In this document: positions 1-32,903 of the stretch, one piece after another
Numbering within the stretch: the stretch's first letter is position 1
Layout: each line of letters starts with the position of its first letter
DNA from: a virus
Reading direction: 5' to 3' (one strand)
DNA length: 32,903 nt
IMG/VR virus record: IMGVR_UViG_3300019487_000071
Position numbers and translations under genes: made by a program
Notes under the pieces: generated by a model
Told to the model about the DNA's origin: nothing
Seen by the model: only the letters and a program-made list of their open reading frames with translations
The model's database searches: none

Positions 1-1
1 C

Positions 2-976
2 TCGGATCATACCCATGCGATCAGTACAGGTGCTGCATCCTCTCAATCGCCTGACCAGGTAAACGGAATTGGTATTTCTGCCAACCTAGCTAGAGCCGAC
101 CACGTTCACAACATTCCTACGGCTACGGCTGTCAGCTTGGATGCTGCTTCTACTAATACTCAAGGTGTAGGAGTTTCGTTTGCTAGAAACGACCATACCC
201 ACGCAATCGGTACTGCGTTGGTTGGTGATATTACAACTATTCAGCCAGATGCTACTGCCTCTGCTGGTACCTCGAACAACTATGCTCGCGGTGATCATAG
301 GCACGCAATCGATGCAGCTGCTCCGTCTTCAAACTTGACGGCGACAACCACAAATGCTGAGGGTGCATCTACCAGTTTTGCTAGAGCAGATCATAGCCAT
401 GCTATTACAACTGGCGCAGCGTCAACGCAGACTCCTGACCAAGCGAATGCAACTGGTAGCTCTGCTAACGTAGCTCGTGCTGATCACGTCCACAACATAC
501 CTACTGCGGCTGCGAGCTCTATTGATACATCGTCTACGAATACGCAAGGTGCAGCAGCAACGTTTGCTCGTGCTGATCACACTCACGCAACCTCTGTCCT
601 TAGTCAGCAAGTAACAGCTACCGCTGATATCACTACTACTTCGGGCACTGACGTATTGATGACTACGATGACCATTACTCCAACAGCAGGTACATACCTA
701 GCTATGTTTAGCGGAAGCGTAGAAACTTCTTCTAACAATGCTGACGTGTTTGTTAACTTGTATGTGGGTGGTTCTATCCTAGCACATACGGAAAGACAGG
801 CAACAAACGCTAACTCTGGTTTCGGAGCGAGCGCTGCAGGAACCTGTTTCCCGATTGCAACACAATCTATCGTGACAGTGAACGGTTCTCAGGCTGTTGA
901 AGCTCGTTGGAGACGTTCTGCTGGTACAGCTACCTCTCACGAAAGAACTTTGACATTGATCAGATTGAGTAATTAA
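2..976 (+). CDS. Tail fibre-like protein with ARxDHxH repeats (5' partial)
   Basis: The frame is open from position 2 (SDHTHAIS...), upstream of the ORF-track start at 137. It has about 7 Thr/Ala/Ser-rich ~29-30 aa repeats ending ARxDH(T/V/R/S)H, followed by a beta-rich C-terminal domain. Confidence 0.7.
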   Translation, partial: SDHTHAISTGAASSQSPDQVNGIGISANLARADHVHNIPTATAVSLDAASTNTQGVGVSFARNDHTHAIGTALVGDITTIQPDATASAGTSNNYARGDHRHAIDAAAPSSNLTATTTNAEGASTSFARADHSHAITTGAASTQTPDQANATGSSANVARADHVHNIPTAAASSIDTSSTNTQGAAATFARADHTHATSVLSQQVTATADITTTSGTDVLMTTMTITPTAGTYLAMFSGSVETSSNNADVFVNLYVGGSILAHTERQATNANSGFGASAAGTCFPIATQSIVTVNGSQAVEARWRRSAGTATSHERTLTLIRLSN

Positions 977-977
977 T

Positions 978-1316
978 ATGAATTTACAGTTGATTAAAGA
1001 ATGGTGGATTAGCGTAGTCTCTAGGGCCAATCAGTTTGGTATACCGCTCCCAATGGTGCGTGATCCTAAGACTGGACGTGGAGATGTGGCCCTAACGCTT
1101 GTCGTTATGAGCTCTGCTTTGATTATGGCGGGGATTATTGGGAAGTGGTCTGGTCATCTGGGAGGGGTTGATGTGCCTCAGGCTCTTCAGTTCTTCTATG
1201 CGTCATCTGCTCTGTATTGGGCTCGGAAGCTGAAGTCTGACGGGAAAGAAGTTGAGCTTGACGGTCCTTCTCAGAAATCCGAAGAAGGCTCTCAAACTCA
1301 AGGAGAACAGAAGTAA
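978..1316 (+). CDS. Holin-like small membrane protein
   Basis: Two hydrophobic segments and a charged C-terminal tail; lies directly after the tail fibre gene. Confidence 0.45.
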   Translation: MNLQLIKEWWISVVSRANQFGIPLPMVRDPKTGRGDVALTLVVMSSALIMAGIIGKWSGHLGGVDVPQALQFFYASSALYWARKLKSDGKEVELDGPSQKSEEGSQTQGEQK

Positions 1317-1434
1317 CCTCTATCATCCTGCGGTGAGTGCTTTGTAGGGCGTTCTCTAGGGTAATCGAGGTATCTTTGCAGGATTCTAGTTCTTGCTTGA
1401 GTTCCAAAACTCTTTGTTTAATTAGATCTTCCAT
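1135..1434 (-). CDS. Hypothetical coiled-coil protein, probably leaderless, antisense-overlapping the holin-like gene
   Basis: TATAAT (1441-1446, - strand) + 6 nt + ATG at 1434; heptad-like N-terminus MEDLIKQRVLELKQELE. Confidence 0.4.
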   Translation of the reverse strand: MEDLIKQRVLELKQELESCKDTSITLENALQSTHRRMIEVTSVLLEFESLLRISEKDRQAQLLSRQTSASEPNTEQMTHRRTEEPEAHQPLPDDQTTSQ

Positions 1435-1566
1435 TGATGGATTATACCCTTCTAGAATGCCACGAGATGCATCCCGAATGCCCAAGGATTCATTCCGGTG
1501 ATGATTCTGTACCCTTCAGTGCCCCTTTGTACCAAATCGGTATCCACAATACTTCTAGGTCACTTG

Positions 1567-1577
1567 CGTGGTACGAT
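1567..1577 (+). promoter_or_regulatory. Extended -10-like promoter CGTGG-TACGAT
   Basis: Same CGTGGTAnnAT motif as at 18931-18941 and 20076-20086; lies upstream of a GGAG RBS and the ATG at 1609. Confidence 0.4.
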
Positions 1578-1608
1578 ATAGTTAGGTCACTATTTTTGGA
1601 GTGGAGTC

Positions 1609-2025
1609 ATGGCGACTAGCGATATCAAAGACGACATCAAAGAACTTAAGTCTGCCGTAGACGGCATCGAACATCAAGTTAATCAACTTGATAAGAGCTT
1701 AGCTAAGTATGCTATCACCTTAGAGCATCATCAGCAGCAAGATGAGCGCATGTACGAAGAGCTCAAAAGGATGAACGACATCTTGATGTCTAACACTGAT
1801 TCGCTAAAGCAACATATGCGCCGTACTGAGCTTCTTGAAGCCGCAGTGATGAAGATGAATGAGCGCATCTCCCCGCTTGAACTCGAAAACATTAAGAAAG
1901 CCGCAGTTCGTTCTTGGATCAAAGAGAACGCCATCTTCGCTGGCAAAGTATTAGCAGCTATCTTAGCTCTCGGCAGCGTCATCGCTGGCGGCAAGGCGCT
2001 CCTAATTAAGTTCCTCATTCATTAA
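1609..2025 (+). CDS. Coiled-coil protein with C-terminal transmembrane helix (XhlA/holin-like)
   Basis: GGAG RBS; long coiled coil followed by hydrophobic FAGKVLAAILALGSVIAGG. Confidence 0.55.
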   Translation: MATSDIKDDIKELKSAVDGIEHQVNQLDKSLAKYAITLEHHQQQDERMYEELKRMNDILMSNTDSLKQHMRRTELLEAAVMKMNERISPLELENIKKAAVRSWIKENAIFAGKVLAAILALGSVIAGGKALLIKFLIH

Positions 2026-2097
2026 CCTGATAAGATAAGTGTATAAGTTCCAGGTTCAATTTCGAACCTTGGTTCCTAATTTTCAAAGGAGAAAATT

Positions 2098-2373
2098 ATG
2101 GCTCTTAGTACTAAAGCAAAGAAACGTCTTGAAGTTGCAATGGCAAGACGTGCAGAAGCTAACGAAGTTATTGCTGCAATTGAGTCTGGCGCTAATACCC
2201 CAGCTGCTAACGTAGCTGCACTTGGCACTACTGCTAACTTGGTTGGCGTAGATGGCACCGGCAGCAACGCTGCTCCTCTAGCTGGCACTGAATCTCGCCT
2301 TGATGCTATCGAAGCAAAGGTTGACGCGATTCTCGCTGCGCTTAAGGCTGCAGGCTTGATGGCTTCGTCTTAA
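2098..2373 (+). CDS. Head fibre / capsid decoration-like protein
   Basis: Strong AAGGAG RBS; Ala-rich; C-terminus AKVDAILAALKAAGLMA resembles phage head-fibre proteins; followed by a terminator. Confidence 0.6.
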   Translation: MALSTKAKKRLEVAMARRAEANEVIAAIESGANTPAANVAALGTTANLVGVDGTGSNAAPLAGTESRLDAIEAKVDAILAALKAAGLMASS

Positions 2374-2395
2374 TAAGTTAGTTGTTATTTTGGTT

Positions 2396-2430
2396 AAGGG
2401 CTGCCTAAATTAGGTGGCCCTTTTCTTTTT
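2396..2430 (+). terminator. Rho-independent terminator
   Basis: AAGGGCTGCCTA-AAT-TAGGTGGCCCTT hairpin followed by a T-tract. Confidence 0.8.
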
Positions 2431-2443
2431 GTATAAAGTGTTT

Positions 2444-2854
2444 ATGCGAAGATGCTATAAATGCAAAGAAGAAAAAGATTTAACTCTATTTGCTAATGAT
2501 AAGAAACAACCTAGCGGTAAAGCTTATCTTTGTAAGACTTGCAAGGGTAAGAAAACAAGCCAATGGATTAAATCAAATAAGCAGTTTCAGCTTAAGTCAA
2601 AACTTTCTAAATATGGTCTTAAGGAAACTGAGTTTGAGGCTTTGATTAAAGTACAAAATAATTCGTGTGCGATCTGTAAAATTACTTTTGATGGGTCACC
2701 AAATATAGATCATTGTCACTTAACTCTTAATATAAGAGGTTTATTGTGTAGACAATGTAATGTTGGGCTGGGTAATTTTAAGGACTCACAGGAATTGTTG
2801 AAGTCTGCTCTTCTTTATTTAGAGCAGCAGAAACATAATCAATCAAGCCCTTAA
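2444..2854 (+). CDS. Endonuclease VII-family (His-Me finger) homing-type endonuclease
   Basis: N-terminal CxxC zinc motifs; C-terminal CAIC...IDHCH...RGLLCRQCNVGLG. The likely start is the ATG at 2444, not the ORF-track start inside the terminator. Confidence 0.85.
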   Translation: MRRCYKCKEEKDLTLFANDKKQPSGKAYLCKTCKGKKTSQWIKSNKQFQLKSKLSKYGLKETEFEALIKVQNNSCAICKITFDGSPNIDHCHLTLNIRGLLCRQCNVGLGNFKDSQELLKSALLYLEQQKHNQSSP

Positions 2855-3242
2855 TTTTTTCTGCCACATACGCAGGGTCGTTTAGAAGACGATTCCTCCC
2901 AGAGGGATGTGGCATTTCGTAGAAATTAGCTTCAATAAGCTCAAGCGCTTTTGTGGCAGTCTTTCCTAGAGCAACGATCGCGTCAGGCTTAATCCACCTA
3001 ATCTTTTCCTTTAAATCTTCTAAGTTAGACTTAATCTCGCCAACCTTAAGCGGCCGATTGTCCTCTGTCTTTTTGTCCAAGACATTGATGTGCATCTTCA
3101 TCCCAGGTAAGCCTTCGCACCATCCCGTGAGGATCTTGCTGCTCTTAGTGCTGCCGTGAAACGCTGCATCACAGGTACTTGCATTAGAGGGATTTGAACC
3201 TACAAATAACACTACTTTTGGTACTTTTGTTTCGGTGGCCAT
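2778..3242 (-). CDS. Uracil-DNA glycosylase superfamily protein
   Basis: VLFVGSNPS (motif A-like), IVALGKTA and MPHPSGRNR (motif B-like). Confidence 0.75.
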   Translation of the reverse strand: MATETKVPKVVLFVGSNPSNASTCDAAFHGSTKSSKILTGWCEGLPGMKMHINVLDKKTEDNRPLKVGEIKSNLEDLKEKIRWIKPDAIVALGKTATKALELIEANFYEMPHPSGRNRLLNDPAYVAEKIKGLIDYVSAALNKEEQTSTIPVSP

Positions 3243-3595
3243 TCTGGCTGCTCCATGTCTTTTGGGTGCTTGTTCTTAATAAGGCAACTTGCAACGAATA
3301 ACAGACCAGCTACTATTGCCTTCTCTTTAGCTTCCTTAAGCGACTTAAACGTCGCGTTTCCGAGCCATTTGTTTGGGTAATTGCTTGGTCTTTGGTGCCC
3401 GACCATGATATGCCAGCCGGCTGTATTAAACATTTTGGCGTGACGTGAGTACCCACCATAGACACGAACATATATGTCTTTGGTGATGTAAAGATTATGG
3501 CCTTCAGAGCGTTTAGCACCCCACCCTGCACCAAAGTCTTCGTCTTTATCCCACTTGATATGTGAGATGCTTGAAACCTTCTTCGTCTTCTTCAA
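3212..3595 (-). CDS. Hypothetical protein
   Basis: 127-aa ORF packed between neighbouring genes; start uncertain. Confidence 0.55.
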   Translation of the reverse strand: MKKTKKVSSISHIKWDKDEDFGAGWGAKRSEGHNLYITKDIYVRVYGGYSRHAKMFNTAGWHIMVGHQRPSNYPNKWLGNATFKSLKEAKEKAIVAGLLFVASCLIKNKHPKDMEQPEWPPKQKYQK

Positions 3596-3998
3596 GTGAA
3601 ACCTTGATATCTTTCATTTGCAAAATGTCATCGAAATCTTTATACAAATTTTTCGCGATTACTTTCGTGATGCCACAATTGATAAGCATCCTCATGCAGT
3701 GCTTGCAAGGAGAGTGGGTGCAGACGATTGTGCAGTTCTCCATAGAGATGCCATGGCGAGCGCAGTTGGCAATTAGGTTATCTTCGGCGTGCAAGATATA
3801 CTCATACTTTTCAGGACGAGTTGTTGGCAACTCAGCATCCTTAGCATGGCGCACGAAGCCATTGTAGCCAGTGGCCAGAATTGCTCCAGAGGTATTGTTC
3901 ACTAACAATGCACCAACTTTAGTTTGCGAGTCGTGAGAACGAGCTGCACAAACCTCAGCCATGTCCATGTAGTTTTTAGTTTTAGATGACCGACTCAT
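3546..3998 (-). CDS. dCMP deaminase (ComEB-like)
   Basis: S-D--TKVGA, TGYNG, HAE and PCxxC zinc motifs. Confidence 0.92.
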   Translation of the reverse strand: MSRSSKTKNYMDMAEVCAARSHDSQTKVGALLVNNTSGAILATGYNGFVRHAKDAELPTTRPEKYEYILHAEDNLIANCARHGISMENCTIVCTHSPCKHCMRMLINCGITKVIAKNLYKDFDDILQMKDIKVSLEEDEEGFKHLTYQVG

Positions 3999-4806
3999 AA
4001 AGCCTTGGGTTTCCTGTCATGATATGTCCACCAGCAAGGTTCATTGTGTTGATTCTTTTTGTGCTTGCGTACTTGCCAGTACCAGTTATTAGCATTGTGT
4101 AATAGTAGAACTTTTGCTTGCGTTCTTTCTTATTCTTAGGGCGCAAGTAGCGCTCAACCTGAGCTTCCGTCATTTTAACCTTACGGATGCGCTTGATGTT
4201 GTAACCGTATTCTTTAACGAAATTCCTAACATTTGCTTTTGGGTTTGAACCCCAGCCGGTATAGACCCAAACGTTTTGGCCCACTTTGAGTGTGGCCATA
4301 GCTTTGTTTGCTGCTACGTAATCATCGTTAGGGATCGAGACGACGAGCGTCTTGTTAAACTTATCGATCTCCTCGAACTCTTTTTCTTTTTCGCGAGTGT
4401 ACCTACCTGGGTCAAATGGACCTTGTTCACCCATAAGAACATGGTCTGCATAGTCAGGATCAACTTCGAATAAGCAGTCAGGACCAATCATGCCAGCAAG
4501 GGACATGTATTCGTCGCCGTCGTCTTCGCACCAAGTGCCGTCGCTATCTAATTGAACTACGATGCCGTGACCGTCTTCTGATTCGTAGACGTACTTATAT
4601 TTCACTGGAAGATCAAAGTCACCGTCTGTTTCGATTAACCATTTGCCAGATTCTTTGTCACGCTCGCGACGAATCAAGACATCTCCGACATTAAACCTTT
4701 GGTGATCGCGAACGCGAGCATACTGAACCGCATCGCAATACTTAAGTTGTTCTTCAGCTTGTGCCTCGTTAACCTTTTGTTCTTTGATTTTCTTCTTACG
4801 ACTCAT
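3982..4806 (-). CDS. Hypothetical protein, paralog family A
   Basis: RFNVGDVLIR...P-KY-Y...VDPDYADHVLM shared with two nearby ORFs. The start MSRKKK at 4806 overlaps the upstream stop. Confidence 0.75.
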   Translation of the reverse strand: MSRKKKIKEQKVNEAQAEEQLKYCDAVQYARVRDHQRFNVGDVLIRRERDKESGKWLIETDGDFDLPVKYKYVYESEDGHGIVVQLDSDGTWCEDDGDEYMSLAGMIGPDCLFEVDPDYADHVLMGEQGPFDPGRYTREKEKEFEEIDKFNKTLVVSIPNDDYVAANKAMATLKVGQNVWVYTGWGSNPKANVRNFVKEYGYNIKRIRKVKMTEAQVERYLRPKNKKERKQKFYYYTMLITGTGKYASTKRINTMNLAGGHIMTGNPRLYESVI

Positions 4807-5594
4807 AAGTTGTCCTCGAATGGAGTAGGAGGAACTGTGATCACCTTCTGATTCAGCAATCTGAACGTGTCCCATGTATCGGTGCGAGTCTTCTTTGGAT
4901 CGTATGAGTCTTGGAACTCTACAACGATTTCATAGCAGTTCGCCGTGGTCTTATCCCACTGCTGTTGCGCCCAATGTATCAACTGATTTAATGGTTTGTT
5001 GCGAATAGCTTTAACTGTATAGTTGGAACGTACGCATTGATATACGTCATACCCAACCCATAGTTGGTCTCCAGGTACAAGTTTCTTCACTATGTTCTCA
5101 ATGTCGAGAGCTGTAGTGGTAGGCTCCAACAACTTCTTGTTGTCCTTAAGAATTGACTGACGTCTTGCCCTATCTTCCTTAAAGGTGGTATTGTATTCAA
5201 ACTTAGTTTGATCACCATCAAGAAGCATGTGATCTTGAAAATCCGGATCAACAACGTAGCGAGTATAGCCGAACTCTATGTTGGCCAAGCAGATGACATC
5301 ACCCTCAGTGAAGCCTTTTCCATTAGCTTTAAGCTGCTTGATATACCCAACGCCGTACTGATTCTCAGCTACGTAAACGAACTTCTTAGGAGCCTTAGAG
5401 ACAGAGCTCACAGTCTCGGTTTCCCAGACTTCTTTATCTGTTTGGCGCCAGCTCTTCTTCTGTCGAACTAGAACGTCGCCGATTTGAAACCTTAAGTGAT
5501 CTTGGTTGCGTAGGTACCTTACGATTGCATTGTTCTCGTCTTGATACTTAATGCTATCCTTATCTTTCTGAGACAAATCGTTGTGCGCACTCAT
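4803..5594 (-). CDS. Hypothetical protein, paralog family A
   Basis: RFQIGDVLVR...PKKFVY...VDPDFQDHMLL. Confidence 0.75.
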   Translation of the reverse strand: MSAHNDLSQKDKDSIKYQDENNAIVRYLRNQDHLRFQIGDVLVRQKKSWRQTDKEVWETETVSSVSKAPKKFVYVAENQYGVGYIKQLKANGKGFTEGDVICLANIEFGYTRYVVDPDFQDHMLLDGDQTKFEYNTTFKEDRARRQSILKDNKKLLEPTTTALDIENIVKKLVPGDQLWVGYDVYQCVRSNYTVKAIRNKPLNQLIHWAQQQWDKTTANCYEIVVEFQDSYDPKKTRTDTWDTFRLLNQKVITVPPTPFEDNL

Positions 5595-5818
5595 TCTCTA
5601 CCATCCTGGCGTTCCTTCAATGGACCGCAAACTTTACAAACAAGTTTATGGGCATGAACCACACCCTCGTGGTCTTTGATTTCAACCCATTCCCACTTAT
5701 GGGGAGGACACTTTCCAAATGTTCTGAGTAGCTCGCTCTTTGCCTGGTCTGCATCGCTCTTGGCATTCATGTTAGCAGCGATAATAACTACAAGCATCAA
5801 GATAAGGAAGATTTCCAT
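5591..5818 (-). CDS. Small membrane-anchored protein with Cys/His motif
   Basis: N-terminal hydrophobic helix; CPPH...H...CKVC. Confidence 0.65.
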   Translation of the reverse strand: MEIFLILMLVVIIAANMNAKSDADQAKSELLRTFGKCPPHKWEWVEIKDHEGVVHAHKLVCKVCGPLKERQDGRE

Positions 5819-6060
5819 TATTCTTCTACACTTTCTTCCTCGTTGTAGATTTGAAGACCGTCGTCATCACTTTCTAGCTTTTCGATGACGTCGTTTTCTG
5901 GTCTAATAGTGTGTTTTGGGTCACCTTCAACTACAGTTTTGTATCTTTTGACTTTGACTTTTTGAGTCACCCAACCACGTTTAGGACACAAGAACTTCAC
6001 TTCTTGTTCATAAACTTCTTCAATACGAGGATCCAACTTCTGCTTTGTCTTTGGCTTCAT
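5818..6060 (-). CDS. Hypothetical protein
   Basis: The ATG at 6060 overlaps the upstream TGA (ATGA coupling); acidic tail. Confidence 0.6.
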   Translation of the reverse strand: MKPKTKQKLDPRIEEVYEQEVKFLCPKRGWVTQKVKVKRYKTVVEGDPKHTIRPENDVIEKLESDDDGLQIYNEEESVEE

Positions 6061-6590
6061 GGTTTCCACTCTGCGTCCATGATCTGCTTGATGCCGTTTA
6101 TGTAGCTGATAAGCGGCGCTGGAACAGATCGTTGTTGTATATACTGAAGCCACTCATTGTATGTTCCGCCAACGATTAAGGTCGTGTAGCAACTTACAGG
6201 AGTGAGAATCTGGGCGACGAAGCGATCTGCTCCATCTGCGATGTAAGCTCTTGGGTTGATGAGAAGAGCGTCAGTGGTACGCGAAATATCGTCTGCAATC
6301 TCTTCATTTAGTTGTCTATCTCTACTGCCAATCTCACCTGCATTAGGAACGTATGCCTCTAGCTCTACTGCTCTTCCTGGCAAGATTGCTAGGTTGAATT
6401 GACTTAAGTTAGTCTGGACAAAAAGTGGACATTTAAAAGCCACAGTCATATAGCCAAACTTCTTTAGTGCTGGCGTATCGTGGGCACCAAAATACTCATC
6501 CCTGACTTCATTGAGACGCACGCCGTTGCATGCGCTCGAAATCAGGGCGACGTATCCTTTGTCTAAGCACGGTATCTTATTAAGCAGCAA
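6057..6590 (-). CDS. ThyX (Thy1)-fold protein lacking the RHRxxxxxxxS motif
   Basis: Segments LDKGYVAL, FKCPLFV, GADRFVAQILTP..YT and YIQQR follow the ThyX pattern, but no RHR/Ser motif is visible. Confidence 0.55.
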   Translation of the reverse strand: MLLNKIPCLDKGYVALISSACNGVRLNEVRDEYFGAHDTPALKKFGYMTVAFKCPLFVQTNLSQFNLAILPGRAVELEAYVPNAGEIGSRDRQLNEEIADDISRTTDALLINPRAYIADGADRFVAQILTPVSCYTTLIVGGTYNEWLQYIQQRSVPAPLISYINGIKQIMDAEWKP

Positions 6591-6608
6591 ATGAACCTCT
6601 TCTATCGA

Positions 6609-7391
6609 TTATAGATTCGGATCTTTCAACTCTTTGTACGAACGTGGTCTTGCTTTGTAGACGTTTGTTCTATACAAGTCAAGAGGATAGATTGTGACTG
6701 ATTCACCTTTGTTGTTAACGCACTTTAGGATAGGAACGGTTACGTTCTTGCTGCCGAAGTTGCCTCTGCGATTGTATGGAATAGTGCCGTTAACGATGGA
6801 GAGCTTTTCTTGCACAAGGATGGAGCTTCGGGTACTAACCCAATACGATTCTCCTACGTTGATATCGTTCATGAATTGAACGATGTCTTCGAACTTATGA
6901 CAGTTTACCTTGTTGGCTTTATTGTGATCCGTGACGTCTTTAAAGGTATCGCGTTTCTGCTTGTGGATAGCGGCAGCATCATAGTCATCAACGCTATCTA
7001 GGATGACAGCGTCGGTATAGTCTGGATCAAGTTCGAAGTGCCATTCCCATTGGGAAGTGTCGTCGTCGTCAAGTTCTGGAATGCAGCACTCAAGCGAACC
7101 AATAGGTGTGCCCTTAGCTGTTATCCTCTTAGCGAAGGGAACTTTGCCCTCTACATGAAGAACTACATACTTAACCGGAACGCCGTACGAATTCTTCTGG
7201 ACTTCCTTCTGTGGATGTCCATCGTTCATGTGACGTGGCCATTCTCTTGTTTTGATTAAGTAGTCGCCAACCTTGAATTGACCAAGCTTCTCAATCTTAG
7301 AGAGGAGGGCATTATAGCCATCTGACATTTCTTTGATTCGAGCTAGCTCATGCTTGCTCGGATTGAATTCCAGTTTCTTCTTCTGATCCAA
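6609..7391 (-). CDS. Hypothetical protein, paralog family A
   Basis: QFKVGDYLIK...PVKYVV...LDPDYTDAVIL. The TTG start at 7391 is preceded by GAGGAG. Confidence 0.7.
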   Translation of the reverse strand: MDQKKKLEFNPSKHELARIKEMSDGYNALLSKIEKLGQFKVGDYLIKTREWPRHMNDGHPQKEVQKNSYGVPVKYVVLHVEGKVPFAKRITAKGTPIGSLECCIPELDDDDTSQWEWHFELDPDYTDAVILDSVDDYDAAAIHKQKRDTFKDVTDHNKANKVNCHKFEDIVQFMNDINVGESYWVSTRSSILVQEKLSIVNGTIPYNRRGNFGSKNVTVPILKCVNNKGESVTIYPLDLYRTNVYKARPRSYKELKDPNL

Positions 7392-8008
7392 GCAGTTGCT
7401 CCTCGATAGTGGCCTCGTTATGTGCGTCAATGATCTCGTCTTTTGTTATACCGGTAATCATTCTGAAAGGCAATCCGGTTGGAACTGGTCCAGTGTGCAC
7501 ACTGCCGATATATTGGCTTAACATGCCGCCATGCTGGTGTTGTGGCCACAGACCAGCAAACATAGATTGAAAGTTTCCGATGTTGTAAATCCCTTTGCGA
7601 GATTGCAGTTCGCGTTCGCGATCAGTTTGAGGAGCTTCTATAGTGTCCGCGACGTTTACGGTGCGTTGCCACATGATGTGGTTAACAACATGCTGCCTAA
7701 GCGCAGCTGGAAGTTTTCTTAAACTCCTTGATTTTAAGATGCTTTGTTTCCGCTTGGCGAGCCTCTTCAAGGAGCTTAAGTTCTTTCTCTTCTTCTGGAG
7801 TTAAAGGATTAGGAAGCGAAGTAGCGATAGCTGTACCGCTCCAACTAATCTGCTGACCTAGTCCAGACATACCTAGTGGAGCACCACAAGCAGCACTTCC
7901 ACAGTTGGTGAGACACGACCCATGGTTGATAGGTAAGTTGCCTGCACCATTGCTTCCATAGATCTGGTGTGTATGATTTAGGTGGTTCTGCCAGTTAGCG
8001 TTAGACAT
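7348..8008 (-). CDS. Hypothetical protein split over two frames (+1 frameshift near 7714)
   Basis: ORFs 7697-8008 and 7348-7770 join as ...KEFKK/LPAALRQH... if one A of AAGAAAAC is skipped, giving about 219 aa. Confidence 0.5.
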
Positions 8009-8786
8009 ATCCGAGCATCTTTCTGACCATCTCTTCGTTACGGTCGTAAATGTGAAGTGAGTGAACCGTATGAGTATAGGTTCCCTTTGTGAGCTCAGGA
8101 TAATGCTCCTTTAGCTCTGCGACCATGCGATCCATGAGAGATACAAACCATGGCAGGTCGTATGACAATCCTAACACTAAATCGTTAGAACGCATTACGA
8201 CCGATAGGTGCAACTTATTTTCTCGGATCAAGAAGTTACCGTGCATCGTGCACGTTTGATCCTTGTTACCAAACCATTGGTGGGTGGGGAGAGAGAACCT
8301 GATGATAGCTTGTCTGCTATCCTTGTCTTGGATGAGACTTTGTTTTGCCCATTCCCAAGGAGTACGCCTATAAACCTCGCTGGCTTTAGCTAAGTTCTGC
8401 GAATATTTCCCACCGTTTAAGTCATCTTCAAATGCAGGATGTCCGTGACTCTTATTTTCCCAAATCAAATAGCCATAGGCTGAGTTGACGGTACCATCTG
8501 GGTTCGCTAGCTTTTCCCAGAACTTAGAAGCCTTCGCAAAGTCTTCAACCTTGTTCGAACAAGAGTTATATAGTTCAACTTCTTTGTGTGTATAGCTCTC
8601 AATGACCTTATTGCGCTCTAAATCCTTTGTGACAATTGGCTCAGCAACTGGTTCAGTGACCTTGAAGGTATAGTCCAGCTTCTCGCGAATCGCTTGACCG
8701 CGTGGAGCTGAACGATATTCTGGATTGTTATAAACGTCTGCGAGAGAGCCGAGGTACGCCTCATGGATAGTGCGATAAGTGTTCAT
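8001..8786 (-). CDS. Thymidylate-synthase-family enzyme, probably dCMP hydroxymethylase/methylase
   Basis: RQAII, catalytic Cys in DQTCT, MRSNDLVLGLSYDLPW and SLHIY; Asp occupies the base-specificity position. Confidence 0.8.
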   Translation of the reverse strand: MNTYRTIHEAYLGSLADVYNNPEYRSAPRGQAIREKLDYTFKVTEPVAEPIVTKDLERNKVIESYTHKEVELYNSCSNKVEDFAKASKFWEKLANPDGTVNSAYGYLIWENKSHGHPAFEDDLNGGKYSQNLAKASEVYRRTPWEWAKQSLIQDKDSRQAIIRFSLPTHQWFGNKDQTCTMHGNFLIRENKLHLSVVMRSNDLVLGLSYDLPWFVSLMDRMVAELKEHYPELTKGTYTHTVHSLHIYDRNEEMVRKMLGYV

Positions 8787-9190
8787 CTAAACTTCCCCTT
8801 CATGGATGAGCGATATTTATCTAGGGGATTATACGTTTTTGGTTTTTCTTGGCGCTCACGCTTGTAAAATTGTTTCTCTTTTTTATTGAAGAGAAGGTTC
8901 TGCATGTATGTTCGCCACAGCTTAGGAACTAGCTCATTTGAGTTATTGATGATGAGCTGAATTTCTTCTTTCTTACCAATCTTAAGCTTATACAAGATCC
9001 TAAGGTAGGAATAGAAAGATGAATAGAATGCCGTTGGCGTTACTTCATCCATCATCAGTGGATACATGAAGTCGCCGTTTATGCCTGTGACGGCGTACGT
9101 ATATGTGCCATGCAGGTATTGAACTTGAACGCCATTCACGGTAATTCTTAGTCCATTAGCTGCTGTAATTAGTCTCGATCCGTTTCCCAT
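8783..9190 (-). CDS. Hypothetical protein
   Basis: 135-aa ORF, translationally coupled to its neighbours. Confidence 0.55.
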   Translation of the reverse strand: MGNGSRLITAANGLRITVNGVQVQYLHGTYTYAVTGINGDFMYPLMMDEVTPTAFYSSFYSYLRILYKLKIGKKEEIQLIINNSNELVPKLWRTYMQNLLFNKKEKQFYKRERQEKPKTYNPLDKYRSSMKGKFR

Positions 9191-9558
9191 AGAGTCTCCT
9201 CAAGGTTGGCATGCCAAACGCCATAGCCGTAATGCTTCTTGGTGAGACGCTTCATCAGCTGTCCAATTCGATTGAACAAGTGACGATAAACAAACGTCGA
9301 CTCCTTGACGCTTTTACCTTCTTTGGTTCTATAGTCCGGATTATAATTATGCAAAGCAACGCATACTTCGGCACGTAAATGCTGCCTAATATCGTTTACA
9401 GTCATCCCTGTATTGCCCAGGGAAATATCGCCTTGATCTTTATTGGTCTGTGCTTCGTTCCAGTTCTTTACAACTGAGTCACGAATGTACATCTCAATCA
9501 AAGGCTCATACTTGAGCACGTCCTCGTTGGTGATGACTCTCTTCTGCTTTTCACTCAT
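9169..9558 (-). CDS. Sigma70 region-2-like small protein
   Basis: KYEPLIEMYI...DIRQH...ALHNYNPD...KESTFVYRHLFNRIGQLMKR resembles sigma region 2.1-2.4; no region 4. Confidence 0.45.
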   Translation of the reverse strand: MSEKQKRVITNEDVLKYEPLIEMYIRDSVVKNWNEAQTNKDQGDISLGNTGMTVNDIRQHLRAEVCVALHNYNPDYRTKEGKSVKESTFVYRHLFNRIGQLMKRLTKKHYGYGVWHANLEETLWETDRD

Positions 9559-10039
9559 ATTTCTTCCTTAAAAGCTCAAGAATACCTAATGTATTCTTCA
9601 TATGCTCGACATGTTCTGCCTTGAAATGTCCGTTGCTGTCTACATAGGATCGGGAATACTTCCAGAGGTGGATCAAAGCTTCGTAAAGGTAAGTATTGTC
9701 TTTATTAAGATAGTTGTAGAACTTGTATAGCTTTGAGTGTCTGGGTTTCTTAATCTCTAAGTTACGCTCAATGATGTTGAGCATGTTAGAGATGATTGTT
9801 CCCATGGCTGCCTCTTTAATATGGGACTTAGCAAGTACAAAACAGCCATTCTCTCCGTCAAACATTTCTTGGTGATTGTTGTTAACAAGTTGTTGTACTT
9901 CATCATCAGAGGGTTCTGGAGAGTAAGGATATAGTGGTGTTACTTCCAACCTACCGTACCCATAGCTGTCTTTAGTGATCCTAAAGACTGGTCTAGAGAC
10001 GCCAAGAGTATCGATGCAATCATCTAAAATGTTGCTCAT
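9551..10039 (-). CDS. Hypothetical protein
   Basis: 162-aa ORF with GGAG RBS. Confidence 0.65.
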   Translation of the reverse strand: MSNILDDCIDTLGVSRPVFRITKDSYGYGRLEVTPLYPYSPEPSDDEVQQLVNNNHQEMFDGENGCFVLAKSHIKEAAMGTIISNMLNIIERNLEIKKPRHSKLYKFYNYLNKDNTYLYEALIHLWKYSRSYVDSNGHFKAEHVEHMKNTLGILELLRKKYE

Positions 10040-10731
10040 TTCTCCTCCTCGATAGAGTAGATAGGAAGACCTTTGTGGGTCATTACCTTAAGCTTAGTGA
10101 GGTTCTTGAGAGCTGCTAGGTTACCTGTTTGGCAGTAGCAAGCGATCCAAAAGCCAACCTTATCTGCTAAATCAACATCCTTAAGGTTCCATTTATTTTC
10201 GTTCATGATCTGACGATACTTGTGTCTAATGCCAAAGACCTTAGTACGAACAGAGCGAGACTTCATGACATCGGCGTCGCAACCTAGCAAATCAGCGATC
10301 TCTTGGGCATATGCATACTGGTTGTTAGTATAGACGTCAATATAGTCCTTGCCCTTACGACCCATTAAGCCTTGCAACTCTTTTTCTTCTAGAGTTTTCT
10401 TTTTCTTGACAAGACGTATGTCGCCGATGATTTTCTGTTGTTCAAAGTCAAGAATGACTTCGTCAGAGAGTTGAAACTCAAAGCACTTGGTGAGTAGGTT
10501 GGCTTCTTGCCAGTCTACCTTGCCGTTAACTTCTTTAATTAGTTTAGAAATTATCTGCTCGTTGTTTACGGTTGTGTAACCGCCTCTGATGAGCTCTTGA
10601 TAGTTGTCAAATGTAAAGACGATTTCATCAGGCAGTTGAGTTAAGAGAACTGCAGTCTTACTTTCAATAGGTTCCACGGCCTGAGAAATCCAGTCCATGT
10701 TGTCATACTTCTTGTCGTCGAATAGACCCAT
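10036..10731 (-). CDS. Hypothetical protein
   Basis: 231-aa ORF with GGAGG RBS. Confidence 0.7.
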   Translation of the reverse strand: MGLFDDKKYDNMDWISQAVEPIESKTAVLLTQLPDEIVFTFDNYQELIRGGYTTVNNEQIISKLIKEVNGKVDWQEANLLTKCFEFQLSDEVILDFEQQKIIGDIRLVKKKKTLEEKELQGLMGRKGKDYIDVYTNNQYAYAQEIADLLGCDADVMKSRSVRTKVFGIRHKYRQIMNENKWNLKDVDLADKVGFWIACYCQTGNLAALKNLTKLKVMTHKGLPIYSIEEEK

Positions 10732-11035
10732 CTTCGCCTCCTAAAAGTGCACGCTCTGCTAATGCAGTCTCAGCTCTTCTTAAACGCTGAGTCCAAACAG
10801 AAATTGCTTGTTCAAACTGAGTCTCACCAACTCGTTCTTTTAAATGAGTTGAAACTAAGAGTCCTGGCATCTTGACGCCGTACTTATCGGTTAAGTCAAC
10901 GCCATATAAAGCTTCGTATGCTATCTTGTATTCATACTCAAGAGCTTCTTGAGAGAATTTACTAAGATCCCACTCTAATGCATTCCCGCTAGGGAGTTTG
11001 ATGTTACTTCTTATCTGACTCAAGGAAGCTCTCAA
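10703..11035 (-). CDS. Hypothetical protein (C-terminal AERALLG motif)
   Basis: 110-aa ORF in the operon. Confidence 0.65.
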   Translation of the reverse strand: MRASLSQIRSNIKLPSGNALEWDLSKFSQEALEYEYKIAYEALYGVDLTDKYGVKMPGLLVSTHLKERVGETQFEQAISVWTQRLRRAETALAERALLGGEDGSIRRQEV

Positions 11036-11324
11036 TCACCCTGTCGAGGTAGAGCTGATCAGGACACTGTTCGCGGATTTGTTGAACCATGTCCACGTAA
11101 AGAGCATTGGCCTTCTTCTCGTCGTCTTGGATCTTAACGACCACGCTGCCGTCGCCACGCTTGTGGCTTTGGCTGCTTACAGGCTCGAAATCGATGATGA
11201 TGTTATAGATGCGACGTTTCACCTTGCGACCACGATGGGTGTAGTCCTCGTTCTCTTCGTGAATCGTGACATAGTTGATCTTGTCGGCTACGACGTAGCA
11301 TTTACGGGTGATGATGACGATCAT
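11004..11324 (-). CDS. Hypothetical protein
   Basis: 106-aa ORF; its C-terminus resembles that of 11321-11590. Confidence 0.65.
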   Translation of the reverse strand: MIVIITRKCYVVADKINYVTIHEENEDYTHRGRKVKRRIYNIIIDFEPVSSQSHKRGDGSVVVKIQDDEKKANALYVDMVQQIREQCPDQLYLDRVIESFLESDKK

Positions 11325-11590
11325 TCTTTATCCTTTAGAAACGCCTCTTCAAAGGCCTTTTCGACAAGATCTCTGTCAGGATCTTGCATCATTATTTGCG
11401 TCTTAAGAGCTTGATATACCTTGTGTGCCGTATCGTAGTTGCTGCAAGTGCTGGTGAAGCACCATTGCCCGTTGTCTTCTTTAAGATAATCCATGGTGAC
11501 AATGTACTCTTGTCCCACTACGACTTCTTGCGGCTTAGAGAACCAACCGCCTCCACGCACTTCCTTCTTGTCCTTCTTATTGATCATCAA
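11321..11590 (-). CDS. Hypothetical protein (C-terminal FEEAFLK motif)
   Basis: 89-aa ORF coupled to the next gene. Confidence 0.6.
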   Translation of the reverse strand: MMINKKDKKEVRGGGWFSKPQEVVVGQEYIVTMDYLKEDNGQWCFTSTCSNYDTAHKVYQALKTQIMMQDPDRDLVEKAFEEAFLKDKE

Positions 11591-11645
11591 GCTATAAGGA
11601 CTTTCTTGATATCTGGCAAGTAGCTATCTTCGGTTTGAATAGTCA

Positions 11646-12170
11646 TTAGTGGTCCGCCTTGCTATTTCCGCCGCTATAGACGGTGAACTTGCCAACCTTC
11701 TTAGGTCCATTGGTATCGTCACTTGGAGGAGTCGGATCATCCTTCGTGATGCCAATCCTGGCAAGGTACTCAGACAACTTAACGGTTTCCTTCTGATCGC
11801 TTGCATTTAGCACAGTGATAGAGGGATCGTAGCCGTCTTTGAGAATCGAGCGTAGAAGTTCGTTCTTCTCTTCCTCGAGCTTCCTAAGCTCGTGGTTCAA
11901 GTCATTCTTCCACTTAGAGTGGAGAGCATTCTTACTCGGCTGATCAATCTGTCGAAGTAGAGCAAACTGCTTCTCCGTGATCTCTCGAGCTTGATTAAGA
12001 CGCTCCGTGACGTTCTTCAACCTCTTCTCTGCTTCTTCAGCAGATTTTTGAAGCTCACCGATAATCTTGTTTCGTGTCTTAGAGAGCTGTCTGAACTTAT
12101 ATACGCCATACCCGATGATGAGTGCAGTAGCTGCCACCAAACCTGCAAAGAAACCTAAAAGAAATTCCAT
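11646..12170 (-). CDS. Membrane-anchored coiled-coil protein
   Basis: N-terminal TM helix followed by a long coiled coil; GGAAG RBS. Confidence 0.7.
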   Translation of the reverse strand: MEFLLGFFAGLVAATALIIGYGVYKFRQLSKTRNKIIGELQKSAEEAEKRLKNVTERLNQAREITEKQFALLRQIDQPSKNALHSKWKNDLNHELRKLEEEKNELLRSILKDGYDPSITVLNASDQKETVKLSEYLARIGITKDDPTPPSDDTNGPKKVGKFTVYSGGNSKADH

Positions 12171-12190
12171 ATCACTTCCTCGTGTCGGGA

Positions 12191-12757
12191 TTACTGGCGA
12201 GATAAATCTCGTAAGTACTTCTTATGTTTGTCCAATACCATACCGCGCTTAACAGGACCGAACTGATCTATGTAAAGCTTGCCGTTCAGGTGGTCCATCT
12301 CGTGTTGGATGGCAATCGCCTTCAATCCATGAAACGTTTCTTCATGACGGATATTGTTAGCAAGATCCATCGTGCGAGTGTATTGCAACGTTAGGGTATT
12401 GTACCTTTTTGTTTTTGCAGATGTTCCGGGGATGGATAGACAGGCTTCAGTGAAGTCGATAGGATTCTCGACTGAGACGACTTCTGGGTTGATGAACTCT
12501 TCGTTGTTTCCGTCTACGCCTAATACGAACACGGCGTAGTTGACCCCAATTTGATTGGCAGCCAAACCGATACCTTTCTCTCGCTTCATCACTTCAACCA
12601 TAGTGTGAACCAAGGTAGGCATCTTGCTCAGTTCCTCTGGAGGAACCGGAATGCACTTTTGCCGCAATACAGGATCATTTAAGAGTCTGACAGCAGGTAA
12701 TTCCATATATGTGATTAGTTTCAGAAATTTATTGTGTTTCTTGACGAATACGTACAT
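12191..12757 (-). CDS. def: Peptide deformylase
   Basis: GIGLAANQIG, EACLS and HEMDH motifs; the true start may be the ATG at 12706. Confidence 0.95.
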   Translation of the reverse strand: MYVFVKKHNKFLKLITYMELPAVRLLNDPVLRQKCIPVPPEELSKMPTLVHTMVEVMKREKGIGLAANQIGVNYAVFVLGVDGNNEEFINPEVVSVENPIDFTEACLSIPGTSAKTKRYNTLTLQYTRTMDLANNIRHEETFHGLKAIAIQHEMDHLNGKLYIDQFGPVKRGMVLDKHKKYLRDLSRQ

Positions 12758-12956
12758 GCTCCATTATGTGACAATTCGCACACAGCACTACGCATTTATT
12801 GATTTCTTGCTGAATGCGTTTAATTGACCAACCATTGTTGGCCGCTAAACTTAGTTTAATGTCTTTTTTCTTAGGGTCTAGGTGGTGGAACTGTAATACT
12901 TGTGCTCTAGAATCTTTACAGTGATTACAACATTGCATGGATTTATGTTTATGCAT
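12729..12956 (-). CDS. HNH endonuclease (short; may be N-terminally truncated)
   Basis: CNHC...LQFHHLDP...KCVVLCANCH. The longer ORF-track start lies inside tRNA-Trp. Confidence 0.7.
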   Translation of the reverse strand: MHKHKSMQCCNHCKDSRAQVLQFHHLDPKKKDIKLSLAANNGWSIKRIQQEINKCVVLCANCHIMEHVRIRQETQ

Positions 12957-13002
12957 TGTTTGTTCATGGCCTCCATTATACAATGATTTGGAGGCTAAAC
13001 AT

Positions 13003-13077
13003 TGGCGGGAGTGCAAGGATTTGAACCCTGATCGTCTGGGTTGGAACCAGGCATGCTAGCCGTTGCACCACACTCCC
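13003..13077 (-). tRNA. tRNA-Trp(CCA)
   Basis: Cloverleaf; anticodon loop TTCCAAC; G73; encoded CCA. Confidence 0.9.
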
Positions 13078-13082
13078 ATTTT

Positions 13083-13157
13083 TGGAGCACTTGCTGGGAA
13101 TCGAACCCAGTCATTGAGTTTTGCAGACTCACCCTCATCCCAATCAGGCACAAGTGC
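13083..13157 (-). tRNA. tRNA-Cys(GCA)
   Basis: Loop CTGCAAA; U73; CCA. Confidence 0.92.
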
Positions 13158-13162
13158 AATTT

Positions 13163-13235
13163 TGGTGTCCAGCGTGGAGTCTAACCACCCAACCCTAAGA
13201 CGTCTCAAAGGGTCCATCACGCGAATGTGCCGGAC
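13163..13235 (-). ncRNA. tRNA-like RNA with Pyl-like body and 12-nt anticodon loop
   Basis: GTCCGGC/GCTGGAC acceptor stem + ACCA; 1-nt connector; CATT-CGCGT-GATG D arm; ACCCT/AGGGT stem with loop TTGAGACGTCTT; T loop TTAGACT. Confidence 0.65.
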
Positions 13236-13240
13236 ATATT

Positions 13241-13314
13241 TGGCGGTGCTAAGGAGAATCGAACTCCTGACTACCCGTAGACAGCGGGCGATCTTACCAC
13301 TAAACGATAGCACC
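13241..13314 (-). tRNA. tRNA-Asp(GTC)
   Basis: Loop CTGTCTA (U37); G73; CCA. Confidence 0.9.
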
Positions 13315-13321
13315 AAATTTT

Positions 13322-13397
13322 TGGGGTGTAATATCGGGTTCGATCCGATCCTTGCTGCTTCACAGGCAACCGTGCTAGCCACTACACTAAAAACACC
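13322..13397 (-). tRNA. tRNA-His(GTG)
   Basis: Loop CTGTGAA; G-1:C73; T loop ATCGAAC; two U-U mismatches in the acceptor stem. Confidence 0.85.
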
Positions 13398-13408
13398 ATC
13401 TTAAATTT

Positions 13409-13483
13409 TGGAGCCGATGCCCGGAATCGAACCGGATTTTCCGCCTTACAAGAGCGGCACATCACCTTTTATGCTTCATCGGC
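13409..13483 (-). tRNA. tRNA-Thr(TGT)
   Basis: Loop CTTGTAA; CCA. Confidence 0.9.
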
Positions 13484-13753
13484 ATCTTGCCATGTGGCCT
13501 TCTCAAGGAGAAAGTTCATATAGTCTCTGCAATACTGCAGCGAATCTTTTCTATCTCTACCCATGTAATGCCAGCTCAATGAGCTACCTAGGTAGGTATG
13601 CATATTTCCAACATACAAACAATCATCTAGCTTCATCAACGGAAGCCACGGAAGGTGCTCGTAGTTGGCTGCTGTGTTGAAGATATCCATGTCCATCTTC
13701 CTCTTGCACAGCATGCGTTTAAAGTCAACAATGTATCTATCGTCTTCAAACAT
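13469..13753 (-). CDS. Hypothetical protein; stop codon inside tRNA-Thr(TGT)
   Basis: 94-aa ORF filling the gap between two Thr tRNAs. Confidence 0.55.
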   Translation of the reverse strand: MFEDDRYIVDFKRMLCKRKMDMDIFNTAANYEHLPWLPLMKLDDCLYVGNMHTYLGSSLSWHYMGRDRKDSLQYCRDYMNFLLEKATWQDADEA

Positions 13754-13757
13754 AATC

Positions 13758-13832
13758 TGGAGCCAGTACTGAGAATCGAACTCAGGTCACAATCATACCA
13801 AGATCGTGTAATCGCCACTATACTATACCGGC
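13758..13832 (-). tRNA. tRNA-Thr(GGT)
   Basis: GCCGGTA/TACTGGC acceptor stem; loop TTGGTAT; CCA. Confidence 0.9.
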
Positions 13833-13833
13833 A

Positions 13834-14085
13834 TTATCGCTTTGCTCCTTGATCTACCCACTTTTTAATCACTCTGCGTTCATCAAAAGGCATCGAACTA
13901 GGTGGCATGCTTAGATTATCCCAAACACGACGCTTAATCACTAAGCGATTTGCATAAGCTACATCGTACTCCATCCAGTTCTTTGCTGGCCACTTTGCAT
14001 CGTGGCATTGAGCACATCGTTTTTCAAAGATGGGTCGAACATCTCTGTAAGAAACTGTTGCTATCATTAGCAAACTTATTAACAT
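13834..14085 (-). CDS. Small c-type cytochrome
   Basis: Hydrophobic N-terminus; VRPIFEKRCAQCH (CxxCH heme motif); MPP possible axial Met; C-terminal WVDQGA. Confidence 0.75.
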   Translation of the reverse strand: MLISLLMIATVSYRDVRPIFEKRCAQCHDAKWPAKNWMEYDVAYANRLVIKRRVWDNLSMPPSSMPFDERRVIKKWVDQGAKR

Positions 14086-14159
14086 TGGAGCCCCATAAGA
14101 GAATCGAACTCTTGATTACTGATTACGAATCAGTGGTTATACCACTTAACTAACAGGGC
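14086..14159 (-). tRNA. tRNA-Thr(CGT)
   Basis: Loop TTCGTAA; CCA. Confidence 0.92.
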
Positions 14160-14571
14160 ATTTCCACCAATTAAAGTCTTTGGCAGTTTTTCTTCTATGA
14201 CAATTAGCGCACAAAATATCGCATTTGTCCATTTCTTTTTGGAGCTTATCTAAGCTAAGTCCGTGACTAACAGCTTCACTTATGTTAAACTCTTTATCGC
14301 TTATATGATCAAAGTCTAAAACTATGGGATCTGCTTCGTTACAGGTCTTGCAAGGATTCTTGAGGAGGTGCTTTAGGACGTATTCTTGTGCGACCTTTCT
14401 TCTCTTTAAAATGTGCTCTTGCTTTCTAGCATTAAATGTAATTGGATCTTTATGTCTACGCTCTTTTTGATATAGCGATTTGCAAGGTTTGCAGCAGTTT
14501 TGAAATCCGGAACCTCTTTTATGATATTCACTAAGAATCTTATTTTGTCCACATTTATTACAAACCTTCAT
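14146..14571 (-). CDS. HNH endonuclease; stop codon inside tRNA-Thr(CGT)
   Basis: N-terminal CxxC motifs; LDFDHI...KCDILCANCH. Confidence 0.88.
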   Translation of the reverse strand: MKVCNKCGQNKILSEYHKRGSGFQNCCKPCKSLYQKERRHKDPITFNARKQEHILKRRKVAQEYVLKHLLKNPCKTCNEADPIVLDFDHISDKEFNISEAVSHGLSLDKLQKEMDKCDILCANCHRRKTAKDFNWWKCPVS

Positions 14572-14580
14572 ATAAGCCCT

Positions 14581-14898
14581 TTACTTTAAATTATCGAGCA
14601 GTACGTTTTGATTTTCGACGAAGAACTCTCTTGCTTCAGAGGGTGCTTCGCTGATCAACTGCTTAAGAAACGCTTGGGCCTGTAGCTTCACCTTGAACGA
14701 ACCCACTTTCTTAAAGTTCAGAAAAATTGAAATATCATCTGAAGATGTATTGCAAACCTTTTCGCCCTTAGTGAAACAAGCGTCGAATATTTTTAGCTGG
14801 CCATAGTCTTTAAAGTCTATAAAGCTAAAACTATTCTGGAAGTCGTTGATCACTCCCACTCGATACCGATTGTTGTTAATTGACCTCCGTATTGCCAA
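14581..14898 (-). CDS. Hypothetical protein
   Basis: 105-aa ORF with GGAGG RBS. Confidence 0.6.
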   Translation of the reverse strand: MAIRRSINNNRYRVGVINDFQNSFSFIDFKDYGQLKIFDACFTKGEKVCNTSSDDISIFLNFKKVGSFKVKLQAQAFLKQLISEAPSEAREFFVENQNVLLDNLK

Positions 14899-15202
14899 TT
14901 AAATTTGTTAAATATCTTTCAACTCTTTGACAGATAATGTCAGGATTGCCTTTGCGTAAACTATTCTTTTCCATTTCGTCTAAACCCTGATATTCACTCC
15001 AGTATGTGTCGACCGTGCTTAAAGCATAATCTCCGTCATCTTTAGGAGAATCTAACTTAAGGTTTTCCAGCGCACCTTTAGTATTGCCATTCATCGCTTC
15101 AACTGCTGCAATAACTCTTCTAACTTTGAGAAGTCCATCTGGAGTCATATAACCATGACGTGAGTAAACTTCTTCAACAGTTCTTTTTCCAAATTCATTC
15201 AT
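14876..15202 (-). CDS. Hypothetical protein
   Basis: 108-aa ORF with AAGGAG RBS. Confidence 0.65.
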   Translation of the reverse strand: MNEFGKRTVEEVYSRHGYMTPDGLLKVRRVIAAVEAMNGNTKGALENLKLDSPKDDGDYALSTVDTYWSEYQGLDEMEKNSLRKGNPDIICQRVERYLTNLIGNTEVN

Positions 15203-15219
15203 AAACTATCTCCTTAATA

Positions 15220-15295
15220 TGGTAGTCCCAGAAAGATTCGAACTTTCAATGACCGGTTCGTAGCCGATAGGTTTATCCAGTTAGCCTATGGGACC
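15220..15295 (-). tRNA. tRNA-Arg(ACG)
   Basis: Loop CTACGAA; CCA. Confidence 0.92.
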
Positions 15296-15312
15296 ATATT
15301 ACTTTAAAATTT

Positions 15313-15388
15313 TGGTCGCTGTAAAAGGACTCGAACCTTTATAACACGGCTTATGAGACCGGTACGTAACCTCTCCGTACATACAGCG
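15313..15388 (-). tRNA. tRNA(CAT): elongator Met or Ile2
   Basis: Loop CTCATAA; C1-G72 is paired and the three G-C anticodon-stem pairs are absent, so it is not an initiator tRNA. Confidence 0.85.
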
Positions 15389-15389
15389 A

Positions 15390-15464
15390 TGGTAGCCAGT
15401 GAGGGAGTCGAACCCACGTTTCCGCTTTGTAAGAGCGGCGTATTCCCGTTATACAGAACCGGCT
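15390..15464 (-). tRNA. tRNA-Val(TAC)
   Basis: Loop CTTACAA; CCA. Confidence 0.9.
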
Positions 15465-15473
15465 GCATATTTC

Positions 15474-15611
15474 GTTATGGCTAGGCTTTGTCGGGTTATT
15501 GTGCCTAACGTCCCGCCGCTATAGATACTGATCCACAGGTTCAAGCCTGGGTGTATCTCAGCAGAGCTGCACCGCGCGTCCCGCATGAGTTATACCTCAC
15601 ACGAGCATAAC
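15474..15611 (-). ncRNA. Candidate multi-hairpin ncRNA
   Basis: Ends pair (GTTATG/CATAAC); internal hairpins GTGTGAG/CTCATGC, GATAC..CCAGG/CCTG..GTATC and TAGGC/GCCTA; no ORF of 60 aa or more. Confidence 0.55.
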
Positions 15612-15616
15612 AAATT

Positions 15617-15693
15617 TGGTAGGAGTAACTGGATTTGAACCAATATCAACCGCCTATCAAGCGGCCGCACTAACCAGGTTGTGCTATACTCCC
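15617..15693 (-). tRNA. tRNA-Ile(GAT)
   Basis: Loop TTGATAG; CCA. Confidence 0.92.
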
Positions 15694-16205
15694 ATACTTT
15701 TAAAATTCAATCTTGCAAACACTCCGAATTCTTCTGTGGCTTTAGCATCGTATGCCTTAGCAGCATCTTCTTCGGATTCAAAGTAACCTATATGAATACT
15801 TTTACCATTAACTCTAATCGATGCTTCAAACTTGTTCCTGTCAAATCTCTTTCTAACTCCAGTATATTTGGAGGTTTTGCCAGTACTAGGTTTACCTCTA
15901 TTTCTACAATTTTCAGCGTGAGTGCAAACCCTTAAGTTTTCTCTAGTGTTGTTAAGCGGATCGCCATCGATATGGTCAACCTCATAACCGCTAGGTGGAT
16001 TCATAATAATGTTATGCATCCAAAACTTTTTAACTTTGCCATCTATAGACTTCTTAAAGCCTGCCTTAAAACCGTATAAGTGCTGATTGCCATTCGCGCT
16101 TGTTCCTGCAATTCTGTAAGCACTCCATTTGTACTTTGAGATTAAGTCAAAGTCTTCATCGCTTATCTTGGCAACCTGATTTTGAGTCAATTGTATAGTC
16201 TTCAT
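15684..16205 (-). CDS. HNH endonuclease with C-terminal AP2 domain; stop codon inside tRNA-Ile
   Basis: MHNIIM...VDHIDGDPLNNTRENLR; KYTGV...IHIGYF..EEDAAKAYD. Confidence 0.92.
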   Translation of the reverse strand: MKTIQLTQNQVAKISDEDFDLISKYKWSAYRIAGTSANGNQHLYGFKAGFKKSIDGKVKKFWMHNIIMNPPSGYEVDHIDGDPLNNTRENLRVCTHAENCRNRGKPSTGKTSKYTGVRKRFDRNKFEASIRVNGKSIHIGYFESEEDAAKAYDAKATEEFGVFARLNFKSMGV

Positions 16206-16220
16206 GTTTTACCTATAAAA

Positions 16221-16299
16221 TGGTCGGGCATAGTGGATTTGAACCACTGATCTCTAGTTCCCAAAACTAGCGCGATAAACCAGGCTTCGCTAATGCCCG
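16221..16299 (-). tRNA. tRNA-Pro(TGG) #1
   Basis: Loop TTTGGGA; C1-G72; CCA. Confidence 0.92.
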
Positions 16300-16306
16300 T
16301 AACTTT

Positions 16307-16525
16307 TGGTGTTCGCTGTAGGCCTCAAACCTACGACTCCAGCCTCAAATGCGATGTGCGGGTGGCTGGTGTTTTTTCGCGAGACGTTTCGTACTTGATT
16401 TCTATTGTTCATCAGGTCTTGTCCGGCGTTTAACCGGCTCGACGTTTCTATGAGCTTCCGCCCATCGCATTGTTACCTGACGATTTTTCAACCTTTCCTA
16501 CTAATCCTCTCTAAACTAAACGAAC
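16307..16525 (-). ncRNA. 219-nt tRNA-like (tmRNA-reminiscent) RNA
   Basis: Acceptor stem GTTCGTT/AGCGAAC + ACCA; T arm GTAGG-TTTGAGG-CCTAC; about 180-nt internal segment with long, crossing helices. Confidence 0.65.
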
Positions 16526-16537
16526 ACATACTAACTT

Positions 16538-16615
16538 TGGTCGAGTATCTAGGATTTGAACCTAGGATCTCCTGTATCCAAAACAGGCGGCCACTCCATA
16601 CTGGCCCAATACTCG
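16538..16615 (-). tRNA. tRNA-Pro(TGG) #2
   Basis: Loop TTTGGAT (A37 instead of G37); CCA. Confidence 0.88.
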
Positions 16616-16628
16616 ATACATAAACTTT

Positions 16629-16702
16629 TGGAGCACCTAGAGGGAGTCGAACCCTCGCCACCAGATTGGAAGTCTAGCGTGCTGCCGTAACACTTCAGGT
16701 GC
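16629..16702 (-). tRNA. tRNA-Gly(TCC)
   Basis: Loop CTTCCAA; U73; CCA. Confidence 0.92.
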
Positions 16703-16705
16703 ATA

Positions 16706-16755
16706 TTGAACTTGTCATACTATCGTTATTTGCGAACGGTTTCGCACAAGTTCAA
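16706..16755. other. Intergenic bulged hairpin
   Basis: Perfect 10-bp stem TTGAACTTGT/ACAAGTTCAA enclosing GCGAA/TTCGC. Confidence 0.6.
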
Positions 16756-16759
16756 ATTT

Positions 16760-16833
16760 TGGCAGGGAAACCTGGAATCGAACCAAGGTTGGCGGAGTCA
16801 AAGGCCGCTGTCTTACCACTAGACGATTTCCCT
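16760..16833 (-). tRNA. tRNA-Gln(TTG)
   Basis: Loop CTTTGAC; G73; CCA. Confidence 0.92.
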
Positions 16834-16844
16834 ACATTAAATTT

Positions 16845-16926
16845 TGGTGCCCAAGGCGAGATTCGAACTCGCATGCTTTCGCGCTGGTTTCTAAGACCAG
16901 TGTGTCTGCCATTCCACCACTCGGGC
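16845..16926 (-). tRNA. tRNA-Leu(TAG)
   Basis: Loop CTTAGAA; long variable arm; CCA. Confidence 0.92.
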
Positions 16927-16927
16927 A

Positions 16928-17001
16928 TGGCTGGGAAACCTGGAATCGAACCAAGGTTGACCGCTTCAGAGACGGCTGTCTTACCACTAGACGATTTCCC
17001 A
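16928..17001 (-). tRNA. tRNA-Gln(CTG)
   Basis: Loop CTCTGAA; body near-identical to Gln(TTG); CCA. Confidence 0.92.
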
Positions 17002-17006
17002 ATTTT

Positions 17007-17080
17007 TGGAGCGCGTAGCCAGAATCGAACTGGCGAATCCTCCATGGCAAGGAGACAGGTTACCACTACATCACACGCGC
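17007..17080 (-). tRNA. tRNA-Gly(GCC)
   Basis: Loop TTGCCAT; U73; CCA. Confidence 0.92.
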
Positions 17081-17088
17081 ACTCGCTC

Positions 17089-17421
17089 TTATTTTTCTAA
17101 AACATCCCTTTCAAATACTAGGTCAATCAACAGTTGTTCTGCTGTGCCATTAAATCCATAATACTTAAAATCTCTCATCTTCAAAGCTTCTAACGAAGTC
17201 TCTTCAGGTGACCATTGCTCTTCAAGTCCGTTGCACGAGCAATGCGATGCATTCACTTCGTACAGCTTTCCTTCCTTGTTGAACAAGATGAGTGCAGAAC
17301 CTTCGTAGCTTTCGCCCTCGTAGACGGCGAAGAGGATATCACAGCCATCAAGCTCTGAGACGTCAATCTCGAAAGCATTAGCAATTTCTTGCTTGTCCAT
17401 GTTATCGCTCTTCGTCCACAT
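17089..17421 (-). CDS. Hypothetical phage protein
   Basis: ILFAVYE...YEGSA...KLYEVNASHCSC.GLE.QW.PE; C-terminal FERDVLE motif. Confidence 0.75.
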   Translation of the reverse strand: MWTKSDNMDKQEIANAFEIDVSELDGCDILFAVYEGESYEGSALILFNKEGKLYEVNASHCSCNGLEEQWSPEETSLEALKMRDFKYYGFNGTAEQLLIDLVFERDVLEK

Positions 17422-17425
17422 ACAC

Positions 17426-17965
17426 CTATCCTGTTTCTAGCTCTGCTGTCCAGTAGACTAAGCTCCTGGTATCAACATAGCTCTTCCATTCTTCCGGAAC
17501 CTTCTTCATCCTAATCACTAGCTGAGCTGGTAGCCATGTGGGTTCCACTGGCCTCCTAAGCAACTTCATCTTCGCTTGCTCAGGAGTACGGTTAGCCTTG
17601 TAATGATTGCATGGGCGACATGCAGCCACGATGTTGGTCCAACTCGTAATACCACCTTGATCTCTAGGAAGAACGTGATCGAACGTTAAATCCTTGGTAG
17701 GCTTCCTCTCGTTACAGTATTGGCAAGTCCAACCATCTCTCAAGTAGATATTGATCCTGCTAAACTGCGCCTTACCCTTCCTCTTAAACTTCTTAAGTTG
17801 CCTAATAACGCTAGGCATCTTCCATTCTTGCGTCGCAGACCTGACAACATTATCGCCAGATTCTTCTACAACTTCAGCATCACCAGTGACTACAAGCTGC
17901 ATAGCTTTCATCCAGGTGATGATTTTTAACGGCTCATATGTGCTGTCAAGAAGTAACACTCTCAT
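17426..17965 (-). CDS. HNH endonuclease (McrA/HNH_5-like)
   Basis: VLLLDSTYEPL...RDGWTCQYC...LTFDHVLPR...SWTNIVAACRPCNHYK. Confidence 0.92.
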   Translation of the reverse strand: MRVLLLDSTYEPLKIITWMKAMQLVVTGDAEVVEESGDNVVRSATQEWKMPSVIRQLKKFKRKGKAQFSRINIYLRDGWTCQYCNERKPTKDLTFDHVLPRDQGGITSWTNIVAACRPCNHYKANRTPEQAKMKLLRRPVEPTWLPAQLVIRMKKVPEEWKSYVDTRSLVYWTAELETG

Positions 17966-17971
17966 GATATT

Positions 17972-18307
17972 TCATTCTCCATGTTTCTCATTCCAGTGCA
18001 GTTTTCTGTGACAGTTAGAGCAGAGGATATCACACTTTTTGAGTTCTCCTGATACTCTTTCTTTGCTCCACTTTCTATCTACCGCATCACTTATCTCAAT
18101 CTCTTTTTCTGTTGGATTTCTATGATGAAAATCCAGGCAACCTATATGATTCTCAGGACAACGAGCGCACTTAGCATTTGCTAATATTTCTTCTCGAAGC
18201 CATCGTCTCAATTCTGCTCTTTGTGCTTGTTGTTTTTCGTACATGTGCTTTTTATTGCGCTTGTACCAAGCCTTCTGAGCTTTCTTTTGTCTTTCTTTAT
18301 CCCTCAT
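17972..18307 (-). CDS. HNH endonuclease
   Basis: CARC...LDFHHRNP...KCDILCSNCHRKLH. Confidence 0.88.
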   Translation of the reverse strand: MRDKERQKKAQKAWYKRNKKHMYEKQQAQRAELRRWLREEILANAKCARCPENHIGCLDFHHRNPTEKEIEISDAVDRKWSKERVSGELKKCDILCSNCHRKLHWNEKHGE

Positions 18308-18308
18308 G

Positions 18309-18326
18309 ATATCTCCTAGGAGATAT
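18309..18326 (-). promoter_or_regulatory. Palindrome sequestering the RBS of the HNH gene
   Basis: Perfect palindrome ATATCTCCTAGGAGATAT contains GGAG and sits just 5' of the ATG at 18307. Confidence 0.55.
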
Positions 18327-18357
18327 TGTATCAGGTCAAAGTACTAGACCAAATCTT

Positions 18358-18433
18358 TGGTGCCTCCGTAGAGAATCGAGCCCTCTTCCACGGGTTAAAA
18401 GCCCGCTGCTCATCCATTAAAGCGTTCGGAGGC
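18358..18433 (-). tRNA. tRNA-Lys(TTT)
   Basis: Loop CTTTTAA; T loop CTCGATT; CCA. Confidence 0.88.
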
Positions 18434-18436
18434 ATA

Positions 18437-18510
18437 TGGTGGGTCTACGAAGAATCGAACTTCGGTCTACTGGTTAAGAGCCAGCAGCTTTACCACTAAG
18501 CTATAAACCC
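18437..18510 (-). tRNA. tRNA-Lys(CTT)
   Basis: Loop CTCTTAA; CCA. Confidence 0.93.
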
Positions 18511-18515
18511 GCTCC

Positions 18516-18662
18516 TTACCTTTTCATTATCAAGTCACATGCTTTGTTTACTGTTTCTCGTTTCGTTATTTTCAATTTTTCTAATGTTCTAAAGAGTTGC
18601 CAAGTTAGTCCCCATTTTTTTTTGGATCCCGACAGACAATCTTCCTTAGAAACTAATTTCAT
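18516..18662 (-). CDS. Small hypothetical ORF (48 aa)
   Basis: MKLVSKEDCL...; fills the gap between tRNA-Ala and tRNA-Lys. Confidence 0.3.
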   Translation of the reverse strand: MKLVSKEDCLSGSKKKWGLTWQLFRTLEKLKITKRETVNKACDLIMKR

Positions 18663-18668
18663 AATCTT

Positions 18669-18743
18669 TGGTGGACCGCTGGAGAATTGAACTCCACCAA
18701 CCGCAGTGCAAGTGCAGTTCGCCACCTTGGTACATGGCGGCCC
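18669..18743 (-). tRNA. tRNA-Ala(TGC)
   Basis: Loop CTTGCAC; G3.U70; A73; CCA. Confidence 0.9.
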
Positions 18744-18786
18744 ATATCTAACCTAATTGTAACTTAATTCCGTACTGTATTTGTTA

Positions 18787-18924
18787 TTACGCCCAGAGCG
18801 GATGGCGTTTCGTCTTAGGTTGTGGCATGACGCCATCAATACCTTGAACGCATGGGAGCACGGTGGCGCGAGTATCGCGCTGTGCTGCTTTTAGAATTGT
18901 AGTGTTGCGTCCAAACGAATTCAT
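18787..18924 (-). CDS. Leaderless small ORF (45 aa) overlapping strong hairpins
   Basis: CGTGG-TAGAAT + 6 nt + ATG; MNSFGRNTT...HPLWA. Confidence 0.35.
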   Translation of the reverse strand: MNSFGRNTTILKAAQRDTRATVLPCVQGIDGVMPQPKTKRHPLWA

Positions 18925-18946
18925 AATTTCATTCTACCACGAGTTT

Positions 18947-19144
18947 TTATTGACCTAGTAAAATTTTTTCAACTTGTTCTTTTAGCTCTTCAAAGCGCTT
19001 TTCTGCGATCTTTTCGGCGTGTTCCGGTGAACCGCAACTAGCGATTATTCTTCCAGTTCTCTTGTCTTGGACTATCCAATCCCTGTGGGGATTAGGCCCG
19101 CTATAGACCAAGAAGACTTGGTCCCACTTAGTTGGGAAGGACAT
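18947..19144 (-). CDS. Hypothetical protein (C-terminal VEKILLG motif)
   Basis: 65-aa ORF coupled to its neighbour. Confidence 0.65.
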   Translation of the reverse strand: MSFPTKWDQVFLVYSGPNPHRDWIVQDKRTGRIIASCGSPEHAEKIAEKRFEELKEQVEKILLGQ

Positions 19145-19364
19145 CTACTCGCCTCCACATGTCATACTGATCCTTGTTGATCTGCACAGAATGTGAAGCA
19201 TAATCTAGCAAATACCCACCAGAACCAAAATCCCTGCGCCAATACTTCACCTTAAGTTTTGTATACTCTGGTCCGATGTATTGAACCTTCTCGATGATGA
19301 GTTCAAGATCGTTTCCGCAAAGGTGGCGATACCTAGCGCCAGGAGTGAATCTGCTTCTGAACAT
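19128..19364 (-). CDS. Hypothetical protein
   Basis: 78-aa ORF; GAGG RBS. Confidence 0.6.
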   Translation of the reverse strand: MFRSRFTPGARYRHLCGNDLELIIEKVQYIGPEYTKLKVKYWRRDFGSGGYLLDYASHSVQINKDQYDMWRRVDVLPN

Positions 19365-19365
19365 G

Positions 19366-19770
19366 TTACCTCAACAATGATTTCTCGGTTGCTCTATTTA
19401 GCAATTCCGCTCTAAGGATTTCGATCAGCTGCGGTGAAAACTTTTCTTTGTAATCGTGCTTGCGGGATAGTTTCAGTAAAAATTTTAGATCAGATTCGCT
19501 GAATGTGATGGCTACTTGGCGATGATCTTCGTCTTCAAGTTCCTTACGAAGTGTCGTATAGCGTTCATCAGTCTTTCGCTCTTGATCTTGAAAGTAGAGA
19601 GCCGCAGGGATAAGCACAAGCATCGTGAACGGCCAGATGAGTAGTAGGATGGAACCTAACACAACATCATCTCTACCAATATCGACCTTCTCGCCTTTCT
19701 TCGTAGATGCAAGAAGTATGATAACTGCCCACAACATCACTGTCAATGAATATAGGAAAGCGATAATCAT
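19366..19770 (-). CDS. Two-TM membrane protein
   Basis: Two hydrophobic helices, including LLIWPFT; C-terminal TEKSLLR. Confidence 0.7.
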   Translation of the reverse strand: MIIAFLYSLTVMLWAVIILLASTKKGEKVDIGRDDVVLGSILLLIWPFTMLVLIPAALYFQDQERKTDERYTTLRKELEDEDHRQVAITFSESDLKFLLKLSRKHDYKEKFSPQLIEILRAELLNRATEKSLLR

Positions 19771-19792
19771 GGGTATGAGTAGTATCGGAAAA

Positions 19793-19868
19793 TGGTACCT
19801 CCAACGGGAGTCGAACCCGTATTCCTACCTTGAGAGGGTAGTGTCCTAGGCCATTAGACGATGGAGGC
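19793..19868 (-). tRNA. tRNA-Glu(CTC)
   Basis: Loop CTCTCAA; CCA. Confidence 0.9.
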
Positions 19869-19874
19869 ATAGTT

Positions 19875-19952
19875 TGGAAGCGCGGCCGGGTGTCGATCCC
19901 GGTTCTCCTGGTTGAAAGCCAAGTATCCTAGCCAAGCGTAGACGAACGCGCC
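19875..19952 (-). tRNA. tRNA-Glu(TTC)
   Basis: Loop CTTTCAA; T loop ATCGACA; CCA. Confidence 0.85.
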
Positions 19953-19991
19953 ATGCGATTTAAGGGAGATTTGGGTGTGCGAGGGGAGGGA

Positions 19992-20069
19992 TTAAGCGAA
20001 TAGACCGACGCACACCAAGCGTTCTTGCTCGGCTTCCATGAATTGGATTGTGAATTGTGCGTTGTTCAT
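19992..20069 (-). CDS. Leaderless small ORF (25 aa)
   Basis: CGTGG-TATAAT + 6 nt + ATG; MNNAQFTIQFMEAEQERLVCVGLFA. Confidence 0.35.
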   Translation of the reverse strand: MNNAQFTIQFMEAEQERLVCVGLFA

Positions 20070-20087
20070 ATTTTGATTATACCACGA

Positions 20088-20342
20088 TTACCAGTACCAG
20101 GTATCGAATAGTTCTTTTGCAGACTTAAGTCTTAATTTAGTAAGGAATTGAAGCAGTTGACCGATGCGGACTTCTCTCATAGTGGGTCCACGGTCGTGAT
20201 AGTCTTCAAACAGCCAGTCATCGTGACACATGAAGCAATAGTCTGCTTCCTCGTGATAGGTTCCAGCATAGCACTTCACGATAGGGGATTTGTCAGCTGC
20301 AGCCCTGTTGTACTTGTGGTTTCTCTTGCTGTTGAGACTCAT
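20088..20342 (-). CDS. Hypothetical protein
   Basis: 84-aa ORF with a C...CxxC motif. Confidence 0.55.
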   Translation of the reverse strand: MSLNSKRNHKYNRAAADKSPIVKCYAGTYHEEADYCFMCHDDWLFEDYHDRGPTMREVRIGQLLQFLTKLRLKSAKELFDTWYW

Positions 20343-20344
20343 TA

Positions 20345-21379
20345 TTAAATCTTACCATGCGCTCCATTCTCTTTAGTAGAGTTGGGCGTGATTAGGTTAA
20401 AAGCAGCTCTCATGCGGAACTCATCTAGGGAACGAGCACCGACATAAGTCATAGAGGAACGCAAGCCGCCTTCGATGTCTTGTAGGACATAAGCAACTGG
20501 TCCTTTGCAACGAACTAGGAAGGACTCACCTTCCGCAGTGCGCCATGAACTATCTTTGCCCTGAGCTTCGTAGCTCTCTTTAGAGGCTGACCCACGATAC
20601 TTCTTGAACCATACTCCTGCACCAGCATCCAATGTCTGGACCTTTTGTCCAGGGGTTTCGTCTGTGCCAGAGAGCATTCCGCCGACCATAACAAGCTTAG
20701 CTCCAGCTGCAAGTGCCTTAGCGATATCACCTGGAGTTTTGAGTCCTCCGTCCGCAATAACGTTTGCTCCGGTTGCAACGCAATCCATGATGGCCGATAG
20801 CTGAGGAACTCCAATACCCGTCTTGATGCGAGTGGTACATGCAGAGCCTGGACCAACGCCAACCTTGTAGTAGGCAACAATCGGTGCGCCAAGATGATAC
20901 TCAAAATCTTTGATCGATTGTCCAGTTGCAAAGTTCCCTGCAGTGATGTAAACCTTGTTGCTAAGGGCATCGTGAACAGCTTTCGCTTGCTCAACAACCG
21001 CAAGTTGAGCTCCATGTGCAACATCAATGACGATGTTAGTGGCTCCCACCGTTGCTAGTGCAACAGCTCGTTCCAACTCATATTCACCTAAGCCGATAGA
21101 AATAGCGGGACCATAGCCGTTTGGCCATAGGCAGGACTTATAAATCCTCACATTATCTTCGATAGACCCGAAGCGGTGTAGGCAGCCAATTCCGCCAGCG
21201 CTACCCATTGCATTCGCCATCTCGAAACCTGTGACGGTATCCATGTTGGCAGAGATGACAGGAAGTGAGAGTTTGGCATCACCGAAGTGAGTTGTCAAGT
21301 CTACTTCCTTACGGGACTTAATGCTAGAGAAACCTGGGGCGATCAGCACATCATCGAACGTGAACAGCTGCTTGTCCAT
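20345..21379 (-). CDS. guaC: GMP reductase (IMPDH/GMPR family, no CBS domains)
   Basis: [32 protein letters not shown] and KYRGSAS; GSAS fits GuaC better than the IMPDH GMGS. Confidence 0.85.
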
Positions 21380-21387
21380 TGTGGATC

Positions 21388-21876
21388 CTATTTGAGGAGG
21401 TCAGTGAGGTGGGACCACATAGCTTCATTCTCGCCAGTGGTGTATAGAGCTTCTTTAAAGCCTTGGAACTCTTTCTTGTACATGTTTAGGAAGTCTTGCT
21501 CGTGCTCAATAGAGGCTTCAACGTTCGCAATGCGGTCAGCGAGCTTGAGAACCACTGCGTCCTTAGACGCTTTGATTTTAACGTACGTCTTGACGTGGCG
21601 TTCCTTGCGATTCTTTCCCGGCTCATTTGTGACACGCCAAACAAGGTCTCGTACGCGAGCACCAAATAGTTCTTCAATTTCTTCGAGAGAGACATCGGTG
21701 TCTTCAACTGTATCGTGAAGCCAGGCGGCCATTTGGAGTTCTTCATCGTTTACTCCGAACCTAGCAAGGACGTTAACTACAGCATACAGGTGCTTGGTGT
21801 ACGGACCACCGTCGTACTCTTGCCCTAGGTGGGCATCAGCTGCGAACTCTCTTGCTTTAGATAGAGCATCAGACAT
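21388..21876 (-). CDS. HD-domain small alarmone hydrolase (RelA/SpoT hydrolase, Mesh1-like)
   Basis: AH.GQ...PYTKHL..V, LHDTVEDT and LKLADRIAN. Confidence 0.88.
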   Translation of the reverse strand: MSDALSKAREFAADAHLGQEYDGGPYTKHLYAVVNVLARFGVNDEELQMAAWLHDTVEDTDVSLEEIEELFGARVRDLVWRVTNEPGKNRKERHVKTYVKIKASKDAVVLKLADRIANVEASIEHEQDFLNMYKKEFQGFKEALYTTGENEAMWSHLTDLLK

Positions 21877-22259
21877 TATGCACCAACGTAGATAGGTTCA
21901 CCAGGTCCTACGAAACTGTAGAGACCGTCTTTTACTTTCTTAAATTCGGCGTCAGGTGCGCGATACACCATCGAGATGTCGCGGCGAACAAAGACTTCGT
22001 TCCTCTTCTTATCGAAGTAGAGGACATAGCCTAAAGCCTCGTTTCGTTCGACATAATAATCTAAGTCTTTATCGTTGCCGTAGCAGATGAAGATACGATC
22101 ATCACGAGAACGGTCACGCTTCTTGATTTCAGACTTTTTCTTTTCCATTGGCATGGGCATATTTGTATTATACGAATTGATTTTTGATGTGGCGGAGAGC
22201 ATCCTATTCGAAAGGAACGCAGAGTGAACATGCGCGATATGCTTAGCAGACATTCCCAT
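21876..22259 (-). CDS. Hypothetical protein
   Basis: ORF coupled to the hydrolase start; true start uncertain. Confidence 0.5.
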   Translation of the reverse strand: MGMSAKHIAHVHSAFLSNRMLSATSKINSYNTNMPMPMEKKKSEIKKRDRSRDDRIFICYGNDKDLDYYVERNEALGYVLYFDKKRNEVFVRRDISMVYRAPDAEFKKVKDGLYSFVGPGEPIYVGA

Positions 22260-22288
22260 AGACCTCTATAGCTTTACTCTCCAAATTT

Positions 22289-22359
22289 TGGTACTCTCGA
22301 CTGGAATCGAACCAGTTCAGCAGCTTTAGGAAAGCTGTGCCTCGTCCTAGAGCGAGAGC
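22289..22359 (-). tRNA. tRNA-Arg(CCT), shortened D arm
   Basis: Loop TTCCTAA; 71 nt; CCA. Confidence 0.8.
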
Positions 22360-22360
22360 A

Positions 22361-22431
22361 TGGTGCCCCTAGAAAGATTCGAACTTTCCTGACCGGATTA
22401 GAAGTCCAGCTGCCTATCCATTGGTAGGGGC
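22361..22431 (-). tRNA. tRNA-Arg(TCT), shortened D arm
   Basis: Loop CTTCTAA; 71 nt; CCA. Confidence 0.82.
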
Positions 22432-22857
22432 ATTGTATTCTTTGTACGCCTTCATCATGTATTTCCACTCATCCGGCGTAAAATTTTCGTTACGTGATAT
22501 GTTACATCTAGTACAACAAGGAACTACGTTCTTGGCAACATAATCATCGTTTGAATCTAGTCTATCTAGACCTGTTCCCATTTCTTTTTCAATGCTGGTT
22601 TGACAGTAGTGACAGTCTTGTGCAATAAGCTTCGAATAAGTCGCTAAATCTATTTCAAACTTTAATCCCCGCCCTTTTGCATTGCTAATTGCATTTTTGT
22701 GACGAGAGTTGGGTTTGAACTTGTTTTCTGCATACCATTTCTGTTTATTTTTATGCTTACATTCTTTGCACAAGCATTCGTGCCCGTCTTTGTAACGTTT
22801 ACTTTTGTTAAAATCTTTTTGCTCTTTATTTATTTTACATTTTGGACATGTTTTCAT
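22414..22857 (-). CDS. HNH-type endonuclease; stop codon inside tRNA-Arg(TCT)
   Basis: CxxC motifs; CHYC...GLDRLDS..DYVAKNVVPCCTRCN. Confidence 0.88.
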   Translation of the reverse strand: MKTCPKCKINKEQKDFNKSKRYKDGHECLCKECKHKNKQKWYAENKFKPNSRHKNAISNAKGRGLKFEIDLATYSKLIAQDCHYCQTSIEKEMGTGLDRLDSNDDYVAKNVVPCCTRCNISRNENFTPDEWKYMMKAYKEYNAPTNG

Positions 22858-22906
22858 GTCTCTATTGTATTATTAGGTTCGATTAAACATCGAACCACAT
22901 AAACTT

Positions 22907-22987
22907 GGTACCGGCCAAGGGACTCGAACCCTTACGCATTAGCGGCGCGTTTTAAGTGCGCTGTGTCTGCCATTCCACCACGCCGGC
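22907..22987 (-). tRNA. tRNA-Leu(TAA)
   Basis: Loop CTTAAAA; long variable arm; CCA. Confidence 0.9.
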
Positions 22988-22989
22988 AT

Positions 22990-23066
22990 TGGTAGCCCGA
23001 GTGGGAGTCGAACCCACAAAACTCAGTTTTTGAGACTGATACGTATGCCAGTTCCGTCATCGAGCC
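22990..23066 (-). tRNA. tRNA-Leu(CAA) with short variable loop
   Basis: Loop CTCAAAA; variable region only GTTTT; CCA. Confidence 0.85.
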
Positions 23067-23071
23067 ATATT

Positions 23072-23161
23072 TGGTGGGTTGTGAAGGAGTTGAACCATTC
23101 GTCTTCCCGCTCTACCGTTTAGAGACAACTGGGTTACAGCCAGCCGTAGAGAACACAACCC
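23072..23161 (-). tRNA. Atypical tRNA-Tyr(GTA)
   Basis: GGGTTGT/ACAACCC + ACCA; loop CTGTAAC; no canonical D arm; variable region about 28 nt. Confidence 0.7.
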
Positions 23162-23167
23162 AAACTA

Positions 23168-23521
23168 TTAAACTTCATCCATTCCGAGTTTGCGACTAAT
23201 CAAGTTGCCCTGATCACTTCGCTCCTCAATCTCAACATGTCCTAGACCTGCTTCAATCTTTAGCTTTAGCCAAGATTGGAATTCAGGCGTTGCGCACATT
23301 CTTTCGAAAGCAGTCTTGCGATTTTGACTTTGCTCTCTACTGTCGGTAGCCTTGCCTTCAGCACCACTAGATTCATGAACGCAGCGAACTCCGCTTGAGG
23401 TCTTCTGACGTTTCTGTCCGCCGTCTCCGCTACCTCTAAAAACGTCCCAGCGACAGTCAGCTGCCGTCACGCTGAACATCTTCGTTCGATTCTTTTTCCT
23501 TGCGCTCGACCCATTGTTCAT
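23168..23521 (-). CDS. Class I release-factor domain protein (ArfB/YaeJ-like peptidyl-tRNA hydrolase)
   Basis: FRGSGDGGQKRQKTSSGVRCVH...SREQSQNRKTAF: standalone GGQ domain with no codon-recognition domain. Confidence 0.88.
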   Translation of the reverse strand: MNNGSSARKKNRTKMFSVTAADCRWDVFRGSGDGGQKRQKTSSGVRCVHESSGAEGKATDSREQSQNRKTAFERMCATPEFQSWLKLKIEAGLGHVEIEERSDQGNLISRKLGMDEV

Positions 23522-23633
23522 AACTCACCCACTGGACATATCGGCTTTCACAAGAGCTGCATCCAGTTGGACCTACAGGTGCTTCAAATTCCACACCGCA
23601 TTTCTCGTTCATGCACTTGTACTTCTCATTCAT
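23457..23633 (-). CDS. Small Zn-ribbon-like protein
   Basis: CMNEKC...CSSC; overlaps the start of the RF-like gene by 65 nt. Confidence 0.4.
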   Translation of the reverse strand: MNEKYKCMNEKCGVEFEAPVGPTGCSSCESRYVQWVSYEQWVERKEKESNEDVQRDGS

Positions 23634-23638
23634 AAAAT

Positions 23639-23724
23639 TGGCGGAAGGTAGACGAATCGAACGCCCGACCTTTCGGTCGCCCTGGGGTTCAAGCCCAGTT
23701 GCCCACCATTGAGCGGTACCTTCC
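23639..23724 (-). tRNA. tRNA-Ser(TGA)
   Basis: Loop CTTGAAC; long variable arm; G73; CCA. Confidence 0.9.
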
Positions 23725-23731
23725 ATATTTG

Positions 23732-24042
23732 GTTAGAGACAGTCGATAAGCGGAATCCTGTCTAGGACTATCATTCGACTTGGACCGAACATTACTGTTG
23801 GCCTCTTTGCCTGGTACCCGATAGCACTCCGAGCAGGAGTATCACTATCCTATTTCCAGTTGCTGCACGAAGAGATTGCTCGTTTCACCCCAGTGTTTCG
23901 TAACCTACTCGACTGGACTCGTCTCTGTAGCTCTAATCGTCACCTCACGGTGCTGGGCCGTTAACCCATTCGTCGCTCTTGCAGTTCCGACTTTCCTCAC
24001 TCCTACTTGCGTAGGTCGCGCGATAGTCTGACCGTCTCTAAC
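23732..24042 (-). ncRNA. rnpB: RNase P RNA (compact)
   Basis: P1 TTAGAGACGGTC/GACTGTCTCTAA; P2 GACTATC/GATAGTC; CR-I GAGGAAAGTCGG; GCTACAGAGAC; GGTGAAAC; CR-V ACAGGATTCCGCTTAT. Confidence 0.92.
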
Positions 24043-24163
24043 AACTAACTTTTATAAGTCGATATAGTCGCGCGATAAGGGTTTTTGCTTCTTCAAGCTC
24101 TTCTCTTAGTTTAGCAATTTCTTGCTCCAACTCTCGCAACCTATTTTCTTCCTGTATCGTCAT
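24038..24163 (-). CDS. Small coiled-coil protein (41 aa)
   Basis: MTIQEENRLRELEQEIAKLREELEEAK...; its TAG overlaps the 5' strand of the RNase P P1 helix. Confidence 0.5.
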   Translation of the reverse strand: MTIQEENRLRELEQEIAKLREELEEAKTLIARLYRLIKVSC

Positions 24164-24169
24164 AAGCTT

Positions 24170-24246
24170 TGGCGCACCCTGTGGGACTCGAACCCACCAC
24201 AACTAGTTTAACAGACTAGTTTCTCCGCCCGGTAGAACTAAGGTGC
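24170..24246 (-). tRNA. tRNA-Asn(GTT) #1
   Basis: Loop CTGTTAA; G73; CCA. Confidence 0.88.
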
Positions 24247-24247
24247 A

Positions 24248-24278
24248 TGGTGCCGGCTAGTGGTTACGATCCACTGTC
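24248..24278 (-). pseudogene. Orphan tRNA 3' half (Phe-like)
   Basis: AGTGG-ATCGTAA-CCACT AGCCGGC ACCA with no matching 5' half directly upstream. Confidence 0.65.
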
Positions 24279-24371
24279 TTGTGTCCTTATTAAAGGCTTC
24301 GCTACAGTGACAATCTTGTATAACCTACCATCTGATGATCTTTTATACTTGCTCATAGTCTTCTTTCAGTT

Positions 24372-24447
24372 TGGTGCCGATTGTCAGTATCGATCTGACT
24401 CCTCTAGCTTTTCAGACTAGCGCTTCTACCTAGTTAGCTTAATCGGC
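24372..24447 (-). tRNA. tRNA-Phe(GAA)
   Basis: Loop CTGAAAA; T loop ATCGATA; CCA. Confidence 0.9.
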
Positions 24448-24759
24448 ATTTTGTAATTTTTCATGCTCTTCTGCGTGACAATTTGCACACAATAGAACAC
24501 ATTTCTTTAACTCTTCTTGAACTTTTTCCCAAGAAGGATTGCTTGCCTTTGAGATCTGAAAGTCCTTCTTTGTGGGATCTAAGTGATGAAACGATAAAGC
24601 TCGTTTACACCTTGAATATCCACAGTTTTGGCACTTACCTCCCATGAACGCTAGTGCCTTTTCCTTTATATTGCGTCTTGCGGTTCTAACCCTACATTTT
24701 GCGCAAATATTACGTTCTTTGTCTTTATGCTCTTTTCCACATGTAGTGCATAACTTCAT
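24439..24759 (-). CDS. HNH endonuclease; stop codon inside tRNA-Phe
   Basis: CQNC...LSFHHLDP...KCVLLCANCHAEEH. The ATG at 24759 follows the 3' end (GGAG) of tRNA-Asn #2. Confidence 0.88.
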   Translation of the reverse strand: MKLCTTCGKEHKDKERNICAKCRVRTARRNIKEKALAFMGGKCQNCGYSRCKRALSFHHLDPTKKDFQISKASNPSWEKVQEELKKCVLLCANCHAEEHEKLQNAD

Positions 24760-24763
24760 AACT

Positions 24764-24837
24764 TGGCTCCAGGGCAGGGACTCGAACCCCGATATCAGCA
24801 TTAACAGTGCAGCGTCCTACCATTAAACGACCCCGGA
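24764..24837 (-). tRNA. tRNA-Asn(GTT) #2
   Basis: Loop CTGTTAA; TCC/GGA acceptor; G73; CCA. Confidence 0.9.
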
Positions 24838-24846
24838 ATATAAACT

Positions 24847-24879
24847 TGGCGGGGCATCGCGCGAAAGCGCGATAACCCC
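24847..24879 (-). ncRNA. CCA-ended minihelix
   Basis: GGGGTTATCGCGC-TTTC-GCGCGATGCCCC-G-CCA. Confidence 0.6.
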
Positions 24880-24888
24880 ATTTTAATT

Positions 24889-24910
24889 TGGTGGGGCGCT
24901 GCAGCGCCCC
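24889..24910 (-). ncRNA. CCA-ended 7-bp microhelix
   Basis: GGGGCGC-TGCA-GCGCCCC-A-CCA. Confidence 0.6.
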
Positions 24911-24966
24911 ATATTAAACGATTTGTTTCGGATTGTACGAGTGTAAGCGGATTCGCGACCTGTTTG

Positions 24967-25056
24967 TTAGCTTCTATTAAAGAAACTATACAAATGCGCA
25001 TTGGAGCTTGAGAAAGCCCTCGAGGATAAGCTATTTGTAAACAGTTGCGCGTTCAT
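24967..25056 (-). CDS. Leaderless small ORF (29 aa)
   Basis: GGGG-TATAAT + 6 nt + ATG; MNAQLFTNSLSSRAFSSSNAHLYSFFNRS. Confidence 0.35.
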   Translation of the reverse strand: MNAQLFTNSLSSRAFSSSNAHLYSFFNRS

Positions 25057-25063
25057 GAAAATA

Positions 25064-25309
25064 TTATACCCCATTTTTTAGGACTTCGGTTTCAAAAGGA
25101 TCATTTGCTGTTATTTTTGTTATCGAGAGCCCAACGCCTTCTTTTTCAGCACATATGGTCATAACCTTACATGCTGTAAGCCCTCTATTTTTCAGCCATT
25201 CTTCAATTTGTTCTCTGGTGCTCTTGACGCTGATGTAGTCGATATCTACGCCAAAATTAAGTATGATTAGGTCGCCATCTACGATCTGTAGCGTATTTAT
25301 TCCAATCAC
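25064..25309 (-). CDS. Hypothetical protein (C-terminal FETEVLK motif)
   Basis: 81-aa ORF coupled to the upstream gene. Confidence 0.6.
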   Translation of the reverse strand: MIGINTLQIVDGDLIILNFGVDIDYISVKSTREQIEEWLKNRGLTACKVMTICAEKEGVGLSITKITANDPFETEVLKNGV

Positions 25310-25716
25310 ATTAGCACCGCTTGTTCAAAGATTTTGGTCATTAAGCCCTCAGCCATCATGGCATACTCTCTGCGAAGGTCTAGCGATTCTTCGTCGTTTA
25401 ATGCAGTTCTAGAAGAACCCCAGTGATTGTTGCGATCTTTCCAAGAACGATTGTTCGTGCTGTAGAAGCGAACTTCTTCATCTTGCTTATGTAACAAATC
25501 GTACTTCTTGGTGAAGTGCTCCATCAACTCTTTATTGCGCATGTAGCTGTAGCCTTTGTTGCCTTCAGCATAAGCTTTCCTAAGTGCATCCTCAAGATCC
25601 GGAGACGTATCGATGTCAAGGTCTACAAGGAACGTAGCAATCTCGGCACCCAACTCTTTCTTGAGTGCCCGCTCTTCCTTCATCAGCTTAATTGCTTGCT
25701 TGCGCGTCATCGACAT
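25306..25716 (-). CDS. Hypothetical protein (C-terminal FEQAVLM motif)
   Basis: 136-aa ORF. Confidence 0.7.
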   Translation of the reverse strand: MSMTRKQAIKLMKEERALKKELGAEIATFLVDLDIDTSPDLEDALRKAYAEGNKGYSYMRNKELMEHFTKKYDLLHKQDEEVRFYSTNNRSWKDRNNHWGSSRTALNDEESLDLRREYAMMAEGLMTKIFEQAVLM

Positions 25717-25886
25717 TAGAAACTCTTCAATCGTTTACAGTTTTTGCAAGTAACTTTCTTCTTGTTTTCGGTGGTCTTCAATCCATCACCAGAGAAGTGC
25801 ATCATACCGTTGCAGCAAAGTTGCGCATAGATGAAACGATAACGTCCACGGAATTCAGACCAGTAGTGAGTCCAATGGACTTTCAT
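25716..25886 (-). CDS. Small hypothetical protein (56 aa)
   Basis: MKVHWTHYW...VTCKNCKRLKSF; its ATG overlaps the Pth2 stop and its stop overlaps the next ATG. Confidence 0.55.
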   Translation of the reverse strand: MKVHWTHYWSEFRGRYRFIYAQLCCNGMMHFSGDGLKTTENKKKVTCKNCKRLKSF

Positions 25887-26281
25887 AATAGTGGAAGCCT
25901 ACCTGTGATGGCGTCAACCTTGCTAACCTCACATGGGCCAATTGCACAGCATGTTAGAGTTGGAACTCCGTTAAACTCAGTGTGCCCTGCATCCCTGATC
26001 AAGCCCGCTGGCAAATCAGCGTTGCAAGCATCCTGATAAACCTTCAGGAGCTCAGCTTCGGAATTTACGTAGACGCAAATCTTGGTGAACGCATTGTTCA
26101 TCCAGTGAGTCATCTCGGGGGTTGCTTCGAGACGAAACGTCCCACTGCCGTCCTTCGCAAACCCATATTGCTTCATTCGATCAAAGAAGACTTTCATAGA
26201 AGCATGCGCAGCTTGAGCAGCAATTTTGCCCTTACGCATGTTCAAGTCTTTTCGCATAACGATGACTTGTTTTGTATTCAT
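25883..26281 (-). CDS. Peptidyl-tRNA hydrolase, PTH2 family
   Basis: KQVIVMRKDL.M.KGKIAAQAAHAS...DAGHTEF...T..AIGP. Confidence 0.93.
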   Translation of the reverse strand: MNTKQVIVMRKDLNMRKGKIAAQAAHASMKVFFDRMKQYGFAKDGSGTFRLEATPEMTHWMNNAFTKICVYVNSEAELLKVYQDACNADLPAGLIRDAGHTEFNGVPTLTCCAIGPCEVSKVDAITGRLPLL

Positions 26282-26295
26282 ATATGTTTTTAGGA

Positions 26296-26610
26296 TCAGG
26301 AATTGGCTCTGTCGATCGCATCTAGGTAAGTGCTTTCGTTTTGTGCACCTACGATTTGTTCGACTAGTTTTCCGTCTTTGAAGATTAATACCGTGGGAAT
26401 GCCACGGATGTTGAACTCAGCAGCTTTCTCAGAATGGTCGTCGACGTTGATCTTTCCGATCATTGCCTTATCTGAGTGCTCGTTGCTGATCTTTTCGAGG
26501 ATAGGACCAACCTTGCGGCAAGGTCCACACCATGGAGCCCAGAAATCTACTAGAACAACTCCGGACGTATTGATTACCGCTTCAAAGTCTTGATCAGTGA
26601 TTTCACTCAT
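26296..26610 (-). CDS. trxA: Thioredoxin
   Basis: DFWAPWCGPC; cis-Pro motif GIPT. Confidence 0.95.
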   Translation of the reverse strand: MSEITDQDFEAVINTSGVVLVDFWAPWCGPCRKVGPILEKISNEHSDKAMIGKINVDDHSEKAAEFNIRGIPTVLIFKDGKLVEQIVGAQNESTYLDAIDRANS

Positions 26611-26628
26611 ACTAGCTCCTTAAAGTTG

Positions 26629-26773
26629 CGGTCGGTGGTTGACTGTCAGAACCACTGCTTTGGCACGATTGAGTACTTGGCGCCTGTGCCTAGCTTGATA
26701 TCCGGGACCAGACAGCACCATAGTGCACTGTTGCAACAGCATCCCTGCGTGTCGTACATCCACGCCGCGACCG
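26629..26773 (-). ncRNA. Candidate multi-branch ncRNA / cis-regulatory RNA upstream of trxA
   Basis: Ends pair (CGGTCG/CGACCG); hairpins GCGTG/CACGC, CTGTTGCAACAG, GCAC/GTGC, GGCAC/GTGCC and GTGGTT/AACCAC; TATAAC lies about 7 nt upstream. Confidence 0.55.
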
Positions 26774-26781
26774 ATATTGTG

Positions 26782-27324
26782 TTATACAGAATTGGACTTC
26801 TTGCTGTTTTCTGATGCAGTTAAGTATTGCAAATTCCATGGTACGTGAAGCCCTTTAACATTCTTACCTTGTAGGGGAATTATGTGGTCTACATGATACC
26901 CTTTTGGACAATTAAGATAAAAACTTTTAATGCATTGCAGTTGATCTTTTGTTAGCCATAAAGGTACTGCATTAAGTTTTGCGGCTCTATATTTTGCATT
27001 ACGATGTCTAGTCGCCGCTTTGCCTTTTTCTGACTGTTGATAGTGCTTATTTACTTCACTGACACTGCTTCGCTTTTCGGCGTAGCGCTCACGCTTAGCA
27101 GCATTTAGTTTGTTCTTGTTCACGCGAGCGTAATTGCGTTTCCAAACTATATTGCTTTTGCGCGGGTTAGCTTTAGCCCACTTAATGTTATTTTTTTTAT
27201 GACAGACTTTACAAAAACAACAAAGCCCATCTTCAGATCTTTTTCTTTTATAAAAGTCTGTTATGGGTTTCGTATTATTGCATTTATTGCAGATCTTCGT
27301 TGTTAATGAAGTTAGCGAGGTCAT
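26782..27324 (-). CDS. HNH endonuclease
   Basis: N-terminal CxxC motifs; HVDHIIPLQG..VKGLHVPWNLQYLTASENSKKSN. Confidence 0.9.
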   Translation of the reverse strand: MTSLTSLTTKICNKCNNTKPITDFYKRKRSEDGLCCFCKVCHKKNNIKWAKANPRKSNIVWKRNYARVNKNKLNAAKRERYAEKRSSVSEVNKHYQQSEKGKAATRHRNAKYRAAKLNAVPLWLTKDQLQCIKSFYLNCPKGYHVDHIIPLQGKNVKGLHVPWNLQYLTASENSKKSNSV

Positions 27325-27892
27325 TATAGTGCATATCTTTCAAGAATTTGATTAGCTCTTCGTTGCCAGTTTGCTCGGCTTTCGCTAGAGTCATGGTGTA
27401 GAACTCTTCGTTCGAGACATCACACTTCTTCATGCGCTTCTGCCATGCACGAAGCTTCTTGCCGTCAACGTGGTGACGACCGCGATTTAGGTGTTCAGGC
27501 ACCATGCGAGTGTTCGAAGAAGCGTAGCCCTTCGAGTTATTCTTCCTATCAGGAGATAGCTTCTCGCCTGTCTTCTTCTCAGCAGATTGAGTCTGCTTAA
27601 CAATGGACTTACGACTACCTAGCCCGGAACTCTTCTTGTGAGCAGTGCCGTTCTTCCCTTTCTGACGACGAAGAGCATCATCGGCCTTAGTCTGAGCGCG
27701 TTGCCAGTGACCTGGAGTCTTCTTGTCGTGGGCTAGCTTATCAAGGTGCTTACGGCAGCGACCTGATGGGTTGCCCTTATTGGCGCTAGGAGCACCACAG
27801 CGTGGGCACTTCTTGGCCAACTCCTCGACGTATTGAAACTCTTCTGGAGTCAGGGACTTAGCTAGTTCTTCTAGGGTTACAAACTCATCCAT
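27284..27892 (-). CDS. Basic protein with degenerate His-Me finger-like motif
   Basis: CPRC...C; LSPDRKNNSKGYASSNTRMV resembles S-DRID---GY---N. Leaderless start: TGG-TATAAT + 6 nt + ATG. Confidence 0.6.
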   Translation of the reverse strand: MDEFVTLEELAKSLTPEEFQYVEELAKKCPRCGAPSANKGNPSGRCRKHLDKLAHDKKTPGHWQRAQTKADDALRRQKGKNGTAHKKSSGLGSRKSIVKQTQSAEKKTGEKLSPDRKNNSKGYASSNTRMVPEHLNRGRHHVDGKKLRAWQKRMKKCDVSNEEFYTMTLAKAEQTGNEELIKFLKDMHYNDLANFINNEDLQ

Positions 27893-27916
27893 AACCCCAT
27901 TATACCATTAGGGACC

Positions 27917-28564
27917 TTATTTGCCGTGCTTAGCCCAGTACTCTTCGCACTTACAGATATAGCGCGAGGTGGTCATATCTGGGTGATTCTGAGGCAATCC
28001 GCCACAGTTCTTACAGAGTTGGGTAATTGGGTCTGCATGATAGCCCTTGATATGCTGTCTAAGCTTACCTTTACCGCAGATCTCCTCCATCATCTTTACG
28101 TACATCTTAGGGGTCTTGGTCTCTGGCTTCTCAAAGGGAGGTAGGACGATGCCGTCTCCGCCCAGGAGCTCACGTTCGGCTAGAGCTTCAGAGATGTTCT
28201 TTAGCTGAGCTTCCGGAATACCCAACGTGTTGTCCGGAAAACCGATCTCAACGCTAACCTCAAAGATATCCTTCTGTTCGCCTTCATGTTGCCTCGTGTG
28301 TGGGTTCCAGGTGCCACGATACCAAGACTTCCATCCTTTGATGAGCATCTTAAAAGGAATTGAGGTTCCAGGAAAGAAGTCCTCTAGGTCCTTGCGAATA
28401 CCTTTGCCCTTGTTCTTCTCTAACCCAATGTTAGCGATAGAGCGAGATAGGTCATGGAAGAAGGCTAAGATCTCTACGCTTGGCTTCTTGGTGACGTCCT
28501 GAATAGTGTACATGAGGAATCGGTTTAGCGAGAACCTCATCTTGGTTTCAATGTGCTTCTCCAT
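27917..28564 (-). CDS. Hypothetical protein, paralog family B
   Basis: LM..IQ..TKKP...IL..F; F(F/Y)PGT.IP; VSV.I.FP; LP.F.KP shared with 31398-31859. Confidence 0.75.
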   Translation of the reverse strand: MEKHIETKMRFSLNRFLMYTIQDVTKKPSVEILAFFHDLSRSIANIGLEKNKGKGIRKDLEDFFPGTSIPFKMLIKGWKSWYRGTWNPHTRQHEGEQKDIFEVSVEIGFPDNTLGIPEAQLKNISEALAERELLGGDGIVLPPFEKPETKTPKMYVKMMEEICGKGKLRQHIKGYHADPITQLCKNCGGLPQNHPDMTTSRYICKCEEYWAKHGK

Positions 28565-28820
28565 CTCTTTCCCTCTGTGCGCATACTTCGCAAATTTGGC
28601 CCGTTAAGTGGGCATCTGCTAGAGCTTCTTCCAGCTCTAAAATCCTGGCGTTTAGGTCTTCAATGTCACCCATCTGCTGGTCAATCTCAAGCGCTTGACT
28701 TTCAATTTTGCCCTCTAAGTTTTGAACATCGTTAGAGAGCTGGGCAATCATTTCTTCTTGGTTCTCAAGCTCAGAGACTACCATCTCTGCGGCTCGCCTA
28801 AGTTCGCTATCTTGAATCAT
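28548..28820 (-). CDS. Acidic coiled-coil protein
   Basis: Heptad-rich; C-terminal CEVC. Confidence 0.65.
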   Translation of the reverse strand: MIQDSELRRAAEMVVSELENQEEMIAQLSNDVQNLEGKIESQALEIDQQMGDIEDLNARILELEEALADAHLTGQICEVCAQRERDGEAH

Positions 28821-29265
28821 TGAAATACTTAGCCTCTATATGTTGGACACATACAGTCATTAAGATCATTCCAAGCGTGAGACATAGTCCCAGGCTGTAC
28901 CCACCAGCTCCAATAATCATGCCGATAGCGCTCATCACCCAGATGATAGCTGCCGTAGTCATGCCGTGAACTTTATCAGCATTCTTAAAGATCGCTCCTG
29001 CACCTAAGAAACCGATGCCAGAGAGGATATATGACATGATGCGAGTTGGGTCAACACCTGGGACTACTTCCCCTACCATGAAAGAGATTGCGGTGAACAG
29101 AGTTGCTCCGACACAGATCAGGATGTTAGTCTTAATCCCTGCAGTCTTATGCTTACGTTCTCGCTCCAACCCTATCAATGCACCGCAAATGGTAGCCGTT
29201 AGCACCTTGGGCATAAAGAACTTAAGCAGCGCTACTGTCCCTAAGGTAGATAACGGATCTAGCAT
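28807..29265 (-). CDS. MgtC/SapB-family membrane protein
   Basis: GALIGLERE...AGIKT..LI..GA...DPTRI...GIGFLGAGAI...V.GMTTAA.IW...IG...G.G. Confidence 0.92.
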   Translation of the reverse strand: MLDPLSTLGTVALLKFFMPKVLTATICGALIGLERERKHKTAGIKTNILICVGATLFTAISFMVGEVVPGVDPTRIMSYILSGIGFLGAGAIFKNADKVHGMTTAAIIWVMSAIGMIIGAGGYSLGLCLTLGMILMTVCVQHIEAKYFNDSR

Positions 29266-29790
29266 TTAGTACCCGCAGTCGTAGTCTTCGGTGGTGATAC
29301 CTTTTTTAGTGACGATGATGCGAGTGTTCGCGCCCCATTTTTGCTCGAGCGTTTCTTCGATATCGCCAAGGAAGGAGTTGAAGTCGTTGATTTCCTTGAC
29401 AGCTTTTTGAATCGGCTTGATCTCGCTGTTGTTAAGGATATCGGTGGTTCGCTCGATGGCATTCTCGATGGAGTCCAGCGAGTGGAAACCTTCGAACTCA
29501 GTTTCATCGTCTTCATACTCGAACTTGTCGTTCTCATCTTTTGGGAAGAGCTTGCTGTCGAGCTCGTCAACCAGCTGAACCTCAACATCGTTGAGCGTGA
29601 ACTCACATACGTCCCCGTCGTTGAAGCCTGGGACGTACTGGGACCAAGAAACTCCCTTGATGTACTCAGAGTTCTTAATGTGTTCTTTCAGAGCCTGAAC
29701 CACATCGTCAGCAGCCTTCTTCTTAACCTTAGAGGCTTCCTCAATGGCGTCCTTAGCTTCTTTGCAAACCTTTTTGAAATCAGTAGACAT
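29266..29790 (-). CDS. Hypothetical acidic protein, paralog family C
   Basis: VSWSQYVPGFNDGDVCEF; C-terminal FG/WG-N..I.VTK..IT.ED; start MSTDF with GGAGG RBS. Confidence 0.75.
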   Translation of the reverse strand: MSTDFKKVCKEAKDAIEEASKVKKKAADDVVQALKEHIKNSEYIKGVSWSQYVPGFNDGDVCEFTLNDVEVQLVDELDSKLFPKDENDKFEYEDDETEFEGFHSLDSIENAIERTTDILNNSEIKPIQKAVKEINDFNSFLGDIEETLEQKWGANTRIIVTKKGITTEDYDCGY

Positions 29791-30226
29791 TTGAGTCCTC
29801 CACAGTGATAGCGTCTTTGGTAACCTTAACGATGACGTTACGGCCAAACGCGTCCTCCATCTTACGCTCGCTGATGGAGTTCAAGATCTTGTTTGCGGCC
29901 TTGATAGCTTGGGCAACATGATCTCCATGTCGCTCCTTGATGCCAAGCCACTGCATGTAGTCGATGTCGTCAAGGGCAACGTAGCGATCGTACTCATCCG
30001 GAATGTCCTGGAATAGAACGCCGAAGTCCTCGACAAACGTACCAACCGGACCATGGTCTTCGTAGTCGTTGTAGTAGAGCTTCCAACGAACCGCCTGAAT
30101 CTCAGGTACTTCTTTGAGCAGGGTTCCAAGGCCATCTTTCAGAACGTCAAGAGCGGAGTTGGCACAATACTCAAGCGTGTCAGCAAACCCAACAAGATCA
30201 GTCGAAATCGATCTTTTTTCGTTCAC
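29780..30226 (-). CDS. Hypothetical acidic protein, paralog family C
   Basis: AVRWKLY...; C-terminal AFGRNVIVKVTKDAITVED. Confidence 0.7.
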   Translation of the reverse strand: MNEKRSISTDLVGFADTLEYCANSALDVLKDGLGTLLKEVPEIQAVRWKLYYNDYEDHGPVGTFVEDFGVLFQDIPDEYDRYVALDDIDYMQWLGIKERHGDHVAQAIKAANKILNSISERKMEDAFGRNVIVKVTKDAITVEDSNVY

Positions 30227-30545
30227 GGCGTGGACCTCCTAACCAAGGATAAAAGGGCATTTCTTGCAGATAGTCTTGTAAAGTAGGGATGCGTCCCATG
30301 TCGTCGATGACATGCTGTTCAGCGATGTCACGAACAGAGACCAACCTACCGTCTGAGTTTTCGATGTTGATGCCAAACACCTGTTCGGCGAGATAGATGC
30401 CAAAGCTATTATGAAGGATAGCTCTGTGACGCATGTCGGGGAAGTGGGCTTTGGTTTGATCTAGGAAGTCATGGATCTTTTGGTAATCCTCTTCCTTTCC
30501 GCCCCACTTGCGGACTGAAACTTTACCGTGCAAAAATGGCTTCAT
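30198..30545 (-). CDS. Conserved His-rich protein (DUF6915-like)
   Basis: H...S.RKWGG..EDY..IH...D..K....D.RHRAILH..FG...AEQHV..D.G.IP...DYL; the family name is from recall, not a search. Confidence 0.65.
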   Translation of the reverse strand: MKPFLHGKVSVRKWGGKEEDYQKIHDFLDQTKAHFPDMRHRAILHNSFGIYLAEQVFGINIENSDGRLVSVRDIAEQHVIDDMGRIPTLQDYLQEMPFYPWLGGPRRERKKIDFD

Positions 30546-30595
30546 GATTCACCCCACTATGGCTAAACAAATTAGCACAAAGAGACAGAGCATCG

Positions 30596-31105
30596 TTACT
30601 GCGACCACAGCTCTTCCTCTTCTTCAACCTTCTCTTCTTTCTTCTCGAGGAGAGGATTGGTTTCGGTGGTGTCGTCAACCACGTTGGCAGAGCAAGTATA
30701 GTCCTTAGTCTCATCAAACACGCCGTCAAGCATTGCTTCCGTCACGATGTCCGTGTAGTGGCATTCGATGTAGTCGGTGGTGTTCTCATCCAAGAACTGG
30801 ATAGCTTTGGTACGATCCTTGTGAAGGATGGCAACCTTTGCATGATGCTGATGCTCCATCCACATCACACCAACTTCTTCGCACATCTCAACGAATGAGA
30901 AAGGTCCGCGAGCAGTGGTTGACAAGAACTTCGCTTTGTTGCGATCACCTTGGTTAACTGCCACCAAGAAGTTCTTATCCTTCAGATGACGCAAATCCAT
31001 CGTTTCGGCTTCGGCAATGAAGTCTTCACCAGTATTAACTGGAGCGCTCACAGCGGTGGGCACAGGAACACTTACAGGACTTTGATTCTGATTAACACTG
31101 GACAT
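30596..31105 (-). CDS. Hypothetical protein
   Basis: 169-aa ORF; AGAGGT RBS. Confidence 0.7.
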   Translation of the reverse strand: MSSVNQNQSPVSVPVPTAVSAPVNTGEDFIAEAETMDLRHLKDKNFLVAVNQGDRNKAKFLSTTARGPFSFVEMCEEVGVMWMEHQHHAKVAILHKDRTKAIQFLDENTTDYIECHYTDIVTEAMLDGVFDETKDYTCSANVVDDTTETNPLLEKKEEKVEEEEELWSQ

Positions 31106-31134
31106 ATGAGAATACCTCTTGTCAATGATTAGTT

Positions 31135-31401
31135 TCAGGACTGAGTGTCGTCGCCCGTAAGTGCCATCTCAGCCACTCGCTCTTGAATGTTCTTATCGTG
31201 GTTACGAACCGCCTCTGTCAGAGCATCCGACATCCGGGTCACTCGTTCCCAAACCTTGGTTGAAAGCTTGTCCCACTGGTTTACATTAGTCTGAGCTTCC
31301 GTGACGATAAGGGTCTTCAGAAGTTCGTGCTGCCTGTCCAGCTCCTTGTCCATAAGGTCATATAGGTTAATTACTTTAACGCGTGCAGGTTTGTCGCTCA
31401 T
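31135..31401 (-). CDS. Hypothetical protein (C-terminal AEMALTG motif)
   Basis: 88-aa ORF coupled to the upstream gene. Confidence 0.65.
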   Translation of the reverse strand: MSDKPARVKVINLYDLMDKELDRQHELLKTLIVTEAQTNVNQWDKLSTKVWERVTRMSDALTEAVRNHDKNIQERVAEMALTGDDTQS

Positions 31402-31859
31402 AGCTTCTTCTTCATCCCTCTTGGAACCCGAGTTGCCGGCTTCTGGAACAGAGGAAGGTCTTCGCCTTCTGTGAGTCCCAAACCAACTTCGGTGAAGTTA
31501 GTGATCATGTCAGCTACGTCGCTCATCAGCGGCTTCTTCGGAAAGCTGATAGAGACGGAGACGTCCAACGGCTTACTCCTGTCGGCATTGTATCCACGCA
31601 GCGTCTGCCAGCCGGACCAAACCTCCAACCTATACGGGATGTCCGTACCAGGATAGAAGTAGTCGAGCCTGCGCTTGAACTGCTGGGCTACACAATGCTT
31701 TAAGCCTTCTTCGGTAAGCGTGGTGGCTGTGGAGTAGAAGTATCCCAAGATATCTTGGGTTGGCTTCTTGGTTATGCTTTGGATGAGAAACATCAGGTTA
31801 TTATCAACCTGAAATGAACCCATCTTAATTCTGATAGGCTTCTGTTCTTCATCACTCAT
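31398..31859 (-). CDS. Hypothetical protein, paralog family B
   Basis: Similar to 27917-28564; likely start MSDEEQ at 31859. Confidence 0.7.
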   Translation of the reverse strand: MSDEEQKPIRIKMGSFQVDNNLMFLIQSITKKPTQDILGYFYSTATTLTEEGLKHCVAQQFKRRLDYFYPGTDIPYRLEVWSGWQTLRGYNADRSKPLDVSVSISFPKKPLMSDVADMITNFTEVGLGLTEGEDLPLFQKPATRVPRGMKKKL

Positions 31860-32178
31860 TCGTGTCAGCCTCGGGATCAAGTGGGTGAAGGTACGCTTCA
31901 GGATCGGGAGAGCCGTAAACTCCAGGCTCAGCATTATAGGGTAAACTTACCCTATTATAGTAGTTGTCGTCTTCACGAACTCTAACAAAGATGCTGTATC
32001 CTTCTCCGTCGTTGGTGAAGGTGTTCATGCTAGATTCCGTGGTTTCGAGTGCTCTCCCGATAGCGTCGCGCAGTGCAACCAGCGCAGTACGGTCACCTAC
32101 GATCACCGCGTCATCATGAGGATGACTCTGCGAGTAGATATGAAGCTTGCCGTGATACTCTTCTTTCTTAGCCGTCAT
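31852..32178 (-). CDS. Hypothetical protein
   Basis: LHIYSQ..PHDDAVIVG...L..LRDAI; GGAG RBS 7 nt before the ATG at 32178. Confidence 0.7.
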   Translation of the reverse strand: MTAKKEEYHGKLHIYSQSHPHDDAVIVGDRTALVALRDAIGRALETTESSMNTFTNDGEGYSIFVRVREDDNYYNRVSLPYNAEPGVYGSPDPEAYLHPLDPEADTNE

Positions 32179-32560
32179 GTTCATCTCCTGCGTCGCCTAC
32201 GATTCTCCTGCCTTCCAAGTTCATGTATGTTCGTTTCTCCATCCATGCTTGGGAAGGTAGGTCGTCAACGTACCATTTAGGTTTACACCTTACTTCATCA
32301 ACGTATTTCTCAAGTCCGAGCTTCTTGACAACTTCTTCAGCCCAGCGATATCCGCCTTGAGACCACACAACAACGTATTGTCCGCGTACCTTGAATTGCT
32401 TCAGCAATTCGATATGCTTGTAGTGCGGGAGTAGGTTCTCTGACACGCCGAAGTTATCGAACACGATGGTCTTGCCATCGTATTCAGCGGGCCAACTCCA
32501 CATCACCAACGTCTCATCGACGTCGAAACAAACTATATTGTCGTTCTCAATAACTTTCAT
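32168..32560 (-). CDS. HAD-superfamily hydrolase
   Basis: CFDVDETLV (motif I), VVWS (motif II) and KP..YVDD (motifs III/IV). Confidence 0.85.
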   Translation of the reverse strand: MKVIENDNIVCFDVDETLVMWSWPAEYDGKTIVFDNFGVSENLLPHYKHIELLKQFKVRGQYVVVWSQGGYRWAEEVVKKLGLEKYVDEVRCKPKWYVDDLPSQAWMEKRTYMNLEGRRIVGDAGDEHDG

Positions 32561-32739
32561 GACCGTCTTTCTGGCTTAAAGTTCCAGAGCACCACTAATC
32601 CAATCGGCCAGAGAAGCAACCCGAACAACACGCCTCTTAGGCAAGAGACAAACGAAGCGCCTTTGAAGGTATCGCGGTTGATCGCGCTAGCAGCTAGGTA
32701 AACCCCTAGCCCGATTAGGAGGTATGGAACAGCAAACAT
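32557..32739 (-). CDS. Small two-TM membrane protein
   Basis: Two hydrophobic helices, including LLLWPIG. Confidence 0.6.
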   Translation of the reverse strand: MFAVPYLLIGLGVYLAASAINRDTFKGASFVSCLRGVLFGLLLWPIGLVVLWNFKPERRS

Positions 32740-32903
32740 TAGTTACCCCTCAGCTTAATAGGTTCAGACTTCTTGGTGCGGAAAGCGTCGTCTGTTGCCT
32801 GTGAGGTGACGATATCGTACTCGTCGAGATTGATCTTAGGATAGCCAAGCACCATTGCGAACAAGGTTCCAGGGAACTGCTTTCCTCCGAACACTAGGAA
32901 CCC
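32739..32903 (-). CDS. Partial CDS (3' end), possibly LemA-like
   Basis: Frame open to the window edge: ...KQFPGTLFAMVLGYPKINLDEYDIVTS...; its stop overlaps the next ATG. Confidence 0.45.
   Translation of the reverse strand, partial: GFLVFGGKQFPGTLFAMVLGYPKINLDEYDIVTSQATDDAFRTKKSEPIKLRGN

Follow-up and report, generated by a model that had tools for sequence, protein, structure and literature searches.

Why do five open reading frames (ORFs) in the tRNA array of a virus have their stop codons inside the tRNA gene that follows them, and does this arrangement amount to a regulatory device? In the window, i.e. the whole stretch of 32,903 nt of viral DNA analysed here, direct reading of the minus strand places the stop codons of all five ORFs within the next tRNA, bearing out the original prediction that they terminate in the 5' part of the downstream gene. 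The five junctions are packed into 12 kb beside a phage-encoded RNase P RNA, and every feature for which coordinates are given below lies on the minus strand.

ORF 13469 (13469..13753) begins 4 nt past the CCA of tRNA-Thr(GGT), fills the gap between that gene and tRNA-Thr(TGT) (13409..13483; 54.5 bits), and ends 15 nt into the latter, with a TAA at tRNA nt 13-15. ORF 14146 (14146..14571) ends 14 nt into tRNA-Thr(CGT) (14086..14159; 61.6 bits), its TAA corresponding to nt 12-14 in the D-arm. The stop of ORF 15684 (15684..16205) is the TAG formed by U8-A9-G10 of tRNA-Ile(GAT) (15617..15693; 61.5 bits), so that the frame ends 10 nt in. ORF 22414 (22414..22857) runs 18 nt into tRNA-Arg(TCT) (about 22362..22431), with a TAG at nt 16-18; this tRNA has a reduced D arm, and was picked up solely by Rfam (35 bits) and a relaxed ARAGORN search. 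ORF 24439 (24439..24759) starts 4 nt past tRNA-Asn and ends 9 nt into tRNA-Phe(GAA) (24372..24447; 54.7 bits), with a TAA at nt 7-9. The acceptor stems of the overlapped tRNAs are paired at 7/7 positions, with G-U pairs in Thr(CGT), and on folding of the precursors four of the five form a cloverleaf beginning exactly at tRNA +1.

The claim that four of these ORFs are HNH nucleases is upheld by PHROG matches ranging from 1e-40 to 8e-21. ORFs 14146 and 24439 match phrog_2255 (2e-33 and 1e-29, respectively); ORF 15684, an HNH_3 + AP2 homing endonuclease gene, matches phrog_99 (1e-40) as well as the Pfam HNH_3 domain; and ORF 22414 matches phrog_1035, an EndoVII/HNH (His-Me finger) family (8e-21). 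An alignment of the HNH proteins reveals a conserved CxxC...CANCH signature, and the tRNA-encoded tails of the ORFs contribute just 2-5 non-conserved residues past the conserved CANCH...WW(K/R) protein end. All four genes are located between same-strand tRNA genes and outside introns, and no group I intron families were found in the window by Rfam. By sequence criteria, they are free-standing HNH/His-Me homing endonuclease genes belonging to three families, with predicted homing activity. The fifth, ORF 13469 (94 aa), has no family match, HNH or otherwise, and no homologue but itself among 5.8 billion proteins; it is an ORFan and a putative coding sequence, whose coding status is for these reasons uncertain.

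Key evidence on the origin of the arrangement comes from a related phage contig of 176.5 kb, L004, whose ArfB is 86% identical and which shares both the tRNA order and the RNase P RNA of the island. At four of the five sites the L004 tRNAs are close-set: the spacers are 1 nt between Thr(CGT) and Thr(GGT), 10 nt between Thr(GGT) and Thr(TGT), 20 nt between Asn and Phe, where there is no counterpart of ORF 24439, and 131 nt between Pro and Ile, where there is no HNH gene. At the fifth site the tRNA is directly adjoined by a homologous ORF that is not of the HNH type. The L004 phrog_2255 homologue of ORF 14146 is located elsewhere in the contig and terminates at a stop of its own. Given how closely the L004 tRNAs are spaced where the window has overlapping ORFs, these ORFs are best understood as insertions, apparently in the pattern expected for free-standing homing endonuclease genes. 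Identity to the L004 orthologues is also lower for the overlapped tRNAs than for the others (0.67 vs 0.76, p = 0.04), which fits the co-conversion of flanking DNA that would accompany homing. The stop triplets are part of the tRNA itself, e.g. U8-A9-G10 read as TAG: the stop-bearing sequences GGATAGG and GTTAAG also occur in L004 tRNAs that no ORF overlaps, and GGATAGG, with its TAG, is kept in the non-overlapped orthologue of tRNA-Arg(TCT).

We therefore consider it probable that the overlapping ORFs are mobile insertions in the tRNA array, and that the loss of their stops is a tolerated, possibly exploited, by-product rather than the work of a circuit built around ArfB and PTH2. Under this scenario, four HNH/His-Me genes and one ORFan would have been wedged into the very short tRNA spacers of a large phage, with the terminus of each insert at or adjoining tRNA position +1. 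With the insert ending there, the frame would enter the tRNA by 2-5 codons, to be stopped by a TAA or TAG inherent to tRNAs (U8-A9-G10 or the D loop). The zero spacing makes cotranscription of ORF and tRNA unavoidable for full-length ORF transcripts; scans for promoters and terminators gave signals no higher than in shuffles. As the HNH transcripts would include the 5' part of the tRNA, and four of the five tRNAs fold from +1, an RNase P cut would leave a stop-less mRNA. A given transcript could thus serve either for regular termination of the nuclease ORF or for RNase P processing of the tRNA 5' end, but not for both, and a matured tRNA would imply a stop-less nuclease mRNA devoid of a protective 3' structure and hence a low output of nuclease. 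The predicted removal of the stops by cleavage at tRNA +1 accordingly follows from the geometry, given stops at tRNA nt 7-18 and four cloverleaves in five, though the idea is not new (PMC2330249).

Neither the arrangement nor its bias towards nucleases is peculiar to the window. According to its annotation, T5 hegD runs 23 nt into a tRNA and hegC 14 nt, and HNH genes likewise overlap tRNAs in the mycobacteriophages Dandelion (gp160 and gp178) and PegLeg (gp102), Streptomyces phage JimJam (gp109), crAss001 (gp8), cyanophage S-CAM3 (an endonuclease) and an Erwinia phage. Each of the 17 homologues of HNH 14146 that were sampled is in a tRNA array or at the edge of one, about half of the phrog_2255-type homologues run 10-85 nt into the following tRNA, and the conserved WW(K/R)-type protein end falls 0-4 codons before tRNA +1 in those checked (Mildred21, PegLeg, Dandelion gp160 and JimJam). 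Among genes immediately preceding a tRNA, overlap was seen in 13/18 HNH genes against 5/38 others (Fisher p = 2e-5), and in 9/14 against 4/32 (p = 8e-4) once the window is removed, in a tally of junctions counted by hand from a small and phylogenetically non-independent sample. The overlap geometry recurs as a hallmark of HNH genes in the tRNA arrays of phages, and the notion that it is special to this island does not hold, since overlaps occur in T5 and other phages, and in L004 RNase P RNA and ArfB are present without the HNH insertions.

Such HNH-specific enrichment could also mean that selection acting on the homing endonuclease or on the phage hosting it maintains the overlap, as in an adaptive version of the T4 segB/T5 model, in that the coupling to tRNA processing holds the nuclease at a safely low level, with no link to rescue factors. 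This proposal, which has been published (PMC2330249), gains from the fact that 11 of the 13 overlapping HNH genes have their stops at tRNA nt 8-24. It also gains from several HNH genes whose start codon is just 0-17 nt past the upstream tRNA, so that both ends of the mRNA would depend on the unprocessed precursor. Nevertheless, many homologues terminate at a stop of their own that precedes the tRNA by 1-346 nt, and in two Dandelion genes reading continues for 72-85 nt through the tRNA. Overlap is not obligatory, as about a third of the sampled tRNA-adjacent HNH genes, namely those of Mildred21, FelixO1, MS810, Lewan, JonJames and PaZq-1, stop short of it. We hence regard selected attenuation as rather unlikely. 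An extended form of the idea appears unlikely outright: here termination within the following tRNA would be a selected and widely conserved attenuator, with RNase P turning the nuclease messages into non-stop mRNAs. For ORFs that also begin right behind a tRNA, 3' processing would remove the ribosome-binding site too, and the balance would be tuned by phages that encode RNase P RNA and ArfB themselves. On the attenuator reading, nuclease would be made solely from the nascent, unprocessed precursor.

The original prediction went further, and brought in rescue factors that could deal with the ensuing stalls. Read as a dedicated non-stop circuit, this would mean that selection placed the stops in the tRNAs for RNase P to silence or truncate toxic nucleases, and that the island's RNase P RNA, ArfB-like protein, PTH2 and a tmRNA-like RNA evolved to cope with the stalled ribosomes. 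The first three components are indeed present in one island: a bacterial type A RNase P RNA (23731..24039; 184 bits), an ArfB-like RF-1-domain protein with a GGQ motif (23168..23521) and a PTH2 gene. The "tmRNA-reminiscent" RNA fared differently, as Rfam gave no family match for it at a threshold as loose as E <= 1, and no tmRNA was detected at gathering score in the window. A sixth ORF had been proposed to end in the P1 strand of RNase P RNA; this mini-ORF, encoding a coiled-coil-like product of 41 aa (24038..24163; ATG at about 24163, TAG at 24040-24038), does overlap it, but only marginally, with the TAG reaching just 2 nt into the 5' end of the RNase P RNA model, in the 5' strand of P1. 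The mini-ORF is absent from L004, where 3 nt separate tRNA-Asn from the orthologous RNase P RNA (153 bits).

Two further observations lend the dedicated circuit some support. The tRNA array of Dandelion likewise includes a peptidyl-tRNA hydrolase, beside tRNA-overlapping HNH genes. Moreover, all five stops in the window are <= 18 nt from tRNA +1, though just about 34% of frames entering its tRNAs would stop within 20 nt (P about 0.03 under random frames). The comparison of overlap with chance, proposed along with the circuit, thus revealed an excess, both in this early stopping and in the HNH-specific enrichment; the early position of all five stops hints at some selection, beyond a pure by-product model. 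On the other side, the retention of RNase P RNA and ArfB by L004, which has none of these HNH insertions, indicates that these factors are independent of the insertions. T5, crAss001, S-CAM3 and others have overlaps, and such factors were not found in the regions examined. The overlap is facultative among homologues. ArfB-type release would yield an untagged, almost full-length nuclease lacking only the 2-5 non-conserved residues, which is the reverse of silencing. Taken together, these points leave the proposed circuit of ArfB, PTH2 and tmRNA-like RNA unsupported, and we judge it improbable.

Pure compaction or chance, whereby any ORF adjacent to tRNAs with 1-17-nt leaders might enter the tRNA and nothing would be nuclease-specific, is more improbable again. 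The tRNA-tRNA spacers native to the window are indeed only 1-17 nt long, and non-HNH ORFs that overlap tRNAs do exist (ORF 13469, T5.057, T5.069, PegLeg gp107 and the L004 homologue of the non-HNH ORF 14581, which runs 5 nt into its tRNA), but the skew of the tally towards HNH genes speaks against it, as does the observation that most non-HNH genes in the same arrays end 0-20 nt before the tRNA. Least probable of all is that the insertions have damaged the overlapped tRNAs and left them degenerate or inactive, in which case they would go unprocessed and yield no non-stop mRNA. The signs of decay (the merely 35 bits and reduced D arm of tRNA-Arg(TCT), A8 in place of U8 in Phe and Thr(TGT), the annotation of T5 tRNA-Gln2 downstream of hegD as a pseudogene, and an overlapped Erwinia phage tRNA-Lys missed by ARAGORN) are offset by scores of 54-62 bits, fully paired acceptor stems and an encoded CCA in four of the five, by the presence of A8 in tRNA-Asn2, which in both phages is well conserved and free of overlap, and by the conservation of the reduced-D-arm Arg(TCT) without overlap in L004.

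If nuclease output is indeed limited by tRNA processing, 5' maturation of tRNAs would be a general built-in brake on selfish nucleases that settle in the tRNA arrays of phages, and infected cells would naturally contain non-stop mRNAs arising from it. Several known systems offer a measure of how novel this would be. In E. coli, RNase III cuts a hairpin within the arfA mRNA. The likeness lies in an endonucleolytic cut that takes off the stop codon, in arfA tying output to the status of ribosome rescue; the RNase and the RNA element are different, and the arfA product is itself a rescue factor, active when truncated. The suggested analogy to arfA control thus fails: the window bears no sign of arfA-type feedback, the regulated ORFs being nucleases, and the ArfB-like gene terminates at a stop codon of its own, 6 nt short of the tRNA-like gene that follows, without running into it. 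Mitochondrial genomes exhibit tRNA punctuation, with incomplete stops that are completed by polyadenylation. There too, ORFs are flanked by tRNAs, RNase P and 3' processing set the mRNA ends, and some starts fall 0-4 nt after a tRNA; the stops of the window, however, are complete and inside the tRNA, and A-addition would create a UAA at only one of the five cleaved ends (the 14146 junction).

The closest parallels are found in phages. The phrog_2255-type genes of actinophages, crAss001, FelixO1-like phages, Vequintavirinae and S-CAM3 are homologous to ORFs 14146 and 24439 and all lie in tRNA arrays; they are 30-41% identical to those of the window, have other flanking tRNA identities, and several have their own stop. 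T4 segB is, like the genes of the window, a homing endonuclease gene in a tRNA cluster, and is cotranscribed with the tRNAs (PMC2330249); it differs in its GIY-YIG fold and, by the RefSeq annotation, in a stop 5 nt upstream of the tRNA and not inside it. Down-regulation coupled to processing was proposed in 2008 for segB/tRNA-Arg and the HNH genes of the T5 tRNA cluster (Brok-Volchanskaya, PMC2330249), on the premise for segB that maturation of the tRNA severs the stop codon from the ORF and reduces expression. As in the window, hegC and hegD, which may be among the T5 HNH genes of that study, are free-standing HNH genes between same-strand tRNAs that end inside the next tRNA, but the T5 genes are of the phrog_59 subfamily, as against phrog_2255, phrog_99 and phrog_1035, and the region examined of this known coliphage, unlike the window, has no RNase P RNA or ArfB. 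Since the feature also occurs in T5 and many cultured phages, and a role in limiting nuclease expression was put forward as early as 2008, we conclude that it is real but largely ordinary, with precedents for both the arrangement and the idea. The window is valuable mainly for adding a further, very dense case, located next to a phage RNase P RNA. The most useful product is the cross-phage tally, which combines an HNH-specific enrichment with a constant association of phrog_2255-type genes with tRNA arrays, and makes an old hypothesis readily testable in T5 and E. coli.

Direct reading of the minus strand bore out the observation at the core of the original prediction, namely that five ORFs of the island terminate inside the next tRNA. 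The stop codon is a TAA at nucleotides 13-15 of tRNA-Thr(TGT) for ORF 13469-13753, a TAA at nucleotides 12-14 of tRNA-Thr(CGT) for ORF 14146-14571, a TAG at nucleotides 8-10 of tRNA-Ile for ORF 15684-16205, a TAG at nucleotides 16-18 of tRNA-Arg(TCT) for ORF 22414-22857 and a TAA at nucleotides 7-9 of tRNA-Phe for ORF 24439-24759 (all on the minus strand). Four of these ORFs encode nucleases, as had been claimed: PHROG matches identify them as His-Me/HNH proteins, and Pfam does so too for one. They are the HNH proteins of ORFs 14146 and 24439 (phrog_2255), the HNH_3 plus AP2 protein of ORF 15684 (phrog_99) and the EndoVII/HNH protein of ORF 22414 (phrog_1035). ORF 13469 is an ORFan, with no family match in PHROG and no homologue except itself in a protein index search. 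For ORF 24439 the PHROG match and the sequence favour a start at ATG 24759, in line with the original prediction; the longest possible ORF at this site begins at 24801, within tRNA-Asn. A sixth ORF, said to end in the P1 strand of the RNase P RNA, is a 41-residue mini-ORF whose TAG does overlap the RNase P RNA model, but by only 2 nt, and we consider it marginal.

The stop codons belong to the tRNAs themselves. Termination occurs either at U8-A9-G10 (TAG) or at a TAA or TAG of the D-arm/D-loop, and both the GGATAGG of tRNA-Arg(TCT) and the GTTAAG of a tRNA-Thr are present in tRNAs lacking an overlapping ORF in L004, a related 176.5-kb phage contig (IMGVR_UViG_3300049215_000227) with the same tRNA/RNase P RNA island. 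The protein tails encoded by the tRNAs comprise 2-5 residues past the conserved CANCH...WW(K/R) nuclease end, and the tail of the L004 homologue is of similar length and unrelated sequence. Acceptor stems are paired at 7/7 positions in all five tRNAs, with G-U pairs in tRNA-Thr(CGT), and precursors folded with 60 nt of the upstream ORF gave a cloverleaf beginning exactly at +1 in four of the five. The tRNA-Arg(TCT) is weak (35 bits, reduced D arm) yet conserved in L004.

The overlaps lie in a dense tRNA array on the minus strand (approximately 13,000-24,900 of the window), in which default ARAGORN finds 26 tRNAs, and relaxed settings together with Rfam about 32. Default ARAGORN overlooks tRNAs or tRNA-like genes at five minus-strand sites: Ser(TGA) at 23639-23724, a 90-nt tRNA-like gene after ArfB at 23072-23161, an Arg(CCT)-like gene with a reduced D arm at 22289-22363, Lys(TTT) at 18358-18433 and Glu(TTC) at 19875-19952. 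A 'permuted tmRNA' called by relaxed ARAGORN at 18669-19011 overlaps tRNA-Ala, is without Rfam support and was treated as false. Within the array Rfam detects a bacterial type A RNase P RNA (23731-24039, minus strand, 184 bits), and neighbouring genes encode an RF-1-domain (ArfB-like) protein, PTH2, peptide deformylase, a GMP reductase/IMPDH-family protein and an HD-domain protein. Scans of the window for sigma-70 promoters and intrinsic terminators did not rise above shuffled sequences. We take the source to be an uncultured large phage; window-phage sequence also occurs on a 178-kb contig in the protein index. A megablast search of 50,697 phage records with the island gave no match, none of these records being close at the DNA level, and two exact-pattern scans of IMG/VR with tRNA-Asn2 motifs matched the L004 contig alone. 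The Logan contigs that carry ORF 13469 (up to 124 kb, two other runs) match the window phage at 99.99-100% identity and are copies of it that add no polymorphism, and the 18 loci from a metagenome scan with ArfB are short or distant (at most 58% identity), mostly without tRNAs and uninformative for the junctions.

L004 preserves the island in the same order, including an RNase P RNA scoring 153 bits and an ArfB 86% identical over matched residues. Its Asn-Phe spacer is 20 nt, its Thr(CGT)-Thr(GGT)-Thr(TGT) spacers are 1 and 10 nt, its Pro-Ile spacer is 131 nt with no HNH gene, and 3 nt separate tRNA-Asn2 from the RNase P RNA; native tRNA-tRNA spacers within the window are 1-17 nt. Every overlapping window ORF thus occupies a spacer which in L004 is short or HNH-free, and the comparison shows these ORFs to be insertions. 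The L004 phrog_2255 homologue of HNH 14146 lies elsewhere, between Leu(CAA) and Arg(TCT), carries a stop of its own and precedes another ORF. Such presence/absence polymorphism with relocation is the standard signature expected of free-standing homing endonuclease genes. Moreover, the overlapped tRNAs, five in number, resemble their L004 orthologues less closely than the remaining tRNAs do (mean identity 0.67 vs 0.76; one-sided Mann-Whitney p = 0.037), which is weakly consistent with co-conversion of flanking DNA in homing. In the window HNH 14146 sits between tRNA-Thr(CGT) and the non-HNH ORF 14581-14898, which has its own stop; the L004 homologue of the latter (18586-18753, plus strand) ends with a TAG at nucleotides 3-5 of tRNA-Thr(CGT).

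The RNase P RNAs of the window and L004 (8913-9216, plus strand), both inside the tRNA array of phages of about 177 kb, are only ~73% identical, and the gene is therefore conserved rather than recently captured; a brief search of the huge-phage literature did not turn up any reference to RNase P RNA. The tRNA-Glu(TTC) (window 19875-19952, minus strand; L004 13001-13078) is 100% identical, against 60-91% for the other tRNAs, suggesting recent exchange or strong constraint. The window tRNA-Thr(CGT) (14086-14159, minus strand) is 80% identical to L004 tRNA-Thr(TGT) and 73% to L004 tRNA-Thr(CGT), which points to a switch of anticodon or a reshuffling of the Thr tRNAs. In L004 the Pro-Ile spacer of 131 nt (17909-18039) carries a T-arm-like GTGGGTTCGAATCCCAT motif that may be a tRNA remnant or tRNA-like element.

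The overlaps were compared with chance expectation. Across 30 window tRNAs in three frames, a stop occurs within 20 nt in only 34% of frames and none occurs inside the tRNA in 37%; stops within 18 nt in all five overlapped tRNAs would arise by chance with a probability of ~0.03. Other phages provide the stronger evidence, since HNH genes there overlap tRNAs far more often than other genes do. At same-strand junctions within 150 nt, tallied by hand, a tRNA is overlapped by 13/18 HNH genes vs 5/38 other genes (Fisher p = 2e-5), and by 9/14 vs 4/32 (p = 8e-4) when the window is left aside, a large effect in a small sample that is not phylogenetically independent. In the T5 annotation, the HNH genes hegD and hegC end 23 nt inside tRNA-Gln2 and 14 nt inside tRNA-Ser2, and most nearby non-HNH ORFs stop 0-20 nt ahead of their tRNA. 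Some genes of other kinds overlap a tRNA as well, namely T5.069, PegLeg gp107 and, by 5 nt into Thr(CGT), the L004 homologue of ORF 14581.

Homologues of HNH 14146, sampled by tblastn from cultured phages blind to genomic context, map within tRNA arrays or to their edges in 17/17 phages, including actinophages, crAss001, FelixO1, a Vequintavirinae phage, a Pakpunavirus, an Enterococcus Schiekvirus and cyanophage S-CAM3. The next tRNA is overlapped by 85 and 72 nt by Dandelion gp160 and gp178, by 14 nt by crAss001 gp8, and by 10 nt by JimJam gp109, PegLeg gp102, the S-CAM3 endonuclease and the Erwinia pEp_SNUABM_01 HNH protein. The Mildred21 and FelixO1 homologues have their own stop and a 1-nt gap to the tRNA, and those of MS810, Lewan, JonJames and PaZq-1 their own stop and gaps of 64-346 nt. 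The overlap geometry recurs across phyla and HNH subfamilies. Four homologues were checked for the position of the conserved WW(K/R)-type end, which falls 0-4 codons ahead of tRNA +1. As annotated in Mycobacterium phage Dandelion, gp160 (6001-6510) runs through all of tRNA-Trp into tRNA-Tyr and gp178 (9738-10229) through 72 nt of tRNA-Thr, adding 23-28 tRNA-encoded residues. Taken together, the homologues (phrog_2255 type where tested) look like a tRNA-array-specific homing endonuclease family.

In our view the overlap is probably a side effect of selfish insertion with a minimal footprint, tolerated by the phage and perhaps exploited by it. The 5' end of bacterial tRNAs is made by RNase P, and a transcript reaching the nuclease stop would necessarily include the 5' part of the tRNA. 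If a ribosome reached the stop, its footprint would unfold the D stem and the acceptor stem; otherwise the tRNA would fold and RNase P would cut at +1, leaving a nuclease mRNA that lacks a stop and whose 3' end is unprotected. These mRNAs would be substrates for 3' exonucleases and ribosome rescue, and nuclease output should therefore be low. ORFs 13834-14085, 13469-13753 and 24439-24759 (minus strand) start 0, 4 and 4 nt past the CCA of the preceding tRNA, so tRNA 3' processing would remove any upstream ribosome-binding site and leave their mRNAs leaderless. Any Shine-Dalgarno sequence of these ORFs would fall within the preceding tRNA; for ORF 24439, a GGAG in the tRNA-Asn acceptor strand occupies that place.

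Mutual exclusion between RNase P cleavage and termination thus follows from the geometry, but the dedicated circuit of the original prediction, with stalls handled by ArfB, PTH2 and a tmRNA-like RNA, does not. Both ArfB and the RNase P RNA are shared with L004, which is free of these insertions, and therefore neither depends on the overlaps. ArfB-type release, moreover, speaks against silencing, since it would free the nuclease untagged and minus just 2-5 non-conserved residues. The 219-nt 'tmRNA-reminiscent' RNA matched no Rfam family at E <= 1, and no tmRNA reached the Rfam gathering score in the window. Genes with roles in translation are widespread among tRNA-rich phages, and the Dandelion array also encodes a peptidyl-tRNA hydrolase; co-location of rescue factors with the overlaps is no evidence that the two are functionally linked. 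Completion of the stops by polyadenylation, as in mitochondria, fits only one of the five junctions and was rejected.

The observation of the first reading is confirmed and its interpretation supported in part only. Literature searches on phage stop codon/tRNA overlap, and on RNase P and non-stop mRNA in phages, found nothing testing or generalising the regulatory proposal, the latter yielding just a general review of RNase R. HNH genes inside tRNA clusters have been noted in mycobacteria (PMC6582537). The window adds a dense new case to an arrangement already known, for which the regulatory hypothesis is already published and still hypothetical. T4 SegB, encoded in a tRNA cluster, was shown to be a homing endonuclease by Brok-Volchanskaya et al. 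2008 (PMC2330249), who proposed in their Discussion that tRNA-Arg maturation cuts between the last sense codon of segB and its stop, lowering expression, and noted that the HNH endonucleases of the T5 tRNA cluster had already been the subject of the same proposal. In RefSeq, however, the stop of T4 segB lies 5 nt upstream of the tRNA, unlike those of the truly overlapping T5 genes.

Follow-up and report, generated by a model that had tools for sequence, protein, structure and literature searches.

The minus strand of the analysed DNA, a 32,903-nucleotide stretch from an uncultivated phage (here called the window, always at its full length), carries between two tRNA-Pro(UGG) genes a 219-nt element (16307..16525) for which the best explanation, with a probability that we place at roughly 0.55, is a conserved structured non-coding RNA, i.e., a shortened member of an uncatalogued family of phage tRNA arrays that combines a tRNA-like handle with a pseudoknotted core. 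Judged by comparative sequence evidence, the 219-nt stretch is a real, folded, non-coding RNA. Eight distinct sequences make up the family, the candidate and 7 others of 251-262 nt, all from uncultivated phages, and each of the 8 is embedded in a phage tRNA array, on the same strand as the tRNAs. The family is a new one of a known general kind, namely the structured RNAs of phage tRNA islands with tRNA-like processing ends. Its fold is a four-way junction formed by a terminal stem (P1), a stalk closed by P2, a hairpin (H3), and a 3′ hairpin (H8) stacked on P1; the stalk is roughly 140-190 nt long and irregular, and it ends in a three-way tip composed of H4, the GNRA hairpin H6, and H7.

RNA position i of the candidate corresponds to window position 16526-i, and every feature lies on the minus strand. 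RNA 1-7 (16519..16525) and RNA 209-215 (16311..16317) form P1, an acceptor-like terminal stem of 7 bp (GUUCGUU/AGCGAAC, with one G.U), after which the 3′ tail ACCA (RNA 216-219; 16307..16310) leads into the usual AAAGUU spacer of the array; with a U at -1 and CCA followed by AAAGUU, the ends of the RNA match the tRNA punctuation of the array exactly. An earlier sequence-only reading of this DNA had described the 7-bp terminal stem and ACCA as they are found here and was likewise correct that G3.U70 is absent, the pair at position 3 being U-A. The long stalk is closed by P2, in which GUUU (RNA 10-13; 16513..16516) pairs with AAAC (RNA 152-155; 16371..16374) where the other members have GUGU/GCAC at the same place, a two-sided change with the pairing kept. 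Further along the stalk, the distal helix H4 joins RNA 43-51 (16475..16483) to RNA 109-117 (16409..16417) through 9 bp with one G.U, and between its strands lie the invariant block A (RNA 55-66, AAUGCGAUGGGC; 16460..16471), the GNRA-capped hairpin H6 (RNA 61-76, GGAA loop; 16450..16465), which overlaps the 3′ part of block A, and the hairpin H7 (RNA 89-103; 16423..16437). After the stalk, H3 (RNA 157-187; 16339..16369) takes the anticodon-arm position with a 6-bp stem and a 19-nt loop holding the invariant block B (RNA 167-178, GCACAUCGCAUU; 16348..16359), and H8 (RNA 192-208; 16318..16334) takes the T-arm position, its 5-bp stem (192-196/204-208) and 7-nt loop (UUUGAGG) set directly against the 3′ strand of P1.

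The first 9 nt of block A supply the 5′ strand, and block B the 3′ strand, of a long-range pseudoknot helix with 9 perfect pairs (RNA 55-63/170-178, i.e., window 16463-16471/16348-16356) and with 11/12 positions paired over RNA 55-66/167-178, such that the perfect, extendable 8-bp helix proposed earlier is in fact slightly longer. This helix crosses TCAGGT/ACCTGA (46-51/109-114, extendable to 9 bp with one G.U) as well as CCAGCC/GGCTGG (157-162/182-187); both crossings had been recognized from the letters, and what had been counted as two pseudoknots is better described as one long-range helix crossing two nested helices. By itself the 9-bp long-range helix is weak evidence, since a perfect helix of at least 9 bp arises in ~6% of dinucleotide shuffles. 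The single-sequence fold z-score of the candidate is only -1.97, and enforcing the family helices puts its energy at -57.7 kcal/mol, versus -59.8 kcal/mol unconstrained. The signature of acceptor stem, hairpin, and NCCA is found 0-1 times per Mb of shuffled sequence, and the 3′ end of the candidate has a single possible 5′ partner, 219 nt upstream.

Covariation among homologues, which had been named as a check, proved strong. RNAalifold and pair counts were applied to the 7 long members, for which RNAalifold returned 62 pairs, 40 with compensatory changes; a standard pair was formed in 93.6% of cells, versus 31-42% when partners were slid by 1-3 columns, and pairs changed on both sides numbered 40, versus 7-16 in the slid controls. 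Not one of 500 shuffles matched any of the observed covariation measures. An alignment-free cognate-swap test on all 8 members, in which strands from the same phage were compared with strands exchanged between phages over 20000 permutations, gave swapped partners equal to the cognate total in 1/20000 cases for H4, 6/20000 for H3, and 16/20000 for P1. The sequence of H4 differs in every lineage, and the cognate partner ranks 1 of 8 in 8/8 members; among the 7 long members, 9/10 of its pairs are compensatory. P1 also differs in sequence from member to member, with 6/6 pairs varying among the 7 long members, 4 of them on both sides, and compensatory changes are further seen in the H3 stem (4/6 pairs), H7 (4/5), and H8 (5/5). 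H7 and H8 each fold as a hairpin in 8/8 members with different stems. H6 is invariant, with a 4-bp stem and a GCAA loop in all members, and is thus conserved without covariation. The G.U pairs fit the tRNA strand only. No ORF of note spans the 219-nt stretch; with the antisense included, no frame is open in all members, and just 2/36 indels are multiples of 3.

The two blocks are the most constant part of the family. Block A is identical in 8/8 members, most of which were retrieved with patterns fixing one or both strands, the searches having constrained at least part of block A; block B is identical in 7/8, with one terminal change in L067, and both L064 and L067 were retrieved without a block B constraint yet carry block B. 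The blocks are complementary at 11/12 positions, with one G.A, and beyond block A no second target of block B was found in the window. Because the blocks never vary, their pairing has no covariation support: 5/6 pairs of the pseudoknot helix are invariant, i.e., conserved without covariation. Three nucleotides of block A are claimed both by H6 and by the block pairing, so that either a 6-bp pseudoknot stacks on H6 or H6 opens to allow a longer duplex. The stalk length between blocks A and B ranges from 100 to 122 nt across members.

The homologues were sought in IMG/VR with a gapped pattern taken from both strands of the long-range helix, and patterns that fixed a single block added L061, L064, and L067. 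With the candidate as query, nhmmer recovered members at E values of 4e-6 to 0.016, and a 5-member profile that includes the candidate scored L024 at E = 3e-45, a value partly due to construction; L024 is an independent assembly of the same phage and holds an identical copy of the candidate RNA. The feature set of the family (blocks A and B, P1, P2, H3, H4, H6, H7, and H8, in the same order) is complete in the candidate, and the full-length stalk is not, in that P3, P5, and the internal pairs between them, present in the 251-262-nt members, are missing (~40 nt). On these sequence features, the candidate is a reduced variant of the family. The remaining pattern matches (L033-L034, L036-L041, L043-L049, L052-L060, L062, and L068) were chance or coding matches and were rejected by the profile search. 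Exact 31-mer and 17-mer searches of IMG/VR with the 3′ end gave nothing or coding chance matches (L050 and L051), blastn against all GenBank phages, T4 included, returned nothing, whether the query was the candidate plus its flanking tRNAs or either of two other members, and a protein-database search for further members with the antisense pseudo-ORF gave nothing.

The other carriers are mostly jumbo-phage fragments; those from IMG/VR are 19-50% complete by CheckV, which implies genomes of ~220-350 kb. The nearest relatives of the window phage (L001-L029), which were reached by way of ThyA and the adjacent 110-aa protein, GMP reductase having led to no relative in IMG/VR, have no homologue in the syntenic slot, where L001 has an unrelated 104-nt spacer, L002 nothing, and L025 a CxxC mini-ORF. 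Block A is also absent from five complete genomes of the closest relatives of the window phage, and given this absence and the small size of the family (8 sequences), the RNA would be dispensable. No partner protein is encoded near family members, and the only neighbour that their surroundings share is a mobile HNH endonuclease; the RNA is therefore the best-conserved thing in these regions.

At the window locus, the minus-strand array comprises 26 tRNAs called by ARAGORN and 3 further tRNA matches from Rfam. Genes of the window encode thymidylate synthase, GMP reductase, HNH endonucleases, an RF-1-domain (ArfB-like) protein, and an HD-domain hydrolase, some of them interleaved with tRNAs on the minus strand in the region 20345-23521, i.e., the GMP reductase/IMPDH-family protein (20345-21379), the HD_4 hydrolase (21388-21876), and the 117-aa RF-1-domain ArfB-like protein (23168-23521). 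Within the array there is also a compact class A RNase P RNA (RF00010; 23731-24039, minus strand), a full-length model match at 184 bits, which is likely the enzyme that matures the array and the 219-nt RNA; the fragments from the other carriers yielded no RNase P RNA. For the candidate RNA, no promoter or terminator of its own was detected above chance.

The conserved tRNA-like part of the family is limited to geometry, namely P1 (6-7 bp) with the abutting H8 (4-5 bp), or ~12 bp in all as in the acceptor/T-stem stack of a tRNA, and a 3′ tail that is single-stranded. The D arm and the anticodon arm are absent, and the H8 loop, at 4-9 nt and with unrelated sequences across the 8 members, is not a T loop. 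The T arm proposed from the sequence thus survives as a 5-bp hairpin abutting the terminal stem and not as a T loop, the candidate loop UUUGAGG having no C56, a nucleotide found in every other T-arm-type 3′ end on the strand of the array. ACCA follows P1 directly in 3/8 members (the candidate, L030, and L042), against a chance of 1 in 64 per member, and an encoded CCA is missing in 5/8. Of the suggestion that this might be a new class of phage tRNA mimic, what holds is a structured RNA absent from Rfam 15, with the mimicry reduced to the ~12-bp stack and ACCA in 3/8 members.

We suggest the following course for the RNA. The 219-nt RNA would be transcribed together with the neighbouring tRNAs, and the ~12-bp stack of P1 and H8 with a single-stranded (A)CCA-type tail would imitate the acceptor/T-stem half of a tRNA. 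RNase P, for which this phage supplies its own RNA, would cut the 5′ end, and the tRNA 3′-end machinery would trim the 3′ end and add CCA where it is not encoded; these steps would release the RNA from the tRNA transcript. The tRNA-like part would thus serve as a processing and stability handle rather than a decoding device, and charging is unlikely for an RNA that lacks an anticodon arm, a D arm, and a T loop and whose acceptor sequence is unconserved. RNase P recognition normally uses the T loop, and an H8 without a T loop, together with the 5/8 members without an encoded CCA, counts against this view of RNase P and CCA maturation. The working part would be the conserved core, in which block A/block B pairing may lock the tip of the stalk onto the H3 loop and so present the surrounding invariant unpaired nucleotides, including an A-rich strand, as a surface for a binding partner, most plausibly one from the tRNA or translation machinery.

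Phage tRNA islands are already known for large structured RNAs, i.e., ROOL, GOLLD, and T4 RNAC and RNAD, to which a well-supported new family is now added. The genes of RNAC and RNAD belong to the tRNA gene cluster of T4, and the two RNAs mature alongside the tRNAs. Also known as the species 1 and 2 stable RNAs of T4, they are small stable RNAs whose functions are still unknown (PMC9697503). Like the present family, they come from a phage with tRNA genes of its own; they are smaller (~120-140 nt), and blastn of three family members against GenBank phages, T4 included, gave no sequence match. ROOL and GOLLD are structured phage and prophage ncRNAs, often near tRNA islands, of unknown function and with proven self-assembly (PMC12286853). 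The present family shares with them pseudoknots, the absence of a dedicated protein partner nearby, and a tRNA-gene context (8/8 here), the last being a likeness of context and not of homology. It differs in length (219-262 nt versus 500-800+ nt) and in forming, with its tRNA-like ends, a unit of the array flanked by tRNAs, and neither Rfam model matched it; self-assembly, proven in ROOL and GOLLD, is for this family a conjecture based on the invariant complementary blocks. Rfam 15 searched with the candidate at E values up to 10 returned no family, including tmRNA, group I introns, ROOL, GOLLD, and Y RNAs, which answers the earlier call for a covariance-model check, and at the gathering score the 7 other members gave no Rfam match for the RNA. 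Its short length (220-260 nt), clear covarying architecture, and invariant pseudoknot or kissing pair make the family a tractable object of study, and its tRNA-like termini tie its predicted maturation to RNase P, here phage-encoded. It opens questions as to the role of such RNAs in infection and the reuse of tRNA-processing signals to release other RNAs, and the family alignment makes possible a covariance model for annotating jumbo-phage genomes.

Among rival accounts, the one to which we give most weight, while still considering it doubtful, is that blocks A and B pair between molecules, giving an antiparallel homodimer, rings, or a larger assembly like those of ROOL and GOLLD, which offer a precedent (PMC12286853). 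In its favour, the two invariant blocks are complementary over 12 nt apart from one G.A, and an antiparallel dimer would automatically tolerate both the 100-122-nt block spacing and the ~40-nt deficit of the candidate; this variable spacing, together with the connector of just 3 nt that ties the 3′ side of block B to the H3 stem and that by established pseudoknot geometry would be short for spanning a 9-12-bp helix in cis, may mildly favour pairing in trans. The same nucleotides could, however, form the 6-bp cis pseudoknot stacked on H6, which is sterically plausible, and the conserved A-rich strand that follows H6, of a kind that compact intramolecular pseudoknots typically have, would favour a compact cis fold; the RNA is moreover far smaller than ROOL and GOLLD, neither of whose models it matched. 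Taken further, and just as tentatively, the family might be a compact self-assembling phage RNA whose tRNA-like handle lets the tRNA machinery of the cell cut out the building blocks. If true, phage tRNA islands would have yielded, besides ROOL and GOLLD, a third class of RNA-only assembly, much smaller than those two and built from an RNA small enough for easy genetics and structure work. It is improbable, in our estimation, that the RNA instead acts as a decoy or sponge, its tRNA-like top half with CCA soaking up a tRNA-acting enzyme (e.g., a host anti-phage tRNA nuclease, a CCA-modifying toxin, RNase P, or the CCA-adding enzyme) and thereby protecting the tRNA supply of the phage. Such a role would suit an RNA that is always embedded among phage tRNAs, that has a 12-bp stack like that of an acceptor/T stem with ACCA in 3/8 members, and that in the window phage accompanies a translation-maintenance island (ArfB-like factor, HD-domain hydrolase, and RNase P RNA); yet it has no need of a covarying stalk of 150-200 nt and the invariant pseudoknot blocks and leaves the conserved core unexplained, the CCA and loops that are the usual recognition elements are the least conserved parts, and no known anticodon-nuclease target loop is present.

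The preferred reading, i.e., a structured RNA released from the array by a tRNA-like handle, has also to be set against three accounts that take the element for something of a different kind. In tmRNA, the paired ends form an acceptor-like stem with a stacked hairpin and a CCA tail on a pseudoknotted body, RNase P takes part in processing, and some large phages encode it beside their tRNAs. That the candidate is a miniature rescue RNA of this type, with its ends entering the A site and a short frame after the A-rich strand serving as the tag, is very unlikely in our view. By eye, every member has a pseudoknot strand with a hairpin, an A-rich run, and a stop-terminated frame of 10-23 codons, the ends are tRNA-like, and the phage has other rescue factors such as the RF-1-domain ArfB-like protein. 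The putative tags, however, differ in length and sequence, have no common hydrophobic C-terminus, and lie in covarying helices, and only 2/36 indels are multiples of three; the short frames are unrelated across members, which bears out the earlier remark that no tag peptide is apparent. Compared with tmRNA (RF00023 and its clan), the family is ~100 nt shorter and has neither G3.U70, T loop, nor conserved tag, the acceptor sequence differs in each member, CCA is absent in 5/8, and the junction is four-way rather than three-way. ARAGORN in tmRNA mode, another of the proposed checks, made no call in 8/8 members even at a relaxed threshold, and no Rfam tmRNA family matched. L031, besides its family member at 2369-2630, carries a bona fide tmRNA (RF00023; 13710-14094, plus strand; 106 bits, not reported by ARAGORN), and the resemblance to a tmRNA layout on which the first reading had remarked is thus superficial.

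Nor do we give more than a very slim chance to an intron-containing tRNA, in which ~133 nt (RNA 42-174) would be removed to leave an 86-nt tRNA-Phe(GAA)-like cloverleaf. Every possible internal segment was deleted and ARAGORN was also run in intron mode: at a lowered threshold it reads the candidate as tRNA-Phe(GAA) interrupted by a 133-nt intron, and among the artificial deletions it accepts only those of ~133 nt, from RNA 37-169 up to 42-174; at the default threshold the candidate draws no call with or without intron mode. In the product, just 2/4 pairs of the D stem would form, the A/U-rich anticodon stem would contain a G.A mismatch, and a variable region of 12 nt would be unpaired; 0/7 of the other members give a tRNA call, their 3′ hairpin loops not being T loops, and the putative intron contains the conserved covarying core. 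At 133 nt it would be far below known group I introns, Intron_gpI had no match at E up to 10, and the window already encodes a tRNA-Phe(GAA). With tRNA (RF00005) the candidate shares a 7-bp terminal stem, a 5-bp abutting hairpin, a discriminator A, CCA, a four-way junction, and the array punctuation, and it differs in its 219 nt, in having no D arm, anticodon stem-loop, or T-loop consensus, and in drawing no call from ARAGORN or Rfam; the earlier judgement that it is not an ordinary tRNA, tmRNA, or intron-containing tRNA is upheld by ARAGORN and Rfam 15. Scarcely credible, finally, is a DNA-level inverted repeat, i.e., a protein-binding site or the remnant of a mobile element with an incidental RNA fold. 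The blocks never vary and amount to a 12-bp inverted repeat 100-122 bp apart, with HNH homing endonuclease genes frequent nearby, but a DNA function does not predict that eleven other helices covary with G.U valid on the tRNA strand only; no terminal repeats or target duplications were seen, and the ends coincide with the tRNA punctuation.

Several minor observations concern the arrays themselves. In the window, a 71-nt unit at 22289-22359 (minus strand) has a canonical T arm (loop TTCGATT), 7-bp acceptor pairing, and ACCA and is called as a tRNA by neither ARAGORN nor Rfam. At ~24248-24275 (minus strand), a T-arm-like hairpin is followed by 7 nt and then ACCA; no 5′ acceptor strand to match it occurs within 460 nt, and the unit is possibly a minihelix or half-tRNA. 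Resemblance to 16S rRNA was rejected as a family feature, since overall it does not exceed chance and 5 members, the candidate among them, do not show it; on opposite stalk strands of L035 and L061 (~RNA 27-35 and 164-181), two 9-mers equal parts of the 3′ minor domain of E. coli 16S rRNA, at the adjacent 16S positions 1501 and 1511, and are nominally unusual in three members (L035, L061, and L030). Directly upstream of the family member, L031 (~2290-2365) and L030 (~11330-11414) carry CCA-ended, acceptor-paired RNAs of ~80 nt that no tRNA caller recognized, and these phages seem rich in non-canonical tRNA-like units. In L001, the closest relative of the window phage, the unrelated 104-nt sequence in the slot of the RNA (2108-2211) reads by eye as a cloverleaf without CCA, and in the relatives with 75% identity the gap from tRNA-Pro to tRNA-Ile is filled by a 55-aa ORF with two CxxC pairs (L025, 5619-5786, plus strand). 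The tRNA-Pro/tRNA-Ile gap of L001 (2291-2421) and L002 (2429-2541) holds an element that reads like a circularly permuted tRNA, in the order T arm, acceptor 3′ strand, GCAA loop, acceptor 5′ strand, and D arm.

Follow-up and report, generated by a model that had tools for sequence, protein, structure and literature searches.

RNase P RNA is the ribozyme that trims newly made tRNAs at their 5' ends, and it is regarded as a housekeeping ribozyme of cells and organelles. Class A RNase P RNAs read two marks on their substrates, an encoded 3'-CCA and a U at leader position -1, through L15 and J5/15. The GGU of L15 pairs with the 3'-CCA of the tRNA, and the J11/12 and J12/13 modules read the tRNA elbow, or T-loop. 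The class A RNA of E. coli, known as M1 RNA and encoded by rnpB, is 377 nt long. The stacked helices P13/P14 have been described as a hallmark of class A, as against the P10.1 of class B (PMC1874661). Archaeal type A RNAs are without P13/P14 and also without P18, and they depend on several proteins (PMC4919922). The bacterial protein subunit, RnpA, is interchangeable between species (PMC4919922). Among viruses, the only case that we found in the full-text literature is the RNase P-like RNA of camelpox virus, which has only some structural similarity to RNase P RNA and did not process pre-tRNA in vitro (PMC3001073); we found no report there of an RNase P RNA encoded by a phage.

Here we describe such a gene in a 32,903-nt stretch of viral DNA (IMG/VR record IMGVR_UViG_3300019487_000071), which we refer to in full as the window. 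An initial annotation, made from the letters alone, had called an RNase P RNA at positions 23732-24042 and had named Infernal against Rfam as a way to check it. When the whole window was searched with all Rfam 15 models, RF00010 (RNaseP_bact_a) matched at 24039..23731 on the minus strand over its full length (model positions 1-367), with 184.1 bits and an E value of 3.6e-58. The gathering score of this model is 100 bits, and overlapping matches within the RNase P clan were resolved to the best one, which was class A. The search bears out the call, shifts the ends of the gene by only 1-3 nt, supplies the strand that the call had left unnamed, and gave no other non-tRNA match anywhere in the window. 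The window RNA has the same core helices, pseudoknots, bulged U, L15 and P18 as bacterial class A RNAs, exemplified by M1 RNA and by the T. maritima RNA (PDB 3Q1R). It differs from them in being encoded by a phage, in lying within a tRNA array and in having no rnpA in the parts of the genome examined, and also in its build: it is 309 nt long, lacks P13/P14, has a short P3 and pairs weakly in P12. It shares the absence of P13/P14 with archaeal type A RNAs, but it keeps P18 and fits the bacterial model. Unlike the camelpox RNA, which is also virus-encoded, it scores highly as a complete member of the bacterial family, and no core motif is missing. What is new is the viral context of a well-known ribozyme family, not the fold. 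The features of the locus are collected in Table 1.

Table 1. Features of the RNase P RNA locus, in window coordinates (nt, position within the 309-nt RNA)
Feature	Position	Strand	Basis or remark
RNase P RNA gene, class A, without P13/P14, 309 nt	23731..24039	-	RF00010 match, mapped structure, covariation
P4, 5' strand, nt 47-55, AAGUCGGAA, with bulged U50, within the conserved GAGGAAAGUC block	23985..23993	-	Pairs with nt 285-292
P4, 3' strand, nt 285-292, UUCCGCUU, within the conserved ACAG...GCUUA block	23748..23755	-	Mapped structure, covariation
P6 pseudoknot, 5' strand GAGC, nt 62-65	23975..23978	-	Partner GCUC, nt 206-209, in the P17 loop, 23831-23834
P13/P14 junction, between nt 157 and 158, GGGUGAAA then CGAGCAA	23882..23883	-	0 nt at the site
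L15 motif CGGGUA, nt 220-225, holding GGU	23815..23820	-	C220, G221, G222, G223 and T224 invariant in 14 sequences
P18 hairpin, GUAA tetraloop	23783..23803	-	Compensatory change in 8/8 pairs, 99% of cells paired
89-aa ORF, acidic, pI 5.0	23457..23726	-	ATG begins 5 nt past the 3' end of the ribozyme
41-aa coiled-coil-like ORF (MTIQEENRLRELEQEIAKLREELEEAK...)	24038..24163	-	Read from sequence; TAG stop overlaps the first two bases of P1
tRNA-Asn(GUU), closest tRNA upstream of the ribozyme	24170..24246	-	ARAGORN / Rfam
120-aa HNH-type nuclease ORF, upstream of the ribozyme	24439..24801	-	tblastn
tRNA array, 26 ARAGORN / 28 Rfam tRNA genes, with small ORFs and HNH nucleases interspersed	13003..24837	-	Presumed substrates

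The window RNA can adopt the complete class A core. Mapping the RF00010 pairs onto the 309-nt RNA gave 87 pairs, the only misfits being a register shift in P3 and three inner pairs of P12; counted over the whole structure, 87 of 95 pairs are standard. Helices P1-P12 and P15-P18 are all present. P3 is a clean CCUAC/GUAGG hairpin of 5 bp, capped by a GCAA loop, at which the register of the model is off and the alignment is too variable to score, and the inner part of P12 pairs poorly. Both pseudoknots, which a covariance model cannot encode, are formable: P4 with 8 bp around the bulged U50 and P6 with 4 bp. The AGCAA segment of J5/15 is present, as are the J11/12 (ACAGA...) and J12/13 (GGUGAAA) modules. 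A fold computed from energy alone independently recovered P1, P3, P8, P9, P15-P17 and P18, with a modest thermodynamic z-score of -1.67. The initial annotation had recognized the core conserved regions of the family by reading. On the structure, P4 with its bulged U, P6, J5/15, L15, P18, J11/12 and J12/13 could all be placed.

We then asked how this structure fares across relatives. Alignment A1 holds 11 viral and 3 bacterial RNAs, and in it the 95 pairs of the window structure were scored against slid partners and against 500 shuffles. Over the 14 RNAs, 88.3% of cells were paired, compared with 36-40% when partners were slid; both sides had changed at 71 of the 95 pairs, and none of the 500 shuffles reached the observed measures. 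The viral rows alone gave nearly the same picture (87.6% paired against 35-38% slid, with 69/95 pairs covarying), and within the six-member group that contains the window RNA 88.1% of cells were paired. When the window RNA is set against each relative in turn, 23-33 pairs are changed on both sides but remain able to pair, and 7-17 are broken. Pairing with compensatory changes was seen in P1 (97%), P2 (100%), P5 (98%), P15 (100%) and P18 (99%), and helices P7, P8, P9 and P10/11 of the specificity domain were 83-100% paired, again with covariation. P4 was 98% paired with three covarying pairs; its second pair past the bulged U (alignment columns 90/470) is G-C in nine sequences, C-G in four and A-U in one. 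In P6, both sides had changed in all four pairs and 82% of cells were paired. The ACAG of J11/12 and most of the GUGAAAC of J12/13 were invariant or nearly so. As judged from these alignments, the covariation pattern is that of a functional RNA under long purifying selection on its fold, not that of a decaying capture.

The most conspicuous departure from the family is the missing P13/P14. Directly after GGGUGAAA, 43 columns of RF00010 that make up these helices hold no residue in the window RNA. This site is bimodal in an alignment of 49 RNAs, with either 41-44 nt or 0-8 nt (the window RNA has 0), and P13/P14 is absent from 16 of the 26 viral rows and from 18/18 RNAs of the Pseudomonadota clade. 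The window RNA is thus without the described class A hallmark. P13/P14 does not decide membership in RF00010, because the sole rnpB genes of five Usitatibacter and other Burkholderiales genomes also lack it and still score 209-245 bits. The initial annotation had described a compact form apparently lacking P13/P14; the absence holds, but it is not peculiar to phage, and we rejected a phage-specific reduction as its explanation since the same state is native to these bacteria.

Usitatibacter and other Burkholderiales MAGs also supplied the nearest bacterial rnpB genes by nhmmer. Their RNAs (L208, L134, L150, L197, L214 and L223) have the same deletion point, with GGGUGAAA followed directly by CG.GCAAUCUC, the same 43 empty columns and a similar size (307-360 nt against 309 nt). 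They further share with the window RNA a GUCGG variant of P4, which replaces the usual GUCCGG, and the ACAGAGACGAGUC block. A scan for the GUCGG pattern over one genome per species, which returned bacterial rnpB genes, led us to reject this variant as a phage signature, as bacteria of the Acidimicrobiia, Clostridia, Bdellovibrionota and Burkholderiales carry it natively. In contrast to the window RNA, the Usitatibacter/Burkholderiales genes are chromosomal and have no adjoining tRNA array; they are ~61-63% identical to it, form a separate clade and score higher against Rfam (209-245 bits). Each of the five genomes has the P13/P14-less gene as its single RF00010 match, so a class A RNA without these helices suffices for life and can carry an essential cellular function. 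Among 121 sampled Burkholderiales genomes 118 had an RF00010 match, and in 23 of the 118 the rnpB was at most 330 nt, which is the size class of those RNAs whose lack of P13/P14 was verified (the tally includes G432, which is flagged as unpublished and on which no statement here depends by itself). We did not find a P13/P14-less sole rnpB in Burkholderiales stated in the papers searched.

The source of the window is a large tailed phage of ~120 kb, uncultured, and not a host chromosome. Window proteins recur letter for letter in the assemblies of four independent samples (Logan SRR7811943 and SRR7811987, ENA ERZ27251176 and JGI 3300019458), and contigs of the same genome reach 123.9 kb in Logan and 118.5 kb in ENA. 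The ribozyme sequence itself was recovered on the 123.9-kb contig. Head and tail genes are found on the 118.5-kb contig at a distance of 7-15 kb leftward from the window: phrog_752, a major head protein (E 1.8e-54); phrog_1028, a head maturation protease (E 2e-10); and phrog_772, a tail-fibre protein (E 3.7e-33). This agrees with the initial annotation, which had taken the contig for phage DNA and not for a piece of host chromosome. The window adds ThyA, peptide deformylase, PTH2, an ArfB-like GGQ protein, HNH nucleases and thioredoxin. Its first ORF (1-976, plus strand; L255:5082-9368) encodes the C-terminal portion of a protein of 1428 aa whose gene closes the head/tail block; this protein has no family except a faint phrog_5231 match and may belong to the tail or its fibres. 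To the right of the window (L251-L253, ~12-38 kb past its end), the genome encodes RtcB RNA ligase, NAMPT, a NadR-like NMN adenylyltransferase/NUDIX protein, two ClpP and a Band_7 protein, together with a class II RNR, ThyX (besides the ThyA of the window), DNA ligase, RNase H and several homologues of T4 endonuclease VII. The anti-CBASS protein Acb5 is also encoded there, and dozens of small ORFs without a family are scattered among these genes.

Searches against 50,697 GenBank phage records gave no megablast or blastn match for 12 kb of the window, and tblastn with two proteins of the window genome against GenBank phages gave weak Vibrio-phage matches or none; by these comparisons, this is a phage without close cultured relatives. 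The ribozyme and two other viral RNase P RNAs likewise had no real blastn match among the 50,697 records, at a divergence where blastn is insensitive. INPHARED entry AGRM01000002.1 is a 691-kb contig of Salmonella enterica subsp. houtenae filed among phages; it gave the sole RNase P match in that collection, and this match is the host rnpB. An exact 34-mer of the window ribozyme was absent from IMG/VR. So far, the gene is documented only in assembled metagenomes.

Related RNAs are nevertheless encoded by many other viral contigs. A CR-I motif scan of IMG/VR gave at least 116 loci, of which 33 were run against Rfam. RF00010 matched at 29 of these 33, corresponding to at least 25 distinct RNAs of 269-415 nt that score 100-300 bits. 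Nearly all of these loci, on contigs of up to 463 kb, have tRNA genes on the same strand beside the RNase P RNA, and among the loci listed every tRNA gene within 2.5 kb is on the strand of the ribozyme. The viral RNAs (e.g. L027, L065, L052, L107, L041, L018 and L046) resemble the window RNA in lying in same-strand tRNA arrays, while they are at most 66% identical to it, some keep P13/P14, some are without P18 and some adjoin tmRNA. The RNAs of L037, L010, L041 and L069 have 0 nt in the alignment region of P18 and are as short as 269-274 nt, which suggests a graded series of reduction among the phage copies. A tmRNA shares the array with RNase P RNA in L113, L010/L020 and L078, at distances from <1 kb to ~6 kb. 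The tRNA array of L111 holds a GOLLD RNA and a CR-I motif but gave no RF00010 match.

The window RNA is ~60-66% identical to any bacterial or viral RNA that we sampled. In a maximum-likelihood tree built on 312 shared columns, it groups with the viral RNAs of L107, L065, L052 and L027 (SH-aLRT 83), inside an all-viral group of eight members (92). This viral group is separate from an 18-member bacterial clade without P13/P14 (90), and no starred branch encloses the window RNA. A single split of P13/P14-bearing from P13/P14-less RNAs is not rejected by the data (AU p 0.81, for a group named after the tree had been seen). The HNH ORF upstream of the ribozyme is common to the window, L027 and L065; its product is 57% identical to that of L027 and 47% to that of L065 by tblastn, and its position relative to the RNase P RNA is the same in both. 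We read the ribozyme gene as a probable long-term resident of the phage lineage, one that is possibly derived from an rnpB of the Burkholderiales type.

The two ORFs that flank the ribozyme most closely were considered as protein cofactors and rejected: both are acidic and without a family, and neither is conserved next to the ribozymes of relatives. For the 89-aa ORF there was no Pfam match and no tblastn match in the at least 116 viral loci, and no relatives were found for the 41-aa ORF. Release of the ribozyme RNA would strip the 41-aa ORF of its stop codon. Just downstream of the ribozyme, the ArfB-like protein (23168-23521, minus strand), which carries the GGQ motif in an RF-1 domain, is related, at 32-41% identity, to proteins of no fewer than four other viral tRNA arrays (L019, L097, L061 and L011). 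Three of these four arrays hold an RNase P RNA, and L019 has a CR-I motif at the cut end of the locus. The recurrence of the ArfB-like protein in arrays with RNase P RNA hints at a recurring set of genes for translation maintenance.

As the initial annotation had it, the ribozyme sits inside a tRNA array, among 26 tRNA genes called by ARAGORN or 28 by Rfam. There are ~29 in total, all on its strand. The 3'-CCA is encoded by 26/26 of the ARAGORN genes and by three found by Rfam only, and 22 of the 26 have a T (U) at leader position -1. That annotation had also seen no rnpA-like gene in the window, an absence that reaches further: no match to Ribonuclease_P (PF00825) is on record for any gene called in ~88 kb of the phage genome, including the whole window, and none occurs in four large viral records with a CheckV completeness of 83-100%, whereas the control search matched 10 well-known genomes.

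We propose that the window encodes an active ribozyme that borrows the RnpA of its host and raises the 5'-maturation capacity available to the phage's own tRNA array, a reading to which we give a probability of roughly three in four. The RNA would be transcribed within a minus-strand polycistron of tRNAs and ORFs and then processed. Co-transcription with the array is the simplest reading because an ORF stop codon overlaps the 5' end of the gene, the next ORF begins 5 nt past its 3' end, and no convincing promoter of its own was found; a scan for promoters and terminators around the gene gave nothing better than shuffled sequence. Once released, the RNA is predicted to adopt the class A architecture, the P13/P14 strut excepted, and to bind host RnpA in the infected cell, on the assumption that the two are compatible. 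Use of the host protein is most likely, as no rnpA was found in the parts of the phage genome examined. The holoenzyme would then cut the 5' leaders off the ~29 phage pre-tRNAs. The benefit may be added processing capacity during expression of a large tRNA array, with RNA synthesis by the host switched off.

A part other than catalysis is conceivable for an RNA that comes without its protein. With no phage subunit found, the RNA must compete for limited host RnpA, and it could act as a decoy or regulator that soaks up RnpA or competes with the host RNase P RNA, its own catalysis being dispensable; such a role has been discussed for the camelpox RNA, which did not process pre-tRNA in vitro (PMC3001073). 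A decoy, however, needs only a protein-binding surface, and yet the catalytic P4 with its bulged U, the A-rich J5/15, the L15 GGU and J11/12-J12/13 are invariant or covarying in the viral copies, and the tRNAs of the array carry optimal RNase P marks. We consider this role unlikely. The ribozyme might instead be active mainly on non-canonical substrates, such as tRNA-like RNAs, CCA minihelices or mRNAs with a stop codon embedded in a downstream tRNA, and might act protein-free. RNase P is known to cut substrates other than tRNA (PMC4919922), and one ORF stop was confirmed to overlap the P1 of the ribozyme itself. Against these stand the ~29 canonical tRNAs, which bear CCA and U(-1) and far outnumber any other plausible substrate, and the retention of the S-domain core that reads the T-loop, which together make a mainly non-canonical role quite improbable.

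Origin and assembly offer two further explanations in which the phage would gain nothing from the RNA. Phages often pick up host genes, and both the P13/P14-less architecture and several sequence blocks match the rnpB of Usitatibacter/Burkholderiales, as they would if a host gene had recently been captured and were drifting as a passenger or pseudogene. But a recent passenger sits poorly with an RNA that is only ~60-66% identical to anything sampled while keeping 87/95 pairs standard, that shows 23-33 two-sided compensated pairs against 7-17 broken ones per relative, and that groups with viral copies and not with bacteria; we regard it as very unlikely. It is also the case that some CR-I matches in IMG/VR have no tRNA gene nearby, and that the signature recurs in several contigs from isolate genomes, which may be host DNA flanking a prophage. 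For the window, a piece of host chromosome mis-assembled or mis-binned into a viral contig is nonetheless extremely improbable: its proteins are identical in the assemblies of four independent samples, the ribozyme lies on the 123.9-kb Logan contig, with phage ORFs only 0-5 nt away and a phage tRNA/HNH array around it, and head and tail genes are on the same genome.

The other viral copies allow a wider, tentative extension. They may represent long-lived viral lineages of RNase P RNA as opposed to repeated recent captures from hosts, in which a Burkholderiales-like donor passed on the P13/P14-less form a single time, after which this form spread among large phages, and in which the phage ribozyme takes over host RnpA and shifts tRNA maturation towards its own array. 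We hold this combined scenario to be less likely than not; if true, it would be the first case known of a ribozyme from a virus that acts in trans on a pathway of cellular type. The finding raises the questions of how an RNA subunit that brings no protein along competes for the RnpA of its host, and whether substrate choice shifts during infection. The sequence of such a ribozyme may also carry a signal of the host, and here it resembles the P13/P14-less rnpB of Burkholderiales. For work on structure and function, the viral copies are natural minimized class A ribozymes of 269-415 nt. Phages are already seen to carry tRNAs, tmRNA, peptide deformylase, PTH2, ArfB-like factors and RtcB, and an intact, selected and recurrent RNase P RNA would add the 5' maturation of tRNA to these phage-borne translation functions.

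Follow-up and report, generated by a model that had tools for sequence, protein, structure and literature searches.

What are two short hairpins with tRNA-like NCCA ends and no anticodon doing at the head of a phage tRNA array? Minihelices and microhelices have served since the late 1980s as laboratory tools for studying how the acceptor end is read by aminoacyl-tRNA synthetases, RNase P, EF-Tu and the CCA-adding enzyme, and toxins acting on the tRNA end have more recently been studied with minihelices. Our literature searches found no paper describing natural genes for CCA-ended mini-hairpins. We addressed the question in a 32,903-nt stretch of DNA from an uncultured phage, IMG/VR record IMGVR_UViG_3300019487_000071, which is called the window throughout and to which all coordinates refer unless a related phage is named.

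Two CCA-ended hairpins precede the first tRNA of the array

A first-pass annotation made from the letters of the window had placed a perfect 7-bp microhelix and a minihelix of about 12 bp, each with an NCCA end, at 24847-24911. Both are present as described, and the span holds for the pair except at its upper end, which overshoots by one base, 24911 being the T at position -1; we further specify that the hairpin RNAs are those of the minus strand. The features of this region are as follows.

24911..25068, minus strand: promoter and leader module, with a TATAAT -10 box at 25068..25063, then 6 nt and an ATG at 25056
24910..24889, minus strand: microhelix, GGGGCGC-UGCA-GCGCCCC-ACCA, 22 nt
24880..24888, minus strand: AT-rich spacer of 9 nt between microhelix and minihelix, AAUUAAAAU, its last base U being position -1 of the minihelix
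24879..24847, minus strand: minihelix, GGGGUUAUCGCGC-UUUC-GCGCGAUGCCCC-GCCA, 33 nt
24838..24846, minus strand: AT-rich spacer of 9 nt between minihelix and tRNA-Asn, AGUUUAUAU, its last base U being position -1 of tRNA-Asn
24837..24764, minus strand: tRNA-Asn(GTT), the first true tRNA of the array, with U1:A72, G73 and an encoded CCA
23730..24040, minus strand: class A RNase P RNA (Rfam, 184 bits), within the array and about 800 nt downstream of the hairpins

Read along the minus strand, the head of the array thus runs from the TATAAT box through 6 nt, the ATG and a leader of about 145 nt to the microhelix, a spacer, the minihelix, a second spacer and tRNA-Asn, with both hairpins placed between the conserved promoter and leader and the first tRNA. 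The leader contains a possible ORF of 29 codons (25056..24967) and, at about 24990..24970, a conserved hairpin; judged by its sequence, the module could represent either a small leaderless ORF or an RNA element through which the tRNA operon is controlled from its leader.

The microhelix stem consists of seven perfect Watson-Crick pairs (GGGGCGC/GCGCCCC) closed by a UGCA loop and followed by discriminator A and CCA. Its fold has a free energy of -16.2 kcal/mol, and that structure makes up 99% of the ensemble; at the DNA level the 18-nt stem-loop, loop included, is a perfect palindrome. The minihelix has 12 bp (11 Watson-Crick pairs and one U.G pair), one bulged U, a UUUC loop, discriminator G and CCA, and folds at -22.2 kcal/mol. 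Both hairpins fold independently within the 283-nt transcript that runs from leader to tRNA. We also considered a 64-nt three-way junction, formed by the 5' strand of the first hairpin and the 3' strand of the second through a GGGG/CCCC swap, and rejected it, as it was not the minimum free energy structure and was not recognised by the tRNA model. The minus-strand forms of the hairpins are more stable than the plus-strand forms. For the minihelix, the plus-strand hairpin with its GAAA loop, which the first-pass annotation had named as the form that would speak against a minus-strand RNA if it were the one transcribed, reaches only -19.4 kcal/mol, because the U.G pair of the minus strand becomes a C/A mismatch on the plus strand.

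In a public assembly, one 124-kb contig of which contains the identical stretch, no gene is called over the hairpins. A coding reading was rejected: the 66-codon ORF at 24801..25001, which overlaps the tRNA and both hairpins, is not called there.

The hairpins follow the gene format of the tRNA array

The array extends from about 13.0 to 24.9 kb on the minus strand, which holds nearly all genes of the window. ARAGORN predicts 26 tRNAs, and Rfam adds three tRNA matches and the class A RNase P RNA, whose match spans 24039..23731. All 26 ARAGORN tRNAs have an encoded CCA, about 22 of the 26 have a T at -1, usually with an A before it, and the trailers are AT-rich with an A-rich start ('CCAaa/ag...'). 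Both hairpins are written in the same tRNA-gene format: AU, then a unit of the form GGGG...CCCC-N-CCA, then AA or AG, with 9-nt spacers. The earlier claim that they share the orientation and the AT-rich spacers of the true tRNAs is thereby upheld, and the likeness extends to the T at -1, G+1, and a discriminator with encoded CCA.

The microhelix, moreover, reproduces a 7-bp acceptor stem with discriminator and CCA, and in the minihelix G and CCA come after the outer helix in the manner of a tRNA acceptor. The cloverleaf is absent, both being single stem-loops without D, anticodon and T arms. In agreement with the annotation's statement that there is no anticodon, ARAGORN and Rfam give no tRNA there even at E≤1, and no Rfam family at all matches 24847-24910 at E≤1. 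Compared with the canonical tRNA genes of phage arrays (RF00005), the hairpins are therefore alike in strand, flanks (T at -1, encoded CCA and AT-rich spacers), operon and presumed processing, and unlike in having no D, anticodon, variable or T arm and in their lengths of 22 and 33 nt.

A minus-strand scan for a 7-bp terminal helix followed by NCCA recovered the tRNAs together with several units that ARAGORN misses:

16307-16525, 13163-13235, 23639-23724, 23072-23161, 22289-22359, 22190-22282 and 18358-18433, minus strand: units with terminal helix, CCA and AT-rich trailer

These include a 219-nt RNA (16525..16307), a 73-nt tRNA-like RNA and units of 86-93 nt, the last of which look, by sequence, like long-arm tRNAs of the Ser/Tyr type. 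'Helix, NCCA and AT-rich spacer' looks like the general gene format of the array, because the scan finds in this format the tRNAs, the other units and the RNase P RNA, which has A-CCA directly after its P1 helix. HNH endonuclease ORFs (24439-24801, minus strand, and others) are wedged among the tRNA genes, and their stop codons fall in the 5' part of the next tRNA; in the related phage L008 (about 3611-3836), the HNH stop TAA lies within GGAAGGTTAA of the next tRNA-like unit.

The hairpin pair is not a product of chance

Among compact hairpins of the minus strand, scanned over the whole window, the two rank first and third in stability and are the sole near-perfect GC-rich stems in an intergenic stretch. 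When the stem had to end exactly one base before CCA, the minihelix was the strongest hairpin with an NCCA end on either strand. We then compared the pair with 2000 dinucleotide-preserving shuffles of the minus strand. A hairpin with NCCA end as stable as the minihelix (-20.5 kcal/mol or lower) arose in two of the 2000 shuffles and one as stable as the microhelix in 194, whereas two such units of -14.5 kcal/mol or better within 60 nt arose in none. The first-pass annotation had judged two independent NCCA ends unlikely by chance, and the shuffles bear this out. The test confirms that the hairpin pair is real and lies beyond chance.

The hairpin block is absent from related phages

No match to the region was found in INPHARED phages, in IMG/VR or in JGI metagenome contigs, and searches for cultured relatives with the PTH2 and GMP reductase proteins gave only distant matches of less than 50% identity. 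Relatives were reached instead via homologues of two neighbouring proteins, PTH2 (69% identical in L008 and 77% in L009) and a 136-aa protein (family profile E-values of 3e-28 for L015 and 6e-24 for L017). These four phages form the comparison set. Left out of it were SRR16915460 and SRR21397094, the nearest lineages by neighbouring-protein identity (61% and 72%, respectively), the contig of the latter ending before the region; L001 is the same phage, at 99.99% identity. The homologous features in the relatives are:

L008, 2990-3163: leader module; 3284-3603: RNase P RNA
L015, 7945-8096: leader module; 8427-8718: RNase P RNA
L017, 7200-7359: leader module; 8103-8447: RNase P RNA
L009, 2975-3135: leader module

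L008, L015 and L017 retain the module of promoter, ATG six bases past the -10 box, homologous leader and tRNA-Asn, with a class A RNase P RNA downstream (151-161 bits), which comes after a tRNA-Phe in L015 and L017 but not in L008. In L009, promoter and leader are retained and lead into an Ala-like tRNA that is cut by the contig end. The head module that these phages share consists of GTGGTATAAT, six bases, an ATG and a possible ORF of 29-35 codons (M-x-T-Q-L...), and its leader hairpin (TAGTYTCT/AGARGCTA type) overlaps the stop codon and shows compensatory changes at two pairs across four phages.

In all four relatives the leader is joined directly to a tRNA (tRNA-Asn in three), and no unit of hairpin and NCCA occurs at this junction or elsewhere in the array parts of L008, L009, L015 and L017. 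In the window, a 73-nt block made up of the two hairpins and the two spacers fills the exact interval from the end of the conserved leader (...UUUAAUAU) to the first tRNA. Judged by these four phages, the block is a lineage-specific insertion and not a conserved part of such arrays, because their leader abuts the tRNA without hairpins; for the same reason, neither conservation nor covariation supports the hairpins. The first-pass annotation had named full tRNAs in relatives, with a recent internal deletion in the window, as a finding that would count against it. The relatives do have a tRNA against the leader and no hairpins, in all four cases (the tRNA being cut by the contig end in L009), but the comparison does not show the hairpins to be internally deleted tRNAs. 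A motif search with GGGGCGC-N4-GCGCCCC-NCCA gave 27 IMG/VR loci, none of them in a tRNA slot, and most look like opposite-strand terminators.

Signals for RNase P are concentrated near the predicted cut

[quoted passage not shown] It keeps the GGGUA (GGU) motif of L15, which in RNase P RNA pairs with the RCCA of the substrate (PMC11143913), whereas its specificity domain is short of a 43-nt insert. In the window and L008, A-CCA comes directly after its own P1 helix, as it would in a tRNA; L015 and L017 lack this ending.

Bacterial RNase P RNA cuts hairpins made of acceptor and T stem with RCCA at the canonical position, and its known determinants include U-1 and the pairing of RCCA with GGU; model substrates in which a tetraloop takes the place of the T loop are cut less efficiently, and the cut may move to -2/-1 (PMC11143913). 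Both hairpins of the window carry the cleavage-site signals U-1, G+1:C+72 and R73-C74-C75. The coaxial helix of about 12 bp known from good model substrates is present in the minihelix (12 bp and a bulge), the microhelix having only 7 bp, and neither has the T loop by which such substrates dock on the specificity domain, both loops being of 4 nt (UGCA and UUUC). RNase P excision is plausible, though not assured, because the signals proximal to the cut are all present and the distal T loop is absent. Set beside the synthetic hairpin substrates of RNase P (those of the McClain, Guerrier-Takada and Altman type and of the pATSer type, as reviewed in PMC11143913), the minihelix is alike in its coaxial helix of about 12 bp, and both hairpins in the 5' leader, U-1, G+1 and 3' RCCA, with a GGU-bearing ribozyme encoded nearby. 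Unlike those substrates, the hairpins are natural and genome-encoded, bear tetraloops and, in the microhelix, have a stem of 7 bp, and their cleavage is predicted.

Neither hairpin reveals an amino-acid identity or a known toxin determinant

Both hairpins begin with G1-C72, G2-C71, G3-C70 and G4-C69, and their discriminators are A73 in the microhelix and G73 in the minihelix, neither being U73 or C73. The main determinant of alanine identity is G3:U70 (PMC9976931); neither hairpin has alanine identity, both being G3:C70. The combination of G3:U70 and A73 that marks alanine micro- and minihelices is found in neither, and the minihelix departs from it by its G73 as well. Going by these positions, an amino-acid identity is not readable from either hairpin.

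As a precedent for a protein that reads the acceptor end, a synthetic minihelix is a good in vitro substrate of the CCA-pyrophosphorylating toxSAS FaRel2, whose determinants are G1-C72, C2-G71, G4-C69 and either G5-C68 or A5-U68 (10.1101/2024.07.05.602228). This set is incomplete in the window, as pair 2:71 is G-C in both hairpins. Compared with the minihelix and microhelix substrates of synthetases (minihelix-Ala, Francklyn and Schimmel 1989, cited in PMC9976931) and of FaRel2, the hairpins are alike in their acceptor-type helix of 7 or 12 bp and in the discriminator with single-stranded CCA, the minimal form that acceptor-end readers accept in vitro. They are unlike these substrates in having none of G3:U70 (Ala), G-1:C73 (His), U73 (Cys and Gly) or C2-G71.

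The array is accompanied by a set of genes for the maintenance of translation:

12191-12757, 20345-21379, 21388-21876, 23168-23521, 25883-26281 and 26296-26610, minus strand: translation-maintenance gene set around the array

Among its members are a peptide deformylase, a GMP reductase-like dehydrogenase, an HD_4 protein (small alarmone hydrolase-like), an ArfB-like RF-1 domain protein, a PTH2 peptidyl-tRNA hydrolase and a thioredoxin. The phage clearly invests in keeping translation running, and this gene set ties the hairpins to no particular toxin.

A tentative model and its alternatives

The explanation that we favour, tentatively and at a little short of an even chance, is that the hairpins are accessory cassettes in tRNA slots, which RNase P and trimming at the 3' end would release as CCA-ended mimics of the acceptor stem. 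They are called accessory because four related phages do without them. We infer the following course. Minus-strand transcription from the TATAAT box at 25068..25063 would pass through the conserved leader and reach the hairpins as the opening units of the tRNA operon. RNase P, whether the host enzyme, the phage RNase P RNA or both, would cut at G+1 of each hairpin, as should be expected because each unit has U-1, G+1:C+72, a purine discriminator and CCA, and the AU-rich trailers would be trimmed to the encoded CCA as in the neighbouring tRNAs. The products, if they accumulate, would be hairpin RNAs of 22 and 33 nt with a free NCCA-3'OH, that is, anticodon-less mimics of the acceptor end, and their likeliest use would be to occupy, or compete for, a protein that reads the acceptor stem and CCA. 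Candidates for such a protein would be a toxin of the host's defences that modifies tRNA at its 3' end, or a host enzyme working on tRNA ends. The roles that the first-pass annotation had put forward, as decoys, as synthetase or EF-Tu sponges or as RNase P substrates, are accordingly conjectural.

The hairpins may instead act in cis, either by offering sites at which RNase P and 3' trimming would separate tRNA-Asn from the leader and the small ORF it may contain, or, as stable leader stem-loops, by setting the order or rate of tRNA-Asn cleavage by RNase P. Their location exactly between the conserved leader and the first tRNA suits such a role, and there is a precedent in a dicistronic tRNA precursor, where stable 5'-leader stem-loops slow RNase P down and impose a direction on processing (PMC10731613). 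That the RNase P RNA of the window and L008 has A-CCA after its terminal helix also suggests that 'helix and NCCA' can act as a general excision signal here, but this ending is absent in L015 and L017. In addition, the same leader joins the tRNA directly in four relatives, with no punctuation, one hairpin would be enough and two of differing length and discriminator are left unexplained, and the RNase P protein could still bind the tRNA-Asn leader, which the 9-nt single-stranded spacer keeps accessible. We consider the cis-acting role unlikely. Doubtful to a similar degree is that the hairpins are non-functional remnants, be it leftover tRNA genes or tRNA 3' ends copied by snap-back or duplication, which have kept acceptor complementarity and CCA only through recency. 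The absence of the pair from four relatives with a tRNA at the exact spot (cut by the contig end in L009) speaks for this, and rearrangement of the region is evident from an additional tRNA-Asn and an HNH endonuclease gene that the window carries here and L015 and L017 lack. The perfect 18-bp palindrome of the microhelix would suit copying of a tRNA 3' strand by snap-back, although this is speculation. Of 43 tRNAs, the tRNA-Asn that heads the array of L015 matches the minihelix ends best, with 21 of 30 positions in agreement, but with z of about 2.6 the match is no more than expected for the best of 43 comparisons. We accordingly rejected derivation from tRNA-Asn, as this best match is not significant and alignment to tRNA-Asn genes is not meaningful. 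A single internal deletion in a tRNA would yield neither hairpin, because neither loop resembles a T loop, and the pair that closes the minihelix loop is C-G instead of G53-C61. Two adjacent clean events would be needed, each of which would have to preserve a perfect stem and an exact NCCA and leave a regular spacer of 9 nt with a terminal T, and a full tRNA-Asn still stands directly after the hairpins.

A role of the plus strand or of the DNA itself is very improbable. The minihelix could be an antisense intrinsic terminator, since its GAAA-loop hairpin (-19.4 kcal/mol) is followed on the plus strand by the T-rich run AUUUUAAUUU, and most IMG/VR matches to GGGGCGC-N4-GCGCCCC look like opposite-strand terminators with an A-run before the hairpin; alternatively, the 18-bp palindrome of the microhelix could be the binding site of a dimeric protein. 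A terminator scan, however, flags no site at the hairpins, and there is no plus-strand gene to terminate, because between about 2.8 kb and 32.5 kb every ORF of at least 90 aa in a gene-consistent frame belongs to the minus strand. The T-rich run is merely the complement of the A-rich spacers that commonly follow CCA in the tRNAs of the array, the microhelix is followed on the plus strand by AUAUUAAAC, not a U tract, and the minihelix has the C/A mismatch in place of the minus-strand U.G pair. Both the terminator and the binding site, furthermore, leave two exact NCCA ends unexplained. An intrinsic terminator on the minus strand was rejected likewise, as the tails ACCAAAUUAAAAU and GCCAAGUUUAUAU are not U tracts and the terminator scan finds no site.

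Against the favoured reading of the hairpins as excised acceptor-stem mimics we count the tetraloops, the 7-bp stem of the microhelix, the absence from relatives, the lack of a synthetase identity and of the C2-G71 of FaRel2 substrates, and the fact that the exact microhelix motif does not recur in IMG/VR tRNA arrays. Going further, the stable 22-nt and 33-nt RNAs might serve as acceptor-end decoys that soak up a defence enzyme modifying tRNA 3' ends or titrate a factor that binds acceptor stems, and might belong to an undescribed class of 'tRNA-top' genes gained and lost fast in the conflict with host defence; we think this extension improbable. A decoy role is plausible and would be compatible with the lineage-specific gain.

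As an exemplar of such genes this hairpin pair is a weak one, being absent in four relatives and carrying no assignable amino-acid identity. If the favoured reading is true, a natural minihelix gene in a tRNA slot beside a phage RNase P ribozyme would mean that viruses put the acceptor end to work as a molecule in its own right, and the locus would offer a simple system for asking what binds it.
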